A stretch of 64,000 nucleotides of DNA. Origin: Candidatus Poribacteria bacterium (lineage in GTDB: Bacteria > Poribacteria > WGA-4E > PCPOR2b). The notes beneath the pieces are model-generated. The model made no database searches. It was not told where the DNA came from and saw nothing but the letters and a program-made list of their open reading frames with translations. Both the position numbers and the translations under genes were made by a program. The stretch covers positions 2,337,527 through 2,401,526 of the forward strand of contig OY762266.1 of NCBI GenBank assembly GCA_963665285.1, read 5' to 3'. Below, piece after piece: positions 1-64,000 of the stretch. Positions within the stretch are counted from its first letter, which is position 1. Every line of letters begins with the position of its first letter.

Positions 1-194
1 CACCGATGGCGATACGCTTGCCACCTCCGCCCGACTTCACGGTGACTATCCTGCTGCGCGGATTACATGGACTGAGGGCGATATCGCCCAGTTCTTGGGG
101 CAAACTATCCACCTCCGCTTCACCTTGCGAAACGGACGGTTCTACTCCTACTGGTTCGATTCAACCTCGACTTAATCTTGAAAGGGGTACAGAG

Positions 195-1196
195 ATGAAA
201 GGTATTGTTTTTTTAGGTAACCGCCAATGCGCTGTCAAAGAGATTCCTACCCCGGAGCCGGGGAGTGGAGAAGTTCGGATTAAGATGAAGGTGTCGGGGA
301 TCTGTGGCAGCGATCTCCACGTGTATCGACCTGCGGAGCCAAGAGATTGGGTGCAAGGACATGAATCGTCCGGGGTGGTTGAAAAATTGGGACCGAATGT
401 AACTAACCTCAAAGTGGGGGATCGTGTGACCGTCCATCACCATCAGGGGTGCGGACAGTGCTACTACTGTTCGCTGGGCGATTTCGTCTGGTGCCCGGAT
501 GATAAGGTGGTCAGCGGGGCATTTGGCGAGTATGTTGTCGCAAACGAACGGAATTGTGTGGTACTCCCAGATCAGATCGACTTCATCGATGGTCCGTTTT
601 TCGCCTGTGTTGGAACTACAGCGTATGCAGCTTTGAGGCGGCTGGGAGTGGAACAGTATTTCCCGCAAACAATCGCCGTATACGGTCTAGGACCTGTCGG
701 ATTGAGCACCGTGCGCATTGCAAAGTCGATGGGAGCGCAAGTTATCGGCGTTGATGTCATGGAGGAACGCATCGAGGTCGCTAAAAGATGCGGAGCCGAT
801 GCTACCGTCAACGCTGCAACGCAAGATCCAGTGGAAGCCGTGGTTGCGTTCAGCGGGACAGAGGGCGTGGATTACGTTGTCGAGACCTCCGGCAGCACCG
901 GTGGTCGAAGTAGCATCATCCCGTCACTTCGCCGTGAGGGAAAAGCCGCACTTGTTGGTGTCGGAAGCGATGATAAGGTCATCAATCCGGGCGACATGGT
1001 TTATCGCCGAATCACACTGATGGGATCTGTCGTATTTCCAATTGGATGGCTAAAGGATTTCGTGCGATACTGCGCCCAAACGGGATTGACATTCGCGCCT
1101 GCAGTGACACACCATTTCCGCGTTGATGACGGCGTCGAGGCACTCCGTGTCGCCGACGAATCGAGATGCGGCAAAGTGGTATTTGATTGGGATTAG
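195..1196 (+). CDS. Zn-dependent alcohol dehydrogenase, MDR superfamily (threonine/sorbitol dehydrogenase-like)
   Basis: ATG at 195 preceded by AAAGGGG. The protein shows GroES-like catalytic-Zn motifs (CGSDLH...GHE), a structural-Zn cluster (CGQCYYC) and a Rossmann motif (GLGPVG). The 6-194 extension of the ORF track is unsupported. Confidence 0.8.
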   Translation: MKGIVFLGNRQCAVKEIPTPEPGSGEVRIKMKVSGICGSDLHVYRPAEPRDWVQGHESSGVVEKLGPNVTNLKVGDRVTVHHHQGCGQCYYCSLGDFVWCPDDKVVSGAFGEYVVANERNCVVLPDQIDFIDGPFFACVGTTAYAALRRLGVEQYFPQTIAVYGLGPVGLSTVRIAKSMGAQVIGVDVMEERIEVAKRCGADATVNAATQDPVEAVVAFSGTEGVDYVVETSGSTGGRSSIIPSLRREGKAALVGVGSDDKVINPGDMVYRRITLMGSVVFPIGWLKDFVRYCAQTGLTFAPAVTHHFRVDDGVEALRVADESRCGKVVFDWD

Positions 1197-1223
1197 TGAT
1201 TTTAAGAGACAGGGATAAATATA

Positions 1224-1592
1224 ATGGAAACTACAGTTAAACAGTGGCTGGACGAAAGTCGCAAAAAACTTCAAGCGGGTGAATTCACGACAGCGGACCT
1301 TCAACGGCTAGAGACGATTCTGACCGAACCAAGACAGATGGTGTTGTATCTCTATTCAAAGTCGACAAATATGCGTTCAGCGATTGCCAGTTGGGCATTG
1401 TATGATCCGACAGTGCCGTACGAGCCTACCCTGCCGTCACAGGACGTGCCATACGCCTCAGTTATTGAAGCGGTCAACGATGGATGGCGGATTGTTCAAT
1501 TTCCGAGGGCGGAACTCTACCAATTTTCGGACGTTGACAACACCTATCTAGGCTACGAATTCATCTTGGAAAAATCGACTTCAGACTTGTAA
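1224..1592 (+). CDS. hypothetical protein (acidic, 122 aa)
   Basis: Intact ORF lying 27 nt after the ADH gene and 12 nt before the PhyH gene, so operon context. I recognise no family. Confidence 0.45.
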   Translation: METTVKQWLDESRKKLQAGEFTTADLQRLETILTEPRQMVLYLYSKSTNMRSAIASWALYDPTVPYEPTLPSQDVPYASVIEAVNDGWRIVQFPRAELYQFSDVDNTYLGYEFILEKSTSDL

Positions 1593-1604
1593 CAGGAGGA
1601 AACG

Positions 1605-2399
1605 ATGAACGATATTCAACCCACTATGGACGACAGCCAAGTGATGGATTTTGTTTCGAGTGGTTCCGTGGTGCTGGAAGGGGTCGTCTCCGGCGAATTT
1701 AATCGTCAGTGCGAAACTTTGCCGGGCGGCAGCATAAACGAATTTGCTTGTTCTGCCGACTTTCGGAACGAAGTCCTTTTGCACCCGGAAGTCGCTGGTG
1801 TCCCCCGCTCTCTGCTCGGACGGAATTTCTTCATTCCGATAACCGCGCACCATCACCTATTTGAGGAAGCACACACCGGACAGACATGGCACTCCGATGG
1901 TCTGTCCGAATACGGTTACGGCGTCAATCATCTGCAATGCTACTACTATCCACAGGACGTTACACTTGAAGATGGTCCCACAATGGTGCTTCCCGGCTCC
2001 CATCATCGATTGGTTGATCGAGAGGCAATCGCCCATTACGGCGACATCTTGGGGCAGGTCTCCTTAACTGTCCCCGCCGGGACGGTTGTTTTGACCCACT
2101 ACGGCATCTGGCACAAAGCGGGACCTAAGTTGAACACAAAGCGTCGTGGGATGATTAAATTTTCGTACTTCCGAAATTCGCCGCCGAAGCGGGATTGGCT
2201 GATAGAGTCGAAGGAAATACCGCCTTACGCCAATCGTGAGCGGCATCCTTACGCCAACGAAGTCGAATCTTATCGCGACCTCGCACGTCGCCAACGCACA
2301 TGGAACTGGTTATGCGGGGTGGATACAACCCCAGATGTCAGCCACGGTGCCAAACTCTTCATCGACGCCCGCCCGCTCAGTGAGATTGCGAACGAATAG
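1605..2399 (+). CDS. phytanoyl-CoA dioxygenase (PhyH) family Fe(II)/2-oxoglutarate dioxygenase
   Basis: 2-His-1-carboxylate facial triad pattern (WHSDG ... H) typical of PhyH-like enzymes. GGAGGAAACG RBS precedes the ATG. Confidence 0.7.
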   Translation: MNDIQPTMDDSQVMDFVSSGSVVLEGVVSGEFNRQCETLPGGSINEFACSADFRNEVLLHPEVAGVPRSLLGRNFFIPITAHHHLFEEAHTGQTWHSDGLSEYGYGVNHLQCYYYPQDVTLEDGPTMVLPGSHHRLVDREAIAHYGDILGQVSLTVPAGTVVLTHYGIWHKAGPKLNTKRRGMIKFSYFRNSPPKRDWLIESKEIPPYANRERHPYANEVESYRDLARRQRTWNWLCGVDTTPDVSHGAKLFIDARPLSEIANE

Positions 2400-2412
2400 G
2401 AGAAGACTCGCC

Positions 2413-3159
2413 ATGAAAGTGCTAATTGTCGGAGGCGCAGGACATGTCGGAACCATGACGCTGCCCTACATGAAACCGCATCACCAGTTTCGCGTCCTCG
2501 ACCTCTCCCCACCCAAAGATCCAACCGTCGAATATATCGAAGGTTCGGTAACTGACCCGGAGGTTGTCCAACGTGCGGTCAAGGGTATGGACGCATTCAT
2601 CTACATGGTCATGCAGCGTCCCACCAATCACGCTTCGTCAGCAGCGGATTTTGACGATGTCATCGCCAACTATCAAGTCAACACGATGGGGCTCCACATT
2701 CTGCTGCACGCAGCGAAGGCAGAGGGCATCACGCACGGTGTATACACAAGCACGTTCACCGTCCATGAACGGACGCGTAATAAATACCCATCTGAGGAGG
2801 AGGTTCCGCTTGATAACCCCGGAGTATACGGCTTGACTAAAGGGTTTGGGGAGCGAATTTGTAAATACTTCTGTCGAGAACACGGTATGTCGATCATCGC
2901 CCTACGAATCACCGGTCCCAGGACCCGCCAGCAGTGGATTGAACAACGCGGGCAGCCTAGGTCCGATCAGGTCCATCTCTGGGTAACCGATGAGGAAGAC
3001 CTTGCGCGGGCTTACCTTGCGGGACTTTCCGTCGAACATACAGGTTTTGACGCCGTATTCATTGCCGGTGACGAGAAACAGCAAGAGATTAATCTGTCAA
3101 AAGCTAAGCGAGTGCTCGGTTGGGAGCCGTTGACACATACTTATGTGAAAACTGATTAA
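2413..3159 (+). CDS. NAD-dependent epimerase/dehydratase (extended SDR)
   Basis: N-terminal GGAGHVG Rossmann motif. ATG at 2413 preceded by AGGAGAAG. The longer 2236 start in the ORF track overlaps the PhyH gene and lacks an RBS. Confidence 0.75.
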   Translation: MKVLIVGGAGHVGTMTLPYMKPHHQFRVLDLSPPKDPTVEYIEGSVTDPEVVQRAVKGMDAFIYMVMQRPTNHASSAADFDDVIANYQVNTMGLHILLHAAKAEGITHGVYTSTFTVHERTRNKYPSEEEVPLDNPGVYGLTKGFGERICKYFCREHGMSIIALRITGPRTRQQWIEQRGQPRSDQVHLWVTDEEDLARAYLAGLSVEHTGFDAVFIAGDEKQQEINLSKAKRVLGWEPLTHTYVKTD

Positions 3160-3321
3160 CCCCATAGCAGTAGGCATATTCCGTATGCCGTAACTCTTGC
3201 GCAAGTTACGCTACAGTAGAGTATGCTTACATATTGTCCTCACGCCTATTGGTCATATAGTTCTATCGCCACGGCCACCTGCATAACCATTGCCGCCTAC
3301 CTCCCCAACTGTCTAAACAGC

Positions 3322-4983
3322 ATGAAATCTATTTTTCCGGCATGTGTCCTACTTCTCATCAGTAGCCCTTCCATTGCAGACTCGTCGAAGTTTATATCAG
3401 TCACAAAAGAAGCGGGCATCCACTTCAAACACCATGATGGGACGAGCGGACAACGATACTTCATCGAACCCCTCGGTGGTGGCGCAGCATTTCTGGACTA
3501 CAACAACGACGGATTCCAAGACATATACCTCGTCAACAGCGCAGCCCTCTCTCCGCCTCCAAAGGAACAATCAGATAGAAGCGAACCATCACGAAACGCG
3601 CTCTATCGCAACAACGGTGATGGCACGTTTACCGATGTCGCAGTAACAGCAGGGGTCGCCGATACAGGCTACGGTATGGGGTGTGCGGTTGGCGACTACG
3701 ACAACGACGGGTTTCCCGACCTATACGTGACAAACTTCGGGGCAAACGTTTTTTTCCATAACAACGGTGATGGCACCTTTACCGATGTCACGACGCAGAC
3801 AGGTGCCGGGGACACGCGCTGTGGGGCAAGCTGCGCCTTCGTAGATTACAATAACGACGGTTTTTTAGACCTCTATGTGACAAACTATGTGAAGTATGAC
3901 ATCGAATCCGATTCGGTGTGCATGAATAAAGGGGTGCGTGTTTACTGCGATCCGCGCCTCTATGAGGGGGAATTGGATATCCTCTACCATAACAACGGTG
4001 ACGGCACTTTTACCGATGTGACGGTATCCGCAGGCTTTTCTGAGGCAACGGGACGGGGACTTGCCATCGCTTGGGGCGATTACGATGACGATGGTGATAT
4101 GGATATCTATATCGCGAACGATGCCGACCCAAATTTCCTCTACCGCAACAACGGCGACAGTACCTTTACCGATGTCAGCCTGACCGCAGGCGTCGGGTTC
4201 AGTGAAGATGGGGAAGCGGAGAACGGCATGGGCGCTGACTTCGGGGATTACGATAACGATGGCTACTTGGACCTTGTCGTTACCAACTTCCAAGATCAGA
4301 CAAACACCCTCTACCACAACGAAGGGAATGGACTATTCTCGGATGTAAGCTATGCGTCAAAAATCGGGACAATAAGTTTGCCTTACTTGGCGTGGGGGAT
4401 AAGCTTCTTCGATTACGATAATAACGGCTATCAAGATCTGTTCATCGCCAACGGACATCTGGACGAAAATGTTCAGGCGTTCGACCCCACTGGATTTTAT
4501 GAACAGCCCAATCTGCTCTTCCGCAACAATCGAGATGGCACCTTTGACGAAGTCGGTGTTGATTTAGGATCTGGAATGCGCTTGGAAAAGGTCAGCCGTG
4601 GTTTCGCGTACGCTGACTACGACAACGACGGCGATCTCGACCTGCTCGTGACAAACCTGAAGGGGTCTCCAGACCTACTGGAGAATAGGGGAGGACAGAA
4701 TGCGTGGTTGACTCTCAAACTGATTGGTACACGCAGCAATCGGGATGCAATTGGGGCACGGGTTAAAGTAACAACCGGGGACCTAACACAGATTCGGGCG
4801 GTTCGGAGCGGTTCAAGCTACCTTTCGCAGAATGACATGCGTTTGCATTTTGGACTGGGAAAACATCGTCAAGTCGACCGGATAGAGATCCGATGGCCCA
4901 GCGGTCTACAGGAGCACCTTGAAGGAGTTAAAGCGAATCAAATTCTTACGTTGATCGAGGGAACCGTAAAATCGAGCCAGTAG
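3322..4983 (+). CDS. secreted FG-GAP/VCBS-repeat protein with ASPIC/UnbV C-terminal domain (CRTAC1-like)
   Basis: Signal peptide MKSIFPACVLLLISSPSIA. At least 7 repeats of the YRNNGDGTFTDV / GDYDNDG(F/Y)xDL calcium-binding FG-GAP type. C-terminal NAWLxLKLxG...G(A)RVKV UnbV_ASPIC signature. Confidence 0.8.
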   Translation: MKSIFPACVLLLISSPSIADSSKFISVTKEAGIHFKHHDGTSGQRYFIEPLGGGAAFLDYNNDGFQDIYLVNSAALSPPPKEQSDRSEPSRNALYRNNGDGTFTDVAVTAGVADTGYGMGCAVGDYDNDGFPDLYVTNFGANVFFHNNGDGTFTDVTTQTGAGDTRCGASCAFVDYNNDGFLDLYVTNYVKYDIESDSVCMNKGVRVYCDPRLYEGELDILYHNNGDGTFTDVTVSAGFSEATGRGLAIAWGDYDDDGDMDIYIANDADPNFLYRNNGDSTFTDVSLTAGVGFSEDGEAENGMGADFGDYDNDGYLDLVVTNFQDQTNTLYHNEGNGLFSDVSYASKIGTISLPYLAWGISFFDYDNNGYQDLFIANGHLDENVQAFDPTGFYEQPNLLFRNNRDGTFDEVGVDLGSGMRLEKVSRGFAYADYDNDGDLDLLVTNLKGSPDLLENRGGQNAWLTLKLIGTRSNRDAIGARVKVTTGDLTQIRAVRSGSSYLSQNDMRLHFGLGKHRQVDRIEIRWPSGLQEHLEGVKANQILTLIEGTVKSSQ

Positions 4984-5002
4984 GGGCGGGGTATCCCCGC
5001 CC
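4983..5002. terminator. GC-rich hairpin GGGGCGGGG-TAT-CCCCGCCC between convergent genes (bidirectional terminator candidate)
   Basis: Perfect 8-9 bp G/C stem seen directly. It sits between the stop of the + gene (4983) and the stop of the - gene (5047). The same stem sequence recurs at 30175. Confidence 0.5.
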
Positions 5003-5046
5003 ACACAACGTCAGGGAATCAGATGCGATGGCTCCCTGACAACCTC

Positions 5047-7548
5047 CTATTTGACAATCACCATCCGCCGTGACGCAGAATAATCCCCCGTCCGCAGTTG
5101 ATAGAAATAGACACCGCTTGCTACCGATTCCCCACTTGTGTTGCGACCATCCCAATAGGCTGCTTTTGACCGATCTGTGTAGTACCCCGCAGGCTGATGC
5201 CCCAGATCTAATTGACGCACTATTGCACCTTTGGTGTCATAAATGATGATTTGGACATCGGCAGCATGAGCGAGATGGTACGGTATCCATGTTTCTGGAT
5301 TGAACGGATTTGGGTAGTTAGGCAATAAGGAATTCTCTTTCGGAGTCAACGCGGCGAGGAGTTGTTCCAACACAGCGATGCCGCGCAGATAGACAGGATC
5401 CCTCAATGCCATTTGCTGTGCTTGCGTCAGCCAACCCTCGACCTTGACGGCGGTGAGTTTCGCAAGTGCTTGTGGATGCGCGGAGGGCGCAGCTGCTACA
5501 TTGCCAAGCATACTAGCAACTGTGACGAGATCGAAAATATTGACAACCCCATCCCCGTTGACATCGGCACTATTCTGTCCTATTCGTCCGAAGTTTGAGC
5601 CAACAATCGCCAAATCGGAGATGTCCACCACGCCATCATGGTTGACATCTCCGAGCGGTGATGGTTCTGTTGTGGGGATAATCTCCCACAGAAGCACCGT
5701 GCCGTCCGCACTTCCACTTGCTAGTGTGGTGCCATCCGGACTGAACGCAATGCTCCTAACCACCCTCGTATATCCAGTGAAGGTCTCCTTGTGTGCACCT
5801 GTCGTGGCATCCCACAAGCGGATAGTTCCGTCCGCACTTCCACTTGCGAGCGTGTTCCCATCCGGGCTGAAAGCAACGCTCAAGATCAAGCTTGTATGCC
5901 CGGTAAGTGTCTGCTTATGTTCACCCGTGACGGCATCCCACAGACGGAGGGTATCATCCCCACTCCCACTGGCGAGTGTATTTCCATCCGGACTGAACGC
6001 TACACTGTAGACCCGACTCGTATGCTCAGTAAATGTTTGTTTGTGTTCCCCCGTGACGGCATCCCACAGACGGAGGGTATCATCCCCACTCCCACTTGCG
6101 AGCGTCGCTCCATCCGGGCTGAACGCCACGCTATAGACAAAATAGGTGTGCCCGGTAAGTATCTGCTTGTGTGTGTCCGCCATGATGTCCCACAGCCGTG
6201 CCGTTCCATCTTGACTTCCACTGGCAAGGGTGTTCCCATCCGGGCTGAACGCAACGCTATAGATTGGAGACCTATGCACATTGAGTATCTGCTTGCGTTC
6301 ACCCGCGATGATATCCCACAACCAGATGGTAGAATCCACACCAGCACTTGCGAGTGTGTCCCCATCCGGGCTAAACACAACACTATAAACCTCCGACCCA
6401 TACCCTGTGAGTGTCTGTTTGTGTTCACTCGTAACGACATCCCACAGATCTACTGTGCTGTCCACATGCCCACTTGCGAGCGTGTTTCCATCCGGGCTGA
6501 ATGCGACACTCCAGACATCATTCGTATGTCCGGTGAGTACCTTCTTGTGTGCACCTGTGACGGCATCCCACAGACGAATAGTTCCATCCACACTTCCACT
6601 TGCGAGTGTGTTTCCATCCGGGCTAAATGCGACGCCATAGACCTCAGCCGTATGCTTGGTGAGCATCTGCTTGTGTGCACCCGTCACAGCATCCCACAGA
6701 TGGACAGTTCCATCCGGCGCACCCCCACCACTAGCAAGCGTCCGTCCATCCGGGCTAAACGCGACGCTATAGACAAAAGACTTGTGCCTGTCAAGCGTTT
6801 GCTTGCGTTCGCCTGTTACGGCATCCCACAGATAGATAATCCCGTTCGACCAACCCACACCACCGGTCCCACCACCGGCCAGTGTTTCCCCATCCGGGCT
6901 GAAGGCAACGGTAAGAAATGCAATCTTACGCTCGATTGTCCCCTTGTGTTTACCCGTCACAGCATCCCACAGGCGGATGGTCCTGTCGTCACTCCCACTT
7001 GCGAGCGTGTTCCCATCCGGACTGAATGCGACGCTCCAGACCGAATCCGTATGCCCTGTAAGGGTCTGCTTGTGTTCACCCGTGAGGACATCCCACAGGC
7101 GAATTTCCCCATAACTCCCACTGGCAAGCGTGTTTCCATCCGGGCTGAAGGCAACGCTATTGACCTCCCACTCGTGTCCGGTGAGTATCTCCTTGTGTTC
7201 ACCCGTGACGGCATCCCATAGCCAGATGGTTTTGTCATAACCCCCACCGGCAAGCGTGTTTCCATCCGGGCTAAACGCAACGCTCCGGACCAAATCTGTA
7301 TGCCCCGTGAGCACGGCAACCTCTTGATAGGCTTCCGTATCATAGAGCCAAATACCAATACCACTAGCAACAGCGAGCAGAGTGCCATCAGGAGAATACA
7401 CAATATTACCAGATATACGTCCTTTACCAAGGCGGGCTTTGGCACCATCAGGTAACCCCCATCGCGCGTAATCTTGGGCGAAGGTGTCTGGTAAAAACAG
7501 GAGCATCACAAAGATAAGTGTGAGTATAGAAAATTGCGTTGCTTTCAT
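5047..7548 (-). CDS. WD40-repeat protein with dockerin-type repeats and T9SS (Por) C-terminal sorting domain
   Basis: Signal peptide MKATQFSILTLIFVMLLFLP. About 14 WD40 units (GHTxxVxSVAFSPDGxTLASGSxDxTIRLWD). DVNxDGVVxIxDL dockerin repeats. C-terminal PNYPNPFNPETWI...GVYFYQLRTGDY...K resembles the TIGR04183-type sorting tail. Start moved to the internal ATG at 7548. Confidence 0.8.
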   Translation of the reverse strand: MKATQFSILTLIFVMLLFLPDTFAQDYARWGLPDGAKARLGKGRISGNIVYSPDGTLLAVASGIGIWLYDTEAYQEVAVLTGHTDLVRSVAFSPDGNTLAGGGYDKTIWLWDAVTGEHKEILTGHEWEVNSVAFSPDGNTLASGSYGEIRLWDVLTGEHKQTLTGHTDSVWSVAFSPDGNTLASGSDDRTIRLWDAVTGKHKGTIERKIAFLTVAFSPDGETLAGGGTGGVGWSNGIIYLWDAVTGERKQTLDRHKSFVYSVAFSPDGRTLASGGGAPDGTVHLWDAVTGAHKQMLTKHTAEVYGVAFSPDGNTLASGSVDGTIRLWDAVTGAHKKVLTGHTNDVWSVAFSPDGNTLASGHVDSTVDLWDVVTSEHKQTLTGYGSEVYSVVFSPDGDTLASAGVDSTIWLWDIIAGERKQILNVHRSPIYSVAFSPDGNTLASGSQDGTARLWDIMADTHKQILTGHTYFVYSVAFSPDGATLASGSGDDTLRLWDAVTGEHKQTFTEHTSRVYSVAFSPDGNTLASGSGDDTLRLWDAVTGEHKQTLTGHTSLILSVAFSPDGNTLASGSADGTIRLWDATTGAHKETFTGYTRVVRSIAFSPDGTTLASGSADGTVLLWEIIPTTEPSPLGDVNHDGVVDISDLAIVGSNFGRIGQNSADVNGDGVVNIFDLVTVASMLGNVAAAPSAHPQALAKLTAVKVEGWLTQAQQMALRDPVYLRGIAVLEQLLAALTPKENSLLPNYPNPFNPETWIPYHLAHAADVQIIIYDTKGAIVRQLDLGHQPAGYYTDRSKAAYWDGRNTSGESVASGVYFYQLRTGDYSASRRMVIVK

Positions 7549-7967
7549 TAGATTCTGTTGACATCTCCTTTCATTAGGTTCTGTTGATATTTCAACGGAG
7601 CTATATAGGATCTGACATGAATCGTTCCCGAACAAAATTCACTTGCCTCATCGGCTGCAAGCAATTTAGATACCACAATTATCTTGAATCATGCGAAGCG
7701 CATTTTGAAAAAGCCAGATTTGCCGGTAAATGCGTTCTCCGGGCGGGCTTTGCATCTGCTTTTGACATGAGGTATGATTTCAAAAGGACGGGCTGTATTC
7801 ACAAAGAAGATGTTCAAACTATGAACACTCCCGTTGCAAAAATGATACATGGGTACATGGAATGGGTGAGCCAACTTCAATTGTGCTAAATGGATTATCA
7901 ATGGGTGTAGGTATTATATCTCCGACGGACGATGAATTGCACTAATACGAACGGGCGTTTGTAGTAG

Positions 7968-7998
7968 CGCAATTCATTGCGCGTCTTGAACATAGGTA
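7968..7998. repeat. REP-like palindromic repeat GTTTGTAGTAGCGCAATTCATTGCGCGTCTT (copy 1)
   Basis: 31-nt identity with 31196-31226. A variant lies at 55714-55734. It contains the hairpin GCGCAA-TTCA-TTGCGC. Confidence 0.5.
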
Positions 7999-8065
7999 AA
8001 TGCTTCTGATTTGCAGAAATTGTTGAGGTTGTTGATTCTCCTAGCGTCTATGGGTCTTTTCAATG

Positions 8066-9076
8066 CTATTTCCCAGCCGGCTTGCCTTCCTGCAATTTTG
8101 CGTTGTTTTCTCGGACTAGTTCAGCGACCGCCGGTTCAAGGGCGTGTCCCCGCACATCCGACTTGCGAACCACGCCTTCGCCATCAATGAGGTACATGTG
8201 CGGAATGGCACTGATACCGTACATCTGCGCCACCCGATTCTGCCAACCGTTTCCATCAAAAACCTGGGGCCAAGTAATTCCTTCCTTTTCTAGGTAACCC
8301 ACCAGTTTATCTCGACTCTGATCGAGGCTAATTCCAATGATCTGGAAGTTCTGATCCTTATATTTATCGTAGGCCTGCTTCACGTTGGGCATTTCAGCGA
8401 TACACGGTGCACACCAAACCGCCCAGAAGTCTAGCAAGATTACATTGCCGCGATATTGCTCCAGCGATAGGTCGTTGCCGTTGAGGTCTTTCACGTTGAA
8501 ATCGATTGCCTTTTTGCCAACCAGCGCATCTGGTCGACCTCTGTGCGAGGATCTTGTAGGGATTTCGCCGGTGCGGTTCCCCTTTTCTAGTGCCAGTAAC
8601 CGCTTCGCCGTCTTCGCAGATGCGCGCGAACCGTACTTTGGGTGTTCAATTAGTTGATGATATGCTGCATCCGCTTTGTCGTGCTGACCGAGCCGGTCAT
8701 AGGCTAACCCCATCTCCAGCAGCGCAAGCGCGAAATAGGTGGCTTTCGGATGATTATCCACAAGCTGTTGATAAGCCTTAACCGCCTCCTCGGCATTGCC
8801 TGTTTTGGTCAGTGCATTGCCAAAAATATAGTAAACCTGATCGATCCGTTTATATTTCGGGTGCTCTGCGATAAACGCACGCGATTTCTGAATCAGCATC
8901 TTGAGTCCTGCCGGTTCACTGTCTTGGAGGACCATTTTATGGAGTCGCTTGATCTCTTGATACTTGTAGCTGGCTTTGATTGAAGCCGCATCGACGGAAG
9001 AGATGCAAAACGTTGTGATTACACAGCCAACCATGGCAAGTAACAGATAGCGGCGGAAATCATTGTAAGAACGCAT
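8066..9076 (-). CDS. TPR-repeat thiol-disulfide oxidoreductase, TlpA/ResA-like thioredoxin family
   Basis: N-terminal TM/signal plus TPR region. C-terminal thioredoxin fold with active site WAVWCAPC. Strong RBS AGGAGGT 7 nt upstream. Confidence 0.75.
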   Translation of the reverse strand: MRSYNDFRRYLLLAMVGCVITTFCISSVDAASIKASYKYQEIKRLHKMVLQDSEPAGLKMLIQKSRAFIAEHPKYKRIDQVYYIFGNALTKTGNAEEAVKAYQQLVDNHPKATYFALALLEMGLAYDRLGQHDKADAAYHQLIEHPKYGSRASAKTAKRLLALEKGNRTGEIPTRSSHRGRPDALVGKKAIDFNVKDLNGNDLSLEQYRGNVILLDFWAVWCAPCIAEMPNVKQAYDKYKDQNFQIIGISLDQSRDKLVGYLEKEGITWPQVFDGNGWQNRVAQMYGISAIPHMYLIDGEGVVRKSDVRGHALEPAVAELVRENNAKLQEGKPAGK

Positions 9077-9151
9077 GGTGATACCTCCTGTTCGGTTTGA
9101 TGGGGTATGGGACCTGTCCTATTCCGATAGCATGACGTAACTGCGTCACTC

Positions 9152-9754
9152 TTATTGAGTGAGTGCCTGCTGATAGGAGTAATTCAGCAATAGTTTAATC
9201 TCTTCAACTTGTACGGCTTGTAGAAACGTTTTCACAGCTTCCGGCGTTGACCTATCCCCATCCGCAGCCTGACACCAATCAACAAATCGAAAAGCATCCC
9301 AGTCTTCTATTTCCCCAATCGCCTCAATATAATCTGCGAGCGAGTCCGATTCCACTGAACCCGATTGAAGCAGCGCTAACGCCTGTTCACGGAGAGCAGG
9401 AAAGGTGGGATGACCTCCAACGCGCCTAAACCAGTACTTCGCGTTGCTATAATCTGGTTCGCGGCGGTGCATAATGCCGTGCCAATAGCTGCCCGTTCTG
9501 CTTTCAAGTCCTTGTGAGATTGTGTGTGATGCGTCAAGCGCATCGTTCCAGAGCAACAACCCGCTCTGCAAAGCGTGTCCCATTATTGAATCCTTAATGG
9601 ATTGACCATCAAAAAGATTCTCTAGCGAAATGTCGTTAATTTGATCGGTGAGTTCGCTGTTCCATTCTGCGCTTGGGGCAAGTGGCGGCAGTGGGTCACG
9701 GGTTTCTAACTTCTTTACAATACCTGCAATTGTCAATGAATATTCTAAACTCAT
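9152..9754 (-). CDS. hypothetical protein (200 aa)
   Basis: Intact ORF 24 nt downstream of the VOC gene on the same strand. No family recognised. Confidence 0.45.
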   Translation of the reverse strand: MSLEYSLTIAGIVKKLETRDPLPPLAPSAEWNSELTDQINDISLENLFDGQSIKDSIMGHALQSGLLLWNDALDASHTISQGLESRTGSYWHGIMHRREPDYSNAKYWFRRVGGHPTFPALREQALALLQSGSVESDSLADYIEAIGEIEDWDAFRFVDWCQAADGDRSTPEAVKTFLQAVQVEEIKLLLNYSYQQALTQ

Positions 9755-9778
9755 GACACCCTCCTTTTCGTAGCGGTA

Positions 9779-10249
9779 CTACGACTGTGCGCCCCCTTCT
9801 GCGATGGCGAGCAACTCCTCGTCTGACAGTTCGAGATCGACCGGCTCAGACAGCGGTTGCGCTACCTTGTATGGTGTTTTCGCATAGATCTCAACAACGT
9901 TGTCATCGGGATCATAGCAGTAAATGGCAAGGGCGATGCCGTGGCTGACGATACTGCGGAAACGCACGCCTTCCTCCTTCAGCCGATGATAAAATTGCTT
10001 CAGCGCTGGCAAATCTTCTACAATAAAAGACACCTGTTGAATAACCTTTGCCCCCGCTGGTACGTCCCTACCCGGACAGAGGGCAACTTCATGATGTTCC
10101 TCGTCTGGCTGTGCACTGAGGAAGGTGATATTACCATCAGGGTCTTCATCGGTAACTGTGAGCCCTAAGATACGGGTGTAAAAATCTTTGGACCGTTGCA
10201 GGTCGGTGCAGTAAATTCCTACGTGTCCTAGCTCTTTGACTGCTAGCAT
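9779..10249 (-). CDS. VOC family protein (glyoxalase/bleomycin resistance/extradiol dioxygenase fold)
   Basis: VKELGHVGIYCTDL ... two beta-alpha-beta-beta-beta modules typical of VOC proteins. Start moved to the ATG at 10249, which has a perfect GGAGGAG RBS. Confidence 0.7.
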   Translation of the reverse strand: MLAVKELGHVGIYCTDLQRSKDFYTRILGLTVTDEDPDGNITFLSAQPDEEHHEVALCPGRDVPAGAKVIQQVSFIVEDLPALKQFYHRLKEEGVRFRSIVSHGIALAIYCYDPDDNVVEIYAKTPYKVAQPLSEPVDLELSDEELLAIAEGGAQS

Positions 10250-10316
10250 ATTTTTCTCCTCCTGTTCTGAAAACAACAAATTAGCAAGGGATGCGCCTCG
10301 ATAAGATCGGGAGCCT

Positions 10317-10344
10317 GTAGGGAAAAACGGTCGTTGTTCCCTGC
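10317..10344. repeat. REP-like hairpin, GTAGGGAA...TTCCCT family (copy 1)
   Basis: GTAGGGAAAAACGGTCGTTGTTCCCTGC. Near-identical to 33165-33192 and related to 11338-11365 and 62643-62670. Confidence 0.45.
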
Positions 10345-10491
10345 TTCTAAACGGGATTTACATCCACTCATCCTAAATAGCGCGAATCCAGAATAGACAT
10401 CTTTAATTTAGCACACCATCCCCGAATAAGTCAACCTGCACAATATCTGCCGCAAGTTCTCAGTTTTTCACTGGATCAACTGGTCAAGAAC

Positions 10492-10500
10492 TGATATAAT
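10492..10500 (+). promoter_or_regulatory. extended -10 promoter candidate (TGaTATAAT) for the TauE/SafE gene
   Basis: Perfect TATAAT with upstream TG, about 65 nt before the ATG at 10566. No good -35. Confidence 0.3.
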
Positions 10501-10565
10501 CGTGGTTATAGTCTTTCGATCCAACCTCTTTCAATTCAACCAACGAGGAGTTGCAAAAACAATAT

Positions 10566-11324
10566 ATGGAAAATCTTTGGGAAATCCCGTTAATTCTCGT
10601 TACCGGTGTCTTCGCCGGCTTCCTGAACACCGTTGCCGGCGGCGGTTCATTACTCGCCCTACCTGTTCTGATTTTTCTCGGTTTATCCCCGGCGACAGCA
10701 GCAAACGGCACCAACAGAGTCGCGGTGTTCGTGCAGAATGCCAGCGCAATTTTGGGATTCCGTCGCAAAGGCGTTTCTGATTTCGGCTATAGTGTGCTCC
10801 TTACCCTGCCCGCGCTTGTTGGGGCATGGTTCGGTGCACGGATTGCTGTTGAAACGGATGATGTTATCTTCAACCGCGTTCTCGCTGGCATCATGGTCGC
10901 GGTGCTGATTGTGACCCTTTTTAACCCAACTAAGAGATGGGAAAGTGAAACTGCAAATCTCAGCGTATCCCGTAAAATTATCGGAATGATTGTCTTCTTT
11001 TTCGTGGGTGTTTACGGTGGATTTATTCAGGCAGGAGTGGGGTTCATTATCATTGCATCCCTGACGCTGACAAACGGCTTCGATCTGGTTCGCACCAATG
11101 CAATCAAGGTGTTCGTAATATTCTTTTACACCATCATTGCATTAATTGCTTTCTATAAACACGTTGATTTGCGCCTTGGATTAACCCTTGCTGTCGGAAA
11201 TGCCACGGGTGCCTGGATCGGCAGTCATTGGGCGGTCGAGAAAGGGGATAAATGGATTCGGGTCGTTCTTATTGTCGCGGTAGTTGGGTTTGCAATCGAG
11301 CTTGTTCGGAGGACGTTCGCATAG
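10566..11324 (+). CDS. TauE/SafE (TSUP) family sulfite/anion exporter membrane protein
   Basis: Two repeated 4-TM halves with the GxGGG signature (VAGGGSLLALPVLIF ... GVGFIIIASLTL). ATG at 10566 preceded by GAGGAG. Confidence 0.8.
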   Translation: MENLWEIPLILVTGVFAGFLNTVAGGGSLLALPVLIFLGLSPATAANGTNRVAVFVQNASAILGFRRKGVSDFGYSVLLTLPALVGAWFGARIAVETDDVIFNRVLAGIMVAVLIVTLFNPTKRWESETANLSVSRKIIGMIVFFFVGVYGGFIQAGVGFIIIASLTLTNGFDLVRTNAIKVFVIFFYTIIALIAFYKHVDLRLGLTLAVGNATGAWIGSHWAVEKGDKWIRVVLIVAVVGFAIELVRRTFA

Positions 11325-11337
11325 GGTAACATGCCCG

Positions 11338-11365
11338 GTAGGGAATGTAGATCTGCGTTCCTTAC
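11338..11365. repeat. REP-like hairpin, GTAGGGAA...TTCC(T/C)TAC family (copy 2)
   Basis: GTAGGGAATGTAGATCTGCGTTCCTTAC. Same loop type as 62643-62670 (GTAAGGAACGTAGACCTGCGTTCCCTAC). Confidence 0.45.
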
Positions 11366-11404
11366 CATAAGTCGCGAACGAACCAAACGTACCGGCACCT
11401 GCGT

Positions 11405-14400
11405 CTACATACCTCCACTCTCTCCGTCAATCTGCGTCAACAATTGCTCAACAGCAACATCAAGTTGACTGTCTATCCCTTGTGCAGCTTCACCAAGCGG
11501 GCGATCAACTTGAACATCGACCGGACGGGCGGTGCCTTCCGTATTCTCACCCTCCAAAGTTGTGACCCTTAACCGGGGTAAACGGAAAACTGTGCCATCA
11601 AGTAAACTCCAACCCCAAGTCCAGATGACCGCACCGGCTGTGGGCATACCTACCACTTTGCCAAGCCCCAATTTTCGGAATCCCTCGCTGAACATCTCTG
11701 CATTGCTCCCTGAATGTTCATTAGTAATAAGGATAACAGGTTGTTCCAAGATGCGATTGCCTGCGAGATTGGTGTCTGTTGTACTGACTAAACCACGATA
11801 ATTCGATTGGGTATAGGCTCTCCGGTGCAAAACATCGAGGATGAAAGGGGCGATATGTCCACCGGGGTTAAATCGGACATCGATCACAACCCCCTCTCTG
11901 CCGTGGGTTTCAGTATCAAGATCGGCGATGAACCGGAGATAGGCTTCGTAAGACATCTCGCGGATGTGAACATATCCAAGCCGTCGATTGCTCTTTTCGT
12001 GGACGTATGCCTCATTCCAACGCACCCATTCCTTGTAGCGGAGGTTTCGGTGCTGATTGTCTTCAATAGGCTGGACGGCGAGTTCGCGGGCACCCTCAAG
12101 CTGAGGCGTATCGTTGAGTTTCACGGTTACCCGTTTCCCCTGTTTTCGCTGGAGTTGTTCAGGTAGGTTGATCTGTCCGTTGAGGACGACCTCATCGACG
12201 GCAACCAGATACTCCCCAACTTGTGCGGGTTCTGCTATAAGCGTTAACGGAGATTCGGGGATAAGTCTGGAAATCTTGAAGTGCCCATCCCTTTCCAATG
12301 TCTCTCGATCGAAATCCGCACCGAGAAAGCTATCCGGTGCGCTGTCGGTCCGGCCACCGGCACCGAGATGGGAAGCGTTCAATTCCCCAACCATGAGATT
12401 CAAAAGTTCGCGGAATTCCGTCTGCGTTTGCACTCCCTCTACCATCGGACGAAACATCCGGTGTACCTGTTCCCAATCACAACCGTGGAATTGTGGATCG
12501 TAAAATCCATCCCGAATTAACCGCCACGCTTCGTCAAAGGCTTGCATCTTTTCGAGATGAAAGTTGACTTCAATTTCTGCTCTAGTATCTAGTGCTTTCG
12601 CCTCCCCCTCCTTCGCGCCATCTTCGCCCATCCCCACAAAATGGATCCGTCCGCCATCGGTGTAGTAGAATCTTTTGCCATTAGGTATGAAATGCACGTT
12701 ACCTTTTCCGCTGGCGGTCCCTGTCAATTGCTTGGGAAGTTCACCGCGCTTATCCTCCTCAAGTGACAGGCTCCACAGGTTCAGCTGCCCTGTCATAGCA
12801 GCGCGGAAGATGAGCGTTTTGCTGTTGGGACGAATACTTTCAGCGGCAGCATTAAGCTTGAAGTCAGTGAGGAAACGGAGGCGGTGTTTAATCCCTTCAA
12901 ACTCTATTTCAACCGGCTCAATCTTCTTTTCGGGCTTCTTATCCTTTCCGTTTTTGCTTTCGGCATCCCCTTCTTTCTCTGATTCGTCCGATCCCGCGGT
13001 CACCGGATCGGCTTCCTCCGTCTCGCCGGACTCGGCTTCAGACGGCTGCGGCTTGTCCCGCTTTTCCTCCCGAAATAGCCGATCAAAATCTTCTTCCTTG
13101 AAAACCGGTCGAATCGGCTTTAGATCTACCCGCGCAATTTGTGATTCAGAGCGGTACTGTCCCGTGTTAAATATGATAAAATTTCCATCGGGAGACCATA
13201 GGATGCTATCTGTGCCAATGTTGCTCAAAAAGGTTAATTGTTTGGGAACATCCGCTTCGCGATGCTGTACATAGAGGTTGTTGAAGAAGTTGGTATCCGT
13301 TGCGATAAAGGCTATCCATTGGCTATCCGGCGACCACTCGAACTCTGTTGGCTCGGGTACACCTATAAAAGCCTGACCGGTAATGAAAGACCGCTTTTCC
13401 TCCGTTTCGGTATCCATCAGCCAGATTTCACCTTCAGCCTCCGCTGCATCGGGATTCAAAGGAACTTGAATATAAGCAAGCCACTTCCCATCGGGTGAGA
13501 ACTTTGGCGCGTATTTCTGCTCCGGTGAATCTGTCAGTTGGGTTTCCACCCGCTCTTTGAAGCAATATTGAAAGACCTCGTTGTGCCCCGTCCGATCCGA
13601 GATGTACACGACGCGATCACTTTCAGGGTGCCACTGCAACTGACTCTCGCGGAAAGGGGTGTCTGTAACCTTGAACGAATCCCCTCCCTTTTTGACCTTA
13701 TCCCCCTTGTCTGCCAAATCCGCAAAGACCTCGCCATGAACAATGAAGGCGATCTTCTTACCGTCAGGGGAGAGTTCAAACTCGTTGATGCCGGAAGCGT
13801 AACTATGATGCCGGATTGGGGTCGATTTTTCATCCGTCTGAAGAGTAATATCCACCGGCTCAGAGGCGCGATTTTCAAGGTTCAGACACCAAATCTGAAA
13901 ATCGCGTTCAAAGGTAATCCATTTCCCATCAGCAGAAATAGAGGGACGCACCACTCGTCCGTCGGTGAAGTGAGTAAACGGTTCGGTCTCCTCATCACCG
14001 TCCAGCGTCATATACCATATATTTTCCTCACCATCACGATCGCTCAGGTAGTAAAGCCCAGTACCATCAGCGTTCCACATCGGTCTTAGGTTTTTGCCGA
14101 GGTATTGTGTCAATCGACGGTGGTCGTCCGCTCCAACTGCTTCACTGACTATCCAGATGTCGGAATGCCCGGAGGGATGCTGCCCACGTCGCCACCATGG
14201 AGATCCATTGTTGTTAAAAGCTAACGTTTTCCCATCGGGCGAGATTGCTAGATTGTAGTGCATTTCCCGCGGATCACCGGCAACTTGGATTGGTGTACCT
14301 CCATTGACATGAATCTTATAACTCGCGCTTTGAAGTCCATCATAATCGGAGGTAAAGTAAAGCCACTGCCCATCCGGGGACCAGCAGGCTGGTGGCACAG

Positions 14401-14698
14401 ATTCGTCGTGATAGGTCAAACGTTTCGGTGGATAGTTTGATCGGAGGGAGATAGTGTAGATATTTCCACCACCTGTACGCTGAGATGCAAACGCCAATTG
14501 CGTTCCGTCGGGAGAGAAGATTGGATCTGAATCGTTGCTTGCGTGAGACGTTATGCGGCTTGCTTCTCCGCCGCCTGCGGGTACAATCCAAACATCCCCT
14601 GCGTAGCAAAAGGCAATTTTACTGCCGTCCGGCGAGAGGGAGGGCTGCCGCAAATACGGGAGATTTCCGCTTGTGCTCTTTTCATCGGATTTCATCAA
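11405..14698 (-). CDS. tricorn protease homologue (TolB-like beta-propellers + PDZ + C-terminal S41 peptidase domain)
   Basis: 1097 aa. N-terminal propeller repeats (SPDGxxIAF, WxxSPDGK). C-terminal S41 core with GGHIAPF...TNEHSGSNAEMF architecture. Size and domain order match tricorn proteases. Confidence 0.8.
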   Translation of the reverse strand: MMKSDEKSTSGNLPYLRQPSLSPDGSKIAFCYAGDVWIVPAGGGEASRITSHASNDSDPIFSPDGTQLAFASQRTGGGNIYTISLRSNYPPKRLTYHDESVPPACWSPDGQWLYFTSDYDGLQSASYKIHVNGGTPIQVAGDPREMHYNLAISPDGKTLAFNNNGSPWWRRGQHPSGHSDIWIVSEAVGADDHRRLTQYLGKNLRPMWNADGTGLYYLSDRDGEENIWYMTLDGDEETEPFTHFTDGRVVRPSISADGKWITFERDFQIWCLNLENRASEPVDITLQTDEKSTPIRHHSYASGINEFELSPDGKKIAFIVHGEVFADLADKGDKVKKGGDSFKVTDTPFRESQLQWHPESDRVVYISDRTGHNEVFQYCFKERVETQLTDSPEQKYAPKFSPDGKWLAYIQVPLNPDAAEAEGEIWLMDTETEEKRSFITGQAFIGVPEPTEFEWSPDSQWIAFIATDTNFFNNLYVQHREADVPKQLTFLSNIGTDSILWSPDGNFIIFNTGQYRSESQIARVDLKPIRPVFKEEDFDRLFREEKRDKPQPSEAESGETEEADPVTAGSDESEKEGDAESKNGKDKKPEKKIEPVEIEFEGIKHRLRFLTDFKLNAAAESIRPNSKTLIFRAAMTGQLNLWSLSLEEDKRGELPKQLTGTASGKGNVHFIPNGKRFYYTDGGRIHFVGMGEDGAKEGEAKALDTRAEIEVNFHLEKMQAFDEAWRLIRDGFYDPQFHGCDWEQVHRMFRPMVEGVQTQTEFRELLNLMVGELNASHLGAGGRTDSAPDSFLGADFDRETLERDGHFKISRLIPESPLTLIAEPAQVGEYLVAVDEVVLNGQINLPEQLQRKQGKRVTVKLNDTPQLEGARELAVQPIEDNQHRNLRYKEWVRWNEAYVHEKSNRRLGYVHIREMSYEAYLRFIADLDTETHGREGVVIDVRFNPGGHIAPFILDVLHRRAYTQSNYRGLVSTTDTNLAGNRILEQPVILITNEHSGSNAEMFSEGFRKLGLGKVVGMPTAGAVIWTWGWSLLDGTVFRLPRLRVTTLEGENTEGTARPVDVQVDRPLGEAAQGIDSQLDVAVEQLLTQIDGESGGM

Positions 14699-14853
14699 TA
14701 TGCTTTCGTCTTCTTCTGCTTGAACTTATGCCGTTTTCAGGTGACGGTGAGAAGTCAGAGCTGCGCTTTGAAGGGGACACCCCCTACCGTGCGTTTCGTG
14801 TAGGAGGGAATTCCAATTCCCGACTATTGCGTCGGTTTCTCACTTACGTTAGA

Positions 14854-15945
14854 TTAATCAAAATCCTGCTCCGTAACCAGATATTTTTTAACCGCATCGT
14901 GATTCAGAGTGTATCCCAATCCGGGGCGATCCGGCACAAGAAAACAGCCATCTTCAAAAGGAAAATCCTCATTGACTAGGGTATCCTCCCAAGCCATAGG
15001 GCCAACCATATCATACGGCTGCGTCAGGTGGGGCATGCAAGCAGCCACATGCAATCCCATAGCCGCGCCCGGTCCGTACGCCACCGTTTGTGACCAACCA
15101 CCCATCCCCAATTCATGGGCGAGACGTGACTGACTAATCGCTTCAAAGGCAGTGGAGCCACCTACAATCGCGTAATCAAGTGCTTCTGCCTGAAACCGCT
15201 GGATGAGATCTTCGCTGTTATAGACGTGATCACCCACAGGGAGGTGGATGGTCTGCCGGAGACGACGCCACTCCGAAAAGGTGCCACCCGCAGCGCGTTT
15301 AGTTATCGGGCTTTCTAGACTATCCACCCGGTGCCCCTGCAAACGGCGGGCAAGTTCTTGAGCCACCCAGACCTCCTCAAGTCGCCAGCGAATATCGGGG
15401 CGTACTGCCATATCTGGTAGAACTTTGTGGATGGCTTCGATGCGGTCAGCGACATAGCGGATGCGTTCCTCTGGTGTTGTTTCTCTGCTGGTGATGCACT
15501 TCATCTTGTAGGCGCGAAAGCCGTGCTCCCATCCCCACTGTGCATCCTCTGCTGTGTGCTGCGGTGTTTTGTAGCCGGTACATTGGGTGACAAAAACACG
15601 ATCCCGGAGTCTACCGCCAAGCAAACTCCAGATCGGAACGCCGAGTGCCTGACCGCGCAGATCGAGTATCGCCTGTTCAAAAGCACCCACCATCGGCATT
15701 GTCGGGACAGTGAAATTAATCTCTAGCACATCCTGCCCCAGCCAGCCATTTAGCGTTGCCTCCATAGTTTCCAGCGGCGTATCACGCCCTACTTGGGTGA
15801 GCCCTGTTAGGCCTTCACTGGTTTCGACTTCCGCGATACCGTGTTCCGATCGTTGGTGTGTTGGCTGACCATAAAAGTCGTCAGACCACCACCACTTTCG
15901 TTCAGGTACGTTGACAATATAGAGTTTGATATGGGTGATTTTCAT
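14854..15945 (-). CDS. enolase-superfamily enzyme (mandelate racemase/muconate-lactonizing family, probable sugar-acid dehydratase)
   Basis: MKITHIKLYIV N-terminal capping domain plus TIM-barrel region with the metal-ligand pattern of MR/MLE family members. RBS ACGGAGG. Confidence 0.75.
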   Translation of the reverse strand: MKITHIKLYIVNVPERKWWWSDDFYGQPTHQRSEHGIAEVETSEGLTGLTQVGRDTPLETMEATLNGWLGQDVLEINFTVPTMPMVGAFEQAILDLRGQALGVPIWSLLGGRLRDRVFVTQCTGYKTPQHTAEDAQWGWEHGFRAYKMKCITSRETTPEERIRYVADRIEAIHKVLPDMAVRPDIRWRLEEVWVAQELARRLQGHRVDSLESPITKRAAGGTFSEWRRLRQTIHLPVGDHVYNSEDLIQRFQAEALDYAIVGGSTAFEAISQSRLAHELGMGGWSQTVAYGPGAAMGLHVAACMPHLTQPYDMVGPMAWEDTLVNEDFPFEDGCFLVPDRPGLGYTLNHDAVKKYLVTEQDFD

Positions 15946-15976
15946 AACCGGCGGTGTCCTCCGTTATTTGACTGCT

Positions 15977-17271
15977 CCCAATGTTGAAACATTGGGATTC
16001 TTAATAGACTGATTGGTAGACATTAGCATCTCCATGCTATTTTCTTGTTTCGACGAGACAAGCCACGTATTGCTGGTGTGGTCTTACTATCTCTCCACCC
16101 TGATAAATCGGGATCCTTTCGGACAAGCGTTTTACGTCTCCGTGTGTCCCCCGGCGACGTTTCTGAGGTTTATCGCAGCGTTAAGGTCTCTGTCTTGTGT
16201 ATGCCCACAATCGCTGCAATGGTAAGTCCTATCCGATAGTGACAGGTCTTTGTCTTTTGCCCCACAAGCCGAGCAAGTCTTACTGGACGGGTAGAAATTT
16301 TAACGCCTATCCGTTCTGCTTTGTAGGCAAGCATAGTGAGAAAACTGGATAGGGAAGTGTCCGATAATACCTTTGCAAGCCTGTGGTTTTTTAACATACC
16401 TGCAACATTCAGTGACTCAATTCCAATACGACTCGCACCATGGACGATAGCCGTTGTTGCTTGGTGTTGAGCGTCCTGTCGAATGCAGGTGATACGGTAG
16501 TGTAGTTTGGCAAGTTTCGCTTTCGTCTTATGCCAATTCCGACTCCCTTTTTTCCGACGGCTTAACTGACGTTGCAGCCGTTTTAGCTTGCGCTCGTAAC
16601 GCTTTAAGGCTTTGGGGTTTTCGTGATATATACCTTCGGACGTGACAGCTAAGTGCTTGATACCTACGTCAACACCAACAACAGGCAGATGTCGATTGTC
16701 AGCAATAGTATCGTTATCGAAAGTATCAACAGTGATAGAAGCAAACCAACGGTGCACCGTTTTACAAATAACAACCTTAACGATAGTGCCGAGGTGTCGA
16801 AGTTTTTGGAACATGCGAACCCAACCCATCTTGGGTAGTTTTATACGCTGTCCTTCGACGATAGTTGTGCCTCGACCCGCATCCGCTTGGAAACTTTGAC
16901 CCCGTGAACGCTTCTTGAACTTTGGAAAACGACTCTGACCTGACTGCCAACGTTTGACTGCACGCTGAAAGTTGAAGTAAATCGCATTATGAGCAGCGCG
17001 CTGATTGAGTGCTTTACACCAATCGTATTGCTCATGTTTGGTAGCGTTGAATCGCTTGTTTAATTCTATATGTGAACGCCATTGTCCTTCGTCCAAGCTA
17101 GCCTTAAAATCAGCAAGGACATGGTTATACGCAACACGAGCATAGCCACAGTGTTGAGCGAATTGTGTCGATTGAATGTTGTTGGGATCTAAAGCGATTT
17201 TGTGAGTTTTTAACATTGGAAGTGGCTTTAGAAAAAAGGTTCGCTGTCTGACCCAACGCTAAAGCATTGGG
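15977..17271 (-). mobile_element. IS200/IS605-family tnpB-only element (IS1341-type), approximate bounds set by subterminal hairpins
   Basis: Hairpins CCCAATG-TTGAAA-CATTGGG (15977-15996) and CCCAACGC-TAAA-GCATTGGG (17252-17271) flank the tnpB ORF. Both are followed by the shared CATTGGGATT. No tnpA present. Confidence 0.5.
16132..17216 (-). pseudogene. tnpB: TnpB (IS605 OrfB, RuvC-like RNA-guided nuclease family), frameshifted near the C-terminus
   Basis: RuvC-I (VGVDVGIKHLAV) and RuvC-II (IGIESLN) are in the annotated frame. The zinc finger and RuvC-III (NFYPSSKTCSACG...YHCSDCGHTQDRDLNAAINL) are encoded intact in another frame and end at the TAA at 16132-16134. The switch maps to the A4/T4 run at about 16296-16308. 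Confidence 0.75.
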
Positions 17272-17310
17272 ATTGTTTCCAGAATTTTCAAAAACTGATT
17301 GTCAGCCCTT

Positions 17311-17859
17311 TTATCGGCTGATCGGTTCCAAGCCGTGCTCCCAATCGCAGTCAAGGCAAAAACTTATCTCCTGTGCGAGGTGCTGGATCTTGCCGTCACA
17401 GATAGGACAGGTTGTGATTTCCGAGACAACAGACGGTACAGGAGACGCTTCACCTTCATCTCGTTTACCGATTCGGAGATGTGTACATTCGTAAATGTGC
17501 CCGTTGCATTCGGAGCAACGGTAGAAGAAATTGGAGTGCAATCCGGTAATGTCCGGCGGAATGATGCAATCTAACTCGTAGATAACCGTATTATCACGGA
17601 TAAGTCGGGCTTTCCCTGAATCTTCAATAGCGATTGCGTCCACCTCGTCAAGATTGGGTTCTAGCTGTACAACCAACCCATCAATCCGATAAGCGGCAAC
17701 AGCCCACGGCAGCTCTGTTACCCCGAAGATGATGCTGGTCCGCTGCGGCGCAAGTCTCTCAAAAATATGGTTACCGGCGAGTATCTTCACCGGAGCAAAA
17801 TCGTCCTGAAAAGTAAAATAGGGATTCGCCTGATTCAGGTCGTTCATAATTGACACCAC
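17311..17859 (-). CDS. hypothetical protein with C-terminal Cys-rich zinc-ribbon (CxxC...CxxC...CxxC)
   Basis: CSECNGH...CTH...CPICDG...CLDCDWEH cluster. Start ambiguous between 17859 and 17844. Confidence 0.45.
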   Translation of the reverse strand: MVSIMNDLNQANPYFTFQDDFAPVKILAGNHIFERLAPQRTSIIFGVTELPWAVAAYRIDGLVVQLEPNLDEVDAIAIEDSGKARLIRDNTVIYELDCIIPPDITGLHSNFFYRCSECNGHIYECTHLRIGKRDEGEASPVPSVVSEITTCPICDGKIQHLAQEISFCLDCDWEHGLEPISR

Positions 17860-17974
17860 TCAATCCCTGAGGTTGAATTGACAGATTCACTCAAATTATG
17901 GAAAATATGCAGCTTAACTGACCACTCTCCCTCAATTGCCCTTTACACTTTTCAATTCAGAGGGATATATCGGC

Positions 17975-18730
17975 TTACGCATCAACGACAGCGTTTTTCA
18001 GGACGCCAATCCCTTCAAGCTCTACCTCTACCACATCCCCAGTTCTTAGAGCTGACGTTGTTCCGGGAGTTCCGGTGAAGATAACATCTCCCGGTTCAAG
18101 CGTCATTGCCTGCGAAACAAAACTGACAACTGCCTCCACGGGGAAAATCAGATCGGCGGTAGTCTGAGACTGGACAACCTCGCCGTTGATTCGTGTCTCC
18201 AATTGGAGCGCGTTATAGTTGAGATCGGTCACAATGGCGGGACCGATGGGACCAAATGTATCGGAGGCTTTTGCACGCCACCACTGCATGTCGTTGCTTT
18301 GCCATGTTCTCGCACTTACGTCGTTACCGCAGGTAACACCCAAGATATTTGCGGCGGCTTCTTCGGGAGTCGCCCCTTTCGTGCGATTCTTGATTACGAC
18401 GACCAATTCACCCTCTGCGTGAACGTCATCGTCGCCATCAGGTAGCACAATGTTTCCCTCTGGATCGTTTAGGCAAGTAGGCGTCTTGATAAAGATCTCC
18501 GGATTCGCTGGCTCCGGCGCACCGCCGAGATGGCTTCTATAGTTCAGCCCAACCGCCAGAACTTTTCCCGGCGTGACCGGTGCAAGCAGTTCTACATCCC
18601 CCAATGCGACCGTATTTCCGGTTTCACTATATCCGGCGATTGGATCGCCATCTATTTCGTTAATAGTGTCGTCCGAAAGCATCCCGTAACTGACATTTCC
18701 ATTAGATTGGTATCGAACAAATCTCATCAA
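17975..18730 (-). CDS. fumarylacetoacetate hydrolase (FAH) family protein (HpcE/YcgM-like hydratase/decarboxylase)
   Basis: FAH-fold signatures including GTPxG and EGE metal-ligand regions (ELVVVIK, FTGTPGT). Confidence 0.8.
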   Translation of the reverse strand: MMRFVRYQSNGNVSYGMLSDDTINEIDGDPIAGYSETGNTVALGDVELLAPVTPGKVLAVGLNYRSHLGGAPEPANPEIFIKTPTCLNDPEGNIVLPDGDDDVHAEGELVVVIKNRTKGATPEEAAANILGVTCGNDVSARTWQSNDMQWWRAKASDTFGPIGPAIVTDLNYNALQLETRINGEVVQSQTTADLIFPVEAVVSFVSQAMTLEPGDVIFTGTPGTTSALRTGDVVEVELEGIGVLKNAVVDA

Positions 18731-18971
18731 AATCCCCCAGTATTTTCCCCATAAATGGTAACAAATTTTTGAGTTAGTAAGGATAAATTTCCTTGTAAAC
18801 AGCGAACAATTTATCTTAATTCGGTGATATTGTCAAGGGATAATTGATAGGTAACCATGATAAAATGTTGCTAAAATTAAGTAAAGTGTGCTAAAGTTAG
18901 GCGCAGCAATTCTAAGACTTACTATGCACCTTAAACGCTTTAAATTTTATCTGATTCATAAAGGAGAACTC

Positions 18972-20009
18972 ATGCCCTACGAACAATTGCTTCCTACGAC
19001 GGTAATCGGTTCCCATGCGATGCCGGGTTGGTTTTGGACAGCGATGGAGGCAGAAAAACGCGGCGAGTACGGACCGACCGACATAAAAGAGGTTTATGAT
19101 GACGCTGTCAGGCTAGCAATCTTGGACCAGAAGGAGGCGGGCCTTGATACCATCACGGACGGCGAAATGCGCCGTTGGTATTTTGTGCAAAATTTCTACG
19201 GACGGATGGAGGGATTAATTGAACGACCAGTTCTCCGCCAAACCGGATTGTATGCCTACGATAGCGTACCGCGGTACGATATCGTAGATCAGGTGAGTAT
19301 CCCGCAAGGTTTGGGTATTGTGGAGGAATTCCAGTTCCTGAAAGCAAACGTTGGTGAAGGGCAGCGGATCAAGGCGTGTTGTCCAGGTCCTCTGACGCTG
19401 ACCATGCACATCCGAATCCGGGAAGGCGATCGGTACAAGGATCGCGTCGAACTTGGATGGGAATTTGCTGAAGTCATCAACCGAGAATTGAAAGCTCTTG
19501 AGGCGGAAGGGTGTACCGAAATCCAACTTGACGAGCCGAGTTTCGGCATCATCCCCGGCAAACTCGAAGATTGGGTGGCACTGCTCAATCACGCCCTTGA
19601 TGGGGTCTCAGTGCGAAAGAATCTGCACATCTGCTTCGGCAATTTGGGATCACGCCCCCGCGGCAAACGTCGGTACGACTGGATGTTCCCCGCATTGCTG
19701 GATATGAACGTCGACTGTCTGTCGATGGAGTTTGCCAACCGCGAAATGATCGAGCACGACATCTACAGCCGATTCGAGGGGAAGTTTGACTTTATAGCAG
19801 GTGTCGTGGACATCAAGAGTTTTTGGCAGGAACCGCCTGAAGAGATCGCTGACCGCATCCGCCAAATTTTACAGCACTGTCCCCCTGAACGATTGAGCAT
19901 TTCGCCTGACTGTGGTTTCTTTCAACTCCCACGCTGGCTGTGCTGTTTGAAGCTGCAAAATCTTGTCGCCGGGACCCGTATCGTCCGCACTGAATTAGAG
20001 GGCAAATAG
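18972..20009 (+). CDS. cobalamin-independent methionine synthase (MetE) C-terminal domain-like / UROD-like methyltransferase
   Basis: VIGSHAMPGWFW N-terminus, the homocysteine-binding D-E pair region, and the Zn-ligand ISPDCGF motif. ATG at 18972 preceded by AAAGGAGAA. Confidence 0.7.
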   Translation: MPYEQLLPTTVIGSHAMPGWFWTAMEAEKRGEYGPTDIKEVYDDAVRLAILDQKEAGLDTITDGEMRRWYFVQNFYGRMEGLIERPVLRQTGLYAYDSVPRYDIVDQVSIPQGLGIVEEFQFLKANVGEGQRIKACCPGPLTLTMHIRIREGDRYKDRVELGWEFAEVINRELKALEAEGCTEIQLDEPSFGIIPGKLEDWVALLNHALDGVSVRKNLHICFGNLGSRPRGKRRYDWMFPALLDMNVDCLSMEFANREMIEHDIYSRFEGKFDFIAGVVDIKSFWQEPPEEIADRIRQILQHCPPERLSISPDCGFFQLPRWLCCLKLQNLVAGTRIVRTELEGK

Positions 20010-20040
20010 CAACCAAAGAAAACCGTTGGGAAAAAGGATT

Positions 20041-23000
20041 ATGGGACTCTCTGTACGCAAAGTACACAATCTACAACACATCGTTCTTTCCGTTTTCCGT
20101 TTCACGCTTCACGTTTTGCTTCTCGTCTACATTCCAATTGCCAACTCCCAACAGACGGCAGACGAAATTGTTTCGGCTGCGATGCGTCACCAAAGCCTTG
20201 GATTAGCTTATCTCGAAGAATCTCAACCGCATCAAGCGATTGAACAATTTCAAGGGTTGGTCAACTTAGCACCGGATGAATCAATCGGTTACGGCAATCT
20301 CGCCGTTGCACACTTACGTTTCAAGCAAAACGAAGAAGCGGAAACGTGGGTCAAACGTGGGCTTGAAGTTGAACCGATGGACAGCCAGTTACATTTCATT
20401 TTGGCGGAGATTTATCAATCGCAGAGTAGAACTGCGGAAGCGATCACATCAATTCAGGAGGCGGTGAAACTCGCACCTGATGACCTCGAAGCGCGATATA
20501 AACTGACACGCCACTATCTAAGTCAGCGGAACAACTTAGAGGCGACGGATCAGGCAATTGTCCACCTGTGGGCGTTGCGTGAGCGAACCCCAGCGAATGT
20601 GGTGGTACTGCTCAAGTTAGCGAACGCGCTTTTGCGACGAGAGCAAGTTGAGGAAGCGAAGCGGGTCTGCATGGAGTTAAATGCTCTGCTGTGGGATGCC
20701 GATGAAGAATTCCTCAAATATCTGAAACAGGGACTACTTTTGATTGACCAAGACGACGCCAAAGGGGCAGCCCGATATATTCAGATTTTTGAGAACGTTC
20801 AAAAGCGAAGTCCCCGGTATCAACAAGGGATTGGAGAGTTGGTGACGAACATCTTGGGGCATCCGATCGAGGAATTTAGCCCCGGGTTCAAAGCACGGAT
20901 AAAAGCAAAGCAAACACCATCGATTGAGATCAGTTTTGCCGATATAACTCAGGAGATCGGGCTTGGCGACTTGAACGGAAAACGCTCCAAAATTCTGCTG
21001 GTAGATTACGATAACGACGGCGATTTCGACCTGTATACCACCCCCGCTGATTCAAACGCTGAACCCAACCTCTTTCGGAATAACGGTGGAAAATTTATCC
21101 CCGCCGCCACAGTCGGAAGCCGCGGAGATGCCGCTGCCTTTGCTGATATTGATAAGGACGGCGATCCAGATCTCTATCTGTCCGGAGACGCGGGAGTTGT
21201 CCTCTTTCGCAATGATGGGACGGGTAACTTTACCAAAATAATGGGCTTCGGAGACACACGATCCGATCAGGACTCACAGCAACAGGACAGAAGAGTGATT
21301 CTATCCGTTGACTATGACCATGACGGCGATCTGGATCTGTTTACAACGGGGGACCGGGTAGAGATGTACCGCAACAATGGCGATGGCGTTTTCAGCGATG
21401 TCAGCGATCAGACTTTCATCCCATCGGAACGCCCTAGAGCACAGGACGCAGCACTCGGTGATTTCGACGATGATGGCGATATTGATCTACTAATCGTAAA
21501 TAACGGAAGTGGCTGTACGCTCTACACAAACCTGCGCCAAGGAAAGATGCAGGCGATAACCGATGAAATAGGTATATCTCAAAACCACGCTTTCACAGCG
21601 GTCGCAGCCGGTGATTACGACAACGATGGCGATATTGACCTGTTTATAGCAACCGATGGTAAAACACCTCATCAACTCTATCGAAACCGCGGCGACGGGA
21701 CCTATGCCCCCGATGGGCGTTCACACGAAGAGACGCTCAACGCTGCAAAAGGTGTGCACGGTTTAGACGCCCATTTCCTCGATTATGACAACGACGGTTT
21801 CTTGGATCTATGGCTTATCGGCACACCGAAAGAGGGGGATGGACGTGGCGTTTTCCTGTTTCGGAACGATGGGACAGGACGCTTCACCGATGCCTCCAAT
21901 GTCTTGCCCAATACGATTCGGAGTGGAGGTGACGGCACCGTTGGCGATTACGACAACGATGGAGACTTCGATCTTTTCCTGACCGACTCCGATGGCAGAG
22001 TAGTTGCACTACGCAACGAGGGTGGGAACCAAAACAGTTGGCTGCAAGTGAAGCTGGAGGGTGTTAACGCAGGTAATAATAAGAACAACATTGACGGTAT
22101 CGGCGCAAAAGTGGAGCTCAAGGCCGGCGAACTCTACCAGATGAAATATGTTACCGACCCGATAACACATTTCGGTCTGGGGAAAGAGAAACAGGCGGAT
22201 GTACTACGGGTTGTCTGGACAAACGGCGTTCCACAAAATGTCATCATCCCCAAATCAAACCAGCGCATCCTCGAAAAGCAGGTGTTGAAGGGCTCGTGCC
22301 CATTCCTCTACGTCTACGACGGTGCTGGTTATCAATTCGTAACAGACCTCCTATGGCGCAGCCCACTTGGAATGGTTACACCGGGGGGATTTCTCGCCGC
22401 TGCTGAAACCGCAGATTATGTCAAAATTTCTGGTGAACTCATGAAGCCAAAAGCGGGTGTCTATTCGCTTCAGATTACGGAGGAGCTATGGGAGACCGCC
22501 TATTTCGATATGGTCAAGCTGCTAGCCGTAGACCACCCCGCAGGCACCCGAATCTTCGTTGATGAGAAATATACACCGCCACCGTTTCCAGAGTTCAAAA
22601 TCTACACGGCGAAAGAGATTTACCACCCGCGCACCGCACTCGACCACCATGGATACGATGTTTCCGAAACACTCAAGGCAGTTGACTATCGCTATGCAAT
22701 AGAACACGAACCGGGACCGTTTCAAGGTGTCGTTGATTCCCATTTCATCGTTCTCGATCTAGGGGACGTACCTGATGATTTAGGACTTACCCTGTTTCTC
22801 ACCGGCTGGATCTTCCCAACAGATACCAGTATCAATATCGCGCTCTCACAGAATCCGTTAATTAACCCAACTTTCCCCTACCTTCAAGTGCGTGATAAGG
22901 GTGGAGAGTGGCAGACAGTCATCGATCCCATTGGCATACCCGCAGGCAAAAATAAGACTATCTGCATCGATCTGACGGGCAAATTCCTTTCGGAAGATCG

Positions 23001-23562
23001 GAGTGTAAAAATTGCGACCAATATGCAGATTTACTGGGATTCAGCATTTTTCACGATTGACGGGGAGGACGTGCCGACCCGTATCACAGAGCTATCTCCG
23101 AATCACACAGATCTCCACTACCGCGGCTTTTCCAAGATGTATCGCCCAACCTCCCACGCGCCGCACCTGTTTGACTACAATGAAGTTGAAACAGAAGAGC
23201 AGTGGCGAGATTTGGCGGGGCATTATACACGGTACGGAGAAGTGACAGCCTTGCTAGAGGAGATTGATGATATGTATGTCATCTTGAATGCCGGGGACGA
23301 GATGACCGTCGAGTTTGATGCGACTGGATTGCCACCATTGAAAGAGGGATGGGAACGGGATTTTATCCTCTACAGCGATGGGTGGGACAAGGATGGCGAT
23401 ATCAATACGCTGTCTTCGCAGACGGTTGCGCCGCTGCCATTCCACGACATGTCCGCCTATCCGTATCCTGATGCGGAAAAATACCCACAGACCCTAGAGC
23501 ACCTCCGCTATCAACTAGAATACAACACACGCCGTGTGACACATGAGCTGCCACGTTTCTAA
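20041..23562 (+). CDS. large secreted TPR + FG-GAP/VCBS + ASPIC/UnbV-domain protein with about 400-aa uncharacterised C-terminal region
   Basis: N-terminal hydrophobic anchor, TPR block (aa about 50-230), six or more FG-GAP Ca-binding repeats (DYDNDGDxDL), then the UnbV_ASPIC motif (NSWLQVKLEG...GAKVELK). The start could be the TTG at 20026 used by the ORF track. Confidence 0.75.
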   Translation: MGLSVRKVHNLQHIVLSVFRFTLHVLLLVYIPIANSQQTADEIVSAAMRHQSLGLAYLEESQPHQAIEQFQGLVNLAPDESIGYGNLAVAHLRFKQNEEAETWVKRGLEVEPMDSQLHFILAEIYQSQSRTAEAITSIQEAVKLAPDDLEARYKLTRHYLSQRNNLEATDQAIVHLWALRERTPANVVVLLKLANALLRREQVEEAKRVCMELNALLWDADEEFLKYLKQGLLLIDQDDAKGAARYIQIFENVQKRSPRYQQGIGELVTNILGHPIEEFSPGFKARIKAKQTPSIEISFADITQEIGLGDLNGKRSKILLVDYDNDGDFDLYTTPADSNAEPNLFRNNGGKFIPAATVGSRGDAAAFADIDKDGDPDLYLSGDAGVVLFRNDGTGNFTKIMGFGDTRSDQDSQQQDRRVILSVDYDHDGDLDLFTTGDRVEMYRNNGDGVFSDVSDQTFIPSERPRAQDAALGDFDDDGDIDLLIVNNGSGCTLYTNLRQGKMQAITDEIGISQNHAFTAVAAGDYDNDGDIDLFIATDGKTPHQLYRNRGDGTYAPDGRSHEETLNAAKGVHGLDAHFLDYDNDGFLDLWLIGTPKEGDGRGVFLFRNDGTGRFTDASNVLPNTIRSGGDGTVGDYDNDGDFDLFLTDSDGRVVALRNEGGNQNSWLQVKLEGVNAGNNKNNIDGIGAKVELKAGELYQMKYVTDPITHFGLGKEKQADVLRVVWTNGVPQNVIIPKSNQRILEKQVLKGSCPFLYVYDGAGYQFVTDLLWRSPLGMVTPGGFLAAAETADYVKISGELMKPKAGVYSLQITEELWETAYFDMVKLLAVDHPAGTRIFVDEKYTPPPFPEFKIYTAKEIYHPRTALDHHGYDVSETLKAVDYRYAIEHEPGPFQGVVDSHFIVLDLGDVPDDLGLTLFLTGWIFPTDTSINIALSQNPLINPTFPYLQVRDKGGEWQTVIDPIGIPAGKNKTICIDLTGKFLSEDRSVKIATNMQIYWDSAFFTIDGEDVPTRITELSPNHTDLHYRGFSKMYRPTSHAPHLFDYNEVETEEQWRDLAGHYTRYGEVTALLEEIDDMYVILNAGDEMTVEFDATGLPPLKEGWERDFILYSDGWDKDGDINTLSSQTVAPLPFHDMSAYPYPDAEKYPQTLEHLRYQLEYNTRRVTHELPRF

Positions 23563-23612
23563 GGAGGTCGAGATTCATATCTCGACAAAATATCTACATG
23601 AGGTGTTAAAAA

Positions 23613-24629
23613 ATGCACGCCAAAGCACTTGTCTCTGACGAAAATCAGAATTTTAGCTACGCTGATGTCACCTTGTCTGATCCAGGACCGGAACACATCC
23701 TGATACGGGCACTGTACAGCGGGGTTAGCATTGGAACGGAGTTCGCCCTGATCCGTAACAAGATATCTACTTGGGGACAGTATCCAATATGCACCGGCTA
23801 TCAGGGGGTCGGTGTTATTGAGTATGCCGGCGAGAAGGTTGATACCTTCAACGTCGGTGATAAGATCTATTACCGCGATAACCGGGAGGGGATGCATCTG
23901 TCCGATGGGCAGGAGGTTTCAGCCGCAGCCGGTGTTCATTGCTCTGCCGCAATCGTCAATCCACAAACGACGCACGGCTTGGAACTACTGCCCGACGGTA
24001 TCCCCGAAGATGCTGCAAGCCTGTTTGTGATGCCAGCGGTCGGCTTGAACGGCGTCGATACAGCAAACCCTCGGATGGGGGATGTCGTGGCGGTTTACGG
24101 TGCTGGGTTGGTCGGATTGGGAGTTATGGCTGCTTGTAGTCATCGGGGTTGCGTTGTCGTTGCCATTGACCTTGATCAGAACAGGCTAAAGGTCGCGCAA
24201 AAACTCGGCGCGGATCACCTAATCAACGGTTCCACTCAGAACGTGGTGGAGGAACTACAAAAGATCGCGCCTGAAGGTGCGGACGTTGTTTTTGAATCCA
24301 CCGGCGTGCCTGCGTGTGTTGATCCGGCAATCGAGCTGTGTAAACGGCACGGCAAGTTCGTGTATCAGGGGCATTACGGCACAGAACCACTTTCCTATCA
24401 ATTTGCACCGCCCCACGGCAAACGGCTGACAATGTTTTATCCGTGTGACGATGGCTTTGAGCCTTGCCGACGCGCGGTACTCAAGAACATGGCGACAGGT
24501 GTCCTGCCGTGGCATCATACGATTACACATCGCGTCGAATCGGAAGAATCACCTGCCTTTTACGACGCTATCAACAAAGATAACGCCAAAGACGTAGTCG
24601 GCGCGGTCATACGATGGTCGGACGATTGA
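23613..24629 (+). CDS. MDR-superfamily zinc-binding dehydrogenase (paralogue class of the first gene)
   Basis: GroES-like N-domain plus Rossmann domain (VAVYGAGLVGLG). GAGGTG RBS upstream. Confidence 0.75.
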   Translation: MHAKALVSDENQNFSYADVTLSDPGPEHILIRALYSGVSIGTEFALIRNKISTWGQYPICTGYQGVGVIEYAGEKVDTFNVGDKIYYRDNREGMHLSDGQEVSAAAGVHCSAAIVNPQTTHGLELLPDGIPEDAASLFVMPAVGLNGVDTANPRMGDVVAVYGAGLVGLGVMAACSHRGCVVVAIDLDQNRLKVAQKLGADHLINGSTQNVVEELQKIAPEGADVVFESTGVPACVDPAIELCKRHGKFVYQGHYGTEPLSYQFAPPHGKRLTMFYPCDDGFEPCRRAVLKNMATGVLPWHHTITHRVESEESPAFYDAINKDNAKDVVGAVIRWSDD

Positions 24630-24652
24630 TTATCACGTTAAGCTAAGTTGCT

Positions 24653-24745
24653 ACCTAAAGCCCCAGAGGGGCGATATGTGTATAGAAAACATGGTAAAGC
24701 TAACCCTAAAGCCCCAGCGGGGCGACATATGTGTCGTATTGAGTT
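24653..24745. repeat. pair of direct repeats, consensus AAAGCCCCAGCGGGGCGACATGTGTATAGAAAAC (locus A)
   Basis: Two units about 51 nt apart in the ADH-epimerase intergenic region. The same unit pair recurs at 42170-42246. Confidence 0.45.
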
Positions 24746-24815
24746 GATGCATGATAAATCGAGAAAAATCCTTTGGATTATACTACACGAATAAGTTCAG
24801 AAGAAGGGGTGTAAA

Positions 24816-25670
24816 ATGGGCGGAATACTAATCACCGGCACCAGCGGATTTATCGGGCGCACACTCGCTGAATCAATGGCGAAAGACCACGAGGTTTTCT
24901 GTATATCTAGGCAGCCGACAGAAGTAGAAGGCGTAACAACGATCCAAGGGGACTTTACGTCGCTAGACGACCTGCAAAAGTTAGATCGAAACCAAATTGA
25001 TGTCGTGGTTCATCTCGCAGCAGTAACAGGGGGAGGGAGTGAGGAGGAACAACTTCGAGTCAATGTTATGGGATCATATCAACTCGTGCGATACTTCGTG
25101 GATGGTGGATGCAAGAAGTTTGTGCTCGCTAGCTCAATCGCGGCGGTCGGCTTTCAGTCTCCCCTGTTCAGACCGTTGCAGCTGCCGATGCCCGACGAAC
25201 ACCCATGTCTTGATCGGGTAGGATACGGCTTCTCAAAGTATGTGATGGAGGAGGTATCGCGTTATCTAGCGCGTCAGAATGAGGATCTCGACTTCATTAA
25301 CATCCGCCTAGCGAGCATCGCTCCCGATGACCGTGAATTAACGCCCAGAAAGGCAGGACCGGTAGGGCAGTGGGCGATGGGGTCGATTTCATACATGTAC
25401 CTCAGCGATACAGTGCGCTGTTTGACGCTTGCCGCCGAAGCCTCGCATAAACCGGGGGTTCGCATCCTGAACGCGGTGGGGACACAAGCCTGCGCCGAGG
25501 ATACTGTCCCCGAAATTATCCGTGGGTGGTACGGTGCGGATGCCGACAGGATAGACCTCTCCCACTACACACGCCCCGGACATGAAAGAGATCCCGTATA
25601 CGAGATCCACCGCATCGAGGAAGAGTTAGGCTTTGTGCCTGAACGGAGTGTGGTTGGAAATGAGGAATAA
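24816..25670 (+). CDS. NAD-dependent epimerase/dehydratase (extended SDR)
   Basis: ITGTSGFIG Rossmann motif with a YxxxK region. RBS AAGGGGTG. Confidence 0.75.
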   Translation: MGGILITGTSGFIGRTLAESMAKDHEVFCISRQPTEVEGVTTIQGDFTSLDDLQKLDRNQIDVVVHLAAVTGGGSEEEQLRVNVMGSYQLVRYFVDGGCKKFVLASSIAAVGFQSPLFRPLQLPMPDEHPCLDRVGYGFSKYVMEEVSRYLARQNEDLDFINIRLASIAPDDRELTPRKAGPVGQWAMGSISYMYLSDTVRCLTLAAEASHKPGVRILNAVGTQACAEDTVPEIIRGWYGADADRIDLSHYTRPGHERDPVYEIHRIEEELGFVPERSVVGNEE

Positions 25671-25844
25671 TACGTAAAGCGTGATGCGTAAGCAAAGCAG
25701 CCTTGAGTCCGTTGAATGCGTAGGGGTTGGGTCTCCCAACCCGTTTGGTGAGGAAACCACGCCCCTACGATTGAGTGCTTATCAACGAATTACGGATACG
25801 CTTCACATAAATACCAACACTCTCTAGCAACTTGGTCGCTACAG

Positions 25845-26717
25845 CTAGCGTTTCCAGCGATAACGCACAGCGTCCTTCCCTGCCATCAACGCAAACTCCC
25901 ACCGTTGACACCACGTCTCATAATCGGTCTGCAACGCATCTGGACGGAACTTGCTGCGCATGAGGAACGTCGGATAGAAGGGACGTCCTGACGGTTGATA
26001 GGCGTCATGATAGCGCAGGTCAAAACTCCAGCGAACCTCGTCTGACTCGTTGGCGAGCGCGTGATGCAGCGTGTAGTTGTGGAACAGGATAAGCCCACCT
26101 GCGGGCACAGGTAGCGGCTTGGATTTGATGGGTGGTCGTTCTTCCTCGGGCACGTCCAATCCGGGCGTATACGCATGTTGCCGGAGACCGTATTTATGGC
26201 TGCCGGGTAGCACCGCAAGACAACCGTTCTCCAACGTTGCGTCTACGACAGGAACCCAGACGGTCAGCATAAAGTGTTGATCTGTATCGGGCCAACACAC
26301 ACCGACGTCCTGATGGAAGTGGGTCGGAGACCCACCGGTCGCACGATGCGGCAAAACCGCCCGAATGTGCTGAATGGGGTTGCACACAATCTCCGAACCG
26401 CAGAGCGACTCCGCCACGTCCAGAATCTTTGGGTTTTTCAGGAAGTTGAAGGTTGCTTCGCCACGCGCCTGCATAATATCCAAATTACCAGCGACTTCCG
26501 GAACTTCCTTCGCTAGAAGCAGCAACCGCCGCGTAAATGGTTCGTCCTCATGCAGCGAACTCACCTTTCCCTCGGCGTACAACTTCTGTGCGCGTCCGTC
26601 AATAAGATCGGAATACTCGTCAATGACCGGCTGCAGGTCCTCCGTATCTAACACATTTTCCAACCGTAAATAACCGTCCTCGTGGAACGAGGAAATTTGA
26701 GCCTCTGTCAAGTGCAT
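25845..26717 (-). CDS. phytanoyl-CoA dioxygenase (PhyH) family protein
   Basis: HFHQD ... H triad region and the PhyH-like jelly-roll pattern. RBS AAGGAG. Confidence 0.75.
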   Translation of the reverse strand: MHLTEAQISSFHEDGYLRLENVLDTEDLQPVIDEYSDLIDGRAQKLYAEGKVSSLHEDEPFTRRLLLLAKEVPEVAGNLDIMQARGEATFNFLKNPKILDVAESLCGSEIVCNPIQHIRAVLPHRATGGSPTHFHQDVGVCWPDTDQHFMLTVWVPVVDATLENGCLAVLPGSHKYGLRQHAYTPGLDVPEEERPPIKSKPLPVPAGGLILFHNYTLHHALANESDEVRWSFDLRYHDAYQPSGRPFYPTFLMRSKFRPDALQTDYETWCQRWEFALMAGKDAVRYRWKR

Positions 26718-26932
26718 AGTGGTTATCTCCTTGTAATTTATGGTGAACTAGAATTTACCAATAACTCTGACCCAAGGAAGTTTTCAAAGTCCCCCTGATA
26801 AGGGGGATTTAGGGGGTTGACTGTACATTGGAAGTGTCTAACTGATTCTAAAATCTACCATAGCAAGCCTGATGCTTGTGGGAGCATCCCCGCTCGTTCA
26901 AAACCTGTTATCGAAAAACTACTGAACATAAA

Positions 26933-27196
26933 CTACGCCTGTGAGGCAGGCAACAACGCCCTTTCAACAGCGTCAGGCAGTTGCATTAGGTGAAAGCGGC
27001 TCGCTGTATAGGCATAGTCTTCTCCACTTTCATCTATAACGCGAATGTAGCCATGAGCCGCAGCGTCATCATCAGGGAACACACGATACAATTTCCCCAC
27101 CTCCAGAGAAGCAGGGTATCCTTCATTATTGAGACATAGACCAAATTGCGGAAACTGGTTTTCTCTTTTCGCCATTGCTAAGACGCACTGAGCCAT
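26933..27196 (-). CDS. hypothetical small protein (87 aa)
   Basis: ORF only. The hairpin TCCCCCT-GATA-AGGGGGA at 26790-26807 lies downstream. Confidence 0.35.
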   Translation of the reverse strand: MAQCVLAMAKRENQFPQFGLCLNNEGYPASLEVGKLYRVFPDDDAAAHGYIRVIDESGEDYAYTASRFHLMQLPDAVERALLPASQA

Positions 27197-27239
27197 TAAT
27201 CAGGCTGATGTAGATTACCCTTTCGCAAAAACTTTCCAG

Positions 27240-27268
27240 TTGAAACCGCCGGAAAAACCTGATAGAAT
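27240..27268 (+). promoter_or_regulatory. sigma-70-like promoter candidate TTGAAA-N17-TAGAAT upstream of the multihaem cytochrome gene
   Basis: Hexamers and 17-nt spacer read directly from the sequence. The ATG follows at 27329. Confidence 0.35.
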
Positions 27269-27328
27269 TATACAATCCTTCCAAACACTTGTCAAACCCA
27301 AAACTACGGTCAAGAGGAAGCCCCAGCC

Positions 27329-30169
27329 ATGCGACTTTGGACAAAATTCCTACTTCTTGGTTTCCTGATCTTGCTGATTAACAGCGCATACCTGATCAGC
27401 TGCGGAGAACCGACCCTATTTTACATCGGGAACGTCCTGATCCACATCGTCCTCGGTGTCGCCCTGATCGTCCCGTTTATCGTCTATGTCTGCAAGCGTT
27501 TCGATGGCATGTCAATTGTCGGCAAAGGCGGAGTGATTTCTCTAGGAATCGGGATAATTTCCGGCGTGTACCTGATGTTTGTCGGTGCCACCACCCCCAA
27601 CCGTTGGCTGCTCGTCATGCACATCGTTACCATGACACTCGGCGCGATCCTATTTGTCGGACATCTGTTGATTTTGGCACGACGAGCGGAGACCGAGTTT
27701 TCACGCAAAGCGGCACGAGTCACAGGGATTGTTCTCCTTATTAGCCTGCTGTTTCCCGTCGGGGCAAGGCTGATTCAGCACTATCGACCCAACCCGGACT
27801 ATCTGGTGAAAAACCCACTCTCTCCACCCACCAGTATGTATGAGGAGGGCGGCGGCACCGATGGACCGTTCTTTCCCGCCTCCGTCGAAACCTATACCGG
27901 CGACCTGATCCCCACCGACTTCTTTTTGACCTCCCAAACCTGCGCTGAAAGCGGATGCCACCCGGACATCTACAAACAGTGGAACGAATCGGCGCATCAC
28001 TTCGCCTCCTTCAACAATCAGTGGTATCGCAAATCAGTTATGTATATGCAGGATGTCAACGGGATTCAACCGTCCAAATGGTGCGGTGGATGCCACGACC
28101 CCGCAATCTTGCTGAATGGCGTGATGGATCGACCGATTCGGGAGAATCTGCACACACCCGCCGCCCAAGCCGGACTCGCGTGTACGGCGTGCCATTCGAT
28201 GGAGCAGGTCAAGGATACGATGGGCAACAGCGGATATATAATCAAGTACCCGCCCCTGCACGAAATGGCAGCCAGCGAAAATACCGTGATCCGCAAACTC
28301 CACAATTACCTCATCCGTCTCGATCCAGAACCCCATAAAAAGAGTTTCCTCAAGCCGTTTCACCGTCAGAACACAGCGGAGTTCTGCTCGACCTGTCACA
28401 AAGTGCATCTCGATGTGCCGGTCAACAATTTCCGATGGTTCCGTGGCTTTGACGACTACGATCAGTGGCAGACCAGCGGTGTCTCCCATCAGGGGGCGTT
28501 GTCTTTCTACTACCCCGAAGAACCGAAAAAGTGTGTTGACTGCCACATGCCGTTGGTTCCCTCAAAAGACGCGGCGAACATCGATGGAAAGGTGCACAGC
28601 CACCGCTTTCCTGCGGCGAATACGGCACTCCCTTTCGTGAACAAACACGATGAACAGCTCAAGACGACAATCGAATTCCTCCAGAACAATCAGGTAAGTG
28701 TGGATATCTTCGCGCTAAGTCCCGCGACACCGATCCAATCCCAATCGCATGGAATCAGTACCTCCCGCCCTAACTCTCAACTCCGCTCCTTCAGTATGAT
28801 GGAGGGCGAAAGTCAGGGACACGCTATCGGCACAGTAACGGACATAACGAAGCTTGTCGCACCCATCAACGGTTCCAGCGCAACGGTTCAGCGAGGTGAG
28901 GAGGTTCGGATCGATGTGGTGGTTCGTACAAGGAACGTGGGACACCGATTCCCCGCCGGCACAATCGATGCCTTCGATATCTGGTTGGAGTTGAAGGCAA
29001 CGGACGAAAACGGAAAGGTCATTTTCTGGAGCGGACGGATCGAAGCGGAAGATGGAAATGGCCCCGTCGATCCGGGGGCGCATTTCTATCGGGCGTATAT
29101 GCTCGACGAACACGGAAACCTTATCAACAAACGCAATGCGTGGGCAGCGCGGACGGTCCTCTATGCGAACACCATTCCCCCCGGCGCTGCGGATACCGTT
29201 CACTACCGACTCCTCATCCCGCCGGATTGTGGGGATGAGATTCAGCTGCACGCAAAATTGAATTACCGCAAATTCAACTGGTGGCATACACAGTGGGCTT
29301 ATGCAGGCGTGCGAGATCCGGAGGACACCGATTTTCAGGTCGATAAAGGCTACGACAACGGGCGCTGGGTCTTCACAGGGGACACATCGGACGTCGCGGG
29401 GCAGATCAAGGCAATTCCCAACCTGCCAATCGTCCCCATGGCAGAGGATAAAGCAACGTTACGGGTGATAGATCAGGCTGAACCGAGCGAGCCGGTAATC
29501 GGGGGTTCAGGGGAGAATCCGAAATCGGACCTCCGTGAGCGCTGGAATGACTACGGTATCGGGTTACTCCTTCAGGGGGATCTCAAAGGTGCCGAGGCAG
29601 TATTTCTGAGAGTTACGGAGATTGAGCCGGACTATATGGACGGCTGGGTCAATGTCGCACGGTGTCGGGTTCAGGAGGGCGATATGCGAGGGGCGGAGGA
29701 GATGCTTGACAAGGCGATGGCACTCCAGAAAGAACTGCCTCCCGACAGTCCGCACCGAGCGAAGGTGCACTACTTCTATGCGCTGGTTCAGAAGGCGTAC
29801 GGAAAATATGACGACGCACTCGAACATCTGCGGATCGCTGCCCGCCAATTTCCGCGGGATCGGCGGGTTCTGAATGAGATGGGCAGGCTGCTCTACCTGC
29901 AGCGAAAGTATGAAGCGGCGCTGGCAGAGTTTCAGAAAACGTTGGCGGTTGACCCAGAGGATCTGGATGCCCACTACAACATGATGCTGTGCTACCGTGC
30001 GCTCAAAAATGAGGTGATGGCAGCGAAGGAGCAGAAGCTTTATCTGCGGTTCAAGGCGGACGAATCCGTTGACGCTATCACCGGGATCACCCGTCGTGCC
30101 GACCCGTACGCAAATATCGAACGTCAACGCATCCACGAACACACATCCGCATTGAGCGAACCAAAATAA
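27329..30169 (+). CDS. membrane-anchored multihaem c-type cytochrome (NrfA/ONR-like haem-1 context) with C-terminal TPR domain
   Basis: Four or five N-terminal TM helices. Haem-binding motifs CAESGCH (CX4CH, aa about 205), CGGCH (252), CTACH (285), CSTCH (353) and CVDCH (402). The first is followed by the W-x2-S-x-H pattern of the cytochrome c552/NrfA superfamily. TPR repeats occupy the last about 250 aa. Confidence 0.75.
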   Translation: MRLWTKFLLLGFLILLINSAYLISCGEPTLFYIGNVLIHIVLGVALIVPFIVYVCKRFDGMSIVGKGGVISLGIGIISGVYLMFVGATTPNRWLLVMHIVTMTLGAILFVGHLLILARRAETEFSRKAARVTGIVLLISLLFPVGARLIQHYRPNPDYLVKNPLSPPTSMYEEGGGTDGPFFPASVETYTGDLIPTDFFLTSQTCAESGCHPDIYKQWNESAHHFASFNNQWYRKSVMYMQDVNGIQPSKWCGGCHDPAILLNGVMDRPIRENLHTPAAQAGLACTACHSMEQVKDTMGNSGYIIKYPPLHEMAASENTVIRKLHNYLIRLDPEPHKKSFLKPFHRQNTAEFCSTCHKVHLDVPVNNFRWFRGFDDYDQWQTSGVSHQGALSFYYPEEPKKCVDCHMPLVPSKDAANIDGKVHSHRFPAANTALPFVNKHDEQLKTTIEFLQNNQVSVDIFALSPATPIQSQSHGISTSRPNSQLRSFSMMEGESQGHAIGTVTDITKLVAPINGSSATVQRGEEVRIDVVVRTRNVGHRFPAGTIDAFDIWLELKATDENGKVIFWSGRIEAEDGNGPVDPGAHFYRAYMLDEHGNLINKRNAWAARTVLYANTIPPGAADTVHYRLLIPPDCGDEIQLHAKLNYRKFNWWHTQWAYAGVRDPEDTDFQVDKGYDNGRWVFTGDTSDVAGQIKAIPNLPIVPMAEDKATLRVIDQAEPSEPVIGGSGENPKSDLRERWNDYGIGLLLQGDLKGAEAVFLRVTEIEPDYMDGWVNVARCRVQEGDMRGAEEMLDKAMALQKELPPDSPHRAKVHYFYALVQKAYGKYDDALEHLRIAARQFPRDRRVLNEMGRLLYLQRKYEAALAEFQKTLAVDPEDLDAHYNMMLCYRALKNEVMAAKEQKLYLRFKADESVDAITGITRRADPYANIERQRIHEHTSALSEPK

Positions 30170-30174
30170 GCGTA

Positions 30175-30204
30175 GGGGCGGGGTCTCCCCGCCCAAATAT
30201 TTTG
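30175..30204 (+). terminator. rho-independent terminator GGGGCGGGG-TCT-CCCCGCCC + AAATATTTT
   Basis: Perfect G/C stem followed by a T-rich tract 5 nt after the cytochrome gene stop. The stem is identical to the hairpin at 4983-5002. Confidence 0.55.
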
Positions 30205-30272
30205 GACTGTAGGGGCAACCCTCGTGGTTACCCTCTTTGTAAACTTAATCCCAAAAAAGGAGATAATCAACA

Positions 30273-31100
30273 ATGGCTTACACACTTGAAGATGAATTTG
30301 GAGATATTATTGGCAAGGCGAGGCGTGGGAACGGTTTGAGCGTGGGTGAAGTTGCTGCCAGTGCAGGACTTACGGAGGCGCAGGTGTCCCAGATGGAAGA
30401 CTACACACTGAAACCGACTGAGGACCAGGTTCACAGCATCGCAGCGTGCCTTAATCTCAACGGTGCACGGTTGGCGGACATTGCGATGGAACGCTGGGGA
30501 CCCGAACCGATCCCATCGGGATACGACACCGCTTTGGAGGTTGTTACTATCACGGCGGATGTCGGTGGATGGCCCGTCCATGCATACCTATTGGTATGCA
30601 AAGCGACCAATAAAGCTGCTATTATCGACACAGCGGCGCACCCGGACGATGTGTTGCAAAAGGTGACGGAAACCGGCGTCGAGCCGACCCTGATTCTGCT
30701 GACGCACGCGCACGGCGACCATGCGAACGGTCTAATGGATATCGAACGGGCGACGGGCTGCCCGACATACATCCACGCACAGGAACCACAGCCGCGTAGC
30801 ACCCAACAACTCCGACTCCTCAACCATGGAGATGACGTGGCGGTCGGCAACCTCTCCGTGAAAACGCTCGATACACCCGGACACACGCCCGGTGGTTGCA
30901 GCTTCCATACTCGTTCCACAGTGATTGTCGGCGACGCGCTATTTGCGGGATCAGTCGGCGGTGCGAATATTTCATATACTGATCTACTCTCCGGGGTCAG
31001 GAATTACCTGCTTTCGCTCCCCGACGATACGAAACTCTTCCCCGGACACGGTCCCGCCACAACTGTCGGCGAAGAAAAAGCACATAATCCTTTTTTCTAA
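30273..31100 (+). CDS. HTH (XRE/Cro-C1-type) domain fused to an MBL-fold metallo-hydrolase (glyoxalase II-like)
   Basis: N-terminal LSVGEVAASAGLTEAQVSQME helix-turn-helix. THAHGDH (HxHxDH), followed by GHTPG and the conserved Asp/His of the metallo-beta-lactamase fold. RBS AAGGAG. Confidence 0.75.
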   Translation: MAYTLEDEFGDIIGKARRGNGLSVGEVAASAGLTEAQVSQMEDYTLKPTEDQVHSIAACLNLNGARLADIAMERWGPEPIPSGYDTALEVVTITADVGGWPVHAYLLVCKATNKAAIIDTAAHPDDVLQKVTETGVEPTLILLTHAHGDHANGLMDIERATGCPTYIHAQEPQPRSTQQLRLLNHGDDVAVGNLSVKTLDTPGHTPGGCSFHTRSTVIVGDALFAGSVGGANISYTDLLSGVRNYLLSLPDDTKLFPGHGPATTVGEEKAHNPFF

Positions 31101-31195
31101 GGTTCGATAATCACCGTTAAGGAGACTTATGACCCTGTTTTTTCTTAGGCAGAATTCAGGATAAAAGTATTATTGATAGGAGTTACGCACTTGAG

Positions 31196-31257
31196 TTTGT
31201 AGTAGCGCAATTCATTGCGCGTCTTTAAGGTAGTAGGCATACGCTGTATGCCGTAAC
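31196..31257. repeat. composite REP-like element: GTTTGTAGTAGCGCAATTCATTGCGCGTCTT (copy 2) + GTAGGCATACGCTGTATGCCGTAAC
   Basis: The first module is identical to 7968-7998. The second module (hairpin GGCATA-N5-TATGCC + GTAAC) matches 3170-3194. Confidence 0.5.
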
Positions 31258-31520
31258 CAAGCCCATCGACTGCATCCTCCACACGCAGCTTAAACAGGAC
31301 GGCAAACTTACGGCTTAGTGCACACAGCATGACGGGAAAACGCTTGAGCCGGCGTGGGCGCGTTTCTACGAGATTGGACAGGAACGCCGCGGTGGCTACG
31401 ATTACTACGGTACCTGGGCTGCCAACCTGCTCGTCAAGGATTACCCGTGGTGGAGATCGAAGCACAAGCTCCCGACGGAATGACCGGCTCACAAATCTCA
31501 TCCGGTAAGGAGATCAGCCG

Positions 31521-32597
31521 ATGTTAAGAGAAATGAAGAGTTGTAAATTCTATTTCACAGTAACAACCCTGCTTCTGTTTACTGCTATCGCTTTCGCACA
31601 AGAGGTGAATATGGAACACAAAGAAAATGAGCACCATTCAACGAATAGACTGCGTGTAATCATGACATCGGATTTTCCACCGATTGGCGTCGTCAAGGGT
31701 GGCAACGTACCCAACGATCAAAAGAGCGACCCGGATGATATGCAGTCGATAGTCCGCTTCCTGTTGTATGCCAATGAGTTTGACATCGAAGCACTGATAG
31801 CTTCAGCGGGCACCTTTGCCAACATAGCCAAGAAACAGAACATACTGGATGTGATCGACCACTACGAAACGGTATACGAGAACCTGAAAAAACATGATCC
31901 CTTGTATCCCACCCCGGACTATCTGCGTTCGGTTACTTTCCAAGGCAATAGCGGCACCTGGGGCAAAAACGGTGCTGTTAATATTGGTGAAGGCAAAGAC
32001 AGTGAGGCTTCGGAGGCAATCATCAGCGTCGTGGACAAGCCCGATCCGCGTCCGGTCTATATTGGCATCTGGGGCGACTGCAGCGTTGTAGCGCAAGCGG
32101 TCTGGAAGGTACAGAATACACGCAGTGCTGCCGACCTAGAAACGTTCCTAAGCAAATTACGGATCCATCAAATCGCGACCCAAGATGGCACGATTGGCTG
32201 GTTGCGCGATAACTTCCCAAAATTGTTCATCATTCACTCGCAAAAGACTTACCGGGGGATGTTCGGCGGACGGGATCCGATTTCAAACCTCGCCTGGGTC
32301 AACGAGAACATTCGCAATAACCACGGATCTCTCTGCGATGTGTATCCGCACGAAGGGATGGGCTGCACCGGGGTGTGTGAAGGGGATTCGCCTTCGTTCC
32401 TGTGGCTGGTGAGTGCGAACCGCGGGTTGAACGATCCCGACGACCCCACCCAAGAAAGCTGGGGCGGACAATTCAAGCGCGACGGGAATACCAATCACTA
32501 TGTTGATGGACCCGGTCCGTCGAGTATCTCCAAGTGGCGTTCAGACTATCAGGCAGAGTTCCAACAGCGCGCAGACTGGTGTATAAGTTCCCCCTAG
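31521..32597 (+). CDS. DUF1593-like (nucleoside-hydrolase-like fold) secreted protein, possibly C-terminally truncated
   Basis: Signal peptide. The N-terminal motif SDFPPIG...DPDDMQSIVRFLLYANEFDIEALIAS resembles DUF1593 proteins as I recall them. The ORF ends at the edge of a decayed region. RBS AAGGAG. Confidence 0.55.
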   Translation: MLREMKSCKFYFTVTTLLLFTAIAFAQEVNMEHKENEHHSTNRLRVIMTSDFPPIGVVKGGNVPNDQKSDPDDMQSIVRFLLYANEFDIEALIASAGTFANIAKKQNILDVIDHYETVYENLKKHDPLYPTPDYLRSVTFQGNSGTWGKNGAVNIGEGKDSEASEAIISVVDKPDPRPVYIGIWGDCSVVAQAVWKVQNTRSAADLETFLSKLRIHQIATQDGTIGWLRDNFPKLFIIHSQKTYRGMFGGRDPISNLAWVNENIRNNHGSLCDVYPHEGMGCTGVCEGDSPSFLWLVSANRGLNDPDDPTQESWGGQFKRDGNTNHYVDGPGPSSISKWRSDYQAEFQQRADWCISSP

Positions 32598-32737
32598 CCA
32601 CACCAATTTATACGCTTACGCTTCGTCTGAACACGCTTTGTTCTTAAAGTAGTAGGCTGTACTGCCATCGGAAATTTGGGCCACCATCTAAACCAAGATT
32701 GTGATACAATGCCAATCCAATTGAAAGGAGCTTTCCG

Positions 32738-32869
32738 ATGGCAAAACGAAGAAGATTCACTCCCCAATTTAAGGCGGAAGTGGTTATTGAAGCCCTTATA
32801 GGTCAAAGTTCGCAAGCCGAACTCTGTCGAAGGCACAACCTCAGTGCTGAACAACAATACTTGTCTTAA
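32738..32869 (+). pseudogene. remnant of IS3-family transposase orfA (first 43 codons only)
   Basis: MAKRRRFTPQFKAEVVIEALIGQSSQAELCRRHNLSAEQQ is the canonical IS3/IS911 OrfA HTH N-terminus. It is preceded by AAAGGAG and terminated prematurely. No orfB follows. Confidence 0.7.
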
Positions 32870-32895
32870 CTTCACTGATTTGTGGCCCAAATTAA

Positions 32896-33150
32896 CGGTG
32901 GCACTTCAAAGACTTTAACAAAGCAATAGAACTAAATCCTAATTTCGCGCAAACTTATTGCAACCGAAGTGCTATATGGCTGCGTTTGGAAGAATGGAAA
33001 AAAGCTATATCCGATTTGACAACTGCCAAAGAAAAGGGAGCAAATATCGTCAATATGTTTCGTAAAGACTACGAAAGCGTTGCGGACTTCCAGAAGAAAT
33101 ATAGCATTCAACTTCCACCGAACATCGCCGAAATGCTGACCCCCGCATAA
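32896..33150 (+). pseudogene. 3' fragment of a TPR-repeat protein gene (no start codon)
   Basis: The open frame encodes ...FKDFNKAIELNPNFAQTYCNRSAIWLRLEEWKKAISDLTTAKEKGANIV... with a TPR-like AxxxxxxA pattern. It begins directly after an in-frame stop. Confidence 0.45.
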
Positions 33151-33164
33151 CCATAGTAGCAGTT

Positions 33165-33192
33165 GTAGGGAATAACGATCGTTGTTCCCTAC
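33165..33192. repeat. REP-like hairpin GTAGGGAATAACGATCGTTGTTCCCTAC (copy 3)
   Basis: Perfect 8-bp stem GTAGGGAA/TTCCCTAC. The loop is nearly identical to the copy at 10317-10344. Confidence 0.5.
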
Positions 33193-33228
33193 TTTACCAA
33201 ACCGGCAATTTAGGTTATAATAAGCCGT

Positions 33229-34278
33229 ATGACACAAAAACCCCAAATCGACCCCACCGAATCCCAAAAAGGCAAAATCTACCTATGGCTCGCGATCCTG
33301 ATATTCGGTGCCGCCTCAGCCGTAGTCGCCAAGCTAATCATGATCGGCGAAAACGCGCTGCTAGATGGACGGAATCCGATAGCGTTCTGCAACCTGCTGT
33401 TTGCCGGAAACGTCGTCGCTGGGGTTACGCTATTAGCAATCTTCCACAGAGACTGGAAACCTTCCAAACTCAAAGAACTGACCCCCAAGCAGTGGCTTAT
33501 CCAGCTTGTCTTGGCGGCGACATCGGGCGCGTTGGCACCCTCACTAATGTTTCTCGCCATTGAGCAGACCTCGGTCACAAACATCGTGCTAATCGAAACG
33601 ATCGAAATCCCACTGGGTCTGTTCTTGGCGTGGCTGCTCTACCGGGAGAAATCGAGTTGGAGTGCGGTCATCGGTGCGTTGCTGGCTTTGGGTGGTGTCG
33701 CAACGACCCTCTGGTTAGAATCGGGTCAACCCAGTGAAATGATGCAGCAAGGTCAGATGAGCGGTGGTATTGGGCCCGGCGAAATCTACGCGACGGCTGG
33801 CACATTTTTTCTGGTGCTTGGGGCAGAACTCGGTCGCAAGCAACTTCAATCAATCCCTTTGGGCGTCTTCAGTGTCTTCCGAAATTTTGTCGGCTCAATT
33901 ATCTTTCTGATCGTCGTGCTCATTATGCTCGGGCCGGGACACTTTATGGATCTTTTCAGACCCGTCCTCTGGGGTTGGATGGCGTTGTACGGGAGCGTCA
34001 TTGTGGTCGGCGGTCAGATTTGCTGGTTTTCAGGAATCAAACGGGTAACGCCCGCGGATATTTCGTTAGCTGCCGCATTTTCACCGATCGCTGGGGTCAT
34101 CTTCGCATTCCTGATACTTGGCGAAACCCCGATGAGCGCGCAGATCATCGGCGGCGCAATCATACTCTGTGGTATTGGGGTAGGGCTTGCTGGAGACCTG
34201 AAATTCCCACAGCGGGAAGCAAAACGGACCCGATCCGTCAAATCGGAAGACAAACCCAAGGCATTTACAGGCATTTAG
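33229..34278 (+). CDS. DMT-superfamily (EamA-like) transporter, about 10 TM segments
   Basis: Two EamA-type halves of hydrophobic helices. Hydrophobicity pattern throughout. Confidence 0.7.
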   Translation: MTQKPQIDPTESQKGKIYLWLAILIFGAASAVVAKLIMIGENALLDGRNPIAFCNLLFAGNVVAGVTLLAIFHRDWKPSKLKELTPKQWLIQLVLAATSGALAPSLMFLAIEQTSVTNIVLIETIEIPLGLFLAWLLYREKSSWSAVIGALLALGGVATTLWLESGQPSEMMQQGQMSGGIGPGEIYATAGTFFLVLGAELGRKQLQSIPLGVFSVFRNFVGSIIFLIVVLIMLGPGHFMDLFRPVLWGWMALYGSVIVVGGQICWFSGIKRVTPADISLAAAFSPIAGVIFAFLILGETPMSAQIIGGAIILCGIGVGLAGDLKFPQREAKRTRSVKSEDKPKAFTGI

Positions 34279-34302
34279 AACAGAATTCACTGAGGAAAAA
34301 AT

Positions 34303-35451
34303 ATGCCCAACTCCAAAGATCCCAAATATCGCGTTGGCATCATCGGTTGCGGAAGAGCGGGGACAGGCCGCGCTCGCGCCTTCGATCTCCATCCGTTGTG
34401 CGAGGTCGTTGCCATCGCCGACACCGATCCCGAAAATCTGGCGTTAGGTTGCCGACATTTCAATGCTCCGGGCTACAACACTTTTGACGATCTGTTCAAG
34501 CACGAACAGATCGATATTGCGATGCCGGTCCTGCCGGTACGCCCCAACGCCGATGCCGTCGTCGCTTCAGCGGAAGCGGGTGTCAAGGCGATTTTCTGCG
34601 AAAAGCCGCTCACCGCTAGCCTCGAAGATGCCGACCGTATGGTAGAAGCGTGTCGCTCCCGTGGTATACATTTCGCCGCAGGGCTTGTCATATCAAGCCA
34701 TCCAGATTACCAGAAGGCTTACGAATTGGTCGCAGCAGGCGAGATCGGCGACATCCAGCGGATTGACCTGTATAGCCCTAACAATCAGGGTGGGTGTCAC
34801 GGGCTTAACCTCGTCCGCAAGTTCGCAGGGAAGGCACCCGTCGATTGGGTGCTCGGCTGGGTAGACGGCGATCCCTTCAGCGACCACGAACATCCGTACG
34901 ATGAGGCTAAGACCGGATTTGGAAAAATCGGTGGCTACATCCGCTTCTCCAACGGGGTTGAGTGCTTCAGCAACTACAAGGAAATCGGATGGAAGGGGAT
35001 CGAGATCATCGGTTCCAAGGGAATGATATATAACTGGAACAACACCGGCTTAGGGCTACATCTCCTGAAGAACGATAATACCCAACGAGGTCCCGCCAAA
35101 CTCAGAGAGGTTAAGGGCGTGTTTGAGGAATACAGGGAGGCGGATCGGGGGTACGATGACGAGGGCTGGCTCGATCCGGGGACCCCGATGAAGGGGATTG
35201 TTCAGGCGATTGTCGATTCACTGGAAACGGGTGACCCGCTCAAAATAACCACCGGGGACGATCTACGTCACGCGTTAGAGATCGCAATCGGCTTGAGGGA
35301 ATCTCACCGGCGGGGGCACACCCCTGTGAAGTTTCCGATCGAGGATCGAAGCCTTGTCATGCATCCACAGAGGTCACGATGGCACTATAAGAAAGATATT
35401 TTGGGTAGGGAGTGGTACATGGAACAGATGCGACAACAGAGGAGAGATTAA
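34303..35451 (+). CDS. Gfo/Idh/MocA family NAD(P)-dependent oxidoreductase
   Basis: N-terminal VGIIGCGRAG Rossmann motif plus the EKP motif (FCEKPL) characteristic of the family. Confidence 0.8.
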   Translation: MPNSKDPKYRVGIIGCGRAGTGRARAFDLHPLCEVVAIADTDPENLALGCRHFNAPGYNTFDDLFKHEQIDIAMPVLPVRPNADAVVASAEAGVKAIFCEKPLTASLEDADRMVEACRSRGIHFAAGLVISSHPDYQKAYELVAAGEIGDIQRIDLYSPNNQGGCHGLNLVRKFAGKAPVDWVLGWVDGDPFSDHEHPYDEAKTGFGKIGGYIRFSNGVECFSNYKEIGWKGIEIIGSKGMIYNWNNTGLGLHLLKNDNTQRGPAKLREVKGVFEEYREADRGYDDEGWLDPGTPMKGIVQAIVDSLETGDPLKITTGDDLRHALEIAIGLRESHRRGHTPVKFPIEDRSLVMHPQRSRWHYKKDILGREWYMEQMRQQRRD

Positions 35452-36689
35452 TGGACATTGAGGAAATTCAACGTTTTCTCACCGAGAAGCGGGATGGATC
35501 TCAGCGAAATTCAAAGACTTCTCGACGCAAGGATCGGGAATCAAAGGGGCTCGACGGCTGGTTACTGTACGATTTTCGGGGGTCAAATCCAATTGCCCGA
35601 AACGTCGCTGCCATCAATGATCCCGGTATCACCCGGCGTTGGTTCTGTTACATCCCACTGGGGGGAACGCCGATATGGCTTGTCCACCGGATTGAAGTTT
35701 CCCACTTCACCAACGTCCTCGGCGAAGTCAGGACCTACACCCATTGGGGTGAACTGCAACGTGAGATGGAAATCATCCTCAAGGGTAGCAATCGGGTTGC
35801 GATGGAATATTCTCCCTTTGCCGCTATCCCTTACGTTTCAAGGGTGGACGCCGGCACAGTTGAGTTGATCCGTTCCTTAGGGGTTGAAGTGGTCTCCTCC
35901 GCGGATCTGGTGCAACAGTCCGAGGCACGCTGGACCGCCGATCAGTTTGCCGGACATCTGAAATCGGCACATTTGATACTGGAGATCAAAGACGAAGCGT
36001 TTGCTTGGTTGGGGGTACAGCTGCGTGATGGGATCCCCGTCACGGAGTATGATGTGCAAAGCCTCATCATGGAACGCTTTGACGCCGAGGATTTGATACC
36101 GGGACACCCCCCAATTGTGGCGGTCAACGCAAAAGCCAGTGATCCACACTATTACCCAACGGCGGACCAACATCAGCCGATCCAACCGGGAGATTTCGTC
36201 CTGATTGATCTATGGGCAAAGCAGAAGGCGTCGGACGCCGTCTATGCGGATACAACGTGGGTAGCCTACGCCGGCGAGGTCGCCCCCCAACGTTACATTG
36301 AGGTATTCGAGGTTGTTCGCGATGCACGGGATCTGGCGGTCAGCTTCATCCGTGAGAGCTTCGCGGTGGGTGAGATGGTTTACGGCTATGCCGTCGATGA
36401 TCTGGTGCGAAGCTACATAACGGAGAGGGGGTATGGCGAGTTTTTTATCCACCGGACCGGACATAGCATCGGGACAGAGATACACGGCAACGGCGTCAAT
36501 ATCGACAATCTGGAAACGAGAGACGAACGCGCGCTAATCCCCGGTGTCTGCTTCTCAATTGAGCCGGGAGTCTACCTTCCTAAGTTCGGTGTCAGGAGTG
36601 AGATTAATGTCTTTATAGCAGATCTCACACCTGAAGGCGTGGTTGTGACAACCCTGCCCGCCCAAGAAGAGGTCATAATGCTGTTGTAG
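35451..36689 (+). CDS. M24-family metallopeptidase (Xaa-Pro aminopeptidase/creatinase-like)
   Basis: Pita-bread fold metal ligands (HRTGHSIG, FSIEPG). ATG at 35451 overlaps the stop of the upstream gene (TAATG) and is preceded by GAGGAGAG. Confidence 0.8.
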   Translation: MDIEEIQRFLTEKRDGSQRNSKTSRRKDRESKGLDGWLLYDFRGSNPIARNVAAINDPGITRRWFCYIPLGGTPIWLVHRIEVSHFTNVLGEVRTYTHWGELQREMEIILKGSNRVAMEYSPFAAIPYVSRVDAGTVELIRSLGVEVVSSADLVQQSEARWTADQFAGHLKSAHLILEIKDEAFAWLGVQLRDGIPVTEYDVQSLIMERFDAEDLIPGHPPIVAVNAKASDPHYYPTADQHQPIQPGDFVLIDLWAKQKASDAVYADTTWVAYAGEVAPQRYIEVFEVVRDARDLAVSFIRESFAVGEMVYGYAVDDLVRSYITERGYGEFFIHRTGHSIGTEIHGNGVNIDNLETRDERALIPGVCFSIEPGVYLPKFGVRSEINVFIADLTPEGVVVTTLPAQEEVIMLL

Positions 36690-36718
36690 ATTTGGTCAGG
36701 TTGCAAAGAAGGTAAGAT

Positions 36719-37723
36719 TTACTCCCCGCCTCCCCCATCTATCGTCACGGAGGCACTTTCGCTGCCAGATTCTGGGACAGGGGTTTCAGACTTCAGATCT
36801 GCTGACTTCTTGATCAGCTTGTCCACGTTCCCTTTGTTTAGTTCAAAGATCTGGGCTTTGTCTTCGTGCTTCACGTAGTACGCACCGCTCTCCTCGTTGC
36901 CAATCAGGAGTGTCCTCGCTGACCCATCCTTGAGCGTAGCAGTGATCAACATCTTCGGTGCGTCAAGTCCATACTCTGAGAGCTCTTTCGGCTCTACAAA
37001 ATCATCGGTTTCCAACGAACTCATCAGCTCCGTGATTGCTTCGACCTCCGTTCCATCGGCAGCCGAGACGATCGGTTTAAGCATCTGCCACGCGCCCACA
37101 GCGTCGATCTGAAGTTCAACCTCTTCCTCCTCCGATCTGATTATCAGGTGGGTCACATCTTCCTTAAGAAACGAAAAAATCGTCCTATCTCGCCACGAGC
37201 GATACCCTTTATCAAAGGTAGATTTAAGATGACCGTTGACGATGTAGACATCATTAGAATCTGCAGCGCGAACATAGCTATAAAATATTCCTGGGGTCGT
37301 CTTCCCGGCAAACAGGTGTGCTAGGACGTTGCCACTCGCGTCGGTGAGTTTAGCTTCGACGCCGGAACTGTCGACTTGGAAGACAGCTTGCTTCTCCGGG
37401 TTTGAGGATGCGCGTTGAACCGTTTTCATCTCGGCAACCTTATCAAGCAATTCCCCAACAGCCGTCTGATCAGCAGGATAGTTATCCATCGATTCCACAA
37501 GCCACTGATCATCCTGCTTGACAAGCATCGTGGTTGTCAGCCCAAATGCAGCGATGATCTCGATTTTCGCCACATTCTCCTTGTTAAAGTAGGGGAACAG
37601 CAGTCCCGCCTCCTCAACCTTCTTCTGCTCCTCACTCTTGCCAAATGGATTTTCAAGAATCAAGACCAGTAAACCTAAGACAACAAGCACACCAACTAAG
37701 ACTAAAAGTTGTTTCGTTTTCAT
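36719..37723 (-). CDS. DUF4340-like periplasmic protein (accessory to GldG-type ABC systems)
   Basis: N-terminal TM anchor and position immediately downstream of the GldG-like gene. This gene order (ATPase, permease, GldG, DUF4340) is a recurrent arrangement. RBS AGGTGAG. Confidence 0.55.
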   Translation of the reverse strand: MKTKQLLVLVGVLVVLGLLVLILENPFGKSEEQKKVEEAGLLFPYFNKENVAKIEIIAAFGLTTTMLVKQDDQWLVESMDNYPADQTAVGELLDKVAEMKTVQRASSNPEKQAVFQVDSSGVEAKLTDASGNVLAHLFAGKTTPGIFYSYVRAADSNDVYIVNGHLKSTFDKGYRSWRDRTIFSFLKEDVTHLIIRSEEEEVELQIDAVGAWQMLKPIVSAADGTEVEAITELMSSLETDDFVEPKELSEYGLDAPKMLITATLKDGSARTLLIGNEESGAYYVKHEDKAQIFELNKGNVDKLIKKSADLKSETPVPESGSESASVTIDGGGGE

Positions 37724-37755
37724 AATCTCACCTAAATCGACGATGAAGCGGGACC

Positions 37756-39405
37756 TTATGACGTGGATCCATACGCTTCAACCAAACGTTTCGCCCTCCT
37801 TCTCAAGAAAAATCGAACCAATCCAAAAGCGATAACAAGAAGTGGCACACCGGCAATGCTTATAAACTTGAGGAAGAATTTTTCACTTTCAGAAACCTCT
37901 TTCAATGGACGGTTTGTGGCACCGTGAGATCTTATGTTAATCAGTTCTTCGCCGAGGGTAAGCCAGTCTACCGTATTCAGGAAAAACAGTTGACCATCCC
38001 GTTGACCCTGTTGTAAAAATTGAGAGTTTCCAACCACAACGATTTGGGTCGCTTCACTGTCGGTCTTTGTCGTTCGCTCTTCCTCCGCCGGTTTAGCTGT
38101 TATTGATTCGTCAGATTCGCTAGATTCGCCGGGTGGGATAGCCTTACCTGTATAAAAACTCTTGAACGTTCCTGAGAGCGACACCGCAACGGCATGCGCC
38201 TGCTGCATAGAAGCCGGTGGTTGGAATTGGCGGTTTGTCGGGCTGATATTGTAAGGACTTTCCGCCGTCCAACCTCCCCTGCTGGTCTTGGCGAGCGCGA
38301 TGGCTTCGACGGAGGTGTCCTCTTGAGGCAACAGTTCGAGTGAACCTGCCCAATTCAATGTCAAACTTTCCAACTGATTCGTGATAATACTGTCCTGCGA
38401 TAACCCGTCTGAGGTCTCCCCTGTGCGGTATTGGTACTGCTTTAGCACCTTGATGAAATACGCATAGCCTGTCGTTACCGTCATGAAACCCTGTGAATAG
38501 ACGAGCTGCCCCATCGAGACATCGAGCACAAGGTTATCGTTGAGTTTGACGCCGTAGTGTTCCAACAGATCGTTCAACCCTGTTTTCAGGGGATTTACGT
38601 TTAGACCTTCGTATTGGATAAGGATCGGATCGATTAGAAAAAATGCCCGTCCGCCCCGCATGATGAACTGATCGATTTCATATTTTTCACGCTCCGTTAG
38701 CTCTTTTTTCGGCCCCGCGATAACTAGCGTTGCGACATCGGGGTCAATCTCTTTGCCAGCGTCAATTGGTACTTTTCTCACATCGTACTGTTTGCTCAAC
38801 TCTTGACGCAGCGGACCAAACGCCTGATCGAAAACATCGATTTCATCATGTCCTGTGAGGAAGCCGATTGTTTTGACCTCTTTGCTTGTTACTTTGAGAA
38901 TAGCAGAGGTCAGATCGTACTCAAGATTGGCGGTTGTTTGGACGACTGGAAGAACCTCTTTTTTATCGGCATAGAGGATTGCGATCCCCATATAAACGTT
39001 GGCGACTTCCGCTTTGTCCTTCTCAATAACGTTCACCTGCACTTCAGGAATCCCCATAAACCGAAGTTTCTGCTTCTCGGCTTCGTCCTCTGCCGCAGGG
39101 TCAATAAAGTTAATCTGCAAATTTTTGGAAAAGGCACGATATTCCTCAAGCATATCGCGGACAGATTGACGAATCTGTGCAACACGCGCTGGCTGCCGTG
39201 AGAAATAGGCATCAATTGTCACAATGTCGTCTAGCCGCTTGAGGACTTTTTTCGTCGATTGTGAAATTGTGTATCGCTTCTCCGCTGTGAGATCTGCGCG
39301 AATAAAACGACGGCTTGATAGAAAATTGATTAACGCGACAATGCCGAATACAACGAGAATAAAAGCAAGTGTATTGCCGCCATATTTTAATGTTTTTGCA
39401 GCCAT
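37756..39405 (-). CDS. GldG-like ABC-transporter auxiliary component (gliding-motility-associated ABC system family)
   Basis: N- and C-terminal TM helices bracket a large periplasmic domain. Located 4 nt after the ABC-2 permease gene. RBS GGAGG. Confidence 0.7.
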   Translation of the reverse strand: MAAKTLKYGGNTLAFILVVFGIVALINFLSSRRFIRADLTAEKRYTISQSTKKVLKRLDDIVTIDAYFSRQPARVAQIRQSVRDMLEEYRAFSKNLQINFIDPAAEDEAEKQKLRFMGIPEVQVNVIEKDKAEVANVYMGIAILYADKKEVLPVVQTTANLEYDLTSAILKVTSKEVKTIGFLTGHDEIDVFDQAFGPLRQELSKQYDVRKVPIDAGKEIDPDVATLVIAGPKKELTEREKYEIDQFIMRGGRAFFLIDPILIQYEGLNVNPLKTGLNDLLEHYGVKLNDNLVLDVSMGQLVYSQGFMTVTTGYAYFIKVLKQYQYRTGETSDGLSQDSIITNQLESLTLNWAGSLELLPQEDTSVEAIALAKTSRGGWTAESPYNISPTNRQFQPPASMQQAHAVAVSLSGTFKSFYTGKAIPPGESSESDESITAKPAEEERTTKTDSEATQIVVVGNSQFLQQGQRDGQLFFLNTVDWLTLGEELINIRSHGATNRPLKEVSESEKFFLKFISIAGVPLLVIAFGLVRFFLRRRAKRLVEAYGSTS

Positions 39406-39409
39406 AGAT

Positions 39410-40126
39410 CTACCTCCACTTCTGAACTGTAACCATCAAAACACTCAAATAAAGGAAAAAACCGATAACGGAAAAGTAATAGATGAGATCCCGAGAATCG
39501 ATAACGCCTCTCAGAATGCTGCTAAAATGGGCACCCAAGCCGAGATAACTGAAAATCGGGACAATCCAGTTCGGCGCATTGAAAAGCACAATGTCTTCAC
39601 CGATGATAAGCAACCCAAAGCACATCACAATTCCAAGGATGAAGGCGATAATCTGATTTTCCGTAATGGTAGAGGCAAACATCCCAATGGAAAGGTAAGC
39701 CGCTCCCATCAGGAAAAGCCCAATGTAGCCGCCGAAGATGGGACCCCCATCAGGCTCCCCAAGGTAGGCGACAGTAATGGGTATGGAAAGGGAGAGCAGA
39801 ATGGTTACCCCAAGCAGGCAAAAGCCAGCGAGATATTTCCCGATAACCACCTCATAATCCTTAATGGGCAGGGTCATCAAAATTTCAACTGTGCCTATCT
39901 TCTTTTCCTCTGCCCAAAGTTTCATAGTGACCGCCGGAATGAACAGAAGGAATATCCACGGCACCCAACTGAAGAAACCTCGCATTACGGCTTGACCTAC
40001 GAGGAAAAAGCCCCGAAAGAAAAACCAAGCGGAAAGCGCGAGAAAAAATGTGATAAAGATATACGCGATAGGCGAATTAAAGTAGCTTCTAAACTCCTTC
40101 TTGAAAATTGCTGCGATGTTGTTCAT
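39410..40126 (-). CDS. ABC-2 type transporter permease (GldF-like)
   Basis: Six TM helices, ABC-2 family pattern. RBS AGGAGG. Confidence 0.7.
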   Translation of the reverse strand: MNNIAAIFKKEFRSYFNSPIAYIFITFFLALSAWFFFRGFFLVGQAVMRGFFSWVPWIFLLFIPAVTMKLWAEEKKIGTVEILMTLPIKDYEVVIGKYLAGFCLLGVTILLSLSIPITVAYLGEPDGGPIFGGYIGLFLMGAAYLSIGMFASTITENQIIAFILGIVMCFGLLIIGEDIVLFNAPNWIVPIFSYLGLGAHFSSILRGVIDSRDLIYYFSVIGFFLYLSVLMVTVQKWR

Positions 40127-40254
40127 TTTCTTTTTGTGGTATTACCTCCTTGAAAATCGCCACAGTTTAATTCGATAGCGAGATTTTCAGTCTTTGCTTC
40201 ACATTTGGCTGACTGAGACAGCGGAGAACAAATTTGCTAGCGCGTCAGTTCTGT

Positions 40255-40911
40255 TTAATAGCTTACCGCCACCCTTTTCCATTCAATATTTCCCTTGCAC
40301 TTCCCACACCTTGATGTTCTTATGCGTTGACTCAGGCGTTGTCGTTCCCACTGCTGACCACATCCACACTGTCCGTGCCAACGCGGGGGTGTATGTTGGA
40401 GGCGGTGGCACCGTTCAGCCGTGCATCCAATCTGCCGAGCTGCTGCTTTCCATGTTGCGTTGTGCCCATGTTTCGGTCCGACTATCGCATGTGCAATCTC
40501 GTGCAGAATCGTATCAGCAATTTCCGCTTTAGATGCTTTCAGGCAGTATGTGACCGAGAGTGTGATCTGCTGATCACTGTATCGGCATGCCCCCCCACGC
40601 ACAGGAGCGAGATCGAAGGCGAACTGCCAACCTGCTTTGAGCCCACTGTTATCTTCGTGTTCCCGTATTAACCGCTTTCCCAGCGTTGCAATCTCGGTGA
40701 GCGGCATCACAGGTTCTTGCGTAGGCTCTATTACCGTTAGGAGGCTGTACGGAACTCTCCACAGCGTTCCTTGCTGCGTTGCCACTTGTGCACGCTGATG
40801 GAGTAATCCTTGCACAGTGCCGTGCAGCGTACCGCCCGTCTTAGTTGTAAATAATACTTTTGTCCCCGGTGGGTACGCCGCTCCAGCAAAATTAGCTGTC
40901 ACGATTCTCAT
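40255..40911 (-). CDS. SprT-like zinc metalloprotease domain protein
   Basis: HEIAHAIV (HExxH) followed by a Cys-rich zinc-ribbon (CxxC...CxC...CGKC). Confidence 0.65.
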   Translation of the reverse strand: MRIVTANFAGAAYPPGTKVLFTTKTGGTLHGTVQGLLHQRAQVATQQGTLWRVPYSLLTVIEPTQEPVMPLTEIATLGKRLIREHEDNSGLKAGWQFAFDLAPVRGGACRYSDQQITLSVTYCLKASKAEIADTILHEIAHAIVGPKHGHNATWKAAARQIGCTAERCHRLQHTPPRWHGQCGCGQQWERQRLSQRIRTSRCGKCKGNIEWKRVAVSY

Positions 40912-40976
40912 GTTAGGAGCCCGTTAAGTCAGGAAGCTGTACATCGTGTCGGAGGCGAAACGAAAACCAACTGATT

Positions 40977-41942
40977 TTACGCGGCGGTTGGCTGAGTCGC
41001 AGATTCGTTGCCGGTCAGTTGCAGGAAGACATCTTCAAGGCTAATTGCTTCTTGACGCAATTCTGTCAGACTCCAGTGATTCTGTACTACAAAATGGAAG
41101 AGCTCTTCCGCTGTATTCTTCCCTTTTTGGGACACAATCTGATAGCCACACACGCCATCATCGGATTTGACCCGTTTGAAGTCTGAAACTAGGCTCAATT
41201 CTTCAAGTTTTGCCTCGATCTCTTCGCGTGGACCTCGGATGGAGATGTGGACAACCTCTTCCCCTTGCGCCCGTCCAGCTAACTCGCCCGGTGTACCGTT
41301 TGCAACGATCTGTCCATCATTAATAATCAAAATTCGGCTACAGGTCGCCGAGACTTCAGACAGGATATGTGTACTGAAGATAATCATCTTCTCTTTGCCG
41401 ATCTCCCGGATCAGATTGCGAATTTCGATAATTTGGTTGGGGTCAAGCCCGGAGGTTGGCTCATCAAGCACAAGGATCGGTGGATCATGAATCAGGCTTT
41501 GCGCCAAGCCTAGGCGTTGGCGATAGCCCTTGGACAGCTCACCGACATCCTTCTGGATCATCTTCTCAAGCCCGCAGATGTCGACGACATCTTTAATACG
41601 CTGGGAGCGTTGACTCTTTGGAATATCCCGGATTTGGGCGATAAATTTAAGATAGTCAATAACTCCCATATCTGTATAGAGAGGCGCACTTTCGGGCAGG
41701 TAGCCGATCCGTTTACGGACTTCAAAGGACTCCTCAAAAACATCATAGCCAGCGACTTTCGCAGTTCCCTCGTCTGCTGAGAGGTAGCAGGTTAAGATAC
41801 GCATCGTTGTGGTTTTGCCCGCTCCGTTCGGACCTAGAAAACCTAGGACTTCTCCCGCTTTCGCATCGAAGGAGACATTATCTACCGCAACGGTTGGACC
41901 ATACCGTTTCGTCAAATTTATCACTTCAATCATGCTCGACAA
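40977..41942 (-). CDS. ABC transporter ATP-binding protein (GldA-like)
   Basis: Walker A GPNGAGKTT, signature LSKGYRQRL, Walker B ILVLDEP and H-loop. RBS AGAGGTGAT. Confidence 0.85.
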   Translation of the reverse strand: MSSMIEVINLTKRYGPTVAVDNVSFDAKAGEVLGFLGPNGAGKTTTMRILTCYLSADEGTAKVAGYDVFEESFEVRKRIGYLPESAPLYTDMGVIDYLKFIAQIRDIPKSQRSQRIKDVVDICGLEKMIQKDVGELSKGYRQRLGLAQSLIHDPPILVLDEPTSGLDPNQIIEIRNLIREIGKEKMIIFSTHILSEVSATCSRILIINDGQIVANGTPGELAGRAQGEEVVHISIRGPREEIEAKLEELSLVSDFKRVKSDDGVCGYQIVSQKGKNTAEELFHFVVQNHWSLTELRQEAISLEDVFLQLTGNESATQPTAA

Positions 41943-42169
41943 TCACCTCTATTCCTTTGAGTTTATAGGATTGATTAATGACAAGGCAAATAATAGCATT
42001 TCGATCGAAAAAACGTCAAGCAAAAATTGGAGTAATTTAGGGGCATTCAGTTTTACTGTAGAAGGAATCTCCGAATCCCGACACCTCACTTTCCCTCCAG
42101 TTGCTCTGAATCCCAACCTTATCGGGCGAAGTGGTATGTCTACAGCTATGTCGAATTAATCATATAGTC

Positions 42170-42246
42170 CTAGCGGGGCGACATGTGTATAGAAAACCGA
42201 ATCCGAATACACCAAAGCCCCAGCGGGGCAACATGTGTAATATGCG
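42170..42246. repeat. pair of direct repeats, consensus AGCGGGGCGACATGTGTATAGAAAAC / AAAGCCCCAGCGGGGCAACATGTGTAATATG (locus B)
   Basis: Same repeat unit as locus A (24653-24745). Two units about 46 nt apart. Confidence 0.45.
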
Positions 42247-42460
42247 TTTGCCGAATGGCAACTCGGATCAAATTAGGATATGAGGTTGTAGGGAAGGAGG
42301 TACTCCGTCCGAAAGTGGATCTGCCTCAATTTCGGAAGGGAAAGAACGGTGATAGGAAGGTGATGAATTGCTTCAGCGGGCACAAATATAGGGGACAACA
42401 CCCCTCTGATCAAGGAATTGCCCCCTATAATTGTGCTGTTGTATGAATTGAGGTTTGCGT

Positions 42461-42802
<342 letters not shown>

Positions 42803-42933
42803 TTATTTCTCCTTTATTCAAACAGTGATGCTCACAACCCCTCAACCCTGTGAATAGTGTAAAGCGTAGAAACGTAGGAAACCTGCCTAACAGTTTACGC
42901 TTTACGCTCATTGTTAGCTATAGATTCAACCGA

Positions 42934-44376
42934 TTAAATATCATAGTAGAGATGAAATTCGTGTGGATGCGGACGGAGGTTGACTGCATCGACCTCGTTT
43001 TCACGTTTATACTCTATCCATGTATCAATCACGTCCTGCGTGATTACATCGCCTTCGAGCAAGTAGTCATGGTCGTCCTCTAAGGCATCAAGTGCCTCAG
43101 CTAAAGAGCCTGGCGTCGATTCAATTTCTGCCAGTTCCTCCGGCTCCAGATCATACAGGTCTTTATCAAGCGGCTCACCGGGGTGAATCTGATTCCGGAT
43201 ACCGTCAAGACCCGCCATCAGCATTGCGCTAAAAGCGAGATATGCGTTACAGGAAGGATCTGGTGTACGGAGTTCCAGTCGCTTCCCTCCCTCGCTCTGA
43301 GAATAGACAGGAATGCGGATACACGCACTCCGGTTTCTTTGCGAGTATGCAAGATTCACCGGTGCCTCATAGCCCGGGACCAACCGCTTGTAAGAATTGG
43401 TTGTTGGTGCAATGATAGCACACAACGATGGCAGGTGCTTAAGGAGACCGCCGGCGTAGTATAACGCTGCCTCGCTCAACCCAGCATATCCCTGCGGATC
43501 ATAGAAGATGTTTTTTCCATCTTTCCATAAACTCTGATGGCAGTGCATGCCTGAGCCGTTGTCTTCAAAAAGCGGCTTGGGCATAAAGGTCGCTGTCATG
43601 TTGTGGGCGCGGGCTGTATTCTTGATAATATACTTGTACAGTGCCATCTTATCGCCCATCCGGGTCATGGTGTCAAATCGCACATCAATCTCACCCTGTC
43701 CACCGGTGCCGACCTCATGGTGGTGAAGCTCTACATCAACCCCGCAATCGATCATCTTGAGAATCATTTCAGATCGAATATCTTGTAGTGTATCCGATGG
43801 CGGAACGGGGAAATACCCTTCCTTGTAGCGCGGTTTGTATCCAAGGTTCGGTCCATCATAGTCGCCTGTATTTGGATTCCAAGTCCCTTTACCTGTATTC
43901 CAACTCCCTTCAACGGAGTCAACGGAATAAAAGCCTGAATGCTGGTTTTGACCATAGCGAACATCATTGAATACGAAAAATTCAGCTTCAGGTCCCCAAT
44001 AGCTGGTATCCGCAATTCCGGTGCTCTTGAGATACGCTTCCGCTTTTTGAGCGATATGCCGTACATCTCGACTATAGCTTTCTAGGGTGATTGGATCCTT
44101 AATGTTGCAAACGAGACTGAGTGTCGGAATTTTGCAAACCGGATCGACAATCGCTGTATCCGGATCCGGGAAAAGGAGCATGTCGCTTTCGTTAATCGCT
44201 TGGAAACCGCGAATACTTGAACCATCAAAACCGAGCCCATCTTCAAACAGATCTTCCTCAAACTCTGTTGCAGGAATCGAAAAGTGGTGCCACAAGCCAG
44301 GCAGATCCGTGAATTTAAAGTCAACAATTTTGATCTCTTTTTCTCTTGCAAATTCTACAACTTCACTTGGTGTCAT
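42934..44376 (-). CDS. glnA: glutamine synthetase, type I
   Basis: 480 aa. GS beta-grasp and catalytic-domain motifs ([20 protein letters not shown]). RBS TAAGGAG. Confidence 0.9.
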
Positions 44377-44819
44377 CTAAATTCTCCTTAAACATTAAAA
44401 TATTGAGCCAAGCAATGACGATTAAACTTAAGTAGGGTCGGCACTACCCAGCGAACTCACTAAGAACGCGTATGAGCAGCCTCCCAAGGAGAAACATTTT
44501 TACCACGTTTCATACACCCTACTCAACGAATTATTGGAAACAATGGAATTTGAAAACGGGACACCTCAAAGATATAGAGCAAGCGATATGCCAATAATCA
44601 AATCGCTGTCAAAATGAAAAACCAGCACCAATTTTTCTCTGCCCCGTCTTTTTCTTATTTGTAGCAGAGAGTTGGCTCTGATAGGCGGTTTGCCACTGAT
44701 TGTCTTATTATGTGAGGTATCCTTCTAGCAAAAAATTAGTGGTATAATATAAATGCCTTAATCCATAAATGCTGAATTATTGGGCAGATCACTGCTAAAG
44801 TTTTTAGCAATGTGATTAT

Positions 44820-45395
44820 CTACTGATTCAAATCCCTTACAAAACGACTGGCTTCCGGTTCAACTTGTCCCGCATACTTGTTACCCGGTTTTCGGCGATA
44901 GGGTACTTTTGCAGGCGAGGATAATTCTTCAAATGTAAACGCACAGATCCGCATACCGGGGTAGAGTTTAACAGGCATGCGCCCCAGATTTCCCAACTCC
45001 AATGTCGCAGTCCCAACCCAACCTGGATCAAAAAGCCCCGCTGTACTGTGGACAATAATACCCAACCTACCAAGGCTACTACGACCTTCGAGTCGTGCCA
45101 TCACATCGTCGGCGAGTTCGAGGGTTTCGAGGGTTGCCGCGAGGACAAATTCGCCCGGTTGCATGGTAAACGCCTCACCATTGGGAACTTCCACCTTGTG
45201 CATTAGTTCGTTGAGATCGATATCTTCGCGGAGATCGATATAAGGGTACTTACTGTGCTCAAACAACCGGAAGGTGTTCCCTAGCCGGAAATCAATGGAA
45301 CAGGAGCCGAGTTGTTTGGTGAGATCGGGGGTAGGAGCGATTTTGATTTTCCCCATCTCCTGATAACGAACAATATCCTGATCTGATAAAACCAT
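44820..45395 (-). CDS. dcd: dCTP deaminase
   Basis: MVLSDQDIVRYQEMGKIKI...GxxxLxxxR pattern of Dcd/dUTPase-fold enzymes, 191 aa. Start moved to the ATG at 45395, which has a GGGGAGG RBS. The longer ORF-track start has none. Confidence 0.8.
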   Translation of the reverse strand: MVLSDQDIVRYQEMGKIKIAPTPDLTKQLGSCSIDFRLGNTFRLFEHSKYPYIDLREDIDLNELMHKVEVPNGEAFTMQPGEFVLAATLETLELADDVMARLEGRSSLGRLGIIVHSTAGLFDPGWVGTATLELGNLGRMPVKLYPGMRICAFTFEELSSPAKVPYRRKPGNKYAGQVEPEASRFVRDLNQ

Positions 45396-45600
45396 CCGCC
45401 TCCCCTTTTCATTGCTGCTTAATTTGCTCTGTTCCGCAGCAGCGTATGATTCATTATATACTAAAGTCCCCAAAAATGTAAAGAGTAATTTCCTCGCAGT
45501 AGAATTTTGCACAGTAAGTGGAGAGTTGCTATATGTCAATCAGAACCATTTCTTCATATGGAAGTCTTTGATATGAATAGAAAATAGCCAGCAGCTTGGA

Positions 45601-46347
45601 TCACTTCGTAAATACGAGTTCTTCGGCATTCGTCCCCGCATCGGAAGCGAGATTCGTCAGTACCTCGGCGACCTCTTCCGGCTTGAATAGAGTGGACTGT
45701 GCAGCAGCAACAGCCGCTTCCGGTGATTCTCCACCCCTTTCTGCGATTTCGGCGATTGCTCTGAGTTTCAGGGGAGTATTAAGGTTCCCGGGACAAACGA
45801 CATGTACGCGGATACCTAACGGTTCGACTTGGTTCTTCAAGGTAAATCCCAACCCCCGCACACCGCCTTTGCTGGCACCGTAGGCGACAGATGCACTGGG
45901 ACCCGTCACCCCTGCTCCCGATGCGATCAGCACAATTACCCCGCCTCCACTCTTTTCCATCAATGGCACAGCATGTTTAGTGCACAGGAAGGTCCCCCTC
46001 AAGTTGACCCTGATGACTGCATCCCACGCTTCCGCATCGAACTGATCGATGCGTACCGCTGCACCTAGTAGGATGCCAGCACAGGTCACCAACGCATCAA
46101 GCCTTCCAAAGTCCTGTCTGACCGATCCCACCATTGCAGCAACGTCCGCCTCTTGAGAGACATCTGTCCGTATAAACTGGGCAGAGCCGCCCGCCGCTTC
46201 AATGGATTGGACAGTTGCCTTACCATCTGCCTCATTCAGATCGGCGATGATAACTTTTGCTCCCTCTCTTGCATACATCACGGCTGTAGCGGCACCGATG
46301 CCGGTCGCCCCACCAGTGACGAGGGCAATTTTATTTTGTAGTCGCAT
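45601..46347 (-). CDS. SDR-family oxidoreductase (FabG-like short-chain dehydrogenase)
   Basis: TGGATGIG cofactor motif, NAG, and the S...YxxxK catalytic triad. Confidence 0.85.
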   Translation of the reverse strand: MRLQNKIALVTGGATGIGAATAVMYAREGAKVIIADLNEADGKATVQSIEAAGGSAQFIRTDVSQEADVAAMVGSVRQDFGRLDALVTCAGILLGAAVRIDQFDAEAWDAVIRVNLRGTFLCTKHAVPLMEKSGGGVIVLIASGAGVTGPSASVAYGASKGGVRGLGFTLKNQVEPLGIRVHVVCPGNLNTPLKLRAIAEIAERGGESPEAAVAAAQSTLFKPEEVAEVLTNLASDAGTNAEELVFTK

Positions 46348-46422
46348 GGTCTTCCCCTTACACAGATTTGAACTATCTTTAATTATTGAATCTTCATCGT
46401 TTTCCGCTTGCCTCTTTTCCCA

Positions 46423-47526
46423 TTATCGCAATTTGAGGGTACTCAGTGCGACGAGCATCAAGATTAAACCAATAATCCAGAAACGGAGCACCACCTTCGG
46501 TTCGGGCCAACCGAGCTGCTCAAAATGGTGATGTAGCGGCGACATCCTGAACACCCGCTTTTTTCGCGTTTTATAAGAAACAACTTGGATGATGACCGAG
46601 AGTGCTTCCACCACAAAAATCCCACCGACAATCACAAGCAAGATCTCCTCTTTGATTAAGATAGCAATCGTTCCAAGTGCTGCGCCGAGAGCTAGTGAAC
46701 CCGTATCTCCCATGAAAACTTGTGCTGGGTGACAATTATACCATAAAAAACCCACACCGGCACCAATCAACGCAGCGCAGAAGATAGTCGCAGCCTCTCC
46801 ACTAGCAGGAAGGTGGGCGATGTCGAGATAATTTGCTAATTGTTGGTGGCTTGTAAGGTAGCCCAGTACGCCAAACGTGACTGCGACAAACAGAGTACAG
46901 CCAATTGCCAAGCCATCAAGCCCGTCCGTAAGATTCACTGCGTTCGACGCACTAACAATAACCAACGCTGCAAATGGAACGAAGAATATGCCGAGGTCCG
47001 GACGAAGTTGCTTAAAGAAAGGAATGATAATTGATGTCCTTTCGGTCAAACTGTCTTTGGGAACAGGTCCCCATTGGTAGAGGAAGTAGGCAATGGCGAG
47101 CGCGCCGACTGTTTGTAAACAGATCTTATGCCAACCTTTCAATCCGAGTGATTGTTGTTTGGTAATCTTCCGGTAATCGTCCAGAAAGCCGAGTCCGCCA
47201 AACCATACAAGGCTAAAGGTAAGAACAAGAATATAGGGCTGATCCAATCGCGCCCACAGAAAAATTGAAATCAGCACGGACGTGATAATCAGTACACCAC
47301 CCATTGTCGGCGTACCCTCCTTGCTGAAATGTGTTTCGGGACCATCATCCCGGACATGCTGACCAATCTTCAATTGTCTCAGATGTCGAATAACGAAGGG
47401 ACCTAAGATGAGGGCTATAAGTAGCGCAGTTACTGTTGCATAGATGGACCGAAAGCTGATGTAACGGAAAACATTCAGCGGCGAAAAAAACTCCGTTAAT
47501 TGTTCAAAAAATAGATAGTAGAGCAT
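46423..47526 (-). CDS. mraY: phospho-N-acetylmuramoyl-pentapeptide transferase
   Basis: Ten-TM MraY pattern with the conserved DD and HHH regions (SPLHHHFE). Confidence 0.9.
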   Translation of the reverse strand: MLYYLFFEQLTEFFSPLNVFRYISFRSIYATVTALLIALILGPFVIRHLRQLKIGQHVRDDGPETHFSKEGTPTMGGVLIITSVLISIFLWARLDQPYILVLTFSLVWFGGLGFLDDYRKITKQQSLGLKGWHKICLQTVGALAIAYFLYQWGPVPKDSLTERTSIIIPFFKQLRPDLGIFFVPFAALVIVSASNAVNLTDGLDGLAIGCTLFVAVTFGVLGYLTSHQQLANYLDIAHLPASGEAATIFCAALIGAGVGFLWYNCHPAQVFMGDTGSLALGAALGTIAILIKEEILLVIVGGIFVVEALSVIIQVVSYKTRKKRVFRMSPLHHHFEQLGWPEPKVVLRFWIIGLILMLVALSTLKLR

Positions 47527-47664
47527 AGGTAATTTTTGATACTAAGGTTTATCCTTTGGAAATTGGAAGCAATAAGAAGTGAGGAAGAAAAGAAAGTAAC
47601 TGCTTCCTTCCGCTTAACCGACAATTTCAAGCCAGATTCTGCCCGAAGTATTAAGTGCCAAATT

Positions 47665-49032
47665 TCAAGTTTCACGCATCAGTTCTTCCAAGACCTGCTC
47701 CAATTTTATCCCGCGCGACCCCTTGATAAGCACCGCATCGCCGGGTTGAGCGTATTGGATCAGTTCTTGTGCCGCTTGCTTCGGCGTATCACAGGAGATG
47801 ATGGACTCGATCCTGCCTTCTGCTCCATGAGCAATTGCGCGGCCCTGGGGACCAACGGTAATCAATAGATTGATGTTGGTCGGGATAACCTGTCCCGCTT
47901 TCAGGTGGAGCGTGCGAGAATGTTCACCAAGTTCAAGCATATCACCGAGGATTGCAATTCGCTTGCCAGCGATTTCGATATCGCTGAGAAATGTCAAAGC
48001 CGACTTGAGGGACTCCGGGTTTGAGTTATAGGCATCGTTGATAATGTGTAGGTCTTTGTGCAAAATCGGCTGCATCCGCATGTCTGCCGGTTGAAAACGC
48101 TCTAGCCCAGCACAGATCTCTGTCGGCGTTAAACCCGCCCAGAGACCAACGCCGGCGGCAGCGAGCGCGTTATAGATATTGTGTTTTCCCAGACAGGGTA
48201 AATGTACTCTGCCGATTTCGTCCCCACCAATCTTCAAAGTGAACGTAGGTTTCCCGAAACTGTCGATCTCAATTTCGCTTGCAGAAATATCTGCATCATT
48301 TTGCCAACCAAATGTGGTGATTTGACCACACACACGGACGGCAAGTCTCGGTGTCATCGGATCATCGGCGTTAAGGATGGCATGTTCGACATGCGTCAGC
48401 AACGCCCCTTTCTCCTCCACAACCCCTTCAATTGAACCGAGCAACTCCAAGTGCGCTGGTCCGATGTTGGTGATCACACCGACGGTCGGTGTGGTTATCT
48501 GCGACAACCGCTCAATCTCTCCGGGCCAACTGGTGCCAATCTCTAACACAGCAATCTCATCTGCTTCGCTAAGTTGCATCAATCGTGAAGGAATGCCAAT
48601 CTGGTTATTGTAACTTTTCTCGGATTTGAAAACGGAAAACCGCTGTGCCAACACAGAGGTTGTTATGTCCTTTGTCGTAGTTTTGCCGTTGCTGCCCGTG
48701 ATAGCGATGATCGGCAGATCGAACTTGCGGCGATGACAGTTGGCAATATCTCCCAAGGCAACGAGCGTGTCGTTTACCTGCACAATAATCGGCGGGGTAA
48801 GTTGGGATGCATCGGTTACCGGTTTTGAGACAACCGCCCCAATCGCGCCCTGCTGACACACGCCCTCTAGGAAGTTATGTCCATCGAATTTTTCACCGAC
48901 CAATGCGACAAAGAGGTCTCCCTTTTTAAGCGTCCGTGAATCCGTCGAAACCTGCGTTATCACGGTGCCGGGATTGCCTTGGATGAGATTACCCTGCGTT
49001 GCCTGTAGGATTTCAGTAATTGTGAGATTCAT
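47665..49032 (-). CDS. murF: UDP-N-acetylmuramoyl-tripeptide--D-alanyl-D-alanine ligase
   Basis: Mur ligase three-domain layout with P-loop ITGSNGKTTTKD. Confidence 0.9.
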   Translation of the reverse strand: MNLTITEILQATQGNLIQGNPGTVITQVSTDSRTLKKGDLFVALVGEKFDGHNFLEGVCQQGAIGAVVSKPVTDASQLTPPIIVQVNDTLVALGDIANCHRRKFDLPIIAITGSNGKTTTKDITTSVLAQRFSVFKSEKSYNNQIGIPSRLMQLSEADEIAVLEIGTSWPGEIERLSQITTPTVGVITNIGPAHLELLGSIEGVVEEKGALLTHVEHAILNADDPMTPRLAVRVCGQITTFGWQNDADISASEIEIDSFGKPTFTLKIGGDEIGRVHLPCLGKHNIYNALAAAGVGLWAGLTPTEICAGLERFQPADMRMQPILHKDLHIINDAYNSNPESLKSALTFLSDIEIAGKRIAILGDMLELGEHSRTLHLKAGQVIPTNINLLITVGPQGRAIAHGAEGRIESIISCDTPKQAAQELIQYAQPGDAVLIKGSRGIKLEQVLEELMRET

Positions 49033-49137
49033 GATGATGGGTGGGTTATAAGTAATTGTTTCCTGCGACCAGCCCGCTGGGACAGGTAATAATAGGAATC
49101 GCTATAGGGTGAAGCGGTTGAACAGATCGATTTGTCC

Positions 49138-49287
49138 CTATTCTCTGGTGTTTTCGTTGCCTGCGATTTTCTCAATTTTGTCTGCGATCCTTTCGATCGC
49201 ACGAACAGCTCGTAAAAGAAGCCAGACAGGAAGAATATACAAGGGTGCCATCAATAAGAGTGGGAAGAAAGCACTGACAAAGTCCAT
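49138..49287 (-). CDS. unannotated 49-aa small membrane protein between murE and murF
   Basis: ATG at 49287 preceded by GGGAGGTGA. MDFVSAFFPLLLMAPLYILPVWLLL (one TM helix) followed by a charged tail. Same strand as the dcw cluster. Missed by the 60-aa ORF cutoff. Confidence 0.4.
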   Translation of the reverse strand: MDFVSAFFPLLLMAPLYILPVWLLLRAVRAIERIADKIEKIAGNENTRE

Positions 49288-49338
49288 ATTGAGTCTCACC
49301 TCCCGGCACTGTGGTTGAGTCGAATTATTGCTCTAGCA

Positions 49339-50805
49339 CTACTTCAACTGCTCAAGAAATTCTCCTGCGATTTCTCGATCATCGAAATCAAATCGGACAC
49401 CATTGATTTCTTGATACGGCTCATGCCCCTTGCCCGCAATGGCGACGAGATCGCCCGCTTTTGCCCGCTCAATTGCATGACCGATCGCAGTCCGACGGTC
49501 CTGAATGAGGCCGTAACTTGCGCCGTCGGGTAAGCCTTCCACAATATCGGCGAGAATCGTATCTGGTTCTTCCGTGCGTGGGTTATCGGAGGTGATCACG
49601 CTGTGATCGGCGATGGCCGCCGAGATATTGCCCATCTTCGGACGTTTACCACGGTCTCGGTCTCCGCCGCAGCCAAAGACGGAGATTAAACTGCCCTGCG
49701 TAATCTTTCGTGCAGCGGTCAACAGGTTTTCCAAACCGTCAGGTGTATGCGCATAGTCTACGACAACGGCGAAAGGTTGTCCTCGGTCAACTAACTCAAA
49801 TCGTCCCGGTACAACTGTGGATTCCAGTCCTGCTTGGATCGCCTCAAGCGGGCAGTCGTGGTGTACCCCTATCCCAATCGCAGCGAGAGCGTTATATAGG
49901 TTGTAATCTCCCAGCAGACGCAGATTTGCTGAGATTTTTCCCTTCGGTGTGTTTGCAACGAATGAGAGCCGTTTGAGTGTTGATTCGACATTGGAGACCG
50001 ACAGATCCGCCGGCCCCTCAACCCCAAAGGTAAGGCATGGGGAATTGGTTTGATGTCGGATTGAATCGGAGGCGGGGTCGTCTGTGTTAAGGATTGCCAG
50101 ACCGTTGTCAAGATTGAGTTGCTGAAACAACATCATCTTGGCGTTCAGATACTCCTCCATCGTCTCATGGTAGTCGAGATGATCTTGTGTCAGATTGGTG
50201 AAAACCGCTGTTTCAAAGGTGAGTCCAGCCAAGCGGTGCTGTGCGAGCCCTTGCGATGAGGTTTCCATGATGACATAATCTACCCCAGCATCCGCAATGT
50301 CTCGGAACAGTTCGTGAAGCGTCAATGGCTCAAGTGTCGTAATCGTCGGCTCCACGAAGACATCTGCGTAATGGGTTCCAACCGTGCCCATGAACCCCGA
50401 CTTCAGTCCCGCAGCGTTGAAGATCGAATGCGCTAAATGTGCTGTTGAAGTCTTGCCGTTTGTACCGGTAATGCCAATCAGTTTCAGCCGATCCGCCGGA
50501 TTCCCGTACCAGTTTGCTGCGATGAGTGAGAACGCGATGCGTCCGTTTGACGTTTGGATATAGGTAACGTCGGGCGGCATTGACTCCGGTTTCTCCCCAA
50601 CAATCGTCGTTGCACCGTTTTGGATGGCTTGTGGAATAAAGGTGTGTCCATCAACATTGACGCCTTCATAGCAGACAAAGGCGTACCCCGGCTCCACCGC
50701 CCGACTATCGCTTGCAACGCCGGTAATCTCTTTATCAAGCCCTCCAGTTGATGAGAGGATATTTACTCCTTGGAGTAAGCGATGTAAGTTCACAACCTTG
50801 TCCAC
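49339..50805 (-). CDS. murE: UDP-N-acetylmuramoyl-L-alanyl-D-glutamate--2,6-diaminopimelate ligase
   Basis: P-loop ITGTNGKTST plus a DNPR motif region (SDNPRTE) that indicates meso-DAP specificity. Confidence 0.9.
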   Translation of the reverse strand: MDKVVNLHRLLQGVNILSSTGGLDKEITGVASDSRAVEPGYAFVCYEGVNVDGHTFIPQAIQNGATTIVGEKPESMPPDVTYIQTSNGRIAFSLIAANWYGNPADRLKLIGITGTNGKTSTAHLAHSIFNAAGLKSGFMGTVGTHYADVFVEPTITTLEPLTLHELFRDIADAGVDYVIMETSSQGLAQHRLAGLTFETAVFTNLTQDHLDYHETMEEYLNAKMMLFQQLNLDNGLAILNTDDPASDSIRHQTNSPCLTFGVEGPADLSVSNVESTLKRLSFVANTPKGKISANLRLLGDYNLYNALAAIGIGVHHDCPLEAIQAGLESTVVPGRFELVDRGQPFAVVVDYAHTPDGLENLLTAARKITQGSLISVFGCGGDRDRGKRPKMGNISAAIADHSVITSDNPRTEEPDTILADIVEGLPDGASYGLIQDRRTAIGHAIERAKAGDLVAIAGKGHEPYQEINGVRFDFDDREIAGEFLEQLK

Positions 50806-50850
50806 CTCCGACCTTCAGAAAATCTTATAACAATAGTCTTATAGTCTCAA

Positions 50851-52620
50851 TTAATGTAGTGCTGATTGAGTTTCCACATAGCTTGGGTCTGAGTCCTGAA
50901 CAAAGAGATTCTTTTGACTCAAATAGCGCATCGCTTCACTCGCAATCTTTTGGAAAATTGGGGCTGTGACATGGCTGCTCAACGGAGCACCCGCTGGCTC
51001 ATCAACGACAACAATAATTGAGAGTAGCGCATCCTCCGCCGGAAGAAACCCTGCAAAAGTAGCGACCACTTTGCCTTCGACGTATCCCTTTCCTCGCTCC
51101 GCTTTCTGTGCTGTGCCGGTTTTGCCAGCAACAGCATATCCTTCGACACGCGCTCTCAGTCCACCGCCAACTTCCGTCACCCCGACAAGCATTTGTGTCA
51201 TTGCTTGTGCAGTTTCTACAGAAATGACGCGACGAATCGGCTGAGGCGAGGATTGCTCTATCAGATTTCCATCCTTATCAATAATTTGTCGAGTGATATA
51301 CGGTTGCAGCAGTACGCCTTTGGTAGCAATAACGTTGATGGCATTTAACATCTGTATGGGTGTCACAGAAATCCCCTGCCCAAACGGAACAGCGGCAATC
51401 GTGTAGTCATCCCATTTCTGGATACCCCTCAGGCTGCCGATACGTTCGTAAGGCAGATCGATACCGGTTTTTTCACCGAATCCAAACCGGCGCGTATAGC
51501 CCTCCAACTGCTCTTTATCAAGATATCTTGCAGCCTTAAGGATACCGATATTACTGGATTTTGCGATAATTTCACTGAGTGTTAGCCACGCATTGGGTTT
51601 AATGTCGTGAACAACATGCCCATTGGACAAACGATATTCCCCCATCTCGCAATACTCACGCGAGTACGGAGACATCAGTTTCTCGTTGAGGAGTGCAGCA
51701 GCGGTAACAATCTTAAACACAGAACCGGGTTCGTATTGCATCCAGATAGCGCGATTTCGCTTGGCTGATTCTTCGCTCCTTGAGTAGTGATTGAGATTGT
51801 AGTTCGGATAATTTGCTAATGCCAAAATTTCGCCGCTTTTGGAGTGCATGACGATTGCACTCCCCGACCTCGCTTGCCACTCCTCACAACCGGCAATCAG
51901 TTCCCTTTCTGTGATATGTTGGATGTACTCATCAAGCGTAAGGACAACGCTACGTCCGTGTTGCCCGCCTTGCTGATAAAGTTGGGGTGGACGAATCGGG
52001 CGTCTCTTACCATCGGCAGTGATCCGATTACTTGTTGATTGTGATTCTCGGAGGTTGTTATTGTTACTGGTACTTAGGTAGGCATTATATTGATGTTCGA
52101 TCCCATCAATACCTCTATTTTCAAAATTGGTATATCCAATAATATGGGACGCTAGTTCGTCTTTTGGGTAGGAGCGTTTTCCATGGGTCCGATATCCGAT
52201 CCCATAAATGCTTTTAGTGATTTGGCGGATATCGTTAAGCCGTTCATAATCTAAGTTCCGTTTCAGCCAAACAAAACGCCTTTTCTTTTTCTGCAGTACC
52301 GACAAGAGTCTATCTTCCGAGACATCGAGTAGCGGCGCAAGTTTACTAGCAATCTCATCAGGCTTATCTCTCAGCACTTTTGGATCTGCATAGACCGAGA
52401 TTAAGTCCTGATTGATTGCAAAGACGCTTCCGTGCCGATCCAAAATCGTAGCGCGCTTTGTCTGAGAGCCCACTTGCGTGTTACGCTGATTTTCAGAACG
52501 TTTGCGCAGCTCCTGACCGTGTACATACTGGATTAGAAATAAGCGTCCTATCAATAATCCTAAGCAGAGTTCCAAACCGACCCATACGATTGTAATCCGG
52601 GACAAAGGTATATTGTTCAT
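50851..52620 (-). CDS. ftsI: peptidoglycan D,D-transpeptidase (class B PBP, FtsI-like)
   Basis: N-terminal TM anchor, PBP dimerisation domain, and a transpeptidase domain with SxxK (SVFK), SxN and KTG (KTGT) motifs. Confidence 0.85.
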   Translation of the reverse strand: MNNIPLSRITIVWVGLELCLGLLIGRLFLIQYVHGQELRKRSENQRNTQVGSQTKRATILDRHGSVFAINQDLISVYADPKVLRDKPDEIASKLAPLLDVSEDRLLSVLQKKKRRFVWLKRNLDYERLNDIRQITKSIYGIGYRTHGKRSYPKDELASHIIGYTNFENRGIDGIEHQYNAYLSTSNNNNLRESQSTSNRITADGKRRPIRPPQLYQQGGQHGRSVVLTLDEYIQHITERELIAGCEEWQARSGSAIVMHSKSGEILALANYPNYNLNHYSRSEESAKRNRAIWMQYEPGSVFKIVTAAALLNEKLMSPYSREYCEMGEYRLSNGHVVHDIKPNAWLTLSEIIAKSSNIGILKAARYLDKEQLEGYTRRFGFGEKTGIDLPYERIGSLRGIQKWDDYTIAAVPFGQGISVTPIQMLNAINVIATKGVLLQPYITRQIIDKDGNLIEQSSPQPIRRVISVETAQAMTQMLVGVTEVGGGLRARVEGYAVAGKTGTAQKAERGKGYVEGKVVATFAGFLPAEDALLSIIVVVDEPAGAPLSSHVTAPIFQKIASEAMRYLSQKNLFVQDSDPSYVETQSALH

Positions 52621-52739
52621 AGGGTATTATGCAGAAGTGTAACAGTGTGCACTACTGAGGAGATTCTTCAAGGAAGTAGGTATTCCAGAATACCTCAAAG
52701 GTTAAGGGACTGCACAATTAAACGCTCGACTCACAGATC

Positions 52740-53033
52740 CTAATCAGCGTGCAGCTCACGGGCTGACTCGGAGGGTTGAACCATCTGGAGATCTTTCGCG
52801 ATTTCGTGAATCCGTTCAATCGAAGTGAGCCTTGTTTCCTGTATTTTGAGCCTATTGATTTCGTTGTGGAGCTGATCTCTTCGCTGCTCAAAGTCCTCAC
52901 GCATTTGCAGCGCAACCTTGTGCTGGCTTGACGCAAACCATGCACTCAGAAAAAAGATACCGATGTAAATGGCGAGTGCGAAGTATGCAAAGGGATGAAA
53001 TTTTGACGATGGAGCTGGTTTTTGGTATTTCAT
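52740..53033 (-). CDS. ftsL: cell division protein FtsL-like
   Basis: 97 aa with a single TM helix and a coiled-coil segment, positioned between rsmH and ftsI. Confidence 0.65.
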   Translation of the reverse strand: MKYQKPAPSSKFHPFAYFALAIYIGIFFLSAWFASSQHKVALQMREDFEQRRDQLHNEINRLKIQETRLTSIERIHEIAKDLQMVQPSESARELHAD

Positions 53034-53093
53034 GGTTAAAATAGTCTCTAATTGTTCCTTTGTAAACCATCTCGTCCGGTTTTTAAGAAACGT

Positions 53094-54110
53094 TTAATCT
53101 GGCGTTTTAGATTCGTGGATCTTCATCGCAACCCGTAATTTCGCACTTCGGGACCGAGGATTGCGTCGAATTTCATCGGGGGTTGGAACTATTGGACGCT
53201 TGGTCAGTATTTCAAGAGTAGGTGTATGCTGACATATACAGATAGGAGTCTTCGGCGGGCAGATGCAAGCACGTGAGAGGGCGCGGAATTGTTCTTTAAC
53301 AATTCGATCTTCGAGAGAATGGAAAGAGATGATGCATAAGCGTCCACCGGGCTTCAAAGCGGCAGAGGCACAATGTATCCCGGAATGCAGGTTTTTAAGT
53401 TCATCGTTAATATAAATTCTTAACGCCTGAAAAACCCTTGTCGCGGGATGGATGCGCCAACCCGTTGATTTGTGGGGAATCGCATCCAGAACGAGTTCAG
53501 CCAGTTGACCCGTTGTTGAGATTGGCTTGCGTTTTCGAGCGCGAACAATCTGGCGCGCAATCTTTTTAGACCAACGCTCTTCACCGAATTGTGTAAAAAT
53601 CGTTGCGAGCGCGTCCTCTGGATGGCGGTTCACGACGCGCGCTGCTGATAGAGATTGGCTGGCATCCATCCGCATATCTAAGGGACCAGAGCGATTGAAA
53701 CTAAACCCTCTTGCCGGCGTATCAAGCTGCAAAGATGACACCCCTAGGTCTAGTAAAATGCCATCAACTTGCGGAATCGTGGCTTCCTGCGAATCTCCAC
53801 TGCAATGCAGTTGAGGTAGCTGATCTAAGTGAGCAAAATTATCACTAACAAATGCTACCCGCTCCTCATATTCGCGCAGCCTTTCCTCGGCAATAGCCAA
53901 CGCCTCCGCGTCCAAATCAATCCCAAGTAGGAACCCTTTCGGCGCAGATTTTTGTAAAACGACAGCGGCATGCCCACCTAATCCAACCGTGCCATCCACA
54001 TAAAAACCGTGGTTTTTCGGTTGTAAAAACTGAATCACTTCATCAACTAGAACAGGTATGTGGTCCTCACCCATCTCTTTCTGAGTCTCCCTCGTTTTCG
54101 TTCTGCTCAA
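53094..54110 (-). CDS. rsmH: 16S rRNA (cytosine1402-N4)-methyltransferase
   Basis: HIPVLVDEV...DGTVGLGGH...SAM-binding motifs of MraW/RsmH. The start could instead be the internal ATG at 54074. Confidence 0.9.
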   Translation of the reverse strand: MSRTKTRETQKEMGEDHIPVLVDEVIQFLQPKNHGFYVDGTVGLGGHAAVVLQKSAPKGFLLGIDLDAEALAIAEERLREYEERVAFVSDNFAHLDQLPQLHCSGDSQEATIPQVDGILLDLGVSSLQLDTPARGFSFNRSGPLDMRMDASQSLSAARVVNRHPEDALATIFTQFGEERWSKKIARQIVRARKRKPISTTGQLAELVLDAIPHKSTGWRIHPATRVFQALRIYINDELKNLHSGIHCASAALKPGGRLCIISFHSLEDRIVKEQFRALSRACICPPKTPICICQHTPTLEILTKRPIVPTPDEIRRNPRSRSAKLRVAMKIHESKTPD

Positions 54111-54171
54111 TCAGGCATACACCCCTTTCCCGCGTTGATTTGGGAGGTGCTTACCAATCTTGCGTGCAATG

Positions 54172-55556
54172 CCCCATCCCTTTAGGGTGGGGATGTAGCA
54201 CGCCCAAGTGCGTTGTTAGTCAAAAAACGGTTGAGATTGCAGGTAAAAGATGCTACAGTTACCTTGGCTTTCGTGAGAGGGCGCAACTTCGCTGCTTAGT
54301 GGCACCTCTCACCTCCAATTGCGTGGACATGAAATCCAGATAGCCAATTGCATAATGAAAACCTACAAGTTCAAAATGTATAGCAACCACAATAATCGTG
54401 AGTTGCAAAAAACGATTGACAGCCATGCTCATGTGTGGAATCACTTTGTGGCGTTGTGTCGCCGATACTATGCTATCTACGGGACATATCCGGGTAAGAA
54501 AGCACTGATGCGCCACTTAACCAAGTTGAAGCGGCTTCCCCGCTTTGCCCATTGGAATCAGTTGCCGAGTCAATCGTTGCAAGACGTAATAGACCGACTT
54601 GATAAAGCGTACTCTAAACTGTTTACTGACCGCAAAAGCGGCAAACGTTCCGGTCGTCCCCGTTTCAAGAGACGTAAACTATACAAGTCCTACACGCTCA
54701 AGCAAGCGGGTTGGAAACTGCTACAAGACAACTATATCCGTATCGGCAAACGGATATACCGATATTTCAAAAGTCGGAAAGTCTTAGGCACGCCGAGACG
54801 CTGTACGATTAAGCGGGACAGCGTAGGGGACGTATGGCTAATCATTCTGACAGATCATGTAGAGATGCCCTTGAATCGACCCACGACGGGTAACAGCGCG
54901 GGGTTCGATTTTGGACTCAAGCGGTATCTCACCGGGTCCGACTCCAATGACTACGACTCTCCACAATTCTTCAAACGGAGTCTCAACGCTATCAAACGTG
55001 CAAACCGCAACCGCTCACGAAAGGTTAAAGGTTCAAACAACCGTGAACGTGCGAGACTCAATGTTGCACGGAAACACCGACGTATTGCCAATCAAAGAGC
55101 CGACTTCCATTGGCAGCTAGCGCATGAGCTAACAGACCGGTATGATTGGATTTCACTGGAGACCCTCACCATTAAGGGCATGAAAAGCCTTTGGGGTCGT
55201 AAGGTCTCTGATTTGGGGTTCTATGACTTCGTCCAGAAACTGAAGTATATTAACTCTAAGAAACAGCATCGTGAAGTCCGATTCATTGATAAGTGGTATC
55301 CATCAAGCCGAACCTGTCACGTCTGTGGCGCAATTAATCAAGATCTGAACCTTCGTGACAGAACATGGCAATGTCCAAATTGCCACACAGAGTTGGATAG
55401 AGACCGTAACGCTGCGGTCAATATTCATAGGGTAGGGGCATCTACCCTCTCAGAAGAGGTCGTAAGTCCCAGTTCACCGGGCTAACTTCGTTGATAGAGC
55501 AATTCGACACCTTAAAAGGGAACGGGTGAGAATACCCACCCTTTAGGGTGTGGGAG
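54172..55556 (+). mobile_element. IS200/IS605-family tnpB-only element (IS1341-type), approximate bounds set by subterminal hairpins
   Basis: CCCCATCCC-TTTA-GGGTGGGG (54172-54192) upstream and CCCACCC-TTTA-GGGTGTGGG (55535-55556) downstream of tnpB share the CCCTTTAGGGTG core. No tnpA. Confidence 0.5.
54355..55485 (+). CDS. tnpB: TnpB (IS605 OrfB family RuvC-like, putatively RNA-guided, endonuclease), apparently intact
   Basis: MKTYKFKMYSNHNN N-terminus. RuvC-I (AGFDFGLKRYL), RuvC-II (ISLETLTIKGM), zinc finger (CHVCG...CPNCH) and RuvC-III (DRDRNAAVNI) all present in one frame. Confidence 0.85.
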   Translation: MKTYKFKMYSNHNNRELQKTIDSHAHVWNHFVALCRRYYAIYGTYPGKKALMRHLTKLKRLPRFAHWNQLPSQSLQDVIDRLDKAYSKLFTDRKSGKRSGRPRFKRRKLYKSYTLKQAGWKLLQDNYIRIGKRIYRYFKSRKVLGTPRRCTIKRDSVGDVWLIILTDHVEMPLNRPTTGNSAGFDFGLKRYLTGSDSNDYDSPQFFKRSLNAIKRANRNRSRKVKGSNNRERARLNVARKHRRIANQRADFHWQLAHELTDRYDWISLETLTIKGMKSLWGRKVSDLGFYDFVQKLKYINSKKQHREVRFIDKWYPSSRTCHVCGAINQDLNLRDRTWQCPNCHTELDRDRNAAVNIHRVGASTLSEEVVSPSSPG

Positions 55557-55713
55557 TATGTCAATAAACAGCCCAGACCACTCACCTCAAACAGGAGGAT
55601 TATAGCACAGGCGCATCCCATGTCAAGCGTAAAATTGGCATAGAAGGCGAGGCACAAAAACGTAGGTAGACACGTTCAAGCAATCCTCCACAGATAGAAG
55701 TTACACACTTCAG

Positions 55714-55734
55714 TCTGTAGTAGCGCGTTCATTG
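55714..55734. repeat. variant copy of the GTAGTAGCGC...CATTGC REP-like repeat
   Basis: CTGTAGTAGCGCGTTCATTGC compared with GTTTGTAGTAGCGCAATTCATTGCGCG at 7968 and 31196. Confidence 0.35.
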
Positions 55735-55866
55735 CTTTCTCCTCTCCCCTGCTTTCGGGGGAATAAAGGGGGACAGGGGAGTTAGAGGGGGTGCGGTTCA
55801 ACGCAGCGCAAGACTGTGAACGTTCAACTGCGTCAGTCCTAACAGATTAGAAATCGTCAACAAATA

Positions 55867-56433
55867 TCACATGCCCTCTGTGAGGATCTGGTGGAGAGGA
55901 ACGTCCCAAGTCTGCGGATAGGTATCTGTCACAATTTGCGCTTCGTAAGCTAATCCAATCCAAACTGCTTGCGGACATTGCGGCAGGAATCGATCATAGA
56001 AGCCAGCACCGTATCCGATCCGATAGCCCTTGGGGTCGAAAGCAACACCGGGAACAAAGATTAAATCGATCTGGTTCAAAGGAAAAGGAGGACAGGTTTC
56101 CCTATTCGGCTGGTACACACCGTATGGATGGAGAACAAGATCTTTTTTCGCATCTACGATACGGTGTGGTGTAAGGGTTCGCTGTTTCATACGCATCACA
56201 GGGGCAAGCGCAATCTTATTCCGAACCAACAGATAATCAAGCAGACCACCGGTCTCTACCTCACTTCGCATACTGAGGTAGACTAGGACTGCATTGGCTC
56301 GGTTCGCCTCAATCAGGTTGATTGCATGGTCAACAATCCGTCGGCTCAACTTAGCTCTTACACTTGGTGGGAGGCTGTCTCGTTTGCGGAGGACTTCCGT
56401 CCGAAGCCGCTCGCGCTCCTGTCTCTGGTTCAT
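55867..56433 (-). CDS. 5-formyltetrahydrofolate cyclo-ligase
   Basis: MTHFS family pattern (VLVYLSMRSEVET...GYGAGFYDRFL). Start moved to the ATG at 56433, which has GAGGGGA upstream. Confidence 0.8.
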   Translation of the reverse strand: MNQRQERERLRTEVLRKRDSLPPSVRAKLSRRIVDHAINLIEANRANAVLVYLSMRSEVETGGLLDYLLVRNKIALAPVMRMKQRTLTPHRIVDAKKDLVLHPYGVYQPNRETCPPFPLNQIDLIFVPGVAFDPKGYRIGYGAGFYDRFLPQCPQAVWIGLAYEAQIVTDTYPQTWDVPLHQILTEGM

Positions 56434-56453
56434 TTGGTTGGTATCCCGTCCCC

Positions 56454-57773
56454 TCACGCCTGCCATTCGATCTGGTCAATATACTTGGCAAGGGTATCGC
56501 GGAAGGTTGATGGCTTCATTTTGAGCAGTTTTGCGGCTTGCGTTTTGTTTCCCTGTGCTTTTTTCATTGCCCAACCAATGAGTTCACGCTCGGTCGACCG
56601 GATAATCTCTTGGAAGGAGATCTCACTCAACGCCTCATCTAAGCTGACCTGTGCTGGCAGTTTCAACTCAAGCGGAATATCATCGGCGGTAATATCTGCT
56701 CCGTCTCCAACCGTTACAAGTCGTTCGATCACGTTTTCTAATTCGCGGATGTTGCCGGGCCATGGATATACTGTGAGCACCTCGACAGCTTCGGGAGCGA
56801 TGTGGATGGCGGCATTGGGCGAGAATAGATCTAAAAAGTGATTAATCAAGAGAGGAATATCCTCGACCCGTTCACGTAACGGTGGCAGAAAAATCGGGAC
56901 AACGTTTAGGCGGTAGAAGAGATCGTCCCGAAATTCTCCATTCTGAACTTTCGTACGCAAATTCTTGGTTGTCGCAGCGATAATCCGCACGTCCCTCCTT
57001 TGTGTGTTTCTGTCTAGGTTTAGCTGCTGCCCCTCTAGTGCCGGTAGAAATTTGGCCTGCAGTGCATCGGGAAGGGCATCAATATCTTTAAGAAAAAGCG
57101 TCCCTTTACGCCCAAACTCGTCTTCCGTCTGCTTGTCTCCGAATAACTCTCGATCTAATGTTTCGGTAAGTACTCCTGAACAGTTTACGATCCTAAAGGG
57201 ATGGAGTCTGCGCGCGCTGTTAAAATGAATTGATTTTGCAACGAGCGTTTTTCCTGTGCCATGTTCCCCATAGATTAGCACAGTACTCTGGGTGTCGGAG
57301 ACATTTTCAAGCAGGTCAAAGAGGTCTTGTATCGCTTGACTTTTCCCGATAATATGATGGTATGGAGAGCGTCCTTTCATGGGAACTTTTAGCTGTGAAC
57401 GCTGTTTACCTCTGCCGTGGAGCATTTTCAGTTTATCCAGCATCTGAATCAGTTCTTCGCTGGAAAAAGGTTTCTTGATATAGTTATACGCCCCAAATTT
57501 CATTGCTTCTACAGCGGTTTCAACACTCGCATAGGCAGTCATGACAATCACAACAATATGGGGCTGCTCTTTCTGGACGCGCTTGAGAAATTCAATTCCG
57601 TGCATCTTTGGCAGGCGCAGATCGGTAACAAGAACATCGAAATGTTCGTTCTGAACAAGTTGTAGTCCAATCGCTGGAGACTCAACCGCGATGGTATCGT
57701 AGTTAGCCTCGCGCAAATCATCACGTAGTGTAATTAGTTTGATTTTTTCATCATCAACAACCAGTACTTTCAA
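56454..57773 (-). CDS. sigma-54-dependent response regulator (NtrC/Fis family: REC + AAA+ + HTH)
   Basis: REC domain (VVDDE...D...K), AAA+ sigma-54 interaction domain (GEHGTGKTLVAKSIH, plus a GAFTGA-like region) and a C-terminal Fis-type HTH. It starts with TTG overlapping the HK stop (TTGA). Confidence 0.85.
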   Translation of the reverse strand: MKVLVVDDEKIKLITLRDDLREANYDTIAVESPAIGLQLVQNEHFDVLVTDLRLPKMHGIEFLKRVQKEQPHIVVIVMTAYASVETAVEAMKFGAYNYIKKPFSSEELIQMLDKLKMLHGRGKQRSQLKVPMKGRSPYHHIIGKSQAIQDLFDLLENVSDTQSTVLIYGEHGTGKTLVAKSIHFNSARRLHPFRIVNCSGVLTETLDRELFGDKQTEDEFGRKGTLFLKDIDALPDALQAKFLPALEGQQLNLDRNTQRRDVRIIAATTKNLRTKVQNGEFRDDLFYRLNVVPIFLPPLRERVEDIPLLINHFLDLFSPNAAIHIAPEAVEVLTVYPWPGNIRELENVIERLVTVGDGADITADDIPLELKLPAQVSLDEALSEISFQEIIRSTERELIGWAMKKAQGNKTQAAKLLKMKPSTFRDTLAKYIDQIEWQA

Positions 57774-59512
57774 TCCTGTTCCACCCCTCTCCTAGCCGGT
57801 AATTTGACGGTGAACACGGAGCCCTGTTCAATCTTGCTATCGAATTCGATGACACCTTCATGTTGTCTGATGATTCGGTTGGATACCGAAAGCCCAAGTC
57901 CTGTCCCTTTCTCAGTAATCTTTGTGGTATAAAACGGGTCAAAAATCCGATCTTGGACGGATCTGGGGATGCCGATTCCTGTATCCGTTACTTGAACGAA
58001 AACTGTCGCTTTGCCAAGTAACGCATCAAACTCGATCTCCCCAGTTTTGAAGGTTAACGCACCACCATCAGGCATAGCGGCAATCGCATTTAGGGCAAGG
58101 TTTAAGACAACTTGCTCTAATAGGTGTTTGTCCCCAAGGATTAGATCTAGCTCTTCTTGGAAATGCTTCTTAATCTGAATACCTTTCTCGTCAGCACTGT
58201 ACGCAATCAGGCCAACGACTTCGTTAACAACCTCATTGAGAGAGACTGACGTGAGTTCCAAATCACGTTGGCGTGAGAAATTGAGAAGCTGCCCAACGGT
58301 CGATTCAATCCGCCTGAGGGCTTCCTCCATGAGTCCCAAGTATTCTTTGGTCTGTCGCTCATTCTGCGGATCACGCTTTATCCGAAGGATACAATTGAGT
58401 AGACCGTCAAGGGGGTTATTGATCTCATGTGCAACCCCTGATGCCAACTCACCTATCGCCGCCATCTTCTCTGATTGGACCATCTGCTGTTCCATCCGTT
58501 TCCGATCGGTCACGTCACGGCAAACCAAAACCGTGCCTAAGTAGTTGTCATCCCTGTCCCGCACAGCGGCATAAGTGTTTTCAAAGAATTTATCCTTAAT
58601 TTCTAGACTCTGCTGTTCAATCACCGCGTGCCCCTTCGATAAATCCTCTGCAATTTGCAGGAATACCCCGTCAGCCTCTGGGGATTGGATGGCATCTGTA
58701 TCGAGTCCGAACTGCTCTTTTTGAATCTGCTGTCCCACTTTGTTAAAGAGTGATACATGGTTCTTATCGTCAACAAAGATAACCCCTTCCTGCATACACT
58801 CAATAATTGACGTAAGCTTATTCCGCTCGAAAAGCACCGCTCCTCTTGCCTCTTCTAACTCAACGACCTTTTCCTCAAGATTGTCTTTCAATTCGCGGGT
58901 TTCCGCCTCACGCGCTCTCGCGGTGTCCATAATCGATGTCGCAAGATAAACGGAGAAAAACAGGGTACTGGTAAACACGAACAGCACACTTGAGATGTAA
59001 ATCGGATTTCGCCAGAGTGTCGCAGGTAGAAAATTCTGCAGATGGGAATGAGGCAGGATATGGTAATATTCCAAGAAAATCAGAGCACTTAAAAGAATCG
59101 TATTGAGTGCGGCGAGGATGTAACTGACTTTTTTAGAGAGAAGTATGCTCGCAATAACGAGATGAAAAATAAAGTAAAAAATAAACGGGTTTTCGACACC
59201 ACCGCTAAAGTGGATGAGTGCGGTCAAAGAGAACAAATCTAGGATAATATGTCTACCCGCATGCCGCTGAACTGATACAAGCGGCTTTTCCGTAAGATGC
59301 CTAGGATAGATTTGCGGTTCAAAGTTGTAAAGGGTCATCAATGCCGCGATGATATACAACGGCGTCGGATTATTAATGATGTGGAGTCCCCAACTTGCAA
59401 TGCTTACAGTCAGCAAGACCCCCGTTATGGCGATCCAGCGGAGCTTGACAAGCCAGCGGATTCGCTTGATGAGTTCAATTTTAAGAGGTAAATCTGTTGA
59501 AGTTGTAACCAT
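57770..59512 (-). CDS. membrane-bound PAS-domain sensor histidine kinase
   Basis: About six N-terminal TM helices, a PAS region, the HisKA H-box (HEINNPLDG) and HATPase_c N, G1 and G2 boxes (DTGIGIP, GTGLGLS). Confidence 0.85.
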   Translation of the reverse strand: MVTTSTDLPLKIELIKRIRWLVKLRWIAITGVLLTVSIASWGLHIINNPTPLYIIAALMTLYNFEPQIYPRHLTEKPLVSVQRHAGRHIILDLFSLTALIHFSGGVENPFIFYFIFHLVIASILLSKKVSYILAALNTILLSALIFLEYYHILPHSHLQNFLPATLWRNPIYISSVLFVFTSTLFFSVYLATSIMDTARAREAETRELKDNLEEKVVELEEARGAVLFERNKLTSIIECMQEGVIFVDDKNHVSLFNKVGQQIQKEQFGLDTDAIQSPEADGVFLQIAEDLSKGHAVIEQQSLEIKDKFFENTYAAVRDRDDNYLGTVLVCRDVTDRKRMEQQMVQSEKMAAIGELASGVAHEINNPLDGLLNCILRIKRDPQNERQTKEYLGLMEEALRRIESTVGQLLNFSRQRDLELTSVSLNEVVNEVVGLIAYSADEKGIQIKKHFQEELDLILGDKHLLEQVVLNLALNAIAAMPDGGALTFKTGEIEFDALLGKATVFVQVTDTGIGIPRSVQDRIFDPFYTTKITEKGTGLGLSVSNRIIRQHEGVIEFDSKIEQGSVFTVKLPARRGVEQD

Positions 59513-59556
59513 GTTGATATAGACAACTGGTGTCCCCTAAAGAAGTGTGTCAATTG

Positions 59557-59844
59557 CTACTTCTGGAACTGGACTTCCCCATGCACCTCAATCGAATCGA
59601 CAATCGCCATAATCACTGCATCAACAGGCTTGTTCTTGGTAACATCGGTTTGGCGGGCTGAACTTCCTGCTGCGGTGAGTACCAACTCACCGACGCCCGC
59701 ACCAACAGCATCAACAGCAACTGTATATCGACTGAGGAGCGTTCCATCTAGCTCAGTATCCTGTACAATCAGCAACTTACTACCGATGAGCTTTTGATCT
59801 TTTCGTGTGGCAACGACAGTACCCACAACTTTTCCAACCGTCAT
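59557..59844 (-). CDS. bacterial microcompartment vertex protein (BMC-P; EutN/CcmL/PduN family)
   Basis: [28 protein letters not shown]...[24 protein letters not shown]...[14 protein letters not shown] matches the conserved CcmL/EutN pattern along its whole 95-aa length. Start at the ATG at 59844 (AGGAAAAG upstream). The longer ORF-track N-terminus runs into the IS4 end. Confidence 0.8.
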
Positions 59845-59893
59845 GCGAAATCTTTTCCTGTTTGTTGTTAGTCCGAGAAACGCAAATCGTCTA

Positions 59894-61275
59894 AAATATA
59901 CTGTAGTTTGGACAATTTGTTTTGGCTTCATGCGTCTGTGTCACAGGTTTGTTGAATATTGGGCGATTTACTTTTTTGCGAAGTTGTCGCAGAAAATAGT
60001 CGTCTACCAATTAAATCGCGTAGATAGCGCACCATCAATCCGCGTGTCAACTTCTTAGGTCGATACCAATCAATGCCCAATTCCTGACACACCCACTCGA
60101 CGGTTATTGGCTGGCTTGTGTTAGCAATGATGGTAAAGACCAATTGGGTCAGACAAACAGCGACAAAACTGAGTTGTACCCATCGACCGATGCTTTTTTT
60201 GGATTTGACCCGATATTGGTCAAACCCGAAGTGTTGTTTAACGTCCCGAAAAGCGGTCTCAATGGTCCATCTTTTCTGATAATATCGCACAATCTGAGAT
60301 AACTCCAGAGTCAAGTCAGTGGTGTACACACAGAAGTATCGAAACGACTTAGCTTTTTTGGGTCGGGTTCGTATCACCACCAGACGCACCGGCTGTGGAC
60401 ACATTTTAGTAAGTGCTTCTACCGATGCGATGGCGTACCGTTTGTTGTCAATGTCAATCGTTGCATACCGTAGATATGGCAGGTGTAAGCGTTTGCCATA
60501 CTTCTTGGGACGTCCCCGTTTGGAACCCTTCGTTACATCAGCCAATCGATAGAAGACCGCATTGGACTTGGCACGACACAACAGATGATGCCCGGCTTTA
60601 AGCACACAGGCAAACACTTTGCGCCGATTGAACCCCCGGTCAAAGATAATCAGTCCACGGGGAATGTGAGCGCATATCCGCTTCAGAACAGCGTTGCTGC
60701 TATCTCGCTTTGTCTTGGGACATATCAGGTTCACCCAAACGGGAAACAGTATCGTCTCCGTAACCGTGCTACAAAGCAACCCCAATGCGCCAAACTGATG
60801 TCCTGAGTGAAACTTCGATTGATTTCTGTTGCGCTTGTGGTAGCGATGATTTCTAAAAAAGTGAAGTCCAAATTGCTTGTCTGATGTCTTTATCGCTTGG
60901 GTCTCATCGTAAACGTAGACCCAGTTGGCAAAGCACCCTTGCAGCAACTTAATCAGATGTTTAGCAACCACATCGGCGTCCCACTTGCCACGGGAGAGGA
61001 ACTTCACCAAAGAGTGGTAACCGCTTGGCGGTCGAACCGCTTGATAAATGTCAGTCACCGTCGCACTGCGGGGGGCAGTGATAAACCCTACAATAAATGT
61101 GCTAAACAGGGTGAAACTTTGACTGTTGAATAACGGACGAAAATCGGTTAAAATACTCGCGAGGCAGAATATGAGGTACATTAACTTCTCCTTTCAAAAT
61201 TGTGATGGATTTCTGAAAGGATAACCTCTTTTCTGCCTCTTTGCACTTAAAATTGTCTAAACTTTAGTAAAATAT
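59894..61275 (-). mobile_element. IS4/IS701-like insertion sequence with imperfect 26-bp terminal inverted repeats
   Basis: IRs AAAATATACTGTAGTTTGGACAATTT (59894-59919) and AAATTGTCTAAACTTTAGTAAAATAT (61250-61275) match at 19 of 26 positions in inverted orientation. They enclose a single DDE transposase gene. Confidence 0.65.
59928..61181 (-). CDS. DDE transposase, IS4/IS701-like (DDE_Tnp_1)
   Basis: 417 aa with the YYxxRWxIExxFRDxKQxxG C-terminal signature of IS4-superfamily transposases. Confidence 0.85.
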
Positions 61276-61401
61276 AATGTGTTATCAAAACATCATTGAC
61301 AAAATTGTCTGAGCATAGGTATAGTAAACTGAAGCTGTCAAAAAGTCAAGATTTTATTCCAAACCTGTTGGGAAAGGTTCATCAATTCTAGGGGGAAAAC
61401 T

Positions 61402-62604
61402 GTGTCAGATAAAGTTCGTTTAGCGGTCATTGGTTGTGGTGGAATCGCAAATGCGCATCTGCGAGGATATCAAGCGTTAGTGGAAAAAGGGGTTAACACC
61501 TTTTCAATTGAGGCAACGTGTGATGTGCGTAGAGAAGCAGCGCAAAATTATGCGGAACAGGTTGCAGAATTGCAAGAGACCATGCCCCGCGTTTACAATG
61601 ATGTTGAGGAAATGCTGAAAGCCGAGGATTTGAATGGGGCAGATATCTGTACATCGCATGCCTATCACCACATTTCCGCCATCCCGTGTCTTGAATCGGG
61701 CGTTGATATTATGACGGAGAAGCCGTTTGGGGTAACAATCAAAGCAAGCCAGAAGATGATCGAAGTCGCGGAGAAACACGGACGACTGACTGCTACGGCA
61801 GAGAATTGTCGCAGGACGCCCGGACAACGAACTGTCAGATGGGCACTCAATGAAGGAAACATTGTCGGGACACCTCGAATGTTCTTCGCACAATCCGCAG
61901 CGTGGAACGATCCGGCGAATATCGGCGATTGGCATTGGCGATTAGGGAAAGAGTTTAGCGGGGGTGGTATGGTGATGGACAGCGGCGCACACATGATGGA
62001 CACCATCCGATACTTCTTCGGTGATGTCGAAAAAGTTTACGCCGAAGTCCGTCAGATTGATGGACGATTCGCCAATCATGCCGAAAAAGGGAAGGTGCCT
62101 ACCTGCCATGAAGATACTTGGGTCGCGGTCATTACGTTCAAGAGTGGTGTCGTTGGAACGTGGAGTTGGACGGTTGCTGCGCCATGCGCTAACCATCTGA
62201 ATGTCGCTTTCTATGGTGCCGAAGGCGTCATCCGTGATAGCGGCGATGTCTTTCATCCGTTTACAGCTAAGGATCGAGGGGAAGCGGAGAGACTTGATGG
62301 AACAAGCTACAGCATGCAGGAACTCCGCGAGATGTACCTTGAAACGTTAAGCGATGGCGAGGAAGCACGACTTTTCCCACATGGGATTGAGGACGGTTTC
62401 GCTTTGGAGCTCTACGATTTTATCGACGCAATTCGGAATCGACGCTCCCCGGAAGTGGACGGTTGGACCGGTTTGCAAGCCAAAGCCATATCAATCGCAA
62501 TCTATGAGTCAGGATATTCTGGAGAGGTGGTGACTATCGCTGATGTGATTGATGGGAAAGTTAGCGGATACCAGCAAGAGATTGATGAGCATTGGGGGCT
62601 TTAA
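61402..62604 (+). CDS. Gfo/Idh/MocA family oxidoreductase
   Basis: GTG start preceded by AGGGGGA. N-terminal LAVIGCGGIANAH Rossmann motif and EKP motif (TEKPF). Confidence 0.8.
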   Translation: MSDKVRLAVIGCGGIANAHLRGYQALVEKGVNTFSIEATCDVRREAAQNYAEQVAELQETMPRVYNDVEEMLKAEDLNGADICTSHAYHHISAIPCLESGVDIMTEKPFGVTIKASQKMIEVAEKHGRLTATAENCRRTPGQRTVRWALNEGNIVGTPRMFFAQSAAWNDPANIGDWHWRLGKEFSGGGMVMDSGAHMMDTIRYFFGDVEKVYAEVRQIDGRFANHAEKGKVPTCHEDTWVAVITFKSGVVGTWSWTVAAPCANHLNVAFYGAEGVIRDSGDVFHPFTAKDRGEAERLDGTSYSMQELREMYLETLSDGEEARLFPHGIEDGFALELYDFIDAIRNRRSPEVDGWTGLQAKAISIAIYESGYSGEVVTIADVIDGKVSGYQQEIDEHWGL

Positions 62605-62642
62605 GCAAAAAGGAGATTCATATCAGGCTTAGATTTGTCGGT

Positions 62643-62670
62643 GTAAGGAACGTAGACCTGCGTTCCCTAC
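62643..62670. repeat. REP-like hairpin GTAAGGAACGTAGACCTGCGTTCCCTAC (copy 4)
   Basis: Stem with one mismatch and the same loop type as 11338-11365. Confidence 0.45.
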
Positions 62671-62707
62671 TGATAGCGGATACAGTCGGGATATGACCCC
62701 GCCGCTA

Positions 62708-64000
62708 CTACCTAAGAACGGCATCTAATCTGCGAAGATCAGCATTTTTCAATGTAGCATCCTTCTTGTATTGATAGTAGCTATCGAGGACTTTGCCAAC
62801 GTGCCGTTCTGCTGAACGACTGAGCTTTCCGTTTTTCCGCACGTTTCCCGGTCCCACATTATAAGCGGCAAGTGAGAGACTGTAATCTCCATCATACCTT
62901 TCAAGCATGTCGTCCAGATATTTAACTCCCGCATCTAGGTTCTTAAGCGGGTGAAAGCGTTCATCGACACTGGGATTTGGTGTCGGTTTTCTTACGTTCT
63001 CATAGGAAGGCACCTTGAGGCCGAGCCCCCGTGCTGTCGGTGGCATCAGTTGTAGCAATCCAGCGGCACCATTGCGGGATATTGCTTTGGGATTGAAGGT
63101 TGACTCCCTTTTGACCAGAGCAAGGATGAGATCAATCTCGACGCCGTACTGCTTCGCAATCTGCTCAGTTGGAGATTTTGCATTTTTAGTAGCTTCTGTA
63201 TCACTGGCGATCTGCTTCGTATTGTCGGGTGCACGCTTGGGAGGGCTTTTCGTTTCGATTTTCTCCCTTCTCTGCACCGAGGTTTCCCTTTTATTTATTG
63301 TGGAAGTCGTCATTCTCACCACGGAAGTCGTCACTCTCGGCGCGGACGTCCCCTCTTTACTCACAGAAGTCGAGACTGCCCGGTCCGATAAATCGAATGT
63401 CAAACCAACGGCGAGAAGATGTTTATATGCCACATCTGGCTGGCTTAAGTAGGCGTAATGGAGATGCTTTCCGTGGACATCGACAGAAAACCCCATACTC
63501 CAGTCAGGTTCTGGTTGTACTCCTATAAGGTCAATTGCTGTGCCTAACCGGAGCGCGAGCCCATACGCACCGACTTCACCGCCCACTCTGAGTTGCCACA
63601 GTGCTGTATCCAATACACTGTTCAACTGAAGCGGTTGAACCGGTTTCCATGCGACCCCAAGGGCAAATGTCTGATCAAACTGCTTCAGGAGCCTTCCCTC
63701 CCGGTCAGGAATGGTCACTCCAGATATATCTATCAACCTTGCCCCTAGGATTAGATGGGGCGGTAGCTTAACAATAGCACCAAGGTCGTAACTTGGTCTC
63801 CATTGACTGTCGGAACTCGGAGCACGATTATATCCAAGATTCCCACCAAGCTGGAATCGGCTGCCAATTGATCGGGCATAAGACAGGAGAACTTGATTAT
63901 AGCCCCTCTCGAATGTTCCGACCGGGTTGTTCCGATGGTCGTGGAAGAAGCGATCTTCGCCGTTCAAATCTAAGGCACTGAAGCCAAGTGTTCCCACGTA
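62708..64000 (-). CDS. lytic transglycosylase (SLT domain) protein with N-terminal beta-rich domain, 5' end beyond the window
   Basis: C-terminal SLT motifs (ESTFNPKAISRNGAAGLLQLMPPTA...AYNVGPGN). The frame stays open to the window edge. Confidence 0.7.
   Translation of the reverse strand, partial: YVGTLGFSALDLNGEDRFFHDHRNNPVGTFERGYNQVLLSYARSIGSRFQLGGNLGYNRAPSSDSQWRPSYDLGAIVKLPPHLILGARLIDISGVTIPDREGRLLKQFDQTFALGVAWKPVQPLQLNSVLDTALWQLRVGGEVGAYGLALRLGTAIDLIGVQPEPDWSMGFSVDVHGKHLHYAYLSQPDVAYKHLLAVGLTFDLSDRAVSTSVSKEGTSAPRVTTSVVRMTTSTINKRETSVQRREKIETKSPPKRAPDNTKQIASDTEATKNAKSPTEQIAKQYGVEIDLILALVKRESTFNPKAISRNGAAGLLQLMPPTARGLGLKVPSYENVRKPTPNPSVDERFHPLKNLDAGVKYLDDMLERYDGDYSLSLAAYNVGPGNVRKNGKLSRSAERHVGKVLDSYYQYKKDATLKNADLRRLDAVLR

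Follow-up and report, generated by a model that had tools for sequence, protein, structure and literature searches.

A tnpB-only IS200/IS605-family element in Candidatus Poribacteria whose tnpB is very probably a young pseudogene created by a 16-nt deletion

The window, by which we mean the whole 64,000-nt stretch of DNA analysed here, contains a locus at which an FAA-hydrolase gene, a 178-aa gene, tnpB, an MR_MLE-family gene, and a tricorn-like protease gene follow one another in this order. The tnpB gene belongs to an element on the minus strand that extends from about 15968 to 17286, between the 178-aa gene and the MR_MLE-family gene, with a predicted TAM, TGAA, at 17287-17290, and both of its ends are intact. 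This region of the Candidatus Poribacteria chromosome (15968-17290, minus strand) is an IS200/IS605-family element, which we class as tnpB-only and non-autonomous because no tnpA is found within its 1.3 kb and there is no room for one. Assignment to the family rests on a TnpB with HTH_OrfB_IS605, OrfB_IS605 (RuvC), and C-terminal zinc-ribbon domains (the last out of frame in this copy), on subterminal hairpins at both the left end (LE) and the right end (RE) in combination with a lack of terminal inverted repeats, and on mobility, as shown by copies with conserved ends in more than 30 differing flanks in Poribacteria genomes. Insertion sites of other copies include ClpP/ClpX, FGGY/MR_MLE, BNR/amine oxidase, and many more, and the genes listed beside copies with Pfam annotation are host genes, except for an IS3-type insertion at one locus (L092). 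At the first two sites examined, an MR_MLE-family (enolase-superfamily) gene adjoins the element, which lies upstream of this gene in the window (15945 / 15968) and downstream of it in L001 (1895-2896); this adjacency is probably a coincidence, as other sites have unrelated neighbours.

The LE (17217..17286, minus strand) comprises a spacer, AATTCTGGAA, a DNA-guide, ACAAT (17272-17276), located just 5' of the hairpin, an imperfect hairpin that is seen directly in the sequence (CCCAATG-CTTTAG-CGTTGGG, 17252-17271; on the plus strand CCCAACG CTAAAG CATTGGG, with one stem mismatch), and a leader up to the ATG. The RE (15968..16000, minus strand) is composed of the DNA-guide GAAT (15997-16000), 5' of the hairpin, a perfect hairpin (CCCAATG-TTTCAA-CATTGGG, 15977-15996; CCCAATG TTGAAA CATTGGG on the plus strand), AGCAG, and the terminal motif TCAA (15968-15971). 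The two hairpins that an earlier note on this DNA had described as running into CATTGGGATT on the plus strand are indeed present, at 15977-15999 and 17252-17274; nowhere else in the window does CATTGGGATT occur exactly, and both hairpins are followed by ATT. Near-matches at other window positions (e.g. 39680-39725) fall within coding sequence, lack hairpins, and were dismissed as chance. The boundaries were fixed by comparison among copies: copies at unrelated chromosomal sites become homologous at the LE and, at the other end, cease to be so exactly after GTCAA (...CATTGGGAGCAGTCAA, window 15968). At 31 independent insertion sites, the bases upstream of TGAN vary and the conserved sequence starts with TGAN, which in the window is the TGAA directly 5' of the left end. 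This conserved tetranucleotide is the predicted TAM and left cleavage site (17287..17290, minus strand), which we place outside the element by analogy with IS608 and ISDra2. The immediate flanks, AGTTTT[TGAA] and ATAACGG, share no target-site duplication.

The last base of each presumed cleavage motif covaries with the DNA-guide at the same end. Among 31 left ends, TGAA occurs with ACAAT in 23 and TGAC with ACAAG in 7, with 1 exception, and among 69 right ends, TCAA accompanies GAAT in 55 and TCAG accompanies GAAC in 13, again with 1 exception. This covariation at both ends supports the assignment of the TAM and the terminal motif, and it is what would be expected, by analogy, if a Y1 TnpA used an internal DNA guide beside each hairpin to recognise the cleavage motifs, as in the general model of recognition (PMC10055086). 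If TGAA does lie outside the element, the unoccupied allele of the intergenic region between the 178-aa gene and the MR_MLE-family gene would be expected to read ...CAGTTTTTGAA|ATAACGGAGG.... A search of JGI metagenome contigs for an empty site of the form CTGACAATCAGTTT-N(0-12)-AACGGAGGACA gave no match, and look-ups through the proteins on either side led solely to occupied sites or to contigs breaking at the IS.

The 3' part of the element is predicted to encode a structured RNA. An RNAalifold analysis of 29 copies yielded 44 predicted pairs, 16 of which are backed by compensatory double changes (e.g. GC<->UA in 12 sequences); a version based on seven sequences was also made. The predicted ωRNA scaffold (15968..16179, minus strand) overlaps the 3' end of tnpB and the RE, with the structured part formed by the last ~50 nt of tnpB plus the RE, and it includes a long-range helix in which GCUGC inside the coding sequence pairs with GCAGU just before the terminal CAA. 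A conserved structured RNA that is predicted to span the tnpB 3' end and to finish at the RE boundary fits the ωRNA of TnpB systems, and Rfam returned no match in 15800-17400 at E<=1. Nearly all of this region is unchanged in the window copy. Just past the tnpB stop lies an optional hairpin module of ~26 nt, GTCCGAAAGGATCCCGATTTATCGGG (window 16089-16114, minus strand; alignment columns 77-106), which some copies have and others lack, and in place of which a few carry a variant with two CCCGATTTATCGGG units; the module looks like an indel-prone, dispensable ωRNA stem, and a G-to-A change at 16101 in the window and its closest orthologues breaks one pair of its hairpin. The LE also occurs in two length classes (noted in L019, L022-L024, L026-L028, and others): in one, which includes the window copy, the hairpin precedes the ATG by ~60 nt, and in the other by ~165-215 nt, so that the longer class contains an extra ~105-150 nt between the hairpin and tnpB.

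In the list of open reading frames, tnpB appears as a minus-strand gene of 348 codons (16170..17216) with its ATG at 17216 and its stop at 16170-16172. Its product consists of 307 native residues, covering the HTH, the WED/REC, RuvC-I with D183, and RuvC-II with E267, followed by 41 out-of-frame residues, and it matches HTH_OrfB_IS605 (PF12323, E 1e-8) and OrfB_IS605 (PF01385, E 3e-25) in Pfam. Past ...AYKAERIGVKI, this frame reads STRPVRLARLVGQKTKTCHYRIG..., for which there is no TnpB counterpart, and continues in a non-homologous tail (...GVKISTRPVRLARLVGQKTKTCHYRIG...). The missing C-terminus was located by translation and tblastn in the -1 frame at 16132..16299 (minus strand), which encodes NFYPSSKTCSACGAKDKDLSLSDRTYHCSDCGHTQDRDLNAAINLRNVAGGHTET up to a stop at 16132-16134. 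This remnant carries FYPSS, the CxxC...CxxC zinc ribbon, and the RuvC-III DRD (D344 of the intact protein), the zinc-ribbon/RuvC-III part being NFYPSSKTCSACG…DRDLNAAINL. When the two frames are joined, the Cas12f1-like_TNB/zinc-ribbon domain (PF07282) is recovered with an E value of 1.2e-17; in the window copy, this domain is out of frame, as is D344, while D183 and E267 are in frame. Translation and Pfam thus agree with the earlier note, which had reported an aberrant tail running to 16170, a canonical end in another frame at 16132, and a change of frame near 16296-16308; the junction was found at 16296|16297.

The domain architecture of the intact protein can be read from a homologue of 366 aa (P0001), which is 99% identical to the window tnpB and is the best match among many homologues of exactly 366 aa. 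It aligns end to end with the structures of ISDra2 TnpB (8bf8/8exa/8h1j, E about 1e-55), with an E value of 1.3e-55 over ISDra2 residues 8-373. The catalytic residues were placed from the motifs conserved in the alignment of P0001 with ISDra2 TnpB (8bf8/8exa), and through this alignment to a characterised TnpB the full RuvC D-E-D set is found in VGVDVG (D183), IGIESL (E267), and QDRDLNAA (D344), with both CxxC pairs conserved as well. Another tnpB is present in the window at 54319..55485 (plus strand), where it is intact, encodes 388 aa, and contains all three Pfam domains. The description of the gene studied here as a "second tnpB copy" is loose: the two are only ~26% identical and represent different TnpB lineages, not the same IS; at such identity, the intact gene was of no use as a reference for the lesion.

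The comparison with other copies of the element that the earlier note had proposed proved decisive and exposed a 16-nt gap. In a DNA alignment of the window with one orthologous intact locus and five other copies, a single clean gap of 16 columns is present in the window only. The junction lies at 16296..16297 (minus strand) according to this alignment and to pairwise alignments with seven orthologous loci, in each of which the window copy shows the 16-column gap (reported at 16296|16297 for L002), and it sits inside the plus-strand GAAATTTTAACGC (16294-16306). The bases missing from the window copy are, in tnpB orientation, TGTAGAGGCAGACACC, which correspond to the five conserved codons VEADT plus one base, and the placement of the junction is ambiguous by 1 nt owing to a shared T, that is, a microhomology of 1 nt. 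At the protein level, close homologues read GVKIVEADTFYPSS where the window has GVKI/FYPSS, or, over a longer segment, GVKIVEADTFYPSSK versus GVKI, a change of frame, and FYPSSK in the window. The segment GVKIVEA[D/E]TFYPSS is found in all eight aligned relatives, and the joined window protein would have 361 aa, five residues fewer than the 366 aa of close homologues. The A4/T4 run of the window arises from the deletion itself, which abuts AAAAT to TTCTAC. Given the 1-nt microhomology, end-joining or a replication error may have caused the loss. The resulting product, from which the zinc ribbon and the third RuvC carboxylate are missing, should be nuclease-dead, judging from its sequence.

The allele appears to be confined to one strain. 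All seven orthologous loci, which share the neighbouring genes of the window (L002, L090, L091, L092, L093, L094, and L096), carry a 366-aa tnpB, and the 16 nt are present in each of them in pairwise alignment; L002 was among the fetched homologue loci, and the other six came from a look-up of the 178-aa neighbour in other assemblies. L090 belongs to a co-occurring strain in the window contig's own sample (ERZ25084387), where tnpB is intact at this locus. Within the IS, the window differs from its orthologues by 2-8 substitutions, with the exception of L092, in which the RE is broken by another insertion, and only two substitutions are private to the window, at 16756 (Ala to Val) and at 16151 (Val to Gly), the latter in the now out-of-frame part, where it breaks one predicted ωRNA pair. 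Over 7 kb, the window is 100% identical to ENA ERZ25084387 ctg36534l, and two assembled contigs, one of 2.2 Mb and the other of 6.26 Mb (the latter at NCBI), encode exactly the 348-aa product; these records may share the origin of their data. Since both records carry the loss and the copy has private substitutions of its own, the allele is most simply taken as real and very recent.

Two further observations concern these orthologous loci. In L092 (GCA_000372285.1 AQTV01000469.1), tnpB is intact, and an IS3-type insertion with HTH_Tnp_1 and rve genes follows soon after its stop (L092:4359-5259); alignment to the window breaks off near the window equivalent of 16085, within the ωRNA/RE region, and the element has here been disabled by another route, via its ωRNA and RE. 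Moreover, over 15400-17800 the IS diverges by only 0.15-0.6% between strains, versus ~2-6% for the host flanks (L002, L090, L091, L093, and L094), and in several strains the tract of low divergence reaches ~250-550 nt past the RE. The contrast could stem from recombination, from a sweep, or from gene conversion between copies of the IS. Homing or gene conversion specific to the IS was not retained as an explanation: the loci were fetched by exact TnpB or left-neighbour identity, so that ascertainment bias is likely, and the tract passes the RE.

Decay of this kind is widespread in the family. A scan of species-representative genomes recovered 72 loci, all from Poribacteria MAGs, of which 55 have a continuous full-length frame; in the other 17 (roughly a quarter), tnpB is frameshifted, interrupted by stops, internally deleted, or truncated, with 1 of the 17 located at a contig end. 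As 17 of the 72 family loci are disrupted, a decayed copy is commonplace, and the window copy is an ordinary case of IS decay in a typical tnpB-only element. One of the disrupted loci, L067 (OZ252032.1, Ca. Poribacteria; L067:3380-3390), contains an independent, frameshifting deletion of 44 nt in tnpB that overlaps the 16-nt deletion of the window by 10 nt. A hairpin-mediated hotspot was considered for these two overlapping deletions and rejected, as the intact segment folds no better than shuffled sequence (z -0.91), and we treat the overlap as a coincidence. A literature search combining Poribacteria and TnpB found no paper.

Taken together, we regard it as highly probable (roughly 0.87) that the tnpB gene of the window is a very young, strain-specific pseudogene that arose through a 16-bp deletion, and that the allele is real. 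The suggestion that this is a young pseudogene in a hairpin-bounded IS, with its zinc finger and RuvC-III out of frame, accordingly stands, but the single-nucleotide cause that the earlier note had attached to it does not. The most serious competing explanation, which we consider improbable, is that the 16-nt gap is an artefact of assembly or polishing, produced when a repeated element was assembled from a mixed-strain metagenome, and that the real gene is intact. Repeats of a multi-copy IS are prone to assembly errors, and the sample ERZ25084387 does contain a strain with an intact gene at the locus (L090); on the other hand, the exact 348-aa product recurs on two assembled records of different size, the two private substitutions are consistent with a distinct allele, and a clean loss of 16 nt is not typical of long-read errors of the homopolymer type.

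Explanations that grant the split gene a function fare considerably worse. Nuclease-dead TnpB derivatives (TldR) exist, and the window gene retains the 307 N-terminal residues, which include the ωRNA- and DNA-binding parts, RuvC-I, and RuvC-II, together with an almost unchanged ωRNA region, such that one may think of expression through -1 frameshifting, of a TldR-like, nuclease-dead DNA binder, or of a dominant-negative regulator of paralogous TnpBs. We hold all of this to be extremely unlikely: the allele is private to one lineage, with seven orthologues intact, and its three private changes leave no time for selection. A programmed -1 frameshift of the IS1/IS3 type was rejected, since no X XXY YYZ heptamer can be read in the upstream frame at the junction and the relatives use a single frame (eight close relatives and 55 of 72 loci); even a perfect shift would leave the protein five residues short in the conserved segment. 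In place of the clade-wide loss of RuvC activity, the lost transposon ends, and the guide against a host promoter that characterise TldR, there is a private lesion with no clade-wide conservation, intact ends, and retention of D183 and E267. A related idea, only marginally less remote, is that the segment around residues 296-311, hit by both the window deletion and the one in L067, forms a recurrent deletion site and that products devoid of the zinc finger and RuvC-III, in combination with an intact ωRNA, act as nuclease-dead RNA-guided binders or as dominant-negative inhibitors of paralogous TnpBs, which would be an early step towards TldR-like exaptation and not plain decay. Finally, an indel of one nucleotide, or a sequencing error, within the A4/T4 homopolymer of an otherwise intact gene, as first proposed and in line with the position of the frame change at the coding-strand AAAATTT, has a negligible chance of being correct, because 16 additional nucleotides occur at exactly this junction in every intact relative examined, the T-run is itself a product of the deletion, and, with 16 nt missing, the gain or loss of one base, which had been expected to rescue the gene, cannot restore it, as the protein would still lack VEADT of the conserved segment.

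For the pseudogene reading, the working of the family may be outlined by analogy with characterised relatives. Intact copies would produce the 366-aa TnpB, a homologue of the RNA-guided nuclease of ISDra2, and transcription running from the 3' end of tnpB across the RE would yield the ωRNA. The published TnpB/ωRNA model draws the guide from the DNA flanking the RE (PMC10055086), and in the window the putative guide would be the flank ATAACGGAGGACACCGCCGG, directly 3' of the RE boundary (15967-15948, minus strand); the flank at this guide position (15948-15967) doubles as the 5' leader and RBS of the MR_MLE-family gene that follows it (ATG at 15945). Excision of the element by a TnpA acting in trans would be expected to leave a donor joint adjacent to TGAA, which TnpB-ωRNA would then cut, and subsequent recombination would reinstate the element. 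With its ends intact, the window copy could likewise be mobilised in trans by TnpA, and its ωRNA might be used in trans by the TnpB of intact paralogues.

For annotation, the gene is best recorded as a tnpB pseudogene that arose through an internal deletion of 16 bp, in an element that is otherwise intact, with no homopolymer error to be 'fixed', and its significance beyond a correct annotation is small. As a by-product, the analysis provides the ends, a probable TAM (TGAA/TGAC), the terminal motif (TCAA/TCAG), and an ωRNA-like structure for a TnpB lineage abundant in Poribacteria, an element definition that could serve the mining of compact RNA-guided nucleases.

Among known systems, ISDra2 offers a close structural reference. 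The TAM of ISDra2 is TTGAT, and the window element likewise has a short conserved motif, TGAA, 5' of its LE. Intact relatives of the window tnpB align over their full length with ISDra2 TnpB, with the RuvC D/E/D residues and the CxxC...CxxC zinc ribbon, and both elements combine a structured RNA over the tnpB 3' end and RE with subterminal hairpins and an absence of terminal inverted repeats. Unlike ISDra2, the window element has no tnpA, its product lacks the zinc ribbon and RuvC-III as a result of the 16-nt deletion, and its predicted ωRNA has no Rfam model. The resemblance to IS608 of Helicobacter pylori concerns the ends. The DNA-guide model of IS608 predicts covariation between the cleavage motif and the guide bases, and at both ends of the window family the last base of the cleavage motif does covary with the base that precedes the hairpin on its 5' side; the window RE also resembles IS608 in ending in TCAA with GAAT 5' of the hairpin, whereas the left motif is TGAA or TGAC in the window family and TTAC in IS608.

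With TldR, the window gene shares only a predicted product without RuvC-III and the C-terminus; it differs in that the element keeps its transposon ends and the gene its RuvC-I and RuvC-II carboxylates, the allele is confined to a single strain and ends in an out-of-frame nonsense tail, and a conserved target has no support. The IS1341-type (tnpB-only) members of the IS200/IS605 family, and decayed IS copies in general, provide a further match: the window element is likewise a single-gene tnpB element, present in multiple copies in Poribacteria, roughly a quarter of which are decayed, and it differs from them in nothing of substance, being simply a very young case with two private substitutions and a deletion.

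Follow-up and report, generated by a model that had tools for sequence, protein, structure and literature searches.

Does the 306-nt gap between murE and murF in the dcw operon of a Candidatus Poribacteria bacterium hold a gene of its own and, if so, does the place of that gene tell us what its product does? We addressed this question in a 64,000-nt stretch of contig OY762266.1 (hereafter the window), for which a preliminary description, made from the letters alone, had reported a minus-strand frame for a 49-residue membrane protein and had suggested that it could modulate the division or wall machinery.

The reading frame between murE and murF

We examined the setting of the gap (49033..49338), which lies within a partial dcw operon on the minus strand. 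Pfam matches identified rsmH (54110..53094), the first gene of this operon in the window, followed by a true ftsL (53033..52740; matches to PF04999/PF04977) and ftsI (52620..50851). The genes flanking the gap were confirmed above NCBIfam cut-offs, as the preliminary description had placed them: murE (50805..49339), the upstream neighbour, scored 568 bits with NF001126 (cut-off 373) and 514 bits with TIGR01085, and murF (49032..47665), the downstream neighbour, scored 408 bits with TIGR01143 (cut-off 288.6). Similarly, mraY (47526..46423) exceeded its curated NCBIfam cut-off. The operon is short; mraY is followed on its 3' side by a short-chain dehydrogenase, dCTP deaminase and glnA (glutamine synthetase), without murD or ftsW (window 42934-47526). 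mraZ is absent 5' of rsmH (54111-55485), and a divergent plus-strand gene begins at 54355.

Translation of 49287..49138 (minus strand) yielded MDFVSAFFPLLLMAPLYILPVWLLLRAVRAIERIADKIEKIAGNENTRE, 49 codons running from an ATG at 49287..49285 to a TAG stop at 49140..49138, in exact agreement with the peptide first described. The frame is co-oriented with murE and murF; 51 nt separate the murE stop from its ATG, and 105 nt lie between its own stop and the murF ATG. Reading the sequence upstream of the start revealed a perfect 9-nt Shine-Dalgarno sequence, GGGAGGTGA (49304..49296, minus strand), 8 nt before the ATG, bearing out the earlier judgement that it is near-ideal; the GTG at 49299, given as the start in the ORF list, falls inside this element and is thus not the real start. 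Such a site is exceptional here, since a Shine-Dalgarno match of at least 4 nt was found for only ~19 of the 43 long ORFs of the window, and ftsI, murF and mraY have no recognisable one (window 52621-52640, 49033-49052 and 47527-47546, respectively, minus strand). A scan of the minus strand from 48500 to 49900 returned neither terminator-like nor promoter-like sites. The small gene would thus be co-transcribed with rsmH-ftsL-ftsI-murE-murF-mraY, and would be efficiently translated.

We then looked for the gene in other genomes. A search of 5.8 billion proteins returned 25 homologues at E values of 1e-11 to 1e-23, most of them exactly 49 aa long, and a scan in which each GTDB species was represented by a single genome found 11 loci (L003-L013), all of them in Candidatus Poribacteria MAGs. 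Together with seven loci obtained by exact-protein look-up (L023-L029), and excluding the window's own contig, 18 Poribacteria loci were compared. The small gene keeps its reading frame and stands between murE and murF in 18/18, with mraY, the dehydrogenase and dcd next, and its product shares 63–100% identity with its Poribacteria homologues; in L001, ftsI, murE, the small gene, murF and mraY all match the window at 100% identity. The Shine-Dalgarno sequence is retained as well: [GC]AGGAGGTGA or GGGAGGTGA is found 5' of nearly every copy in the other Poribacteria loci, and GGAGGTGA or a close variant stands at an equal distance from the start of nearly every copy. The gene has already been called by gene callers in public ENA/NCBI assemblies, where its product carries a precomputed weak PF26262 match; the label "unannotated" given to it earlier does not hold.

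Selection on the frame was evaluated with the Nei-Gojobori method over eight 49-codon orthologues. The sense frame gave a pooled pN/pS of 0.27, and variable columns were distributed 18/13/32 over the three codon positions, an enrichment at the third position (chi-square against equal counts ~9.2, 2 degrees of freedom, p ~0.01). Compared with the window, the small gene had dN/dS values of 0.09–0.37 in 12/14 comparisons, so that synonymous and nonsynonymous changes are distinguishable; the remaining two (dN/dS 0.98) come from the outlier pair L026 and L027, in which the transmembrane half has diverged. For the same genome pairs, the flanking genes gave dN/dS values of ~0.1 (murE and murF) and ~0.04 (mraY). 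These results indicate that the small-gene frame is under purifying selection, as read from substitution patterns.

On the opposite strand, the gap also holds a 69-aa ORF (49109..49318, plus strand; ORF list), which the preliminary description had set aside, and which we likewise reject as a gene. It lacks a Shine-Dalgarno sequence, its boundaries shift from genome to genome, and stops interrupt it in 6/8 orthologous sequences. The antisense frame that shares third positions with the small gene showed a pN/pS of 0.31, but this closeness to the sense value is expected, precisely because third positions are shared. The plus-strand ORF is a by-product of the minus-strand gene. Taken together, conservation of frame, position and start signals indicates that the 49-codon frame is genuinely a gene, one that has been conserved and that encodes a very small membrane protein with a single helix.

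The frame could also act as a translated leader (an upstream ORF), or as part of an RNA element, that controls murF, the peptide itself being functionless. The absence of a Shine-Dalgarno sequence from murF, set against the perfect one of an ORF 105 nt upstream, fits such control, as do conserved nucleotides in the spacer after the ORF: a non-coding 13-nt motif, GATCTGTTCAACC (49116..49128, minus strand), begins 9 nt past the stop codon and is kept after nearly every Poribacteria copy, diverged tandem paralogues included (L003-L013, L023-L028), although it was not found after family members of other phyla. A 105-nt spacer is, however, too long for coupling by termination and reinitiation, and the spacer showed little sign of structure: Rfam gave no relevant match at E<=10, folding was no better than that of shuffled sequence (z = +0.81), and alignment folding produced a consensus of only 4 weak pairs. 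Furthermore, the amino-acid sequence is under purifying selection rather than free to drift, and homologous proteins occur elsewhere in unrelated gene contexts. Conservation of the protein thus already largely refutes control by a leader, which we regard as extremely improbable.

Protein architecture and family membership

We next considered what the 49 residues encode. Kyte-Doolittle windows of 19 residues scored 1.6–2.2 over residues 1–29, and hydropathy and AlphaFold together predict one transmembrane helix at codons 4–25 (VSAFFPLLLMAPLYILPVWLLL; 49213..49278, minus strand). The tail that follows (residues 26–43) is strongly amphipathic, with a hydrophobic moment of 0.83; the single helix and charged tail of the preliminary description are thereby reproduced. 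AlphaFold, supplied with a 99-sequence alignment, modelled residues 2–47 as a single continuous helix (mean pLDDT 90). The N-terminus reads M-D-F, and three arginines, R26, R29 and R33, stand directly after the transmembrane segment; by the positive-inside rule, this arrangement would place the N-terminus outside and the C-terminal helix in the cytoplasm.

A small single-pass protein whose helix continues out of the membrane, encoded in this operon, resembles FtsL and FtsB (DivIC). The likeness does not extend further. The small protein had no PF04999 or PF04977 match even at E<=10, its tail measures only about 24 residues, and its family is found elsewhere outside division clusters. Furthermore, its arginines predict a cytoplasmic tail, whereas the coiled coils of FtsL and FtsB are periplasmic. 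When the peptide and its relatives were scanned against Pfam and NCBIfam, only noise below threshold appeared (PhoU, HemY_N, OAD_gamma, YajC). A profile search of the PDB gave nothing below an E value of about 1, its matches being limited to designed coiled-coil peptides and one transmembrane helix of a transporter.

Deeper profile searches placed the protein in a wider family. With the Poribacteria profile, HMMER run exhaustively against 1.84 billion representatives found 22 clusters at E<=1e-3, including proteins of 44–68 aa with the same layout, and the profile widened with distant matches reached 506 proteins at E<=0.01. Among the best 120 of these 506, most carry a precomputed label of PF26262 (DUF8066), and profile search links the window protein to PF26262 carriers at E values of 1e-9 to 1e-20. 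The precomputed PF26262 match of the window protein itself is "weak" (E between 1e-5 and 1e-3), while its relatives P0118 and P0075 have unmarked matches (E<=1e-5). The local Pfam copy gave no PF26262 match for the window protein or for 99 relatives, and does not contain or return this entry; formal membership thus rests on the precomputed labels, of which that for the window protein is "weak". By profile similarity and shared layout, the small protein belongs to, or stands very close to, the uncharacterised DUF8066. Members occur in Poribacteria, in Planctomycetota (Sedimentisphaerales) and on unassigned metagenome contigs. Literature searches found no mention of DUF8066 or PF26262, and nothing relevant on small membrane proteins in dcw clusters or on Poribacteria together with peptidoglycan.

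Members of PF26262 share a length of about 42–70 aa and an N-terminal transmembrane helix followed by an R-x-V-R-A-x-E-[RK]-I-A motif. In the window protein, the juxtamembrane motif reads R-A-V-R-A-I-E-R-I-A-D-K-I-E (codons 26–39; 49171..49212, minus strand). The 99-sequence family alignment showed R26, E32 and A35 to be invariant, with V28, R29, A30, I34 and E39 at least 90% conserved, and defined a family core, R-x-V-R-A-[IV]-E-[RK]-I-A-x-K-x-E, that begins straight after the membrane helix. Since conservation falls on all faces of the helix, this segment probably lies buried, whether within a homo-oligomer or at the interface with a partner. The Poribacteria branch differs from the other members in a C-terminal D-N-E-N-T-R-E tail, not seen elsewhere, and it is the only branch, among the members seen, with tandem or internal duplications and a fixed dcw position. 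On a GC-rich metagenome contig (L037, 3902-4177), we observed a 91-aa variant in which additional hydrophobic segments at the N-terminus precede the family motif, here LRFVRALERIA; the family thus also has multi-helix forms.

Genomic positions and copy number

We then compared the positions that family members occupy. Outside Poribacteria, the gene is found 3' of nifU-nifS (L021, L035 and L043/L044/L046); 3' of recA and directly 5' of alaS in a Sedimentisphaerales MAG (L030); after a dnaK fragment (L039); after pyruvate:ferredoxin oxidoreductase (PFOR; L041); amid secreted-protein genes (L016, L040); and beside a spermine-synthase-like gene (L020). No family member outside Poribacteria was in a dcw cluster at the loci examined; the contigs of two relatives, P0041 and P0035, are too short to give a context. 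The sub-branch with tails of the form ...KIENSxKI consistently lies just 3' of nifU-nifS (L021 1765-4153; L035 1720-4114; L043 1804-4108), which constitutes a second clade-specific fixed position, in this case in an iron-sulfur cluster assembly operon. These unrelated contexts indicate that the dcw position is specific to the Poribacteria lineage, and leave a cell-wall role for the protein at no more than a weak hint.

These comparisons bear on the suggestion of a modulator of division or wall machinery, for which we found nothing beyond the position of the gene in one lineage. In its most specific form, this suggestion makes the protein a dedicated, lineage-specific peptidoglycan-precursor factor that tethers MurE and MurF beside MraY, or binds MraY itself and tunes lipid I synthesis. 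Every Poribacteria locus examined has the gene at the murE-murF position, two genes 5' of mraY; it is co-oriented with the mur genes, with no terminator between them, and its Shine-Dalgarno sequence is far stronger than those of the adjacent genes. Furthermore, a membrane-anchored cytoplasmic helix would have the right geometry for contact with the Mur ligases and MraY. On the other side, homologues with the same motif never stand in dcw clusters at the loci examined elsewhere (nifU-nifS-X, recA..X-alaS, dnaK-X and others, where X is the family member). The Poribacteria loci also come from fairly close relatives (MurE 88–93% identical), in which synteny could simply be inherited, and conserved synteny is thus weak evidence of functional linkage either way.

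The operon also accepts other insertions. The ftsI-murE gap measures only 45 nt in the window (50806-50850); in many Poribacteria relatives it holds a 271–276-aa ORF with no Pfam match (L023 1572-2402; L025 1571-2401; L026 1569-2384), and similar gaps are present in L004, L008, L009 and L011-L013. One Poribacteria lineage has a fragment of IS605 OrfB/TnpB (Cas12f-like) between ftsL and ftsI (L028 1216-1545; L029 991-1545). The dcw operon thus tolerates insertions other than the small gene, which weakens the argument from position. Together with a copy number that varies against single-copy murE, murF and mraY, these observations lead us to consider a dedicated wall factor unlikely.

This variation in copy number was examined across the Poribacteria loci, which have one to three tandem paralogues each. 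Two diverged tandem copies lie between murE and murF in L005 (3300-3650) and L008 (3300-3650), and three in L009 (3232-3966); in L009, part of the murE 3' end is duplicated as well (3649-3774; 52% identity to MurE residues 447–488). By their N-termini, the paralogues fall into the types MDF..., MPVLEF..., MESGF... and VEMFF.... Similarity among the small proteins does not track that of the flanking genes, as in L028, where MurF is 93% identical and the small protein 63%; this discordance points to birth-and-death turnover at the locus.

Length varies as well, with in-frame forms of 43, 45, 48, 49, 69, 70 and 73 aa. Internal duplication of the tail helix without loss of frame (...EKIADNLWAISRTNTRSVEAIEKVADRIERIADNENTRE) gave rise to the 69–73-aa forms, which are found in L009 (3232-3444), L010 (3501-3713), L012 (3477-3698), L013 (3480-3692), L023 (4001-4222) and L025 (4001-4210). 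AlphaFold modelled the 70-aa form as one long helix (residues 3–69, pLDDT 77); a hairpin in which the duplicated helix folds back, which would favour self-association, is neither supported nor excluded by this model. Every length variant keeps the frame except at the tail of L011 (3486-3728), where an 80-aa version retains the motif up to ...IADKIEK, after which the frame changes and runs into the start of murF—either a frameshift mutation or an indel error of long-read assembly.

Tandem multiplication of a short hydrophobic peptide at one locus recalls type I toxins such as Fst/Ldr, TisB and Hok, which are likewise below 60 aa and combine a hydrophobic helix with a charged tail. By this account, the gene would encode a toxin-like or selfish peptide at a permissive intergenic site, controlled by antisense RNA and prone to tandem expansion. 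The one to three copies, the diverged paralogue types and the discordance of the gene tree with the flanks all fit, and the post-stop motif adds a possible control element: read on the plus strand, the GATCTGTTCAACC region contains TTGAAC-N15-TAYTCT, a promoter-like pair with a short spacer that points into the small gene. The motif may therefore be a candidate antisense promoter or a binding site, although its spacer is only 15 nt long and a sigma-70 promoter scan did not call it.

In type I toxins the hydrophobic segment is what matters, and the families are narrow. In the small protein, by contrast, the best-conserved part is the soluble juxtamembrane helix, the motif of which is invariant across phyla and distant lineages. 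The gene is, moreover, co-directional within an essential operon, with a perfect and exposed Shine-Dalgarno sequence, no promoter of its own, and RNA folding no better than shuffles. The family also gave no PADLOC or PHROG match and no viral locus. We therefore consider a toxin-like or selfish peptide very unlikely. A phage or defence origin is likewise rejected, given the lack of meaningful matches to PHROGs and PADLOC and the absence of family members from a scan of viral contigs.

A candidate role for the small protein

The reading that we prefer, with a probability of roughly 55%, is that the translated gene encodes a 49-residue, single-pass inner-membrane protein of the DUF8066 type that serves as a small membrane-anchored adaptor, and that location in the dcw operon characterises the Poribacteria lineage and is not evidence of a family dedicated to wall synthesis. 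The adaptor role is suggested by the architecture of the protein and its pattern of conservation: through its conserved juxtamembrane helix, the protein would associate with further copies of itself or, on the cytoplasmic side of the membrane, bind a larger partner. The presence of one to three tandem copies, and of a gene tree discordant with the flanks, speaks against this reading, neither being usual in a housekeeping subunit.

Small accessory subunits of membrane complexes offer a working analogy for such an adaptor. In Escherichia coli, AcrZ (49 aa), KdpF, CydX and MgtS are single-helix proteins of this kind. The window protein resembles them in its size, in its one transmembrane helix that leads into a short, predicted cytoplasmic helix, and in its location in or beside operons, and it may work like AcrZ, KdpF or CydX. 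The resemblance is one of general design and not of homology, as no Pfam or NCBIfam match, and thus no sequence similarity, connects them. Furthermore, these accessory subunits usually adjoin the gene of their partner in many lineages, whereas the neighbours of DUF8066 genes change from clade to clade.

A more elaborate scheme would combine several of these observations. In Poribacteria, a DUF8066 protein would have been recruited to modulate, from its membrane anchor, the committed membrane step of wall synthesis, by bringing MurE and MurF to MraY or by tuning MraY itself; stoichiometry would be adjusted through copy number and the duplicated tail helix, and the post-stop motif would drive an antisense RNA that sets its level, the whole forming a small regulatory module within the dcw operon. 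We consider this scheme quite unlikely. That the small protein acts on the cell wall at all is only weakly suggested, by the position of its gene in one lineage.

These results show that an ORF falling short of common length cut-offs is a true gene. Its product is a further member of a known, uncharacterised family, encoded at a lineage-specific genomic position. For the family, the analysis provides first facts: an invariant juxtamembrane motif, a single continuous helix, and stable, clade-specific positions in housekeeping operons. Should the Poribacteria copy prove to bind MraY or one of the Mur ligases, it would represent a new kind of small peptidoglycan-precursor regulator in an uncultivated phylum of sponge symbionts.

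Follow-up and report, generated by a model that had tools for sequence, protein, structure and literature searches.

A transposable element carrying tnpB lies directly in front of the dcw operon of a Candidatus Poribacteria bacterium, and the question is from which promoter the division and wall genes behind it are transcribed. In the initial annotation of the 64-kb stretch of DNA analysed here (the window), the element was placed where mraZ and its promoter normally lie, and expression of the operon was suggested to depend on a promoter inside the element or created by its end. The analysis points to a different answer: a tnpB-bearing IS was inserted into an rsmH leader that had no mraZ, and the operon is probably served by read-through from its native promoter (a probability of about 70%).

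The proposed order rsmH-ftsL-ftsI-murE-murF-mraY on the minus strand was confirmed by Pfam, and these genes make up a partial dcw operon (46423-54074; Table 1). Downstream of mraY the cluster is over, and genes for an SDR and a dCTP deaminase and glnA come next. The maximal open reading frame of rsmH (53094-54110) opens at a TTG at 54110, where the cluster had been said to begin; this position holds as the end of the frame but not as the likely start codon, which is the ATG at 54074, in agreement with the public gene call and with full-length alignments to relatives. The spacer between rsmH and the element, put at about 60 nt, is indeed short but measures 80 nt from the ATG, because this lies at 54074 and the left boundary of the element at 54155; counted from the TTG it is 44 nt. 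The locus resembles an E. coli-type dcw cluster in its identical first genes, their identical order and a single strong (here predicted) upstream promoter, but it is mraZ-less, ends after mraY and has its promoter separated from the operon by the IS.

Table 1 Features of the locus, with positions in the window
Feature	Position	Strand	Basis and remarks
mraY	46423-47526	-	Pfam
murF	47665-49032	-	Pfam
murE	49339-50805	-	Pfam
ftsI	50851-52620	-	Pfam
ftsL	52740-53033	-	Pfam
rsmH (mraW) CDS, 326 aa	53094-54074	-	Pfam PF01795, E 1e-119; first gene of partial dcw operon
Native leader still joined to rsmH, 80 nt	54075-54154	-	Aligns with relatives to the junction
Non-autonomous IS200/IS605-family element, tnpB only, complete, 1410 bp	54155-55564	+	Empty-site alignment and three copies
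Left subterminal imperfect palindrome CCCCATCCC-TTTA-GGGTGGGG	54172-54192	+	Sequence; conserved in four copies
Candidate tnpB promoter TTGAGA-17-TGcTACAGT	54231-54259	+	Consensus scan, 9/12, extended -10
tnpB CDS, 376 aa, predicted active RNA-guided nuclease	54355-55485	+	Pfam PF01385, PF07282
Right subterminal palindrome CCCACCC-TTTA-GGGTGTGGG	55535-55554	+	Sequence; conserved in four copies
Right cleavage site TCAA	55561-55564	+	10 nt 3' of right hairpin foot
Promoter-proximal native leader, cut off from rsmH	55565-55598	-	Contiguous with 54154 in relatives
Predicted native dcw (rsmH) promoter TTGACA, 16 nt, TGcTATAAT	55599-55626	-	12/12 matches, extended -10
Second lineage-specific insertion, unrelated, about 142 bp, MITE-like	55700-55841	.	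Missing in all relatives

The presence of mraZ was examined by tblastn with E. coli MraZ as the query. No match was obtained in the whole 64-kb window (E<=0.1). As a positive control, the same query detected an mraZ gene immediately ahead of rsmH in 35 of 63 loci from outside the Poribacteria. Within the Poribacteria no mraZ was detected upstream of rsmH in any of 16 close relatives (L001-L015 and L017) or in the distant L016, and hence neither the window nor these 17 loci has the canonical arrangement with mraZ immediately upstream of rsmH. In the 16 close relatives the gene order is HK, sigma-54 response regulator, 5-formyl-THF cyclo-ligase, spacer and rsmH-ftsL-ftsI; the spacer between the cyclo-ligase gene and rsmH is 208-245 bp in most of them and reaches 604 bp in three that have insertions of their own. 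In the library of papers searched, none was found on mraZ together with Poribacteria.

These results bear directly on the proposal that the element sits in the position of mraZ. A displacement or destruction of mraZ and Pmra on insertion would be expected solely from E. coli-type clusters, in which mraZ precedes rsmH, as it does at those 35 of 63 loci. All 17 Poribacteria relatives are mraZ-less at the site, none of them with this IS or any other there, which is the outcome that the initial annotation had itself named as speaking against its proposal when it called for a comparison of synteny. In the alignment with the empty site, 1410 bp have been inserted cleanly and the flanks are retained in full. 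Displacement at this locus is thus refuted by the synteny of the relatives and the empty-site alignment, and its probability is close to nil. Nothing was displaced by the element, because in the Poribacteria rsmH is not preceded by mraZ.

Compared with its relatives the window has two insertions, at 54155-55564 and 55700-55841. The first is the tnpB element, whose limits were found by BLAST (54153-55564) and then refined. It is missing at the orthologous site in 17/17 related genomes, and three further copies with the same ends (L082, L083 and L084) lie in unrelated contexts among different neighbour genes; absence from the orthologous sites together with copies in different contexts marks it as mobile. 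These copies show 91-95% amino acid identity in TnpB, 93.5-96.5% nucleotide identity in LE and about 91-95% in RE. An exact-protein look-up matched the TnpB protein at this locus only, and the left flank with TTAC had no match, as an empty or an occupied allele, in a scan of JGI metagenomes.

The ends identify the family. All copies begin with CAATCTTGCG directly after TTAC and finish with GTATGTCAA, the TTAC on the left and the terminal TCAA being present in 4/4. Insertion 3' of a fixed TTAC, a fixed TCAA as the right cleavage motif and subterminal imperfect palindromes at both ends, all conserved in the four copies, are features of IS200/IS605 elements. So are the lack of a target-site duplication, seen in the empty-site alignment, and the lack of terminal inverted repeats. 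The annotation as a divergent plus-strand element of IS605 type was borne out by the OrfB_IS605 and Cas12f1-like TNB domains of its protein. LE (200 bp), tnpB (1131 bp) and RE (79 bp) fill the 1410 bp and therefore leave no room for tnpA (Y1/HUH transposase), which is absent within the element. It is accordingly classed as non-autonomous and tnpB-only, and must be mobilised in trans, as is the case for IS1341-type or tnpB-only derivatives.

The closest parallel drawn is with IS608 of Helicobacter pylori, which is transposed as a single strand by a Y1/HUH enzyme. Both elements carry tnpB, insert 3' of TTAC, lack terminal inverted repeats and target duplications, and end on the right in TCAA, at a distance of 10 nt on the 3' side of the hairpin. 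In IS608 the TTAC is 19 nt 5' of the left hairpin foot (PMC3201880); in the Poribacteria element 17 nt separate the left cleavage point from this foot. The latter further differs in its lack of tnpA, in its hairpin sequences and in the phylum of its host. It is an ordinary non-autonomous member of the IS200/IS605 family, of a known kind but in a notable position.

The tnpB gene starts at the ATG at 54355. Its product is homologous over its full length to the structurally characterised TnpB of ISDra2 (8bf8/8exa; E 1e-41, residues 2-361). Alignment to this protein showed that the columns of the RuvC residues D191, E278 and D361 are conserved (GFDFG, SLETL and DRDRNAA) and that the CxxC...CxxC zinc finger is kept as CHVCG/CPNC. 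The two proteins differ in the TAM, which is TTGAT for ISDra2 TnpB and predicted, from sequence, to be TTAC here. The candidate tnpB promoter points away from rsmH, and is conserved as TTGAAA in the other copies of the element.

No match was returned by Rfam (E-value mode) over 53900-56000, and this region therefore contains no curated omega-RNA or leader family. By analogy with the family, the 3' end of an omega-RNA scaffold would fall within 55535-55564; the RE is conserved among the four copies and the flanking sequence diverges right after TCAA. As for ISDra2 TnpB (Karvelis et al. 2021, PMC8612924), the guide is expected to come from the sequence that adjoins the right end on its 3' side, and the TAM to be identical to the transposon target. 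The guide would then be the first ~16 nt after the element (55565-55580, + strand) and TTAC the TAM, giving TTAC+TAAACAGCCCAGACCA as the predicted target.

The original promoter was sought with a consensus scan, and only one 12/12 site, 55626-55599, was present in the region; the whole window has 2 such sites, against 0.02 expected. This perfect promoter is found in 17/17 relatives (the 16 close ones and the distant L016), and in 13 of the 16 close relatives its -10 end is 99-116 nt from the rsmH ATG. Here it is ~1.5 kb from rsmH, with the element in between. Its conservation suggests that it is the functional rsmH promoter, with a predicted TSS near 55592. The TTAC used as the insertion target occupies 54151-54154 (+ strand), and the relatives have TTGC or CTCG at this spot. 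Because the element entered the leader at about +28, the promoter has come to lie 1410 bp further upstream. RNAalifold gave a modest helix in the leader, ATTTGGGG/CCCCAAAT, which brackets the insertion site and has weak covariation (total -7.7 kcal/mol; covariation term -1.56).

With the conserved promoter and the operon on opposite sides of the element, the concern that was raised for expression of the division and wall genes is a real one, though the reason given for it, dependence on a promoter at the element end, found no support. On the minus strand no sigma-70-like -35/-10 pair with at least 8/12 matches was found between 54352 and the rsmH ATG by the consensus scan, which would miss weak sigma-70 sites and promoters for alternative sigma factors. 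The nearest sites, at 54382-54352 and 54422-54392, are weak, with 8/12 matches and 19-nt spacers. In other families the ends of IS elements are known sources of outward promoters; IS200/IS605 ends are not known to act in this way. The 80-nt remnant of the leader is conserved among relatives, and a signal missed by the scan could therefore lie there. On balance it is unlikely that an outward or hybrid promoter in the left end of the element, or in the retained 80 nt, drives the operon.

Since no sigma-70-like outward promoter was found, read-through across the element is the most likely source of transcription. In this lineage the operon is mraZ-less and follows a leader of ~107 nt behind a perfect extended -10 sigma-70 promoter. 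The 1410-bp tnpB-only element has entered this leader at about +28, presumably by the single-strand peel-and-paste route of its family, with tnpB divergent from rsmH. The locus is thereby split, 80 nt of leader remaining with rsmH and the promoter with the first ~28 nt lying beyond the element. The native promoter would now read across the whole element to give a leader of ~1.5 kb, antisense to the omega-RNA and tnpB, and this convergent transcription would dampen expression of tnpB.

The path of such a transcript was inspected for terminators. The minus strand of the element has 4 terminator-like hairpins, compared with 2.0 +/- 1.3 in shuffled sequences, which is no excess. One of weak character (55541-55524, tail GTTCCCTTTT) would be met by a read-through transcript after ~50 nt. 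Over its first 123 nt this RNA folds no more stably than shuffled sequences (z = -0.82). What speaks against read-through is this weak hairpin and the leader itself, since 1.5 kb of untranslated antisense RNA would lend itself to Rho-dependent termination.

The insertion could instead be polar and silence or weaken rsmH, with the essential genes (ftsL, ftsI, the mur genes and mraY) kept up by internal promoters, or it could be a minority allele or a recent one that is mildly deleterious. E. coli can dispense with RsmH. Ahead of ftsL (53066-53038) and of murE (50850-50822) there are weak promoter-like sites, and a 10/12 promoter-like site lies inside ftsI; the operon as a whole, however, has 8 promoter-like sites against 9.7 +/- 2.9 in shuffled sequence, and so shows no excess. 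In the relative L009 a different tnpB gene, of another family, separates ftsL from ftsI within the operon, and the genes downstream of it therefore also need some solution. The contig with the insertion is reported from two ENA samples, which counts against this reading. On balance a polar insertion or a recent or minority allele seems rather unlikely.

L009 is also the reason for raising the remote possibility that TnpB elements land preferentially in the dcw leaders of Poribacteria. In favour of read-through, other relatives too tolerate insertions at the locus, L003 (~120 bp) and L013 (~100 bp) in this leader and L009 in the operon. The second insertion in the window separates the promoter from the cyclo-ligase gene; ACAGATAGAA / ACAGATTAGAA flank it, and its ends resemble positions 31177-31218 of the window and 9330-9557 of L007.

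The orientation of the element raises the further idea that it has been co-opted as a dcw regulator, either as a TldR-like RNA-guided repressor or through an antisense RNA acting on the long leader. The omega-RNA with its guide (55565-55580) would, by orientation, be an exact complement of the leader transcribed from the native promoter; the DNA that matches the guide is, however, preceded by TCAA instead of a TTAC TAM. TldRs, which are nuclease-dead TnpB-like RNA-guided repressors, are comparable in that a protein of the TnpB family is encoded beside a promoter region. They are recognised by lost RuvC residues and by lost ends or mobility, whereas the Poribacteria element has its catalytic residues and both ends intact, with several copies in several contexts. 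As the RuvC triad is intact, this TnpB is not of the nuclease-dead TldR type, and absence from all the relatives together with close copies in unrelated contexts indicates a mobile element and not a fixed regulator. Co-option is thus highly improbable. Hardly more credible is a convergent or antisense switch coupling dcw expression to the activity of the RNA-guided transposon nuclease, in which the dcw promoter and the element's own promoter, firing in opposite directions, would form the switch.

The reading of the locus as one in which the element has replaced mraZ, plausible as it was, is corrected by these results; general knowledge of the IS200/IS605 family and of dcw clusters is unchanged by them. 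For an uncultured phylum of sponge symbionts the real dcw promoter is now located, as a prediction, at a perfect sigma-70 consensus present in at least 17 genomes. Given metatranscriptomes, with read-through from this promoter as the favoured source of transcription, the locus would provide a natural test of how far read-through extends across a TnpB element, of whether tnpB and its omega-RNA are silenced by antisense transcription, and of how well dcw expression tolerates expansion of its leader.

Pfam searches confirmed the gene anatomy of the initial annotation, with the dcw genes on the minus strand and a divergent tnpB, and the refined coordinates change only the start of rsmH, for which ATG 54074 is more likely than TTG 54110. 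Upstream of the operon, on the same strand, lie genes for a histidine kinase, a sigma-54 response regulator and 5-formyltetrahydrofolate cyclo-ligase (Pfam). The cluster is truncated: after mraY, the position of murD-ftsW-murG is taken by a short-chain dehydrogenase (SDR), dCTP deaminase and glutamine synthetase glnA (42934-46347, minus strand). Another IS near the locus, a 417-aa DDE transposase ORF (59928-61181, minus strand; Pfam DDE_5 and DDE_Tnp_1), adjoins the histidine kinase gene on its upstream side.

Features of the dcw locus in the window
Feature	Position	Strand	Evidence
rsmH (mraW)	53094-54074	-	strong Pfam match
ftsL	52740-53033	-	strong Pfam match
ftsI	50851-52620	-	strong Pfam match
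murE	49339-50805	-	strong Pfam match
murF	47665-49032	-	strong Pfam match
mraY	46423-47526	-	strong Pfam match
5-formyltetrahydrofolate cyclo-ligase gene	55867-56466	-	Pfam
tnpB, 376 aa, between cyclo-ligase gene and rsmH	54355-55485	+	OrfB_IS605 and Cas12f1-like TNB domains
candidate promoter of element	54231-54259	+ (away from rsmH)	9/12, conserved among copies

A scan with the RsmH protein, taking one genome per species, gave 17 Candidatus Poribacteria genomes: 16 close relatives (79-90% RsmH identity) and one distant relative (62%). The order kinase, response regulator, cyclo-ligase, rsmH-ftsL-ftsI on one strand was found in all 16 close relatives, and the cyclo-ligase-rsmH spacer was 208-245 bp in most of them, being longer in three with small insertions of their own. 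The claim that the element sits at, or replaced, mraZ proved to be wrong. The relatives have exactly the mraZ-less arrangement without any IS that the initial annotation had named as refuting it: no MraZ-like ORF was found upstream of rsmH in any of the 17 Poribacteria loci and the tnpB element of the window was absent from the rsmH locus in all 17 genomes. The 64-kb window gave no MraZ match at E ≤ 0.1. The query, an E. coli MraZ sequence, was validated by its own matches: of the 63 non-Poribacteria loci that the same RsmH scan gave as controls, 35 have an mraZ match directly in front of rsmH, across many phyla and with E down to 1e-23. Lineage-wide loss of mraZ is not unusual; for example, the gene is missing from all cyanobacteria examined (PMC8871954).

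When the spacers of the relatives were BLASTed against the window each broke into three pieces, giving two window-specific insertions, at about 54153-55564 and 55700-55841. Base-level comparison (slashes mark junctions) gave the empty site in the relatives as ...GGGTGCTTGC/TAAACAG... and the occupied site in the window as ...GGTGCTTAC/CAATCTTGCG...(element)...GTATGTCAA/TAAACAGCCC... A protein search with TnpB gave homologues in the thousands, many of them 70-95% identical. Of the closest, three (91-95% amino acid identity) were fetched and have entirely different gene neighbours: PhyH and SAM hydroxide adenosyltransferase (copy 1), lipid A acyltransferase and pterin-4a dehydratase (copy 2), and Ldh_2 and peptidase M32 (copy 3). 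The DNA of these copies matches the window from the base after the flanking TTAC through the terminal TCAA and no further, and the element is therefore limited to 54155-55564 (1410 bp), comprising a 200-bp left end, tnpB and a 79-bp right end, with no tnpA within it. Both ends hold an imperfect palindrome whose loop is TTTA (54172-54192 and 55535-55554). Cleavage falls 17 nt before the left hairpin and 10 nt after the right one. This geometry is a close match to that of IS608, which inserts 3' of a TTAC lying 19 nt 5' of the left hairpin and cleaves after TCAA, 10 nt 3' of the right hairpin (PMC3201880); TTAC, TCAA and the right distance are equal and only the left distance differs.

TnpB aligns over its full length with ISDra2 TnpB (E 1e-41), and all three RuvC carboxylates and the zinc finger are kept in this alignment. 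The element is an ordinary non-autonomous member of the IS200/IS605 family and is probably still functional. By analogy with ISDra2 (PMC8612924), the omega-RNA scaffold is predicted to be encoded in the right end, with the flank 55565-55580 as the predicted guide and TTAC as the predicted TAM of TnpB; Rfam has no model that matches there. The insertion-site tetranucleotide is TTGC or CTCG in the relatives and TTAC in the window, and a one-base difference may be the reason that only the window lineage was hit. The window also holds a second, distantly related tnpB (16150-17216, minus strand), a 348-aa ORF with HTH_OrfB_IS605 and OrfB_IS605 domains, which is probably frameshifted, as the match to the zinc finger (16296-16150) is in a different frame.

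A promoter consensus scan of 53900-56000 found a single perfect site, 55626-55599 on the minus strand (TTGACA, 16 nt, TG-c-TATAAT). The 64-kb window has two 12/12 sites where 0.02 would be expected, the other being TTGACA-N17-TATAAT at 27267-27295 (minus strand). All 16 close relatives carry the sequence TTGACA-N16-TG-n-TATAAT. In 13 of them 99-116 nt separate the end of its -10 from the rsmH ATG; the distance is 80 nt in L008, where the start codon is placed differently, and 236 and 201 nt in L003 and L013, whose leaders are lengthened by small insertions of their own. The distant relative also has the site, despite a different upstream gene, which lies on the opposite strand. This comparison is strong evidence that the conserved site is the operon promoter. 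It would lie 114 nt from rsmH with the element removed, compared with 1524 nt with the element in place. With a transcription start near 55592, about 7 nt past the -10, the insertion would fall at about +28 of the leader. Alignment of the native leader with the relatives shows a possible helix, ATTTGGGG/CCCCAAAT (54120-54154 plus 55565-55592, minus strand), which the relatives retain with some G-U pairs and a few compensatory changes, the covariation support being weak. The element inserted in the apical loop of this helix, the length of which ranges from 0 to about 27 nt.

The cyclo-ligase-rsmH spacer is apparently a hot spot for insertions. In L003 the TATAAT of the rsmH promoter is directly followed by an approximately 120-bp element (5765-5885), which has perfect 12-bp inverted ends (AGGACTTACGCA...TGCGTAAGTCCT) and a duplicated ATAAT. 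The insertion in L013, about 100 bp long and including a hairpin, lies in the leader (about 5830-5930), close to the tnpB insertion point, and that in L007, about 370 bp in which GGGGCAAGATGCCCCGCCTAC-like units recur, lies upstream of the promoter (about 5480-5850). In L009 (chromosome OZ244950.1) a tnpB of the second family (7655-8644, plus strand; 75% identical to window 16170-17216) lies in the orientation of the operon between ftsL and ftsI, which are thereby 1.5 kb apart instead of about 200 bp. A TnpB element has thus entered the dcw operon independently in this genome, and L003, L013 and L009 show that leader and operon tolerate insertions. The other window-specific insertion (55700-55841, approximately 142 bp), absent from all relatives, is flanked by an imperfect direct repeat (ACAGATAGAA / ACAGATTAGAA) and has G-rich/C-rich hairpin-forming sequence inside; its ends are similar to window 31177-31218 and, inverted, to L007 9330-9557, and it looks like a member of a MITE family.

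The initial annotation had proposed that dcw expression may depend on a promoter inside or created by the element end. The element does separate the essential operon from its promoter, but a promoter in its end is unsupported: no minus-strand -35/-10 pair with at least 8/12 matches was found between 54352 and the rsmH ATG, a range that takes in the entire left end plus the 80 nt of leader still attached to rsmH, and the nearest candidates (54382-54352 and 54422-54392) are poor, at 8/12 with 19-nt spacers. An outward promoter driving the operon would have to be one that the scan does not recognise. Internal promoters could instead serve the operon, with polar loss of rsmH, but promoter-like sites inside it occur at chance frequency. 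A third alternative is that the insertion is a minority allele. On the minus strand, the region has no more terminator-like hairpins than shuffles have. The U tract of the one near the read-through entry (55541-55524) is poor, and the RNA fold there is unremarkable. Given these results and the insertions tolerated in relatives, the operon is most likely expressed by read-through from the native promoter; doubt comes chiefly from possible Rho-dependent termination on a 1.5-kb untranslated leader. Transcription from the native promoter would then cross the element into the operon, giving a transcript antisense to tnpB and the omega-RNA, and the candidate promoter of the element would meet much stronger convergent transcription.

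Follow-up and report, generated by a model that had tools for sequence, protein, structure and literature searches.

tnpB-only elements with a guide RNA at their 3' end are very common. In Salmonella, the leader of the IS200 tnpA gene forms a stem-loop that hides the ribosome-binding site. IS608 of Helicobacter pylori encodes both a Y1 transposase, TnpA, and TnpB; this transposase recognizes a subterminal hairpin together with the 4 nt preceding its foot on the 5' side and the site of cleavage (PMC3201880). The left cleavage site of IS608, CL, is TTAC (PMC3201880), whereas GR is GAAT and CR is TCAA on the right, with cleavage falling 10 nt downstream of the foot of the hairpin (PMC3201880, PMC5934647). 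ISDra2 of Deinococcus radiodurans (PDB 8EXA, 8H1J) likewise carries tnpA, and the cryo-EM structure of its omega-RNA resembles the scaffold layout predicted here (PMC10097598). A further comparison is offered by IS1341-type tnpB-only elements with 3' sense-overlapping RNAs, i.e., sotRNAs (PMC4615843).

Judged from its sequence, the element at 54155–55564 of the 64-kb window (the whole stretch of DNA analyzed, to which all positions refer) is an intact, ordinary tnpB-only insertion sequence belonging to a large and recently mobile family. We read this Poribacteria locus as a tnpB-only, non-autonomous member of the IS200/IS605 insertion sequences (IS1341 type) with IS608-like ends, that would be mobile and would encode a working nuclease (probability roughly 0.85). 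The host is a sponge symbiont, and the element is chromosomal. Its features are:

54151–54154, + strand: TTAC target tetranucleotide, host sequence abutting the left end on the 5' side
54155–54263, + strand: left end, with outer stem, inner imperfect hairpin and promoter-like site
54264–54347, + strand: structured leader of about 85 nt, between the predicted start of transcription and the start codon of tnpB
54355–55485, + strand: tnpB coding sequence, 376 aa (377 codons including the stop), intact
55430–55564, + strand: predicted omega-RNA scaffold of about 135 nt, supported by covariation
55530–55564, + strand: right-end transposition signals, i.e., GAAT, hairpin, AGTATG and TCAA
55565–55584, + strand: predicted guide segment, TAAACAGCCCAGACCACTCA, host DNA beside the right end

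The element resembles IS608 in being inserted 3' of TTAC, in closing on the right with TCAA, where the expected cut lies 10 nt beyond the foot of the hairpin, in having GAAT directly 5' of the right hairpin and imperfect subterminal hairpins at both ends, and in showing neither terminal inverted repeats nor target duplication. The distance from TTAC to the left hairpin foot is 17 nt, compared to 19 nt in IS608 (PMC3201880). In contrast to IS608, it has no tnpA and is non-autonomous, AATG rather than AAAG precedes the left hairpin, this hairpin is nested inside an extra covarying outer stem, and the 200-nt left end has its own promoter and a pseudoknotted leader. With ISDra2 it shares a TnpB that is homologous over its full length, including the same catalytic and zinc-binding residues. 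As predicted, it also shares an omega-RNA that overlaps the 3' end of tnpB, a stem-1 loop that pairs with bases just 5' of the guide, the same helix order with stem 2 enclosing stem 3, and, about 20 nt ahead of the guide, a final hairpin whose loop reads UUUA. The two differ in TAM (TTGAT in ISDra2, TTAC expected here), in scaffold length (116 nt against about 135 nt), in a variable segment that the Poribacteria scaffold has in addition, after stem 2 and before the last hairpin, in the pseudoknot, which here has 5 pairs at −7 to −3, and in the tnpA gene present in ISDra2. Compared to the IS1341-type sotRNA elements, the present family is bacterial, and its ends, TAM and RNA structure are set by comparison of 79 copies.

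Boundaries and mobility of the element family

A scan of GTDB representative genomes yielded 79 related copies, and among the genomes scanned the family occurred only in Candidatus Poribacteria. Alignment to these copies, an approach proposed in the preliminary description, fixed both ends exactly and identified TTAC as the motif at the left end; the element spans 54155–55564 (1410 bp) instead of the 54140–55660 first suggested. Similarity between copies starts directly after a conserved TTAC (TTAT in about 10 copies, TTAG or TTAA in a few), and the sequences upstream of it are unrelated. On the right, all copies end in ...GGGAGTATGTCAA (...CAC in a few) and similarity breaks off exactly there. 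The right flanks are unrelated and contain no repeated TTAC, i.e., the tetranucleotide is not duplicated. Terminal inverted repeats are absent, the imperfect hairpins at both ends being subterminal. TTAC is the expected TAM of TnpB and also the place at which a Y1 transposase would be expected to cut on the left.

At least 72 of the 79 copies retain an intact reading frame of about 368–390 aa, while early stops interrupt five, which are clear pseudogenes. Identical copies of the family occupy different loci within one genome, which indicates that it moved recently; the copies L049/L050 and L016/L019, for example, are 100% identical but have different flanks. The closest relative of the element itself, at 95% identity, also lies at a different locus.

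The preliminary description reported no accompanying TnpA, and tblastn searches bear this out. Using an IS608 TnpA probe that itself matched Pfam Y1_Tnp at 1e-42, we detected no Y1 transposase in the 64-kb window and none within 3 kb of any of the 79 copies (about 560 kb of related loci). Nor was a suitable candidate tnpA reading frame present upstream of the 21 copies inspected. Given that no Y1 transposase is encoded in the window or beside any copy, we consider the element non-autonomous. Here, then, is a large and recently mobile tnpB family with no transposase gene beside the examined copies, which raises the question of what mobilizes it. Miniature derivatives consisting of left and right ends only were absent from the 64-kb window, BLAST gave no plasmid match to the element, and a scan of viral contigs gave no TnpB relatives. 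We also looked for an empty site. Searching for exact matches to the TnpB and RsmH proteins led back to the source contig alone (ENA ERZ25084387 ctg36534l, 2.2 Mb), and the RsmH relatives from a metagenome scan all belonged to other lineages, at 49% identity or less; no empty site was recovered.

Transposition signals at the two ends

Similar bulged hairpins had been noted at both ends, and these were located at 54172–54192 and 55534–55554. The left inner hairpin, CCCCATCCC-TTTA-GGGTGGGG, and the right hairpin, (A)CCCACCC-TTTA-GGGTGTGGG, are both imperfect, with T55551 bulged in the latter. The 64-kb window contains the shared motif CCCTTTAGGGTG exactly twice, starting at 54178 and at 55539, whereas chance would give about 0.19 matches; two were reached in 1 of 100 shuffles. 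Both hairpins are conserved at the ends of the other genomic copies, where compensatory changes preserve them. The outcome that the preliminary description had named as a refutation, hairpins missing from the ends of other copies, did not occur.

At the left end (DNA fold z −2.9), an outer stem GCGTGC/GCACGC (54162–54167 with 54198–54203) surrounds the inner hairpin. It covaries across copies, which carry GCGTGC/GCACGC, GCGGGC/GCCCGC, CCGATCT/AGATCGG or CCGTTCT/AGAACGG. Directly 5' of the hairpin foot, in the place of the IS608 guide GL (AAAG), lies AATG (54168–54171); other copies have TAAG or AAAA-like tetranucleotides at this position, resembling the IS608 guide but differing from it. Further inward is a promoter-like site with a −35 TTGAGA (54231–54236) and a TG-extended −10 TACAGT (54254–54259), the hexamers of which are conserved across copies. 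At the right end, GAAT (55530–55533) immediately precedes the hairpin foot and lies within a GAGAAT motif whose bases are conserved in about 90% or more of the copies. The hairpin is followed by AGTATG and then by the terminal TCAA (55561–55564).

TnpB retains its catalytic and zinc-binding residues

The preliminary description had called TnpB intact, with RuvC motifs and a zinc finger; the protein is indeed full length, although it comprises 376 aa, the figure of 377 being codons with the stop. The RuvC triad consists of D185, E269 and D350, which align with D191, E278 and D361 of ISDra2 TnpB, and the zinc finger (CxxC...CxxC) is formed by C321/C324/C340/C343. These residues are kept in 74–75 of 75 intact copies. 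TnpB matches the Pfam families OrfB_IS605 (6e-22) and Cas12f1-like_TNB (4e-19), as well as the NCBIfam model guided_TnpB at 2e-70, above the cut-off of that model. Residues 2–361 align end to end with ISDra2 TnpB (8EXA/8H1J; E 1e-41), and in this alignment the catalytic D/E/D and both CxxC pairs correspond. TnpB evolves under purifying selection and its active site is intact; we infer that it acts as an RNA-guided nuclease.

A covarying, predicted omega-RNA scaffold overlaps the 3' end of tnpB

An omega-RNA had been anticipated at the 3' end of tnpB and the adjoining right end, within 55400–55620. A conserved, covarying structure does lie there, spanning about 55430–55564 rather than the broader interval. 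In alignment A1, which comprises 74 copies, 95.9% of cells are paired, compared to 38–53% when the partners are slid. Compensatory changes affect 12 pairs (187 cells), and none of 500 shuffles reached the covariation score. Within tnpB, the final 25 codons show synonymous variation of 0.23, down from about 0.6, and the drop covers 55405–55485.

The predicted scaffold begins with stem 1 (55430–55435 with 55442–55447), whose loop GGCAU (55437–55441) forms a pseudoknot of five pairs with AUGUC (55558–55562), at −7 to −3. The pseudoknot is paired in all 74 copies and shows a switch from AU to GC; the pair 55440–55559 is AU in 67 copies, GC in five and GU in two. Stem 2 (55456–55460 with 55485–55489), a long-range helix paired in 94.6%, encloses stem 3 (55466–55482). 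It is followed by a variable region of about 40 nt (55490–55529), in which 55% of cells are paired in the MAFFT alignment. The terminal stem is the right-end hairpin (55534–55554) with its UUUA loop. The CCCTTTAGGG hairpin that had first drawn attention is part of the scaffold, but only as the last stem of a larger pseudoknotted structure.

Several other pairings were rejected. RNAalifold on the MAFFT alignment, which otherwise gave fragments, proposed a 3-bp long-range GAC/GUC pairing; we preferred the stem-1-loop pseudoknot because of its compensatory AU-to-GC change and its correspondence with the ISDra2 structure. A local TCTC/GAGG hairpin (55448–55451 with 55456–55459) was paired in about 75%, compared to 94.6% for stem 2, and the pairing of 55507–55516 with 55541–55550 in the single-sequence minimum-energy fold was unsupported by other copies. 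Covariance-model searches, another step proposed in the preliminary description, gave only chance-level matches to Rfam (53900–56000, and the left and right ends separately, E up to 10), i.e., no curated omega-RNA, intron or ribozyme family was matched.

As the right end falls at 55564 throughout the family, the guide is predicted to begin at 55565, the first base past this end, and not near 55556 as initially placed; a guide length of 16–20 nt is assumed. The only match in the window to TTAC plus guide is the element junction itself, which has TCAA in place of TTAC and is therefore an occupied site without a TAM. We infer that an omega-RNA is produced from this region, with the 5' end and guide length as given here.

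Could the present copy nevertheless be an inert relic of an active or once-active family, with neither a working TnpB–omega-RNA complex nor mobilization? We regard this as unlikely. It would accord with an A–C mismatch in stem 3 (55471/55478), with A55534, which replaces the C that pairs with G55554 and so deprives the right hairpin of the pair at its foot, and with helix P3 of the leader, reduced to 4 of the usual 6–7 pairs. A strong antisense promoter at 55626–55599 and the five pseudogenes among the relatives point the same way. However, the stem-3 mismatch is common to many intact copies (e.g., L001–L004 and L007–L009) and A55534 is common to L003, L014 and L017, which makes both of them family variants rather than private damage. 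The reading frame and every catalytic and zinc-binding residue are intact, as are the pseudoknot, stem 1, stem 2, TTAC, GAAT and TCAA, and the nearest relative, so similar in sequence, sits at another locus.

It is also conceivable, though very improbable, that the right-end pairings are single-stranded DNA signals for the transposase only and that the locus yields no guide RNA. Terminal hairpin, GAAT and TCAA correspond exactly to DNA features used by IS608 TnpA. The numerous G-U pairs in the scaffold are consistent with the + strand, but the DNA top strand and the RNA are the same strand, so G-U/G-T pairs cannot separate the two readings. What argues against DNA signals alone is that the covarying helices and pseudoknot reach 135 nt inward, into the coding sequence, where they lower synonymous variation, and that the helix layout is like that of the solved ISDra2 omega-RNA. 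Moreover, purifying selection acts on TnpB and its active site is intact, and this protein needs a guide RNA.

Genomic setting and proposed mechanism

The element has rsmH on one side and, on the other, a promoter that matches the sigma-70 consensus perfectly. This promoter (55626–55599) lies just beyond the right end and is directed antisense through the omega-RNA and tnpB, with whose expression it could interfere. We give hardly any credence to a domesticated, TldR-type TnpB whose guide regulates the adjacent rsmH/dcw operon: this position and the match of the predicted guide to the start of the promoter's transcript region would suit it, but the RuvC triad, which domesticated TnpB regulators have lost, is intact, and the TTAC-TAM target is gone from the occupied locus. 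Moreover, TldR-type regulators occur as single copies at a conserved host locus and lack transposon ends, whereas this element is multi-copy, recurs at dozens of loci that are unrelated to one another and differ in their guides, and has conserved ends.

For the mobile tnpB-only insertion sequence that we favor, a TnpA encoded elsewhere in the genome would excise and insert the top strand by IS608-type peel-and-paste, reading the subterminal hairpins of both ends on single-stranded DNA. The left-end promoter would start the tnpB mRNA, and its 3' part (about 55430–55564), together with about 16–20 nt of flank from 55565, would become the omega-RNA. TnpB would bind the pseudoknotted scaffold and cut any empty site, in which TTAC directly precedes TAAACAGCCCAGACC..., and repair templated by the occupied copy would then restore the element at the cut site. 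The occupied site would be protected because TCAA replaces the TTAC TAM. Upstream of rsmH, the empty site is predicted to read GGGAGGTGCTTAC joined directly to TAAACAGCCCAGACC.

In practical terms, the locus offers a 376-aa nuclease candidate for which the expected TAM (TTAC) and the ends are precisely defined and the scaffold, about 135 nt long, is supported by covariation. The family provides a natural panel of more than 70 diverged protein–RNA pairs that suits the testing or engineering of compact editors.

A structured leader precedes tnpB

Upstream of the tnpB ATG, the leader folds into covarying helices. P1 pairs 54264–54272 with either a proximal (54331–54338) or a distal (54339–54347) segment, P2 pairs 54273–54280 with 54305–54312, and P3 (54287–54293 with 54298–54304) is the helix weakened in the present copy. 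A pseudoknot helix joins 54281–54286 to 54319–54324. In alignment A2, the 60 distinct copies used for leader covariation, pairing reached 92–94% for P1, 94.6% for P2 and 96.4% for P3; compensatory changes were seen at 24 of 30 pairs, and the covariation score was reached by 0 of 500 shuffles. In 48 of the 60 copies the pseudoknot helix, hypervariable in sequence, runs for 6 or more contiguous pairs, in more than 20 sequence variants, compared to 3.6% in cross-copy controls.

Other explanations of the leader fared poorly. An HDV-like ribozyme has a similar helix order, but P3 of such ribozymes is 3 bp with a 7-nt loop, whereas that of the leader is 7 bp with a tetraloop, and the leader has no Rfam match. 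An upstream ATG does not mark a conserved reading frame, as frame and stop vary among copies. An IStron, in which a group I intron is fused to an IS605 or IS607 element, was likewise set aside, given that the left end matches no Rfam intron or ribozyme (E up to 10) and the structured leader is just about 85 nt.

More tentatively, the leader probably tunes tnpB expression, which points to an extra layer of control over TnpB. The 5' strand of the closing helix covaries with both of two tandem GAAAGCC-like segments, the distal of which ends 5–9 nt before the tnpB AUG, a start codon without a Shine-Dalgarno sequence. Owing to this proximity, distal pairing would block ribosomes and proximal pairing would free access. 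The pseudoknotted core could serve as a sensor, either of a small molecule or of a protein, be it TnpB or another one. That the leader represents a cis-acting RNA of a class not described before, with tnpB translation as the step it switches, is possible but rather doubtful; our searches gave no Rfam family or paper on such control of TnpB expression. Like the IS200 tnpA leader, it is a structured left-end leader immediately upstream of a start codon that plausibly limits translation. In contrast, it precedes tnpB rather than tnpA, and consists of four covarying helices, including a pseudoknot, with two alternative closing helices instead of a single hairpin.

Boundaries and Target Site of the Element

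Of 166 relatives confirmed in a scan of a representative-genome collection, 79 loci were retained, every one in a Candidatus Poribacteria MAG. Single Poribacteria genomes carry up to ~25 TnpB-family copies with 67-95% protein identity. One contig assembled from metagenome data in ENA (ERZ25084387 ctg36534l; 2.2 Mb) carries the exact TnpB protein, 3938 protein database clusters were related to it at E <= 1e-30, and a literature search found no paper pairing TnpB with Poribacteria.

The preliminary description had called for alignment with other copies, and the 79 loci fixed both ends and the TTAC target. BLAST similarity begins at 54150/54151 and stops at 55564/55565 in copy after copy. Every copy ends in ...GGGAGTATGTCAA (a few in ...CAC) and is unrelated to the others from the next base on; at the left end, similarity starts past a conserved TTAC (TTAT in ~10 copies, TTAG or TTAA in a few), with unrelated sequence upstream. 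Since the first base beyond the right end varies freely, the C following TTAC belongs to the element. These limits of similarity, together with the assignment of that C, delineate an element of 1410 bp at 54155-55564. Its guide region would thus start at 55565, rather than just beyond about 55556 as first placed. The 12-mer CCCTTTAGGGTG occurs at exactly two sites in the 64 kb (54178 and 55539; chance expectation ~0.19), each the core of an imperfect hairpin, in agreement with the matching end hairpins first noticed.

Principal features of the element
54151-54154, + strand: TTAC target, conserved just before the left end across copies
54355..55485, + strand: tnpB open reading frame, encoding 376 aa
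55565, + strand: start of the predicted guide region, first base past the family-wide right end

Two pairs of related Poribacteria loci (L049/L050 and L016/L019) carry copies 100% identical within one genome with different flanks, which indicates that the family has been mobile recently. Two further copies of ~67% identity lie head to head, less than 1 kb apart, in one Poribacteria genome (L004:544-1947, - strand, and L004:2792-4210).

An Intact TnpB Without a Transposase

TnpB matches Pfam OrfB_IS605 (6e-22) and Cas12f1-like_TNB (4e-19) as well as NCBIfam guided_TnpB (2e-70; score 238, cut-off 100 bits). Residues 2-361 align with the solved ISDra2 TnpB (8EXA/8H1J; E 1e-41), an alignment that puts the acidic active-site residues and the two CxxC pairs in register. 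The catalytic residues D185, E269, and D350 and cysteines C321/C324/C340/C343 are kept in 74-75 of the 75 intact family members. The RuvC and CxxC motifs are therefore present as originally reported, in a protein of 376 rather than 377 aa.

IS608 is cut on the left 3' of a TTAC located 19 nt upstream of the foot of the left hairpin, and on the right at TCAA, 10 nt downstream of the foot of the right hairpin; these sites are recognized by tetranucleotides 5' of the feet, GL AAAG and GR GAAT (PMC3201880; PMC5934647). In the Poribacteria element, TTAC lies 17 nt from the left foot and the GL position reads AATG, whereas GAAT stands directly 5' of the right hairpin (55530-33), as in IS608, and the end AGTATGTCAA likewise falls 10 nt past the hairpin foot. 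The end signals thus have the character of DNA signals for an IS608-type Y1 transposase. A TnpA probe, validated against Pfam Y1_Tnp at 1e-42, matched nothing in the window and nothing flanking the 79 loci, consistent with the initial report of a solo tnpB; open reading frames upstream of 21 inspected copies were ordinary host genes. This absence of a Y1 transposase gene indicates that the element is non-autonomous, and the simplest reading is that the family would move by a transposase supplied in trans.

A Covarying, Predicted omega-RNA Scaffold

Normalized synonymous-codon entropy across the 75 intact copies is ~0.6 along tnpB, and falls to 0.40 and then 0.23 in the last 25 codons (55405-55485), a pattern that marks a second constraint acting on top of the coding one. 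A hand-built scaffold structure was tested against the aligned final 180 nt of 74 distinct copies.

Scaffold helices, supported by the right-end alignment
55430-35 / 55442-47, + strand: stem 1
55456-60 / 55485-89, + strand: stem 2, enclosing stem 3
55466-55482, + strand: stem 3, compensatory changes in 5 of 6 pairs
55534-40 / 55547-54, + strand: terminal hairpin, T55551 bulged
55437-41 / 55558-62, + strand: pseudoknot of the invariant stem-1 loop GGCAU with AUGUC

In this structure 95.9% of alignment cells are paired; shifting the partners 1-3 columns out of register lowers this to 38-53%. Compensatory changes occur in 12 pairs (187 cells), and none of 500 shuffles reached the covariation score. 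Stem-1 pair 55434-55443, for example, is UA in 26, GC in 25, and AU in 22 copies, and pseudoknot pair 55440-55559 is AU in 67, GC in 5, and GU in 2. The entropy drop and covariation bear out the structured region expected across the tnpB 3' end and right end. A competing local hairpin and a 3-bp long-range pairing proposed by RNAalifold were both more weakly supported; no consistent pairing was assigned to the variable segment 55490-55529, and Rfam has no family matching the right-end RNA.

The ISDra2 omega-RNA scaffold resolved by cryo-EM comprises 116 nt and contains stems 1-4; its pseudoknot joins bases -5 to -3 to a region inside stem 1, and a UUUA tetraloop occupies -20 to -17 (PMC10097598). 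The predicted Poribacteria RNA follows this order of elements, its pseudoknot lying at -7 to -3 and UUUA at -24 to -21, and adds segment 55490-55529 to the ISDra2 layout. The CCCTTTAGGG hairpin would be transposase right-end hairpin and last omega-RNA stem at once.

The ends, target, lack of tnpA, recent mobility, intact nuclease, and ISDra2-like structured region are read from sequence comparison; the cycle itself would be as follows. By analogy with IS608, TnpA acting in trans would move the top strand; the tnpB transcript would yield an omega-RNA of scaffold 55430-55564 plus ~16-20 nt from 55565; and TnpB, as in known TnpB homing, would cut empty TTAC-flanked sites, with recombination restoring the element. 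A search of the window for TTAC followed by the predicted guide matched the right-end junction alone, where TCAA replaces TTAC; this fits the published logic by which an occupied site escapes cleavage. The original observation is real and its interpretation supported. The element belongs to a well-known kind of system rather than a new one; it adds a well-defined set of TAM and scaffold, the question of trans-mobilization, and an undescribed leader RNA.

A Structured Leader Upstream of tnpB

The 200 nt from the left end to the ATG hold a promoter-like site and a structured leader.

Leader features
54231-54259, + strand: promoter-like site TTGAGA-17-TG-TACAGT (family form TTGAnn ... TGnTAYAnT)
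54264-54347, + strand: leader of 85 nt with four covarying helices, from the predicted transcription start to before the tnpB ATG
54264-72, + strand: P1, 5' strand
54273-80 / 54305-12, + strand: P2
54287-93 / 54298-54304, + strand: P3, weakened in the window copy
54281-86 / 54319-24, + strand: helix X, crossing P2 to form a pseudoknot

Across 60 distinct copies, P1, P2, and P3 covary and are 92-96% paired; compensatory changes occur in 24 of 30 pairs, and none of 500 shuffles reached the covariation score. Helix X, hypervariable in sequence yet always complementary, was scored sequence by sequence because MAFFT mis-registers it between subfamilies: at least 6 contiguous pairs form in 48/60 copies, in more than 20 sequence versions (cross-copy controls, 3.6%). 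Two tandem GAAAGCC-like segments, 54331-38 (93.9% paired) and 54339-47 (92.0%), are alternative partners for the P1 5' strand and both covary with it, giving two possible closing helices; only a few bases separate the end of the distal one from an AUG without a Shine-Dalgarno. The many G-U pairs of the leader indicate the + strand, and Rfam gave no match to it. We read it as controlling tnpB expression, possibly as a two-state switch of translation. A DNA structure formed by the top strand would be an alternative. The role of the pseudoknot could be revealed by two natural mutants, L017 and L048, copies in which its 5' strand is deleted and the 3' partner kept (leader alignment columns 33-39).

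Genomic Setting

The host genes beside the element all lie on the - strand, and the element is antisense to them.

Neighboring features
55867-56466, - strand: 5-formyltetrahydrofolate cyclo-ligase, before the element in host-strand order
55626-55599, - strand: sigma-70 consensus promoter TTGACA-16-TG-TATAAT (12/12), 35 nt outside the right end
53094-54074, - strand: rsmH, beyond the element, followed by ftsL and ftsI

The sigma-70 promoter faces across the element, toward rsmH/ftsL/ftsI, and probably served this division and cell-wall operon originally, before the insertion shifted it 1.4 kb from rsmH; an uninterrupted orthologue was looked for and not found. Its transcripts would run antisense to the omega-RNA and tnpB. 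A weak terminator-like site on that strand (55541-55524; GGGUG...CACCC, then a short U-rich run) could attenuate such read-through; terminator-like sites in the right-end region are no more numerous than expected by chance.

A second, unrelated TnpB gene lies at 16170-17216 (- strand), continuing to ~16150 (OrfB_IS605, 2.9e-25), with ~26% identity to the TnpB described above. From ~16295 the part encoding the zinc finger and RuvC-III (…CSACG…CSDCG…DRDLNAAINL) is in another frame: the gene is a pseudogene with a frameshift, or the shift is an indel error of long-read sequencing. A short interspersed repeat with the hairpin GAAGT-TACAC-ACTTC, possibly a terminator-like or REP-like element, occurs downstream of the cyclo-ligase gene (55693-55726), at 31175-31208, and at three other Poribacteria loci (L013:451-547, L059:4374-4401, and L055:6759-6786).
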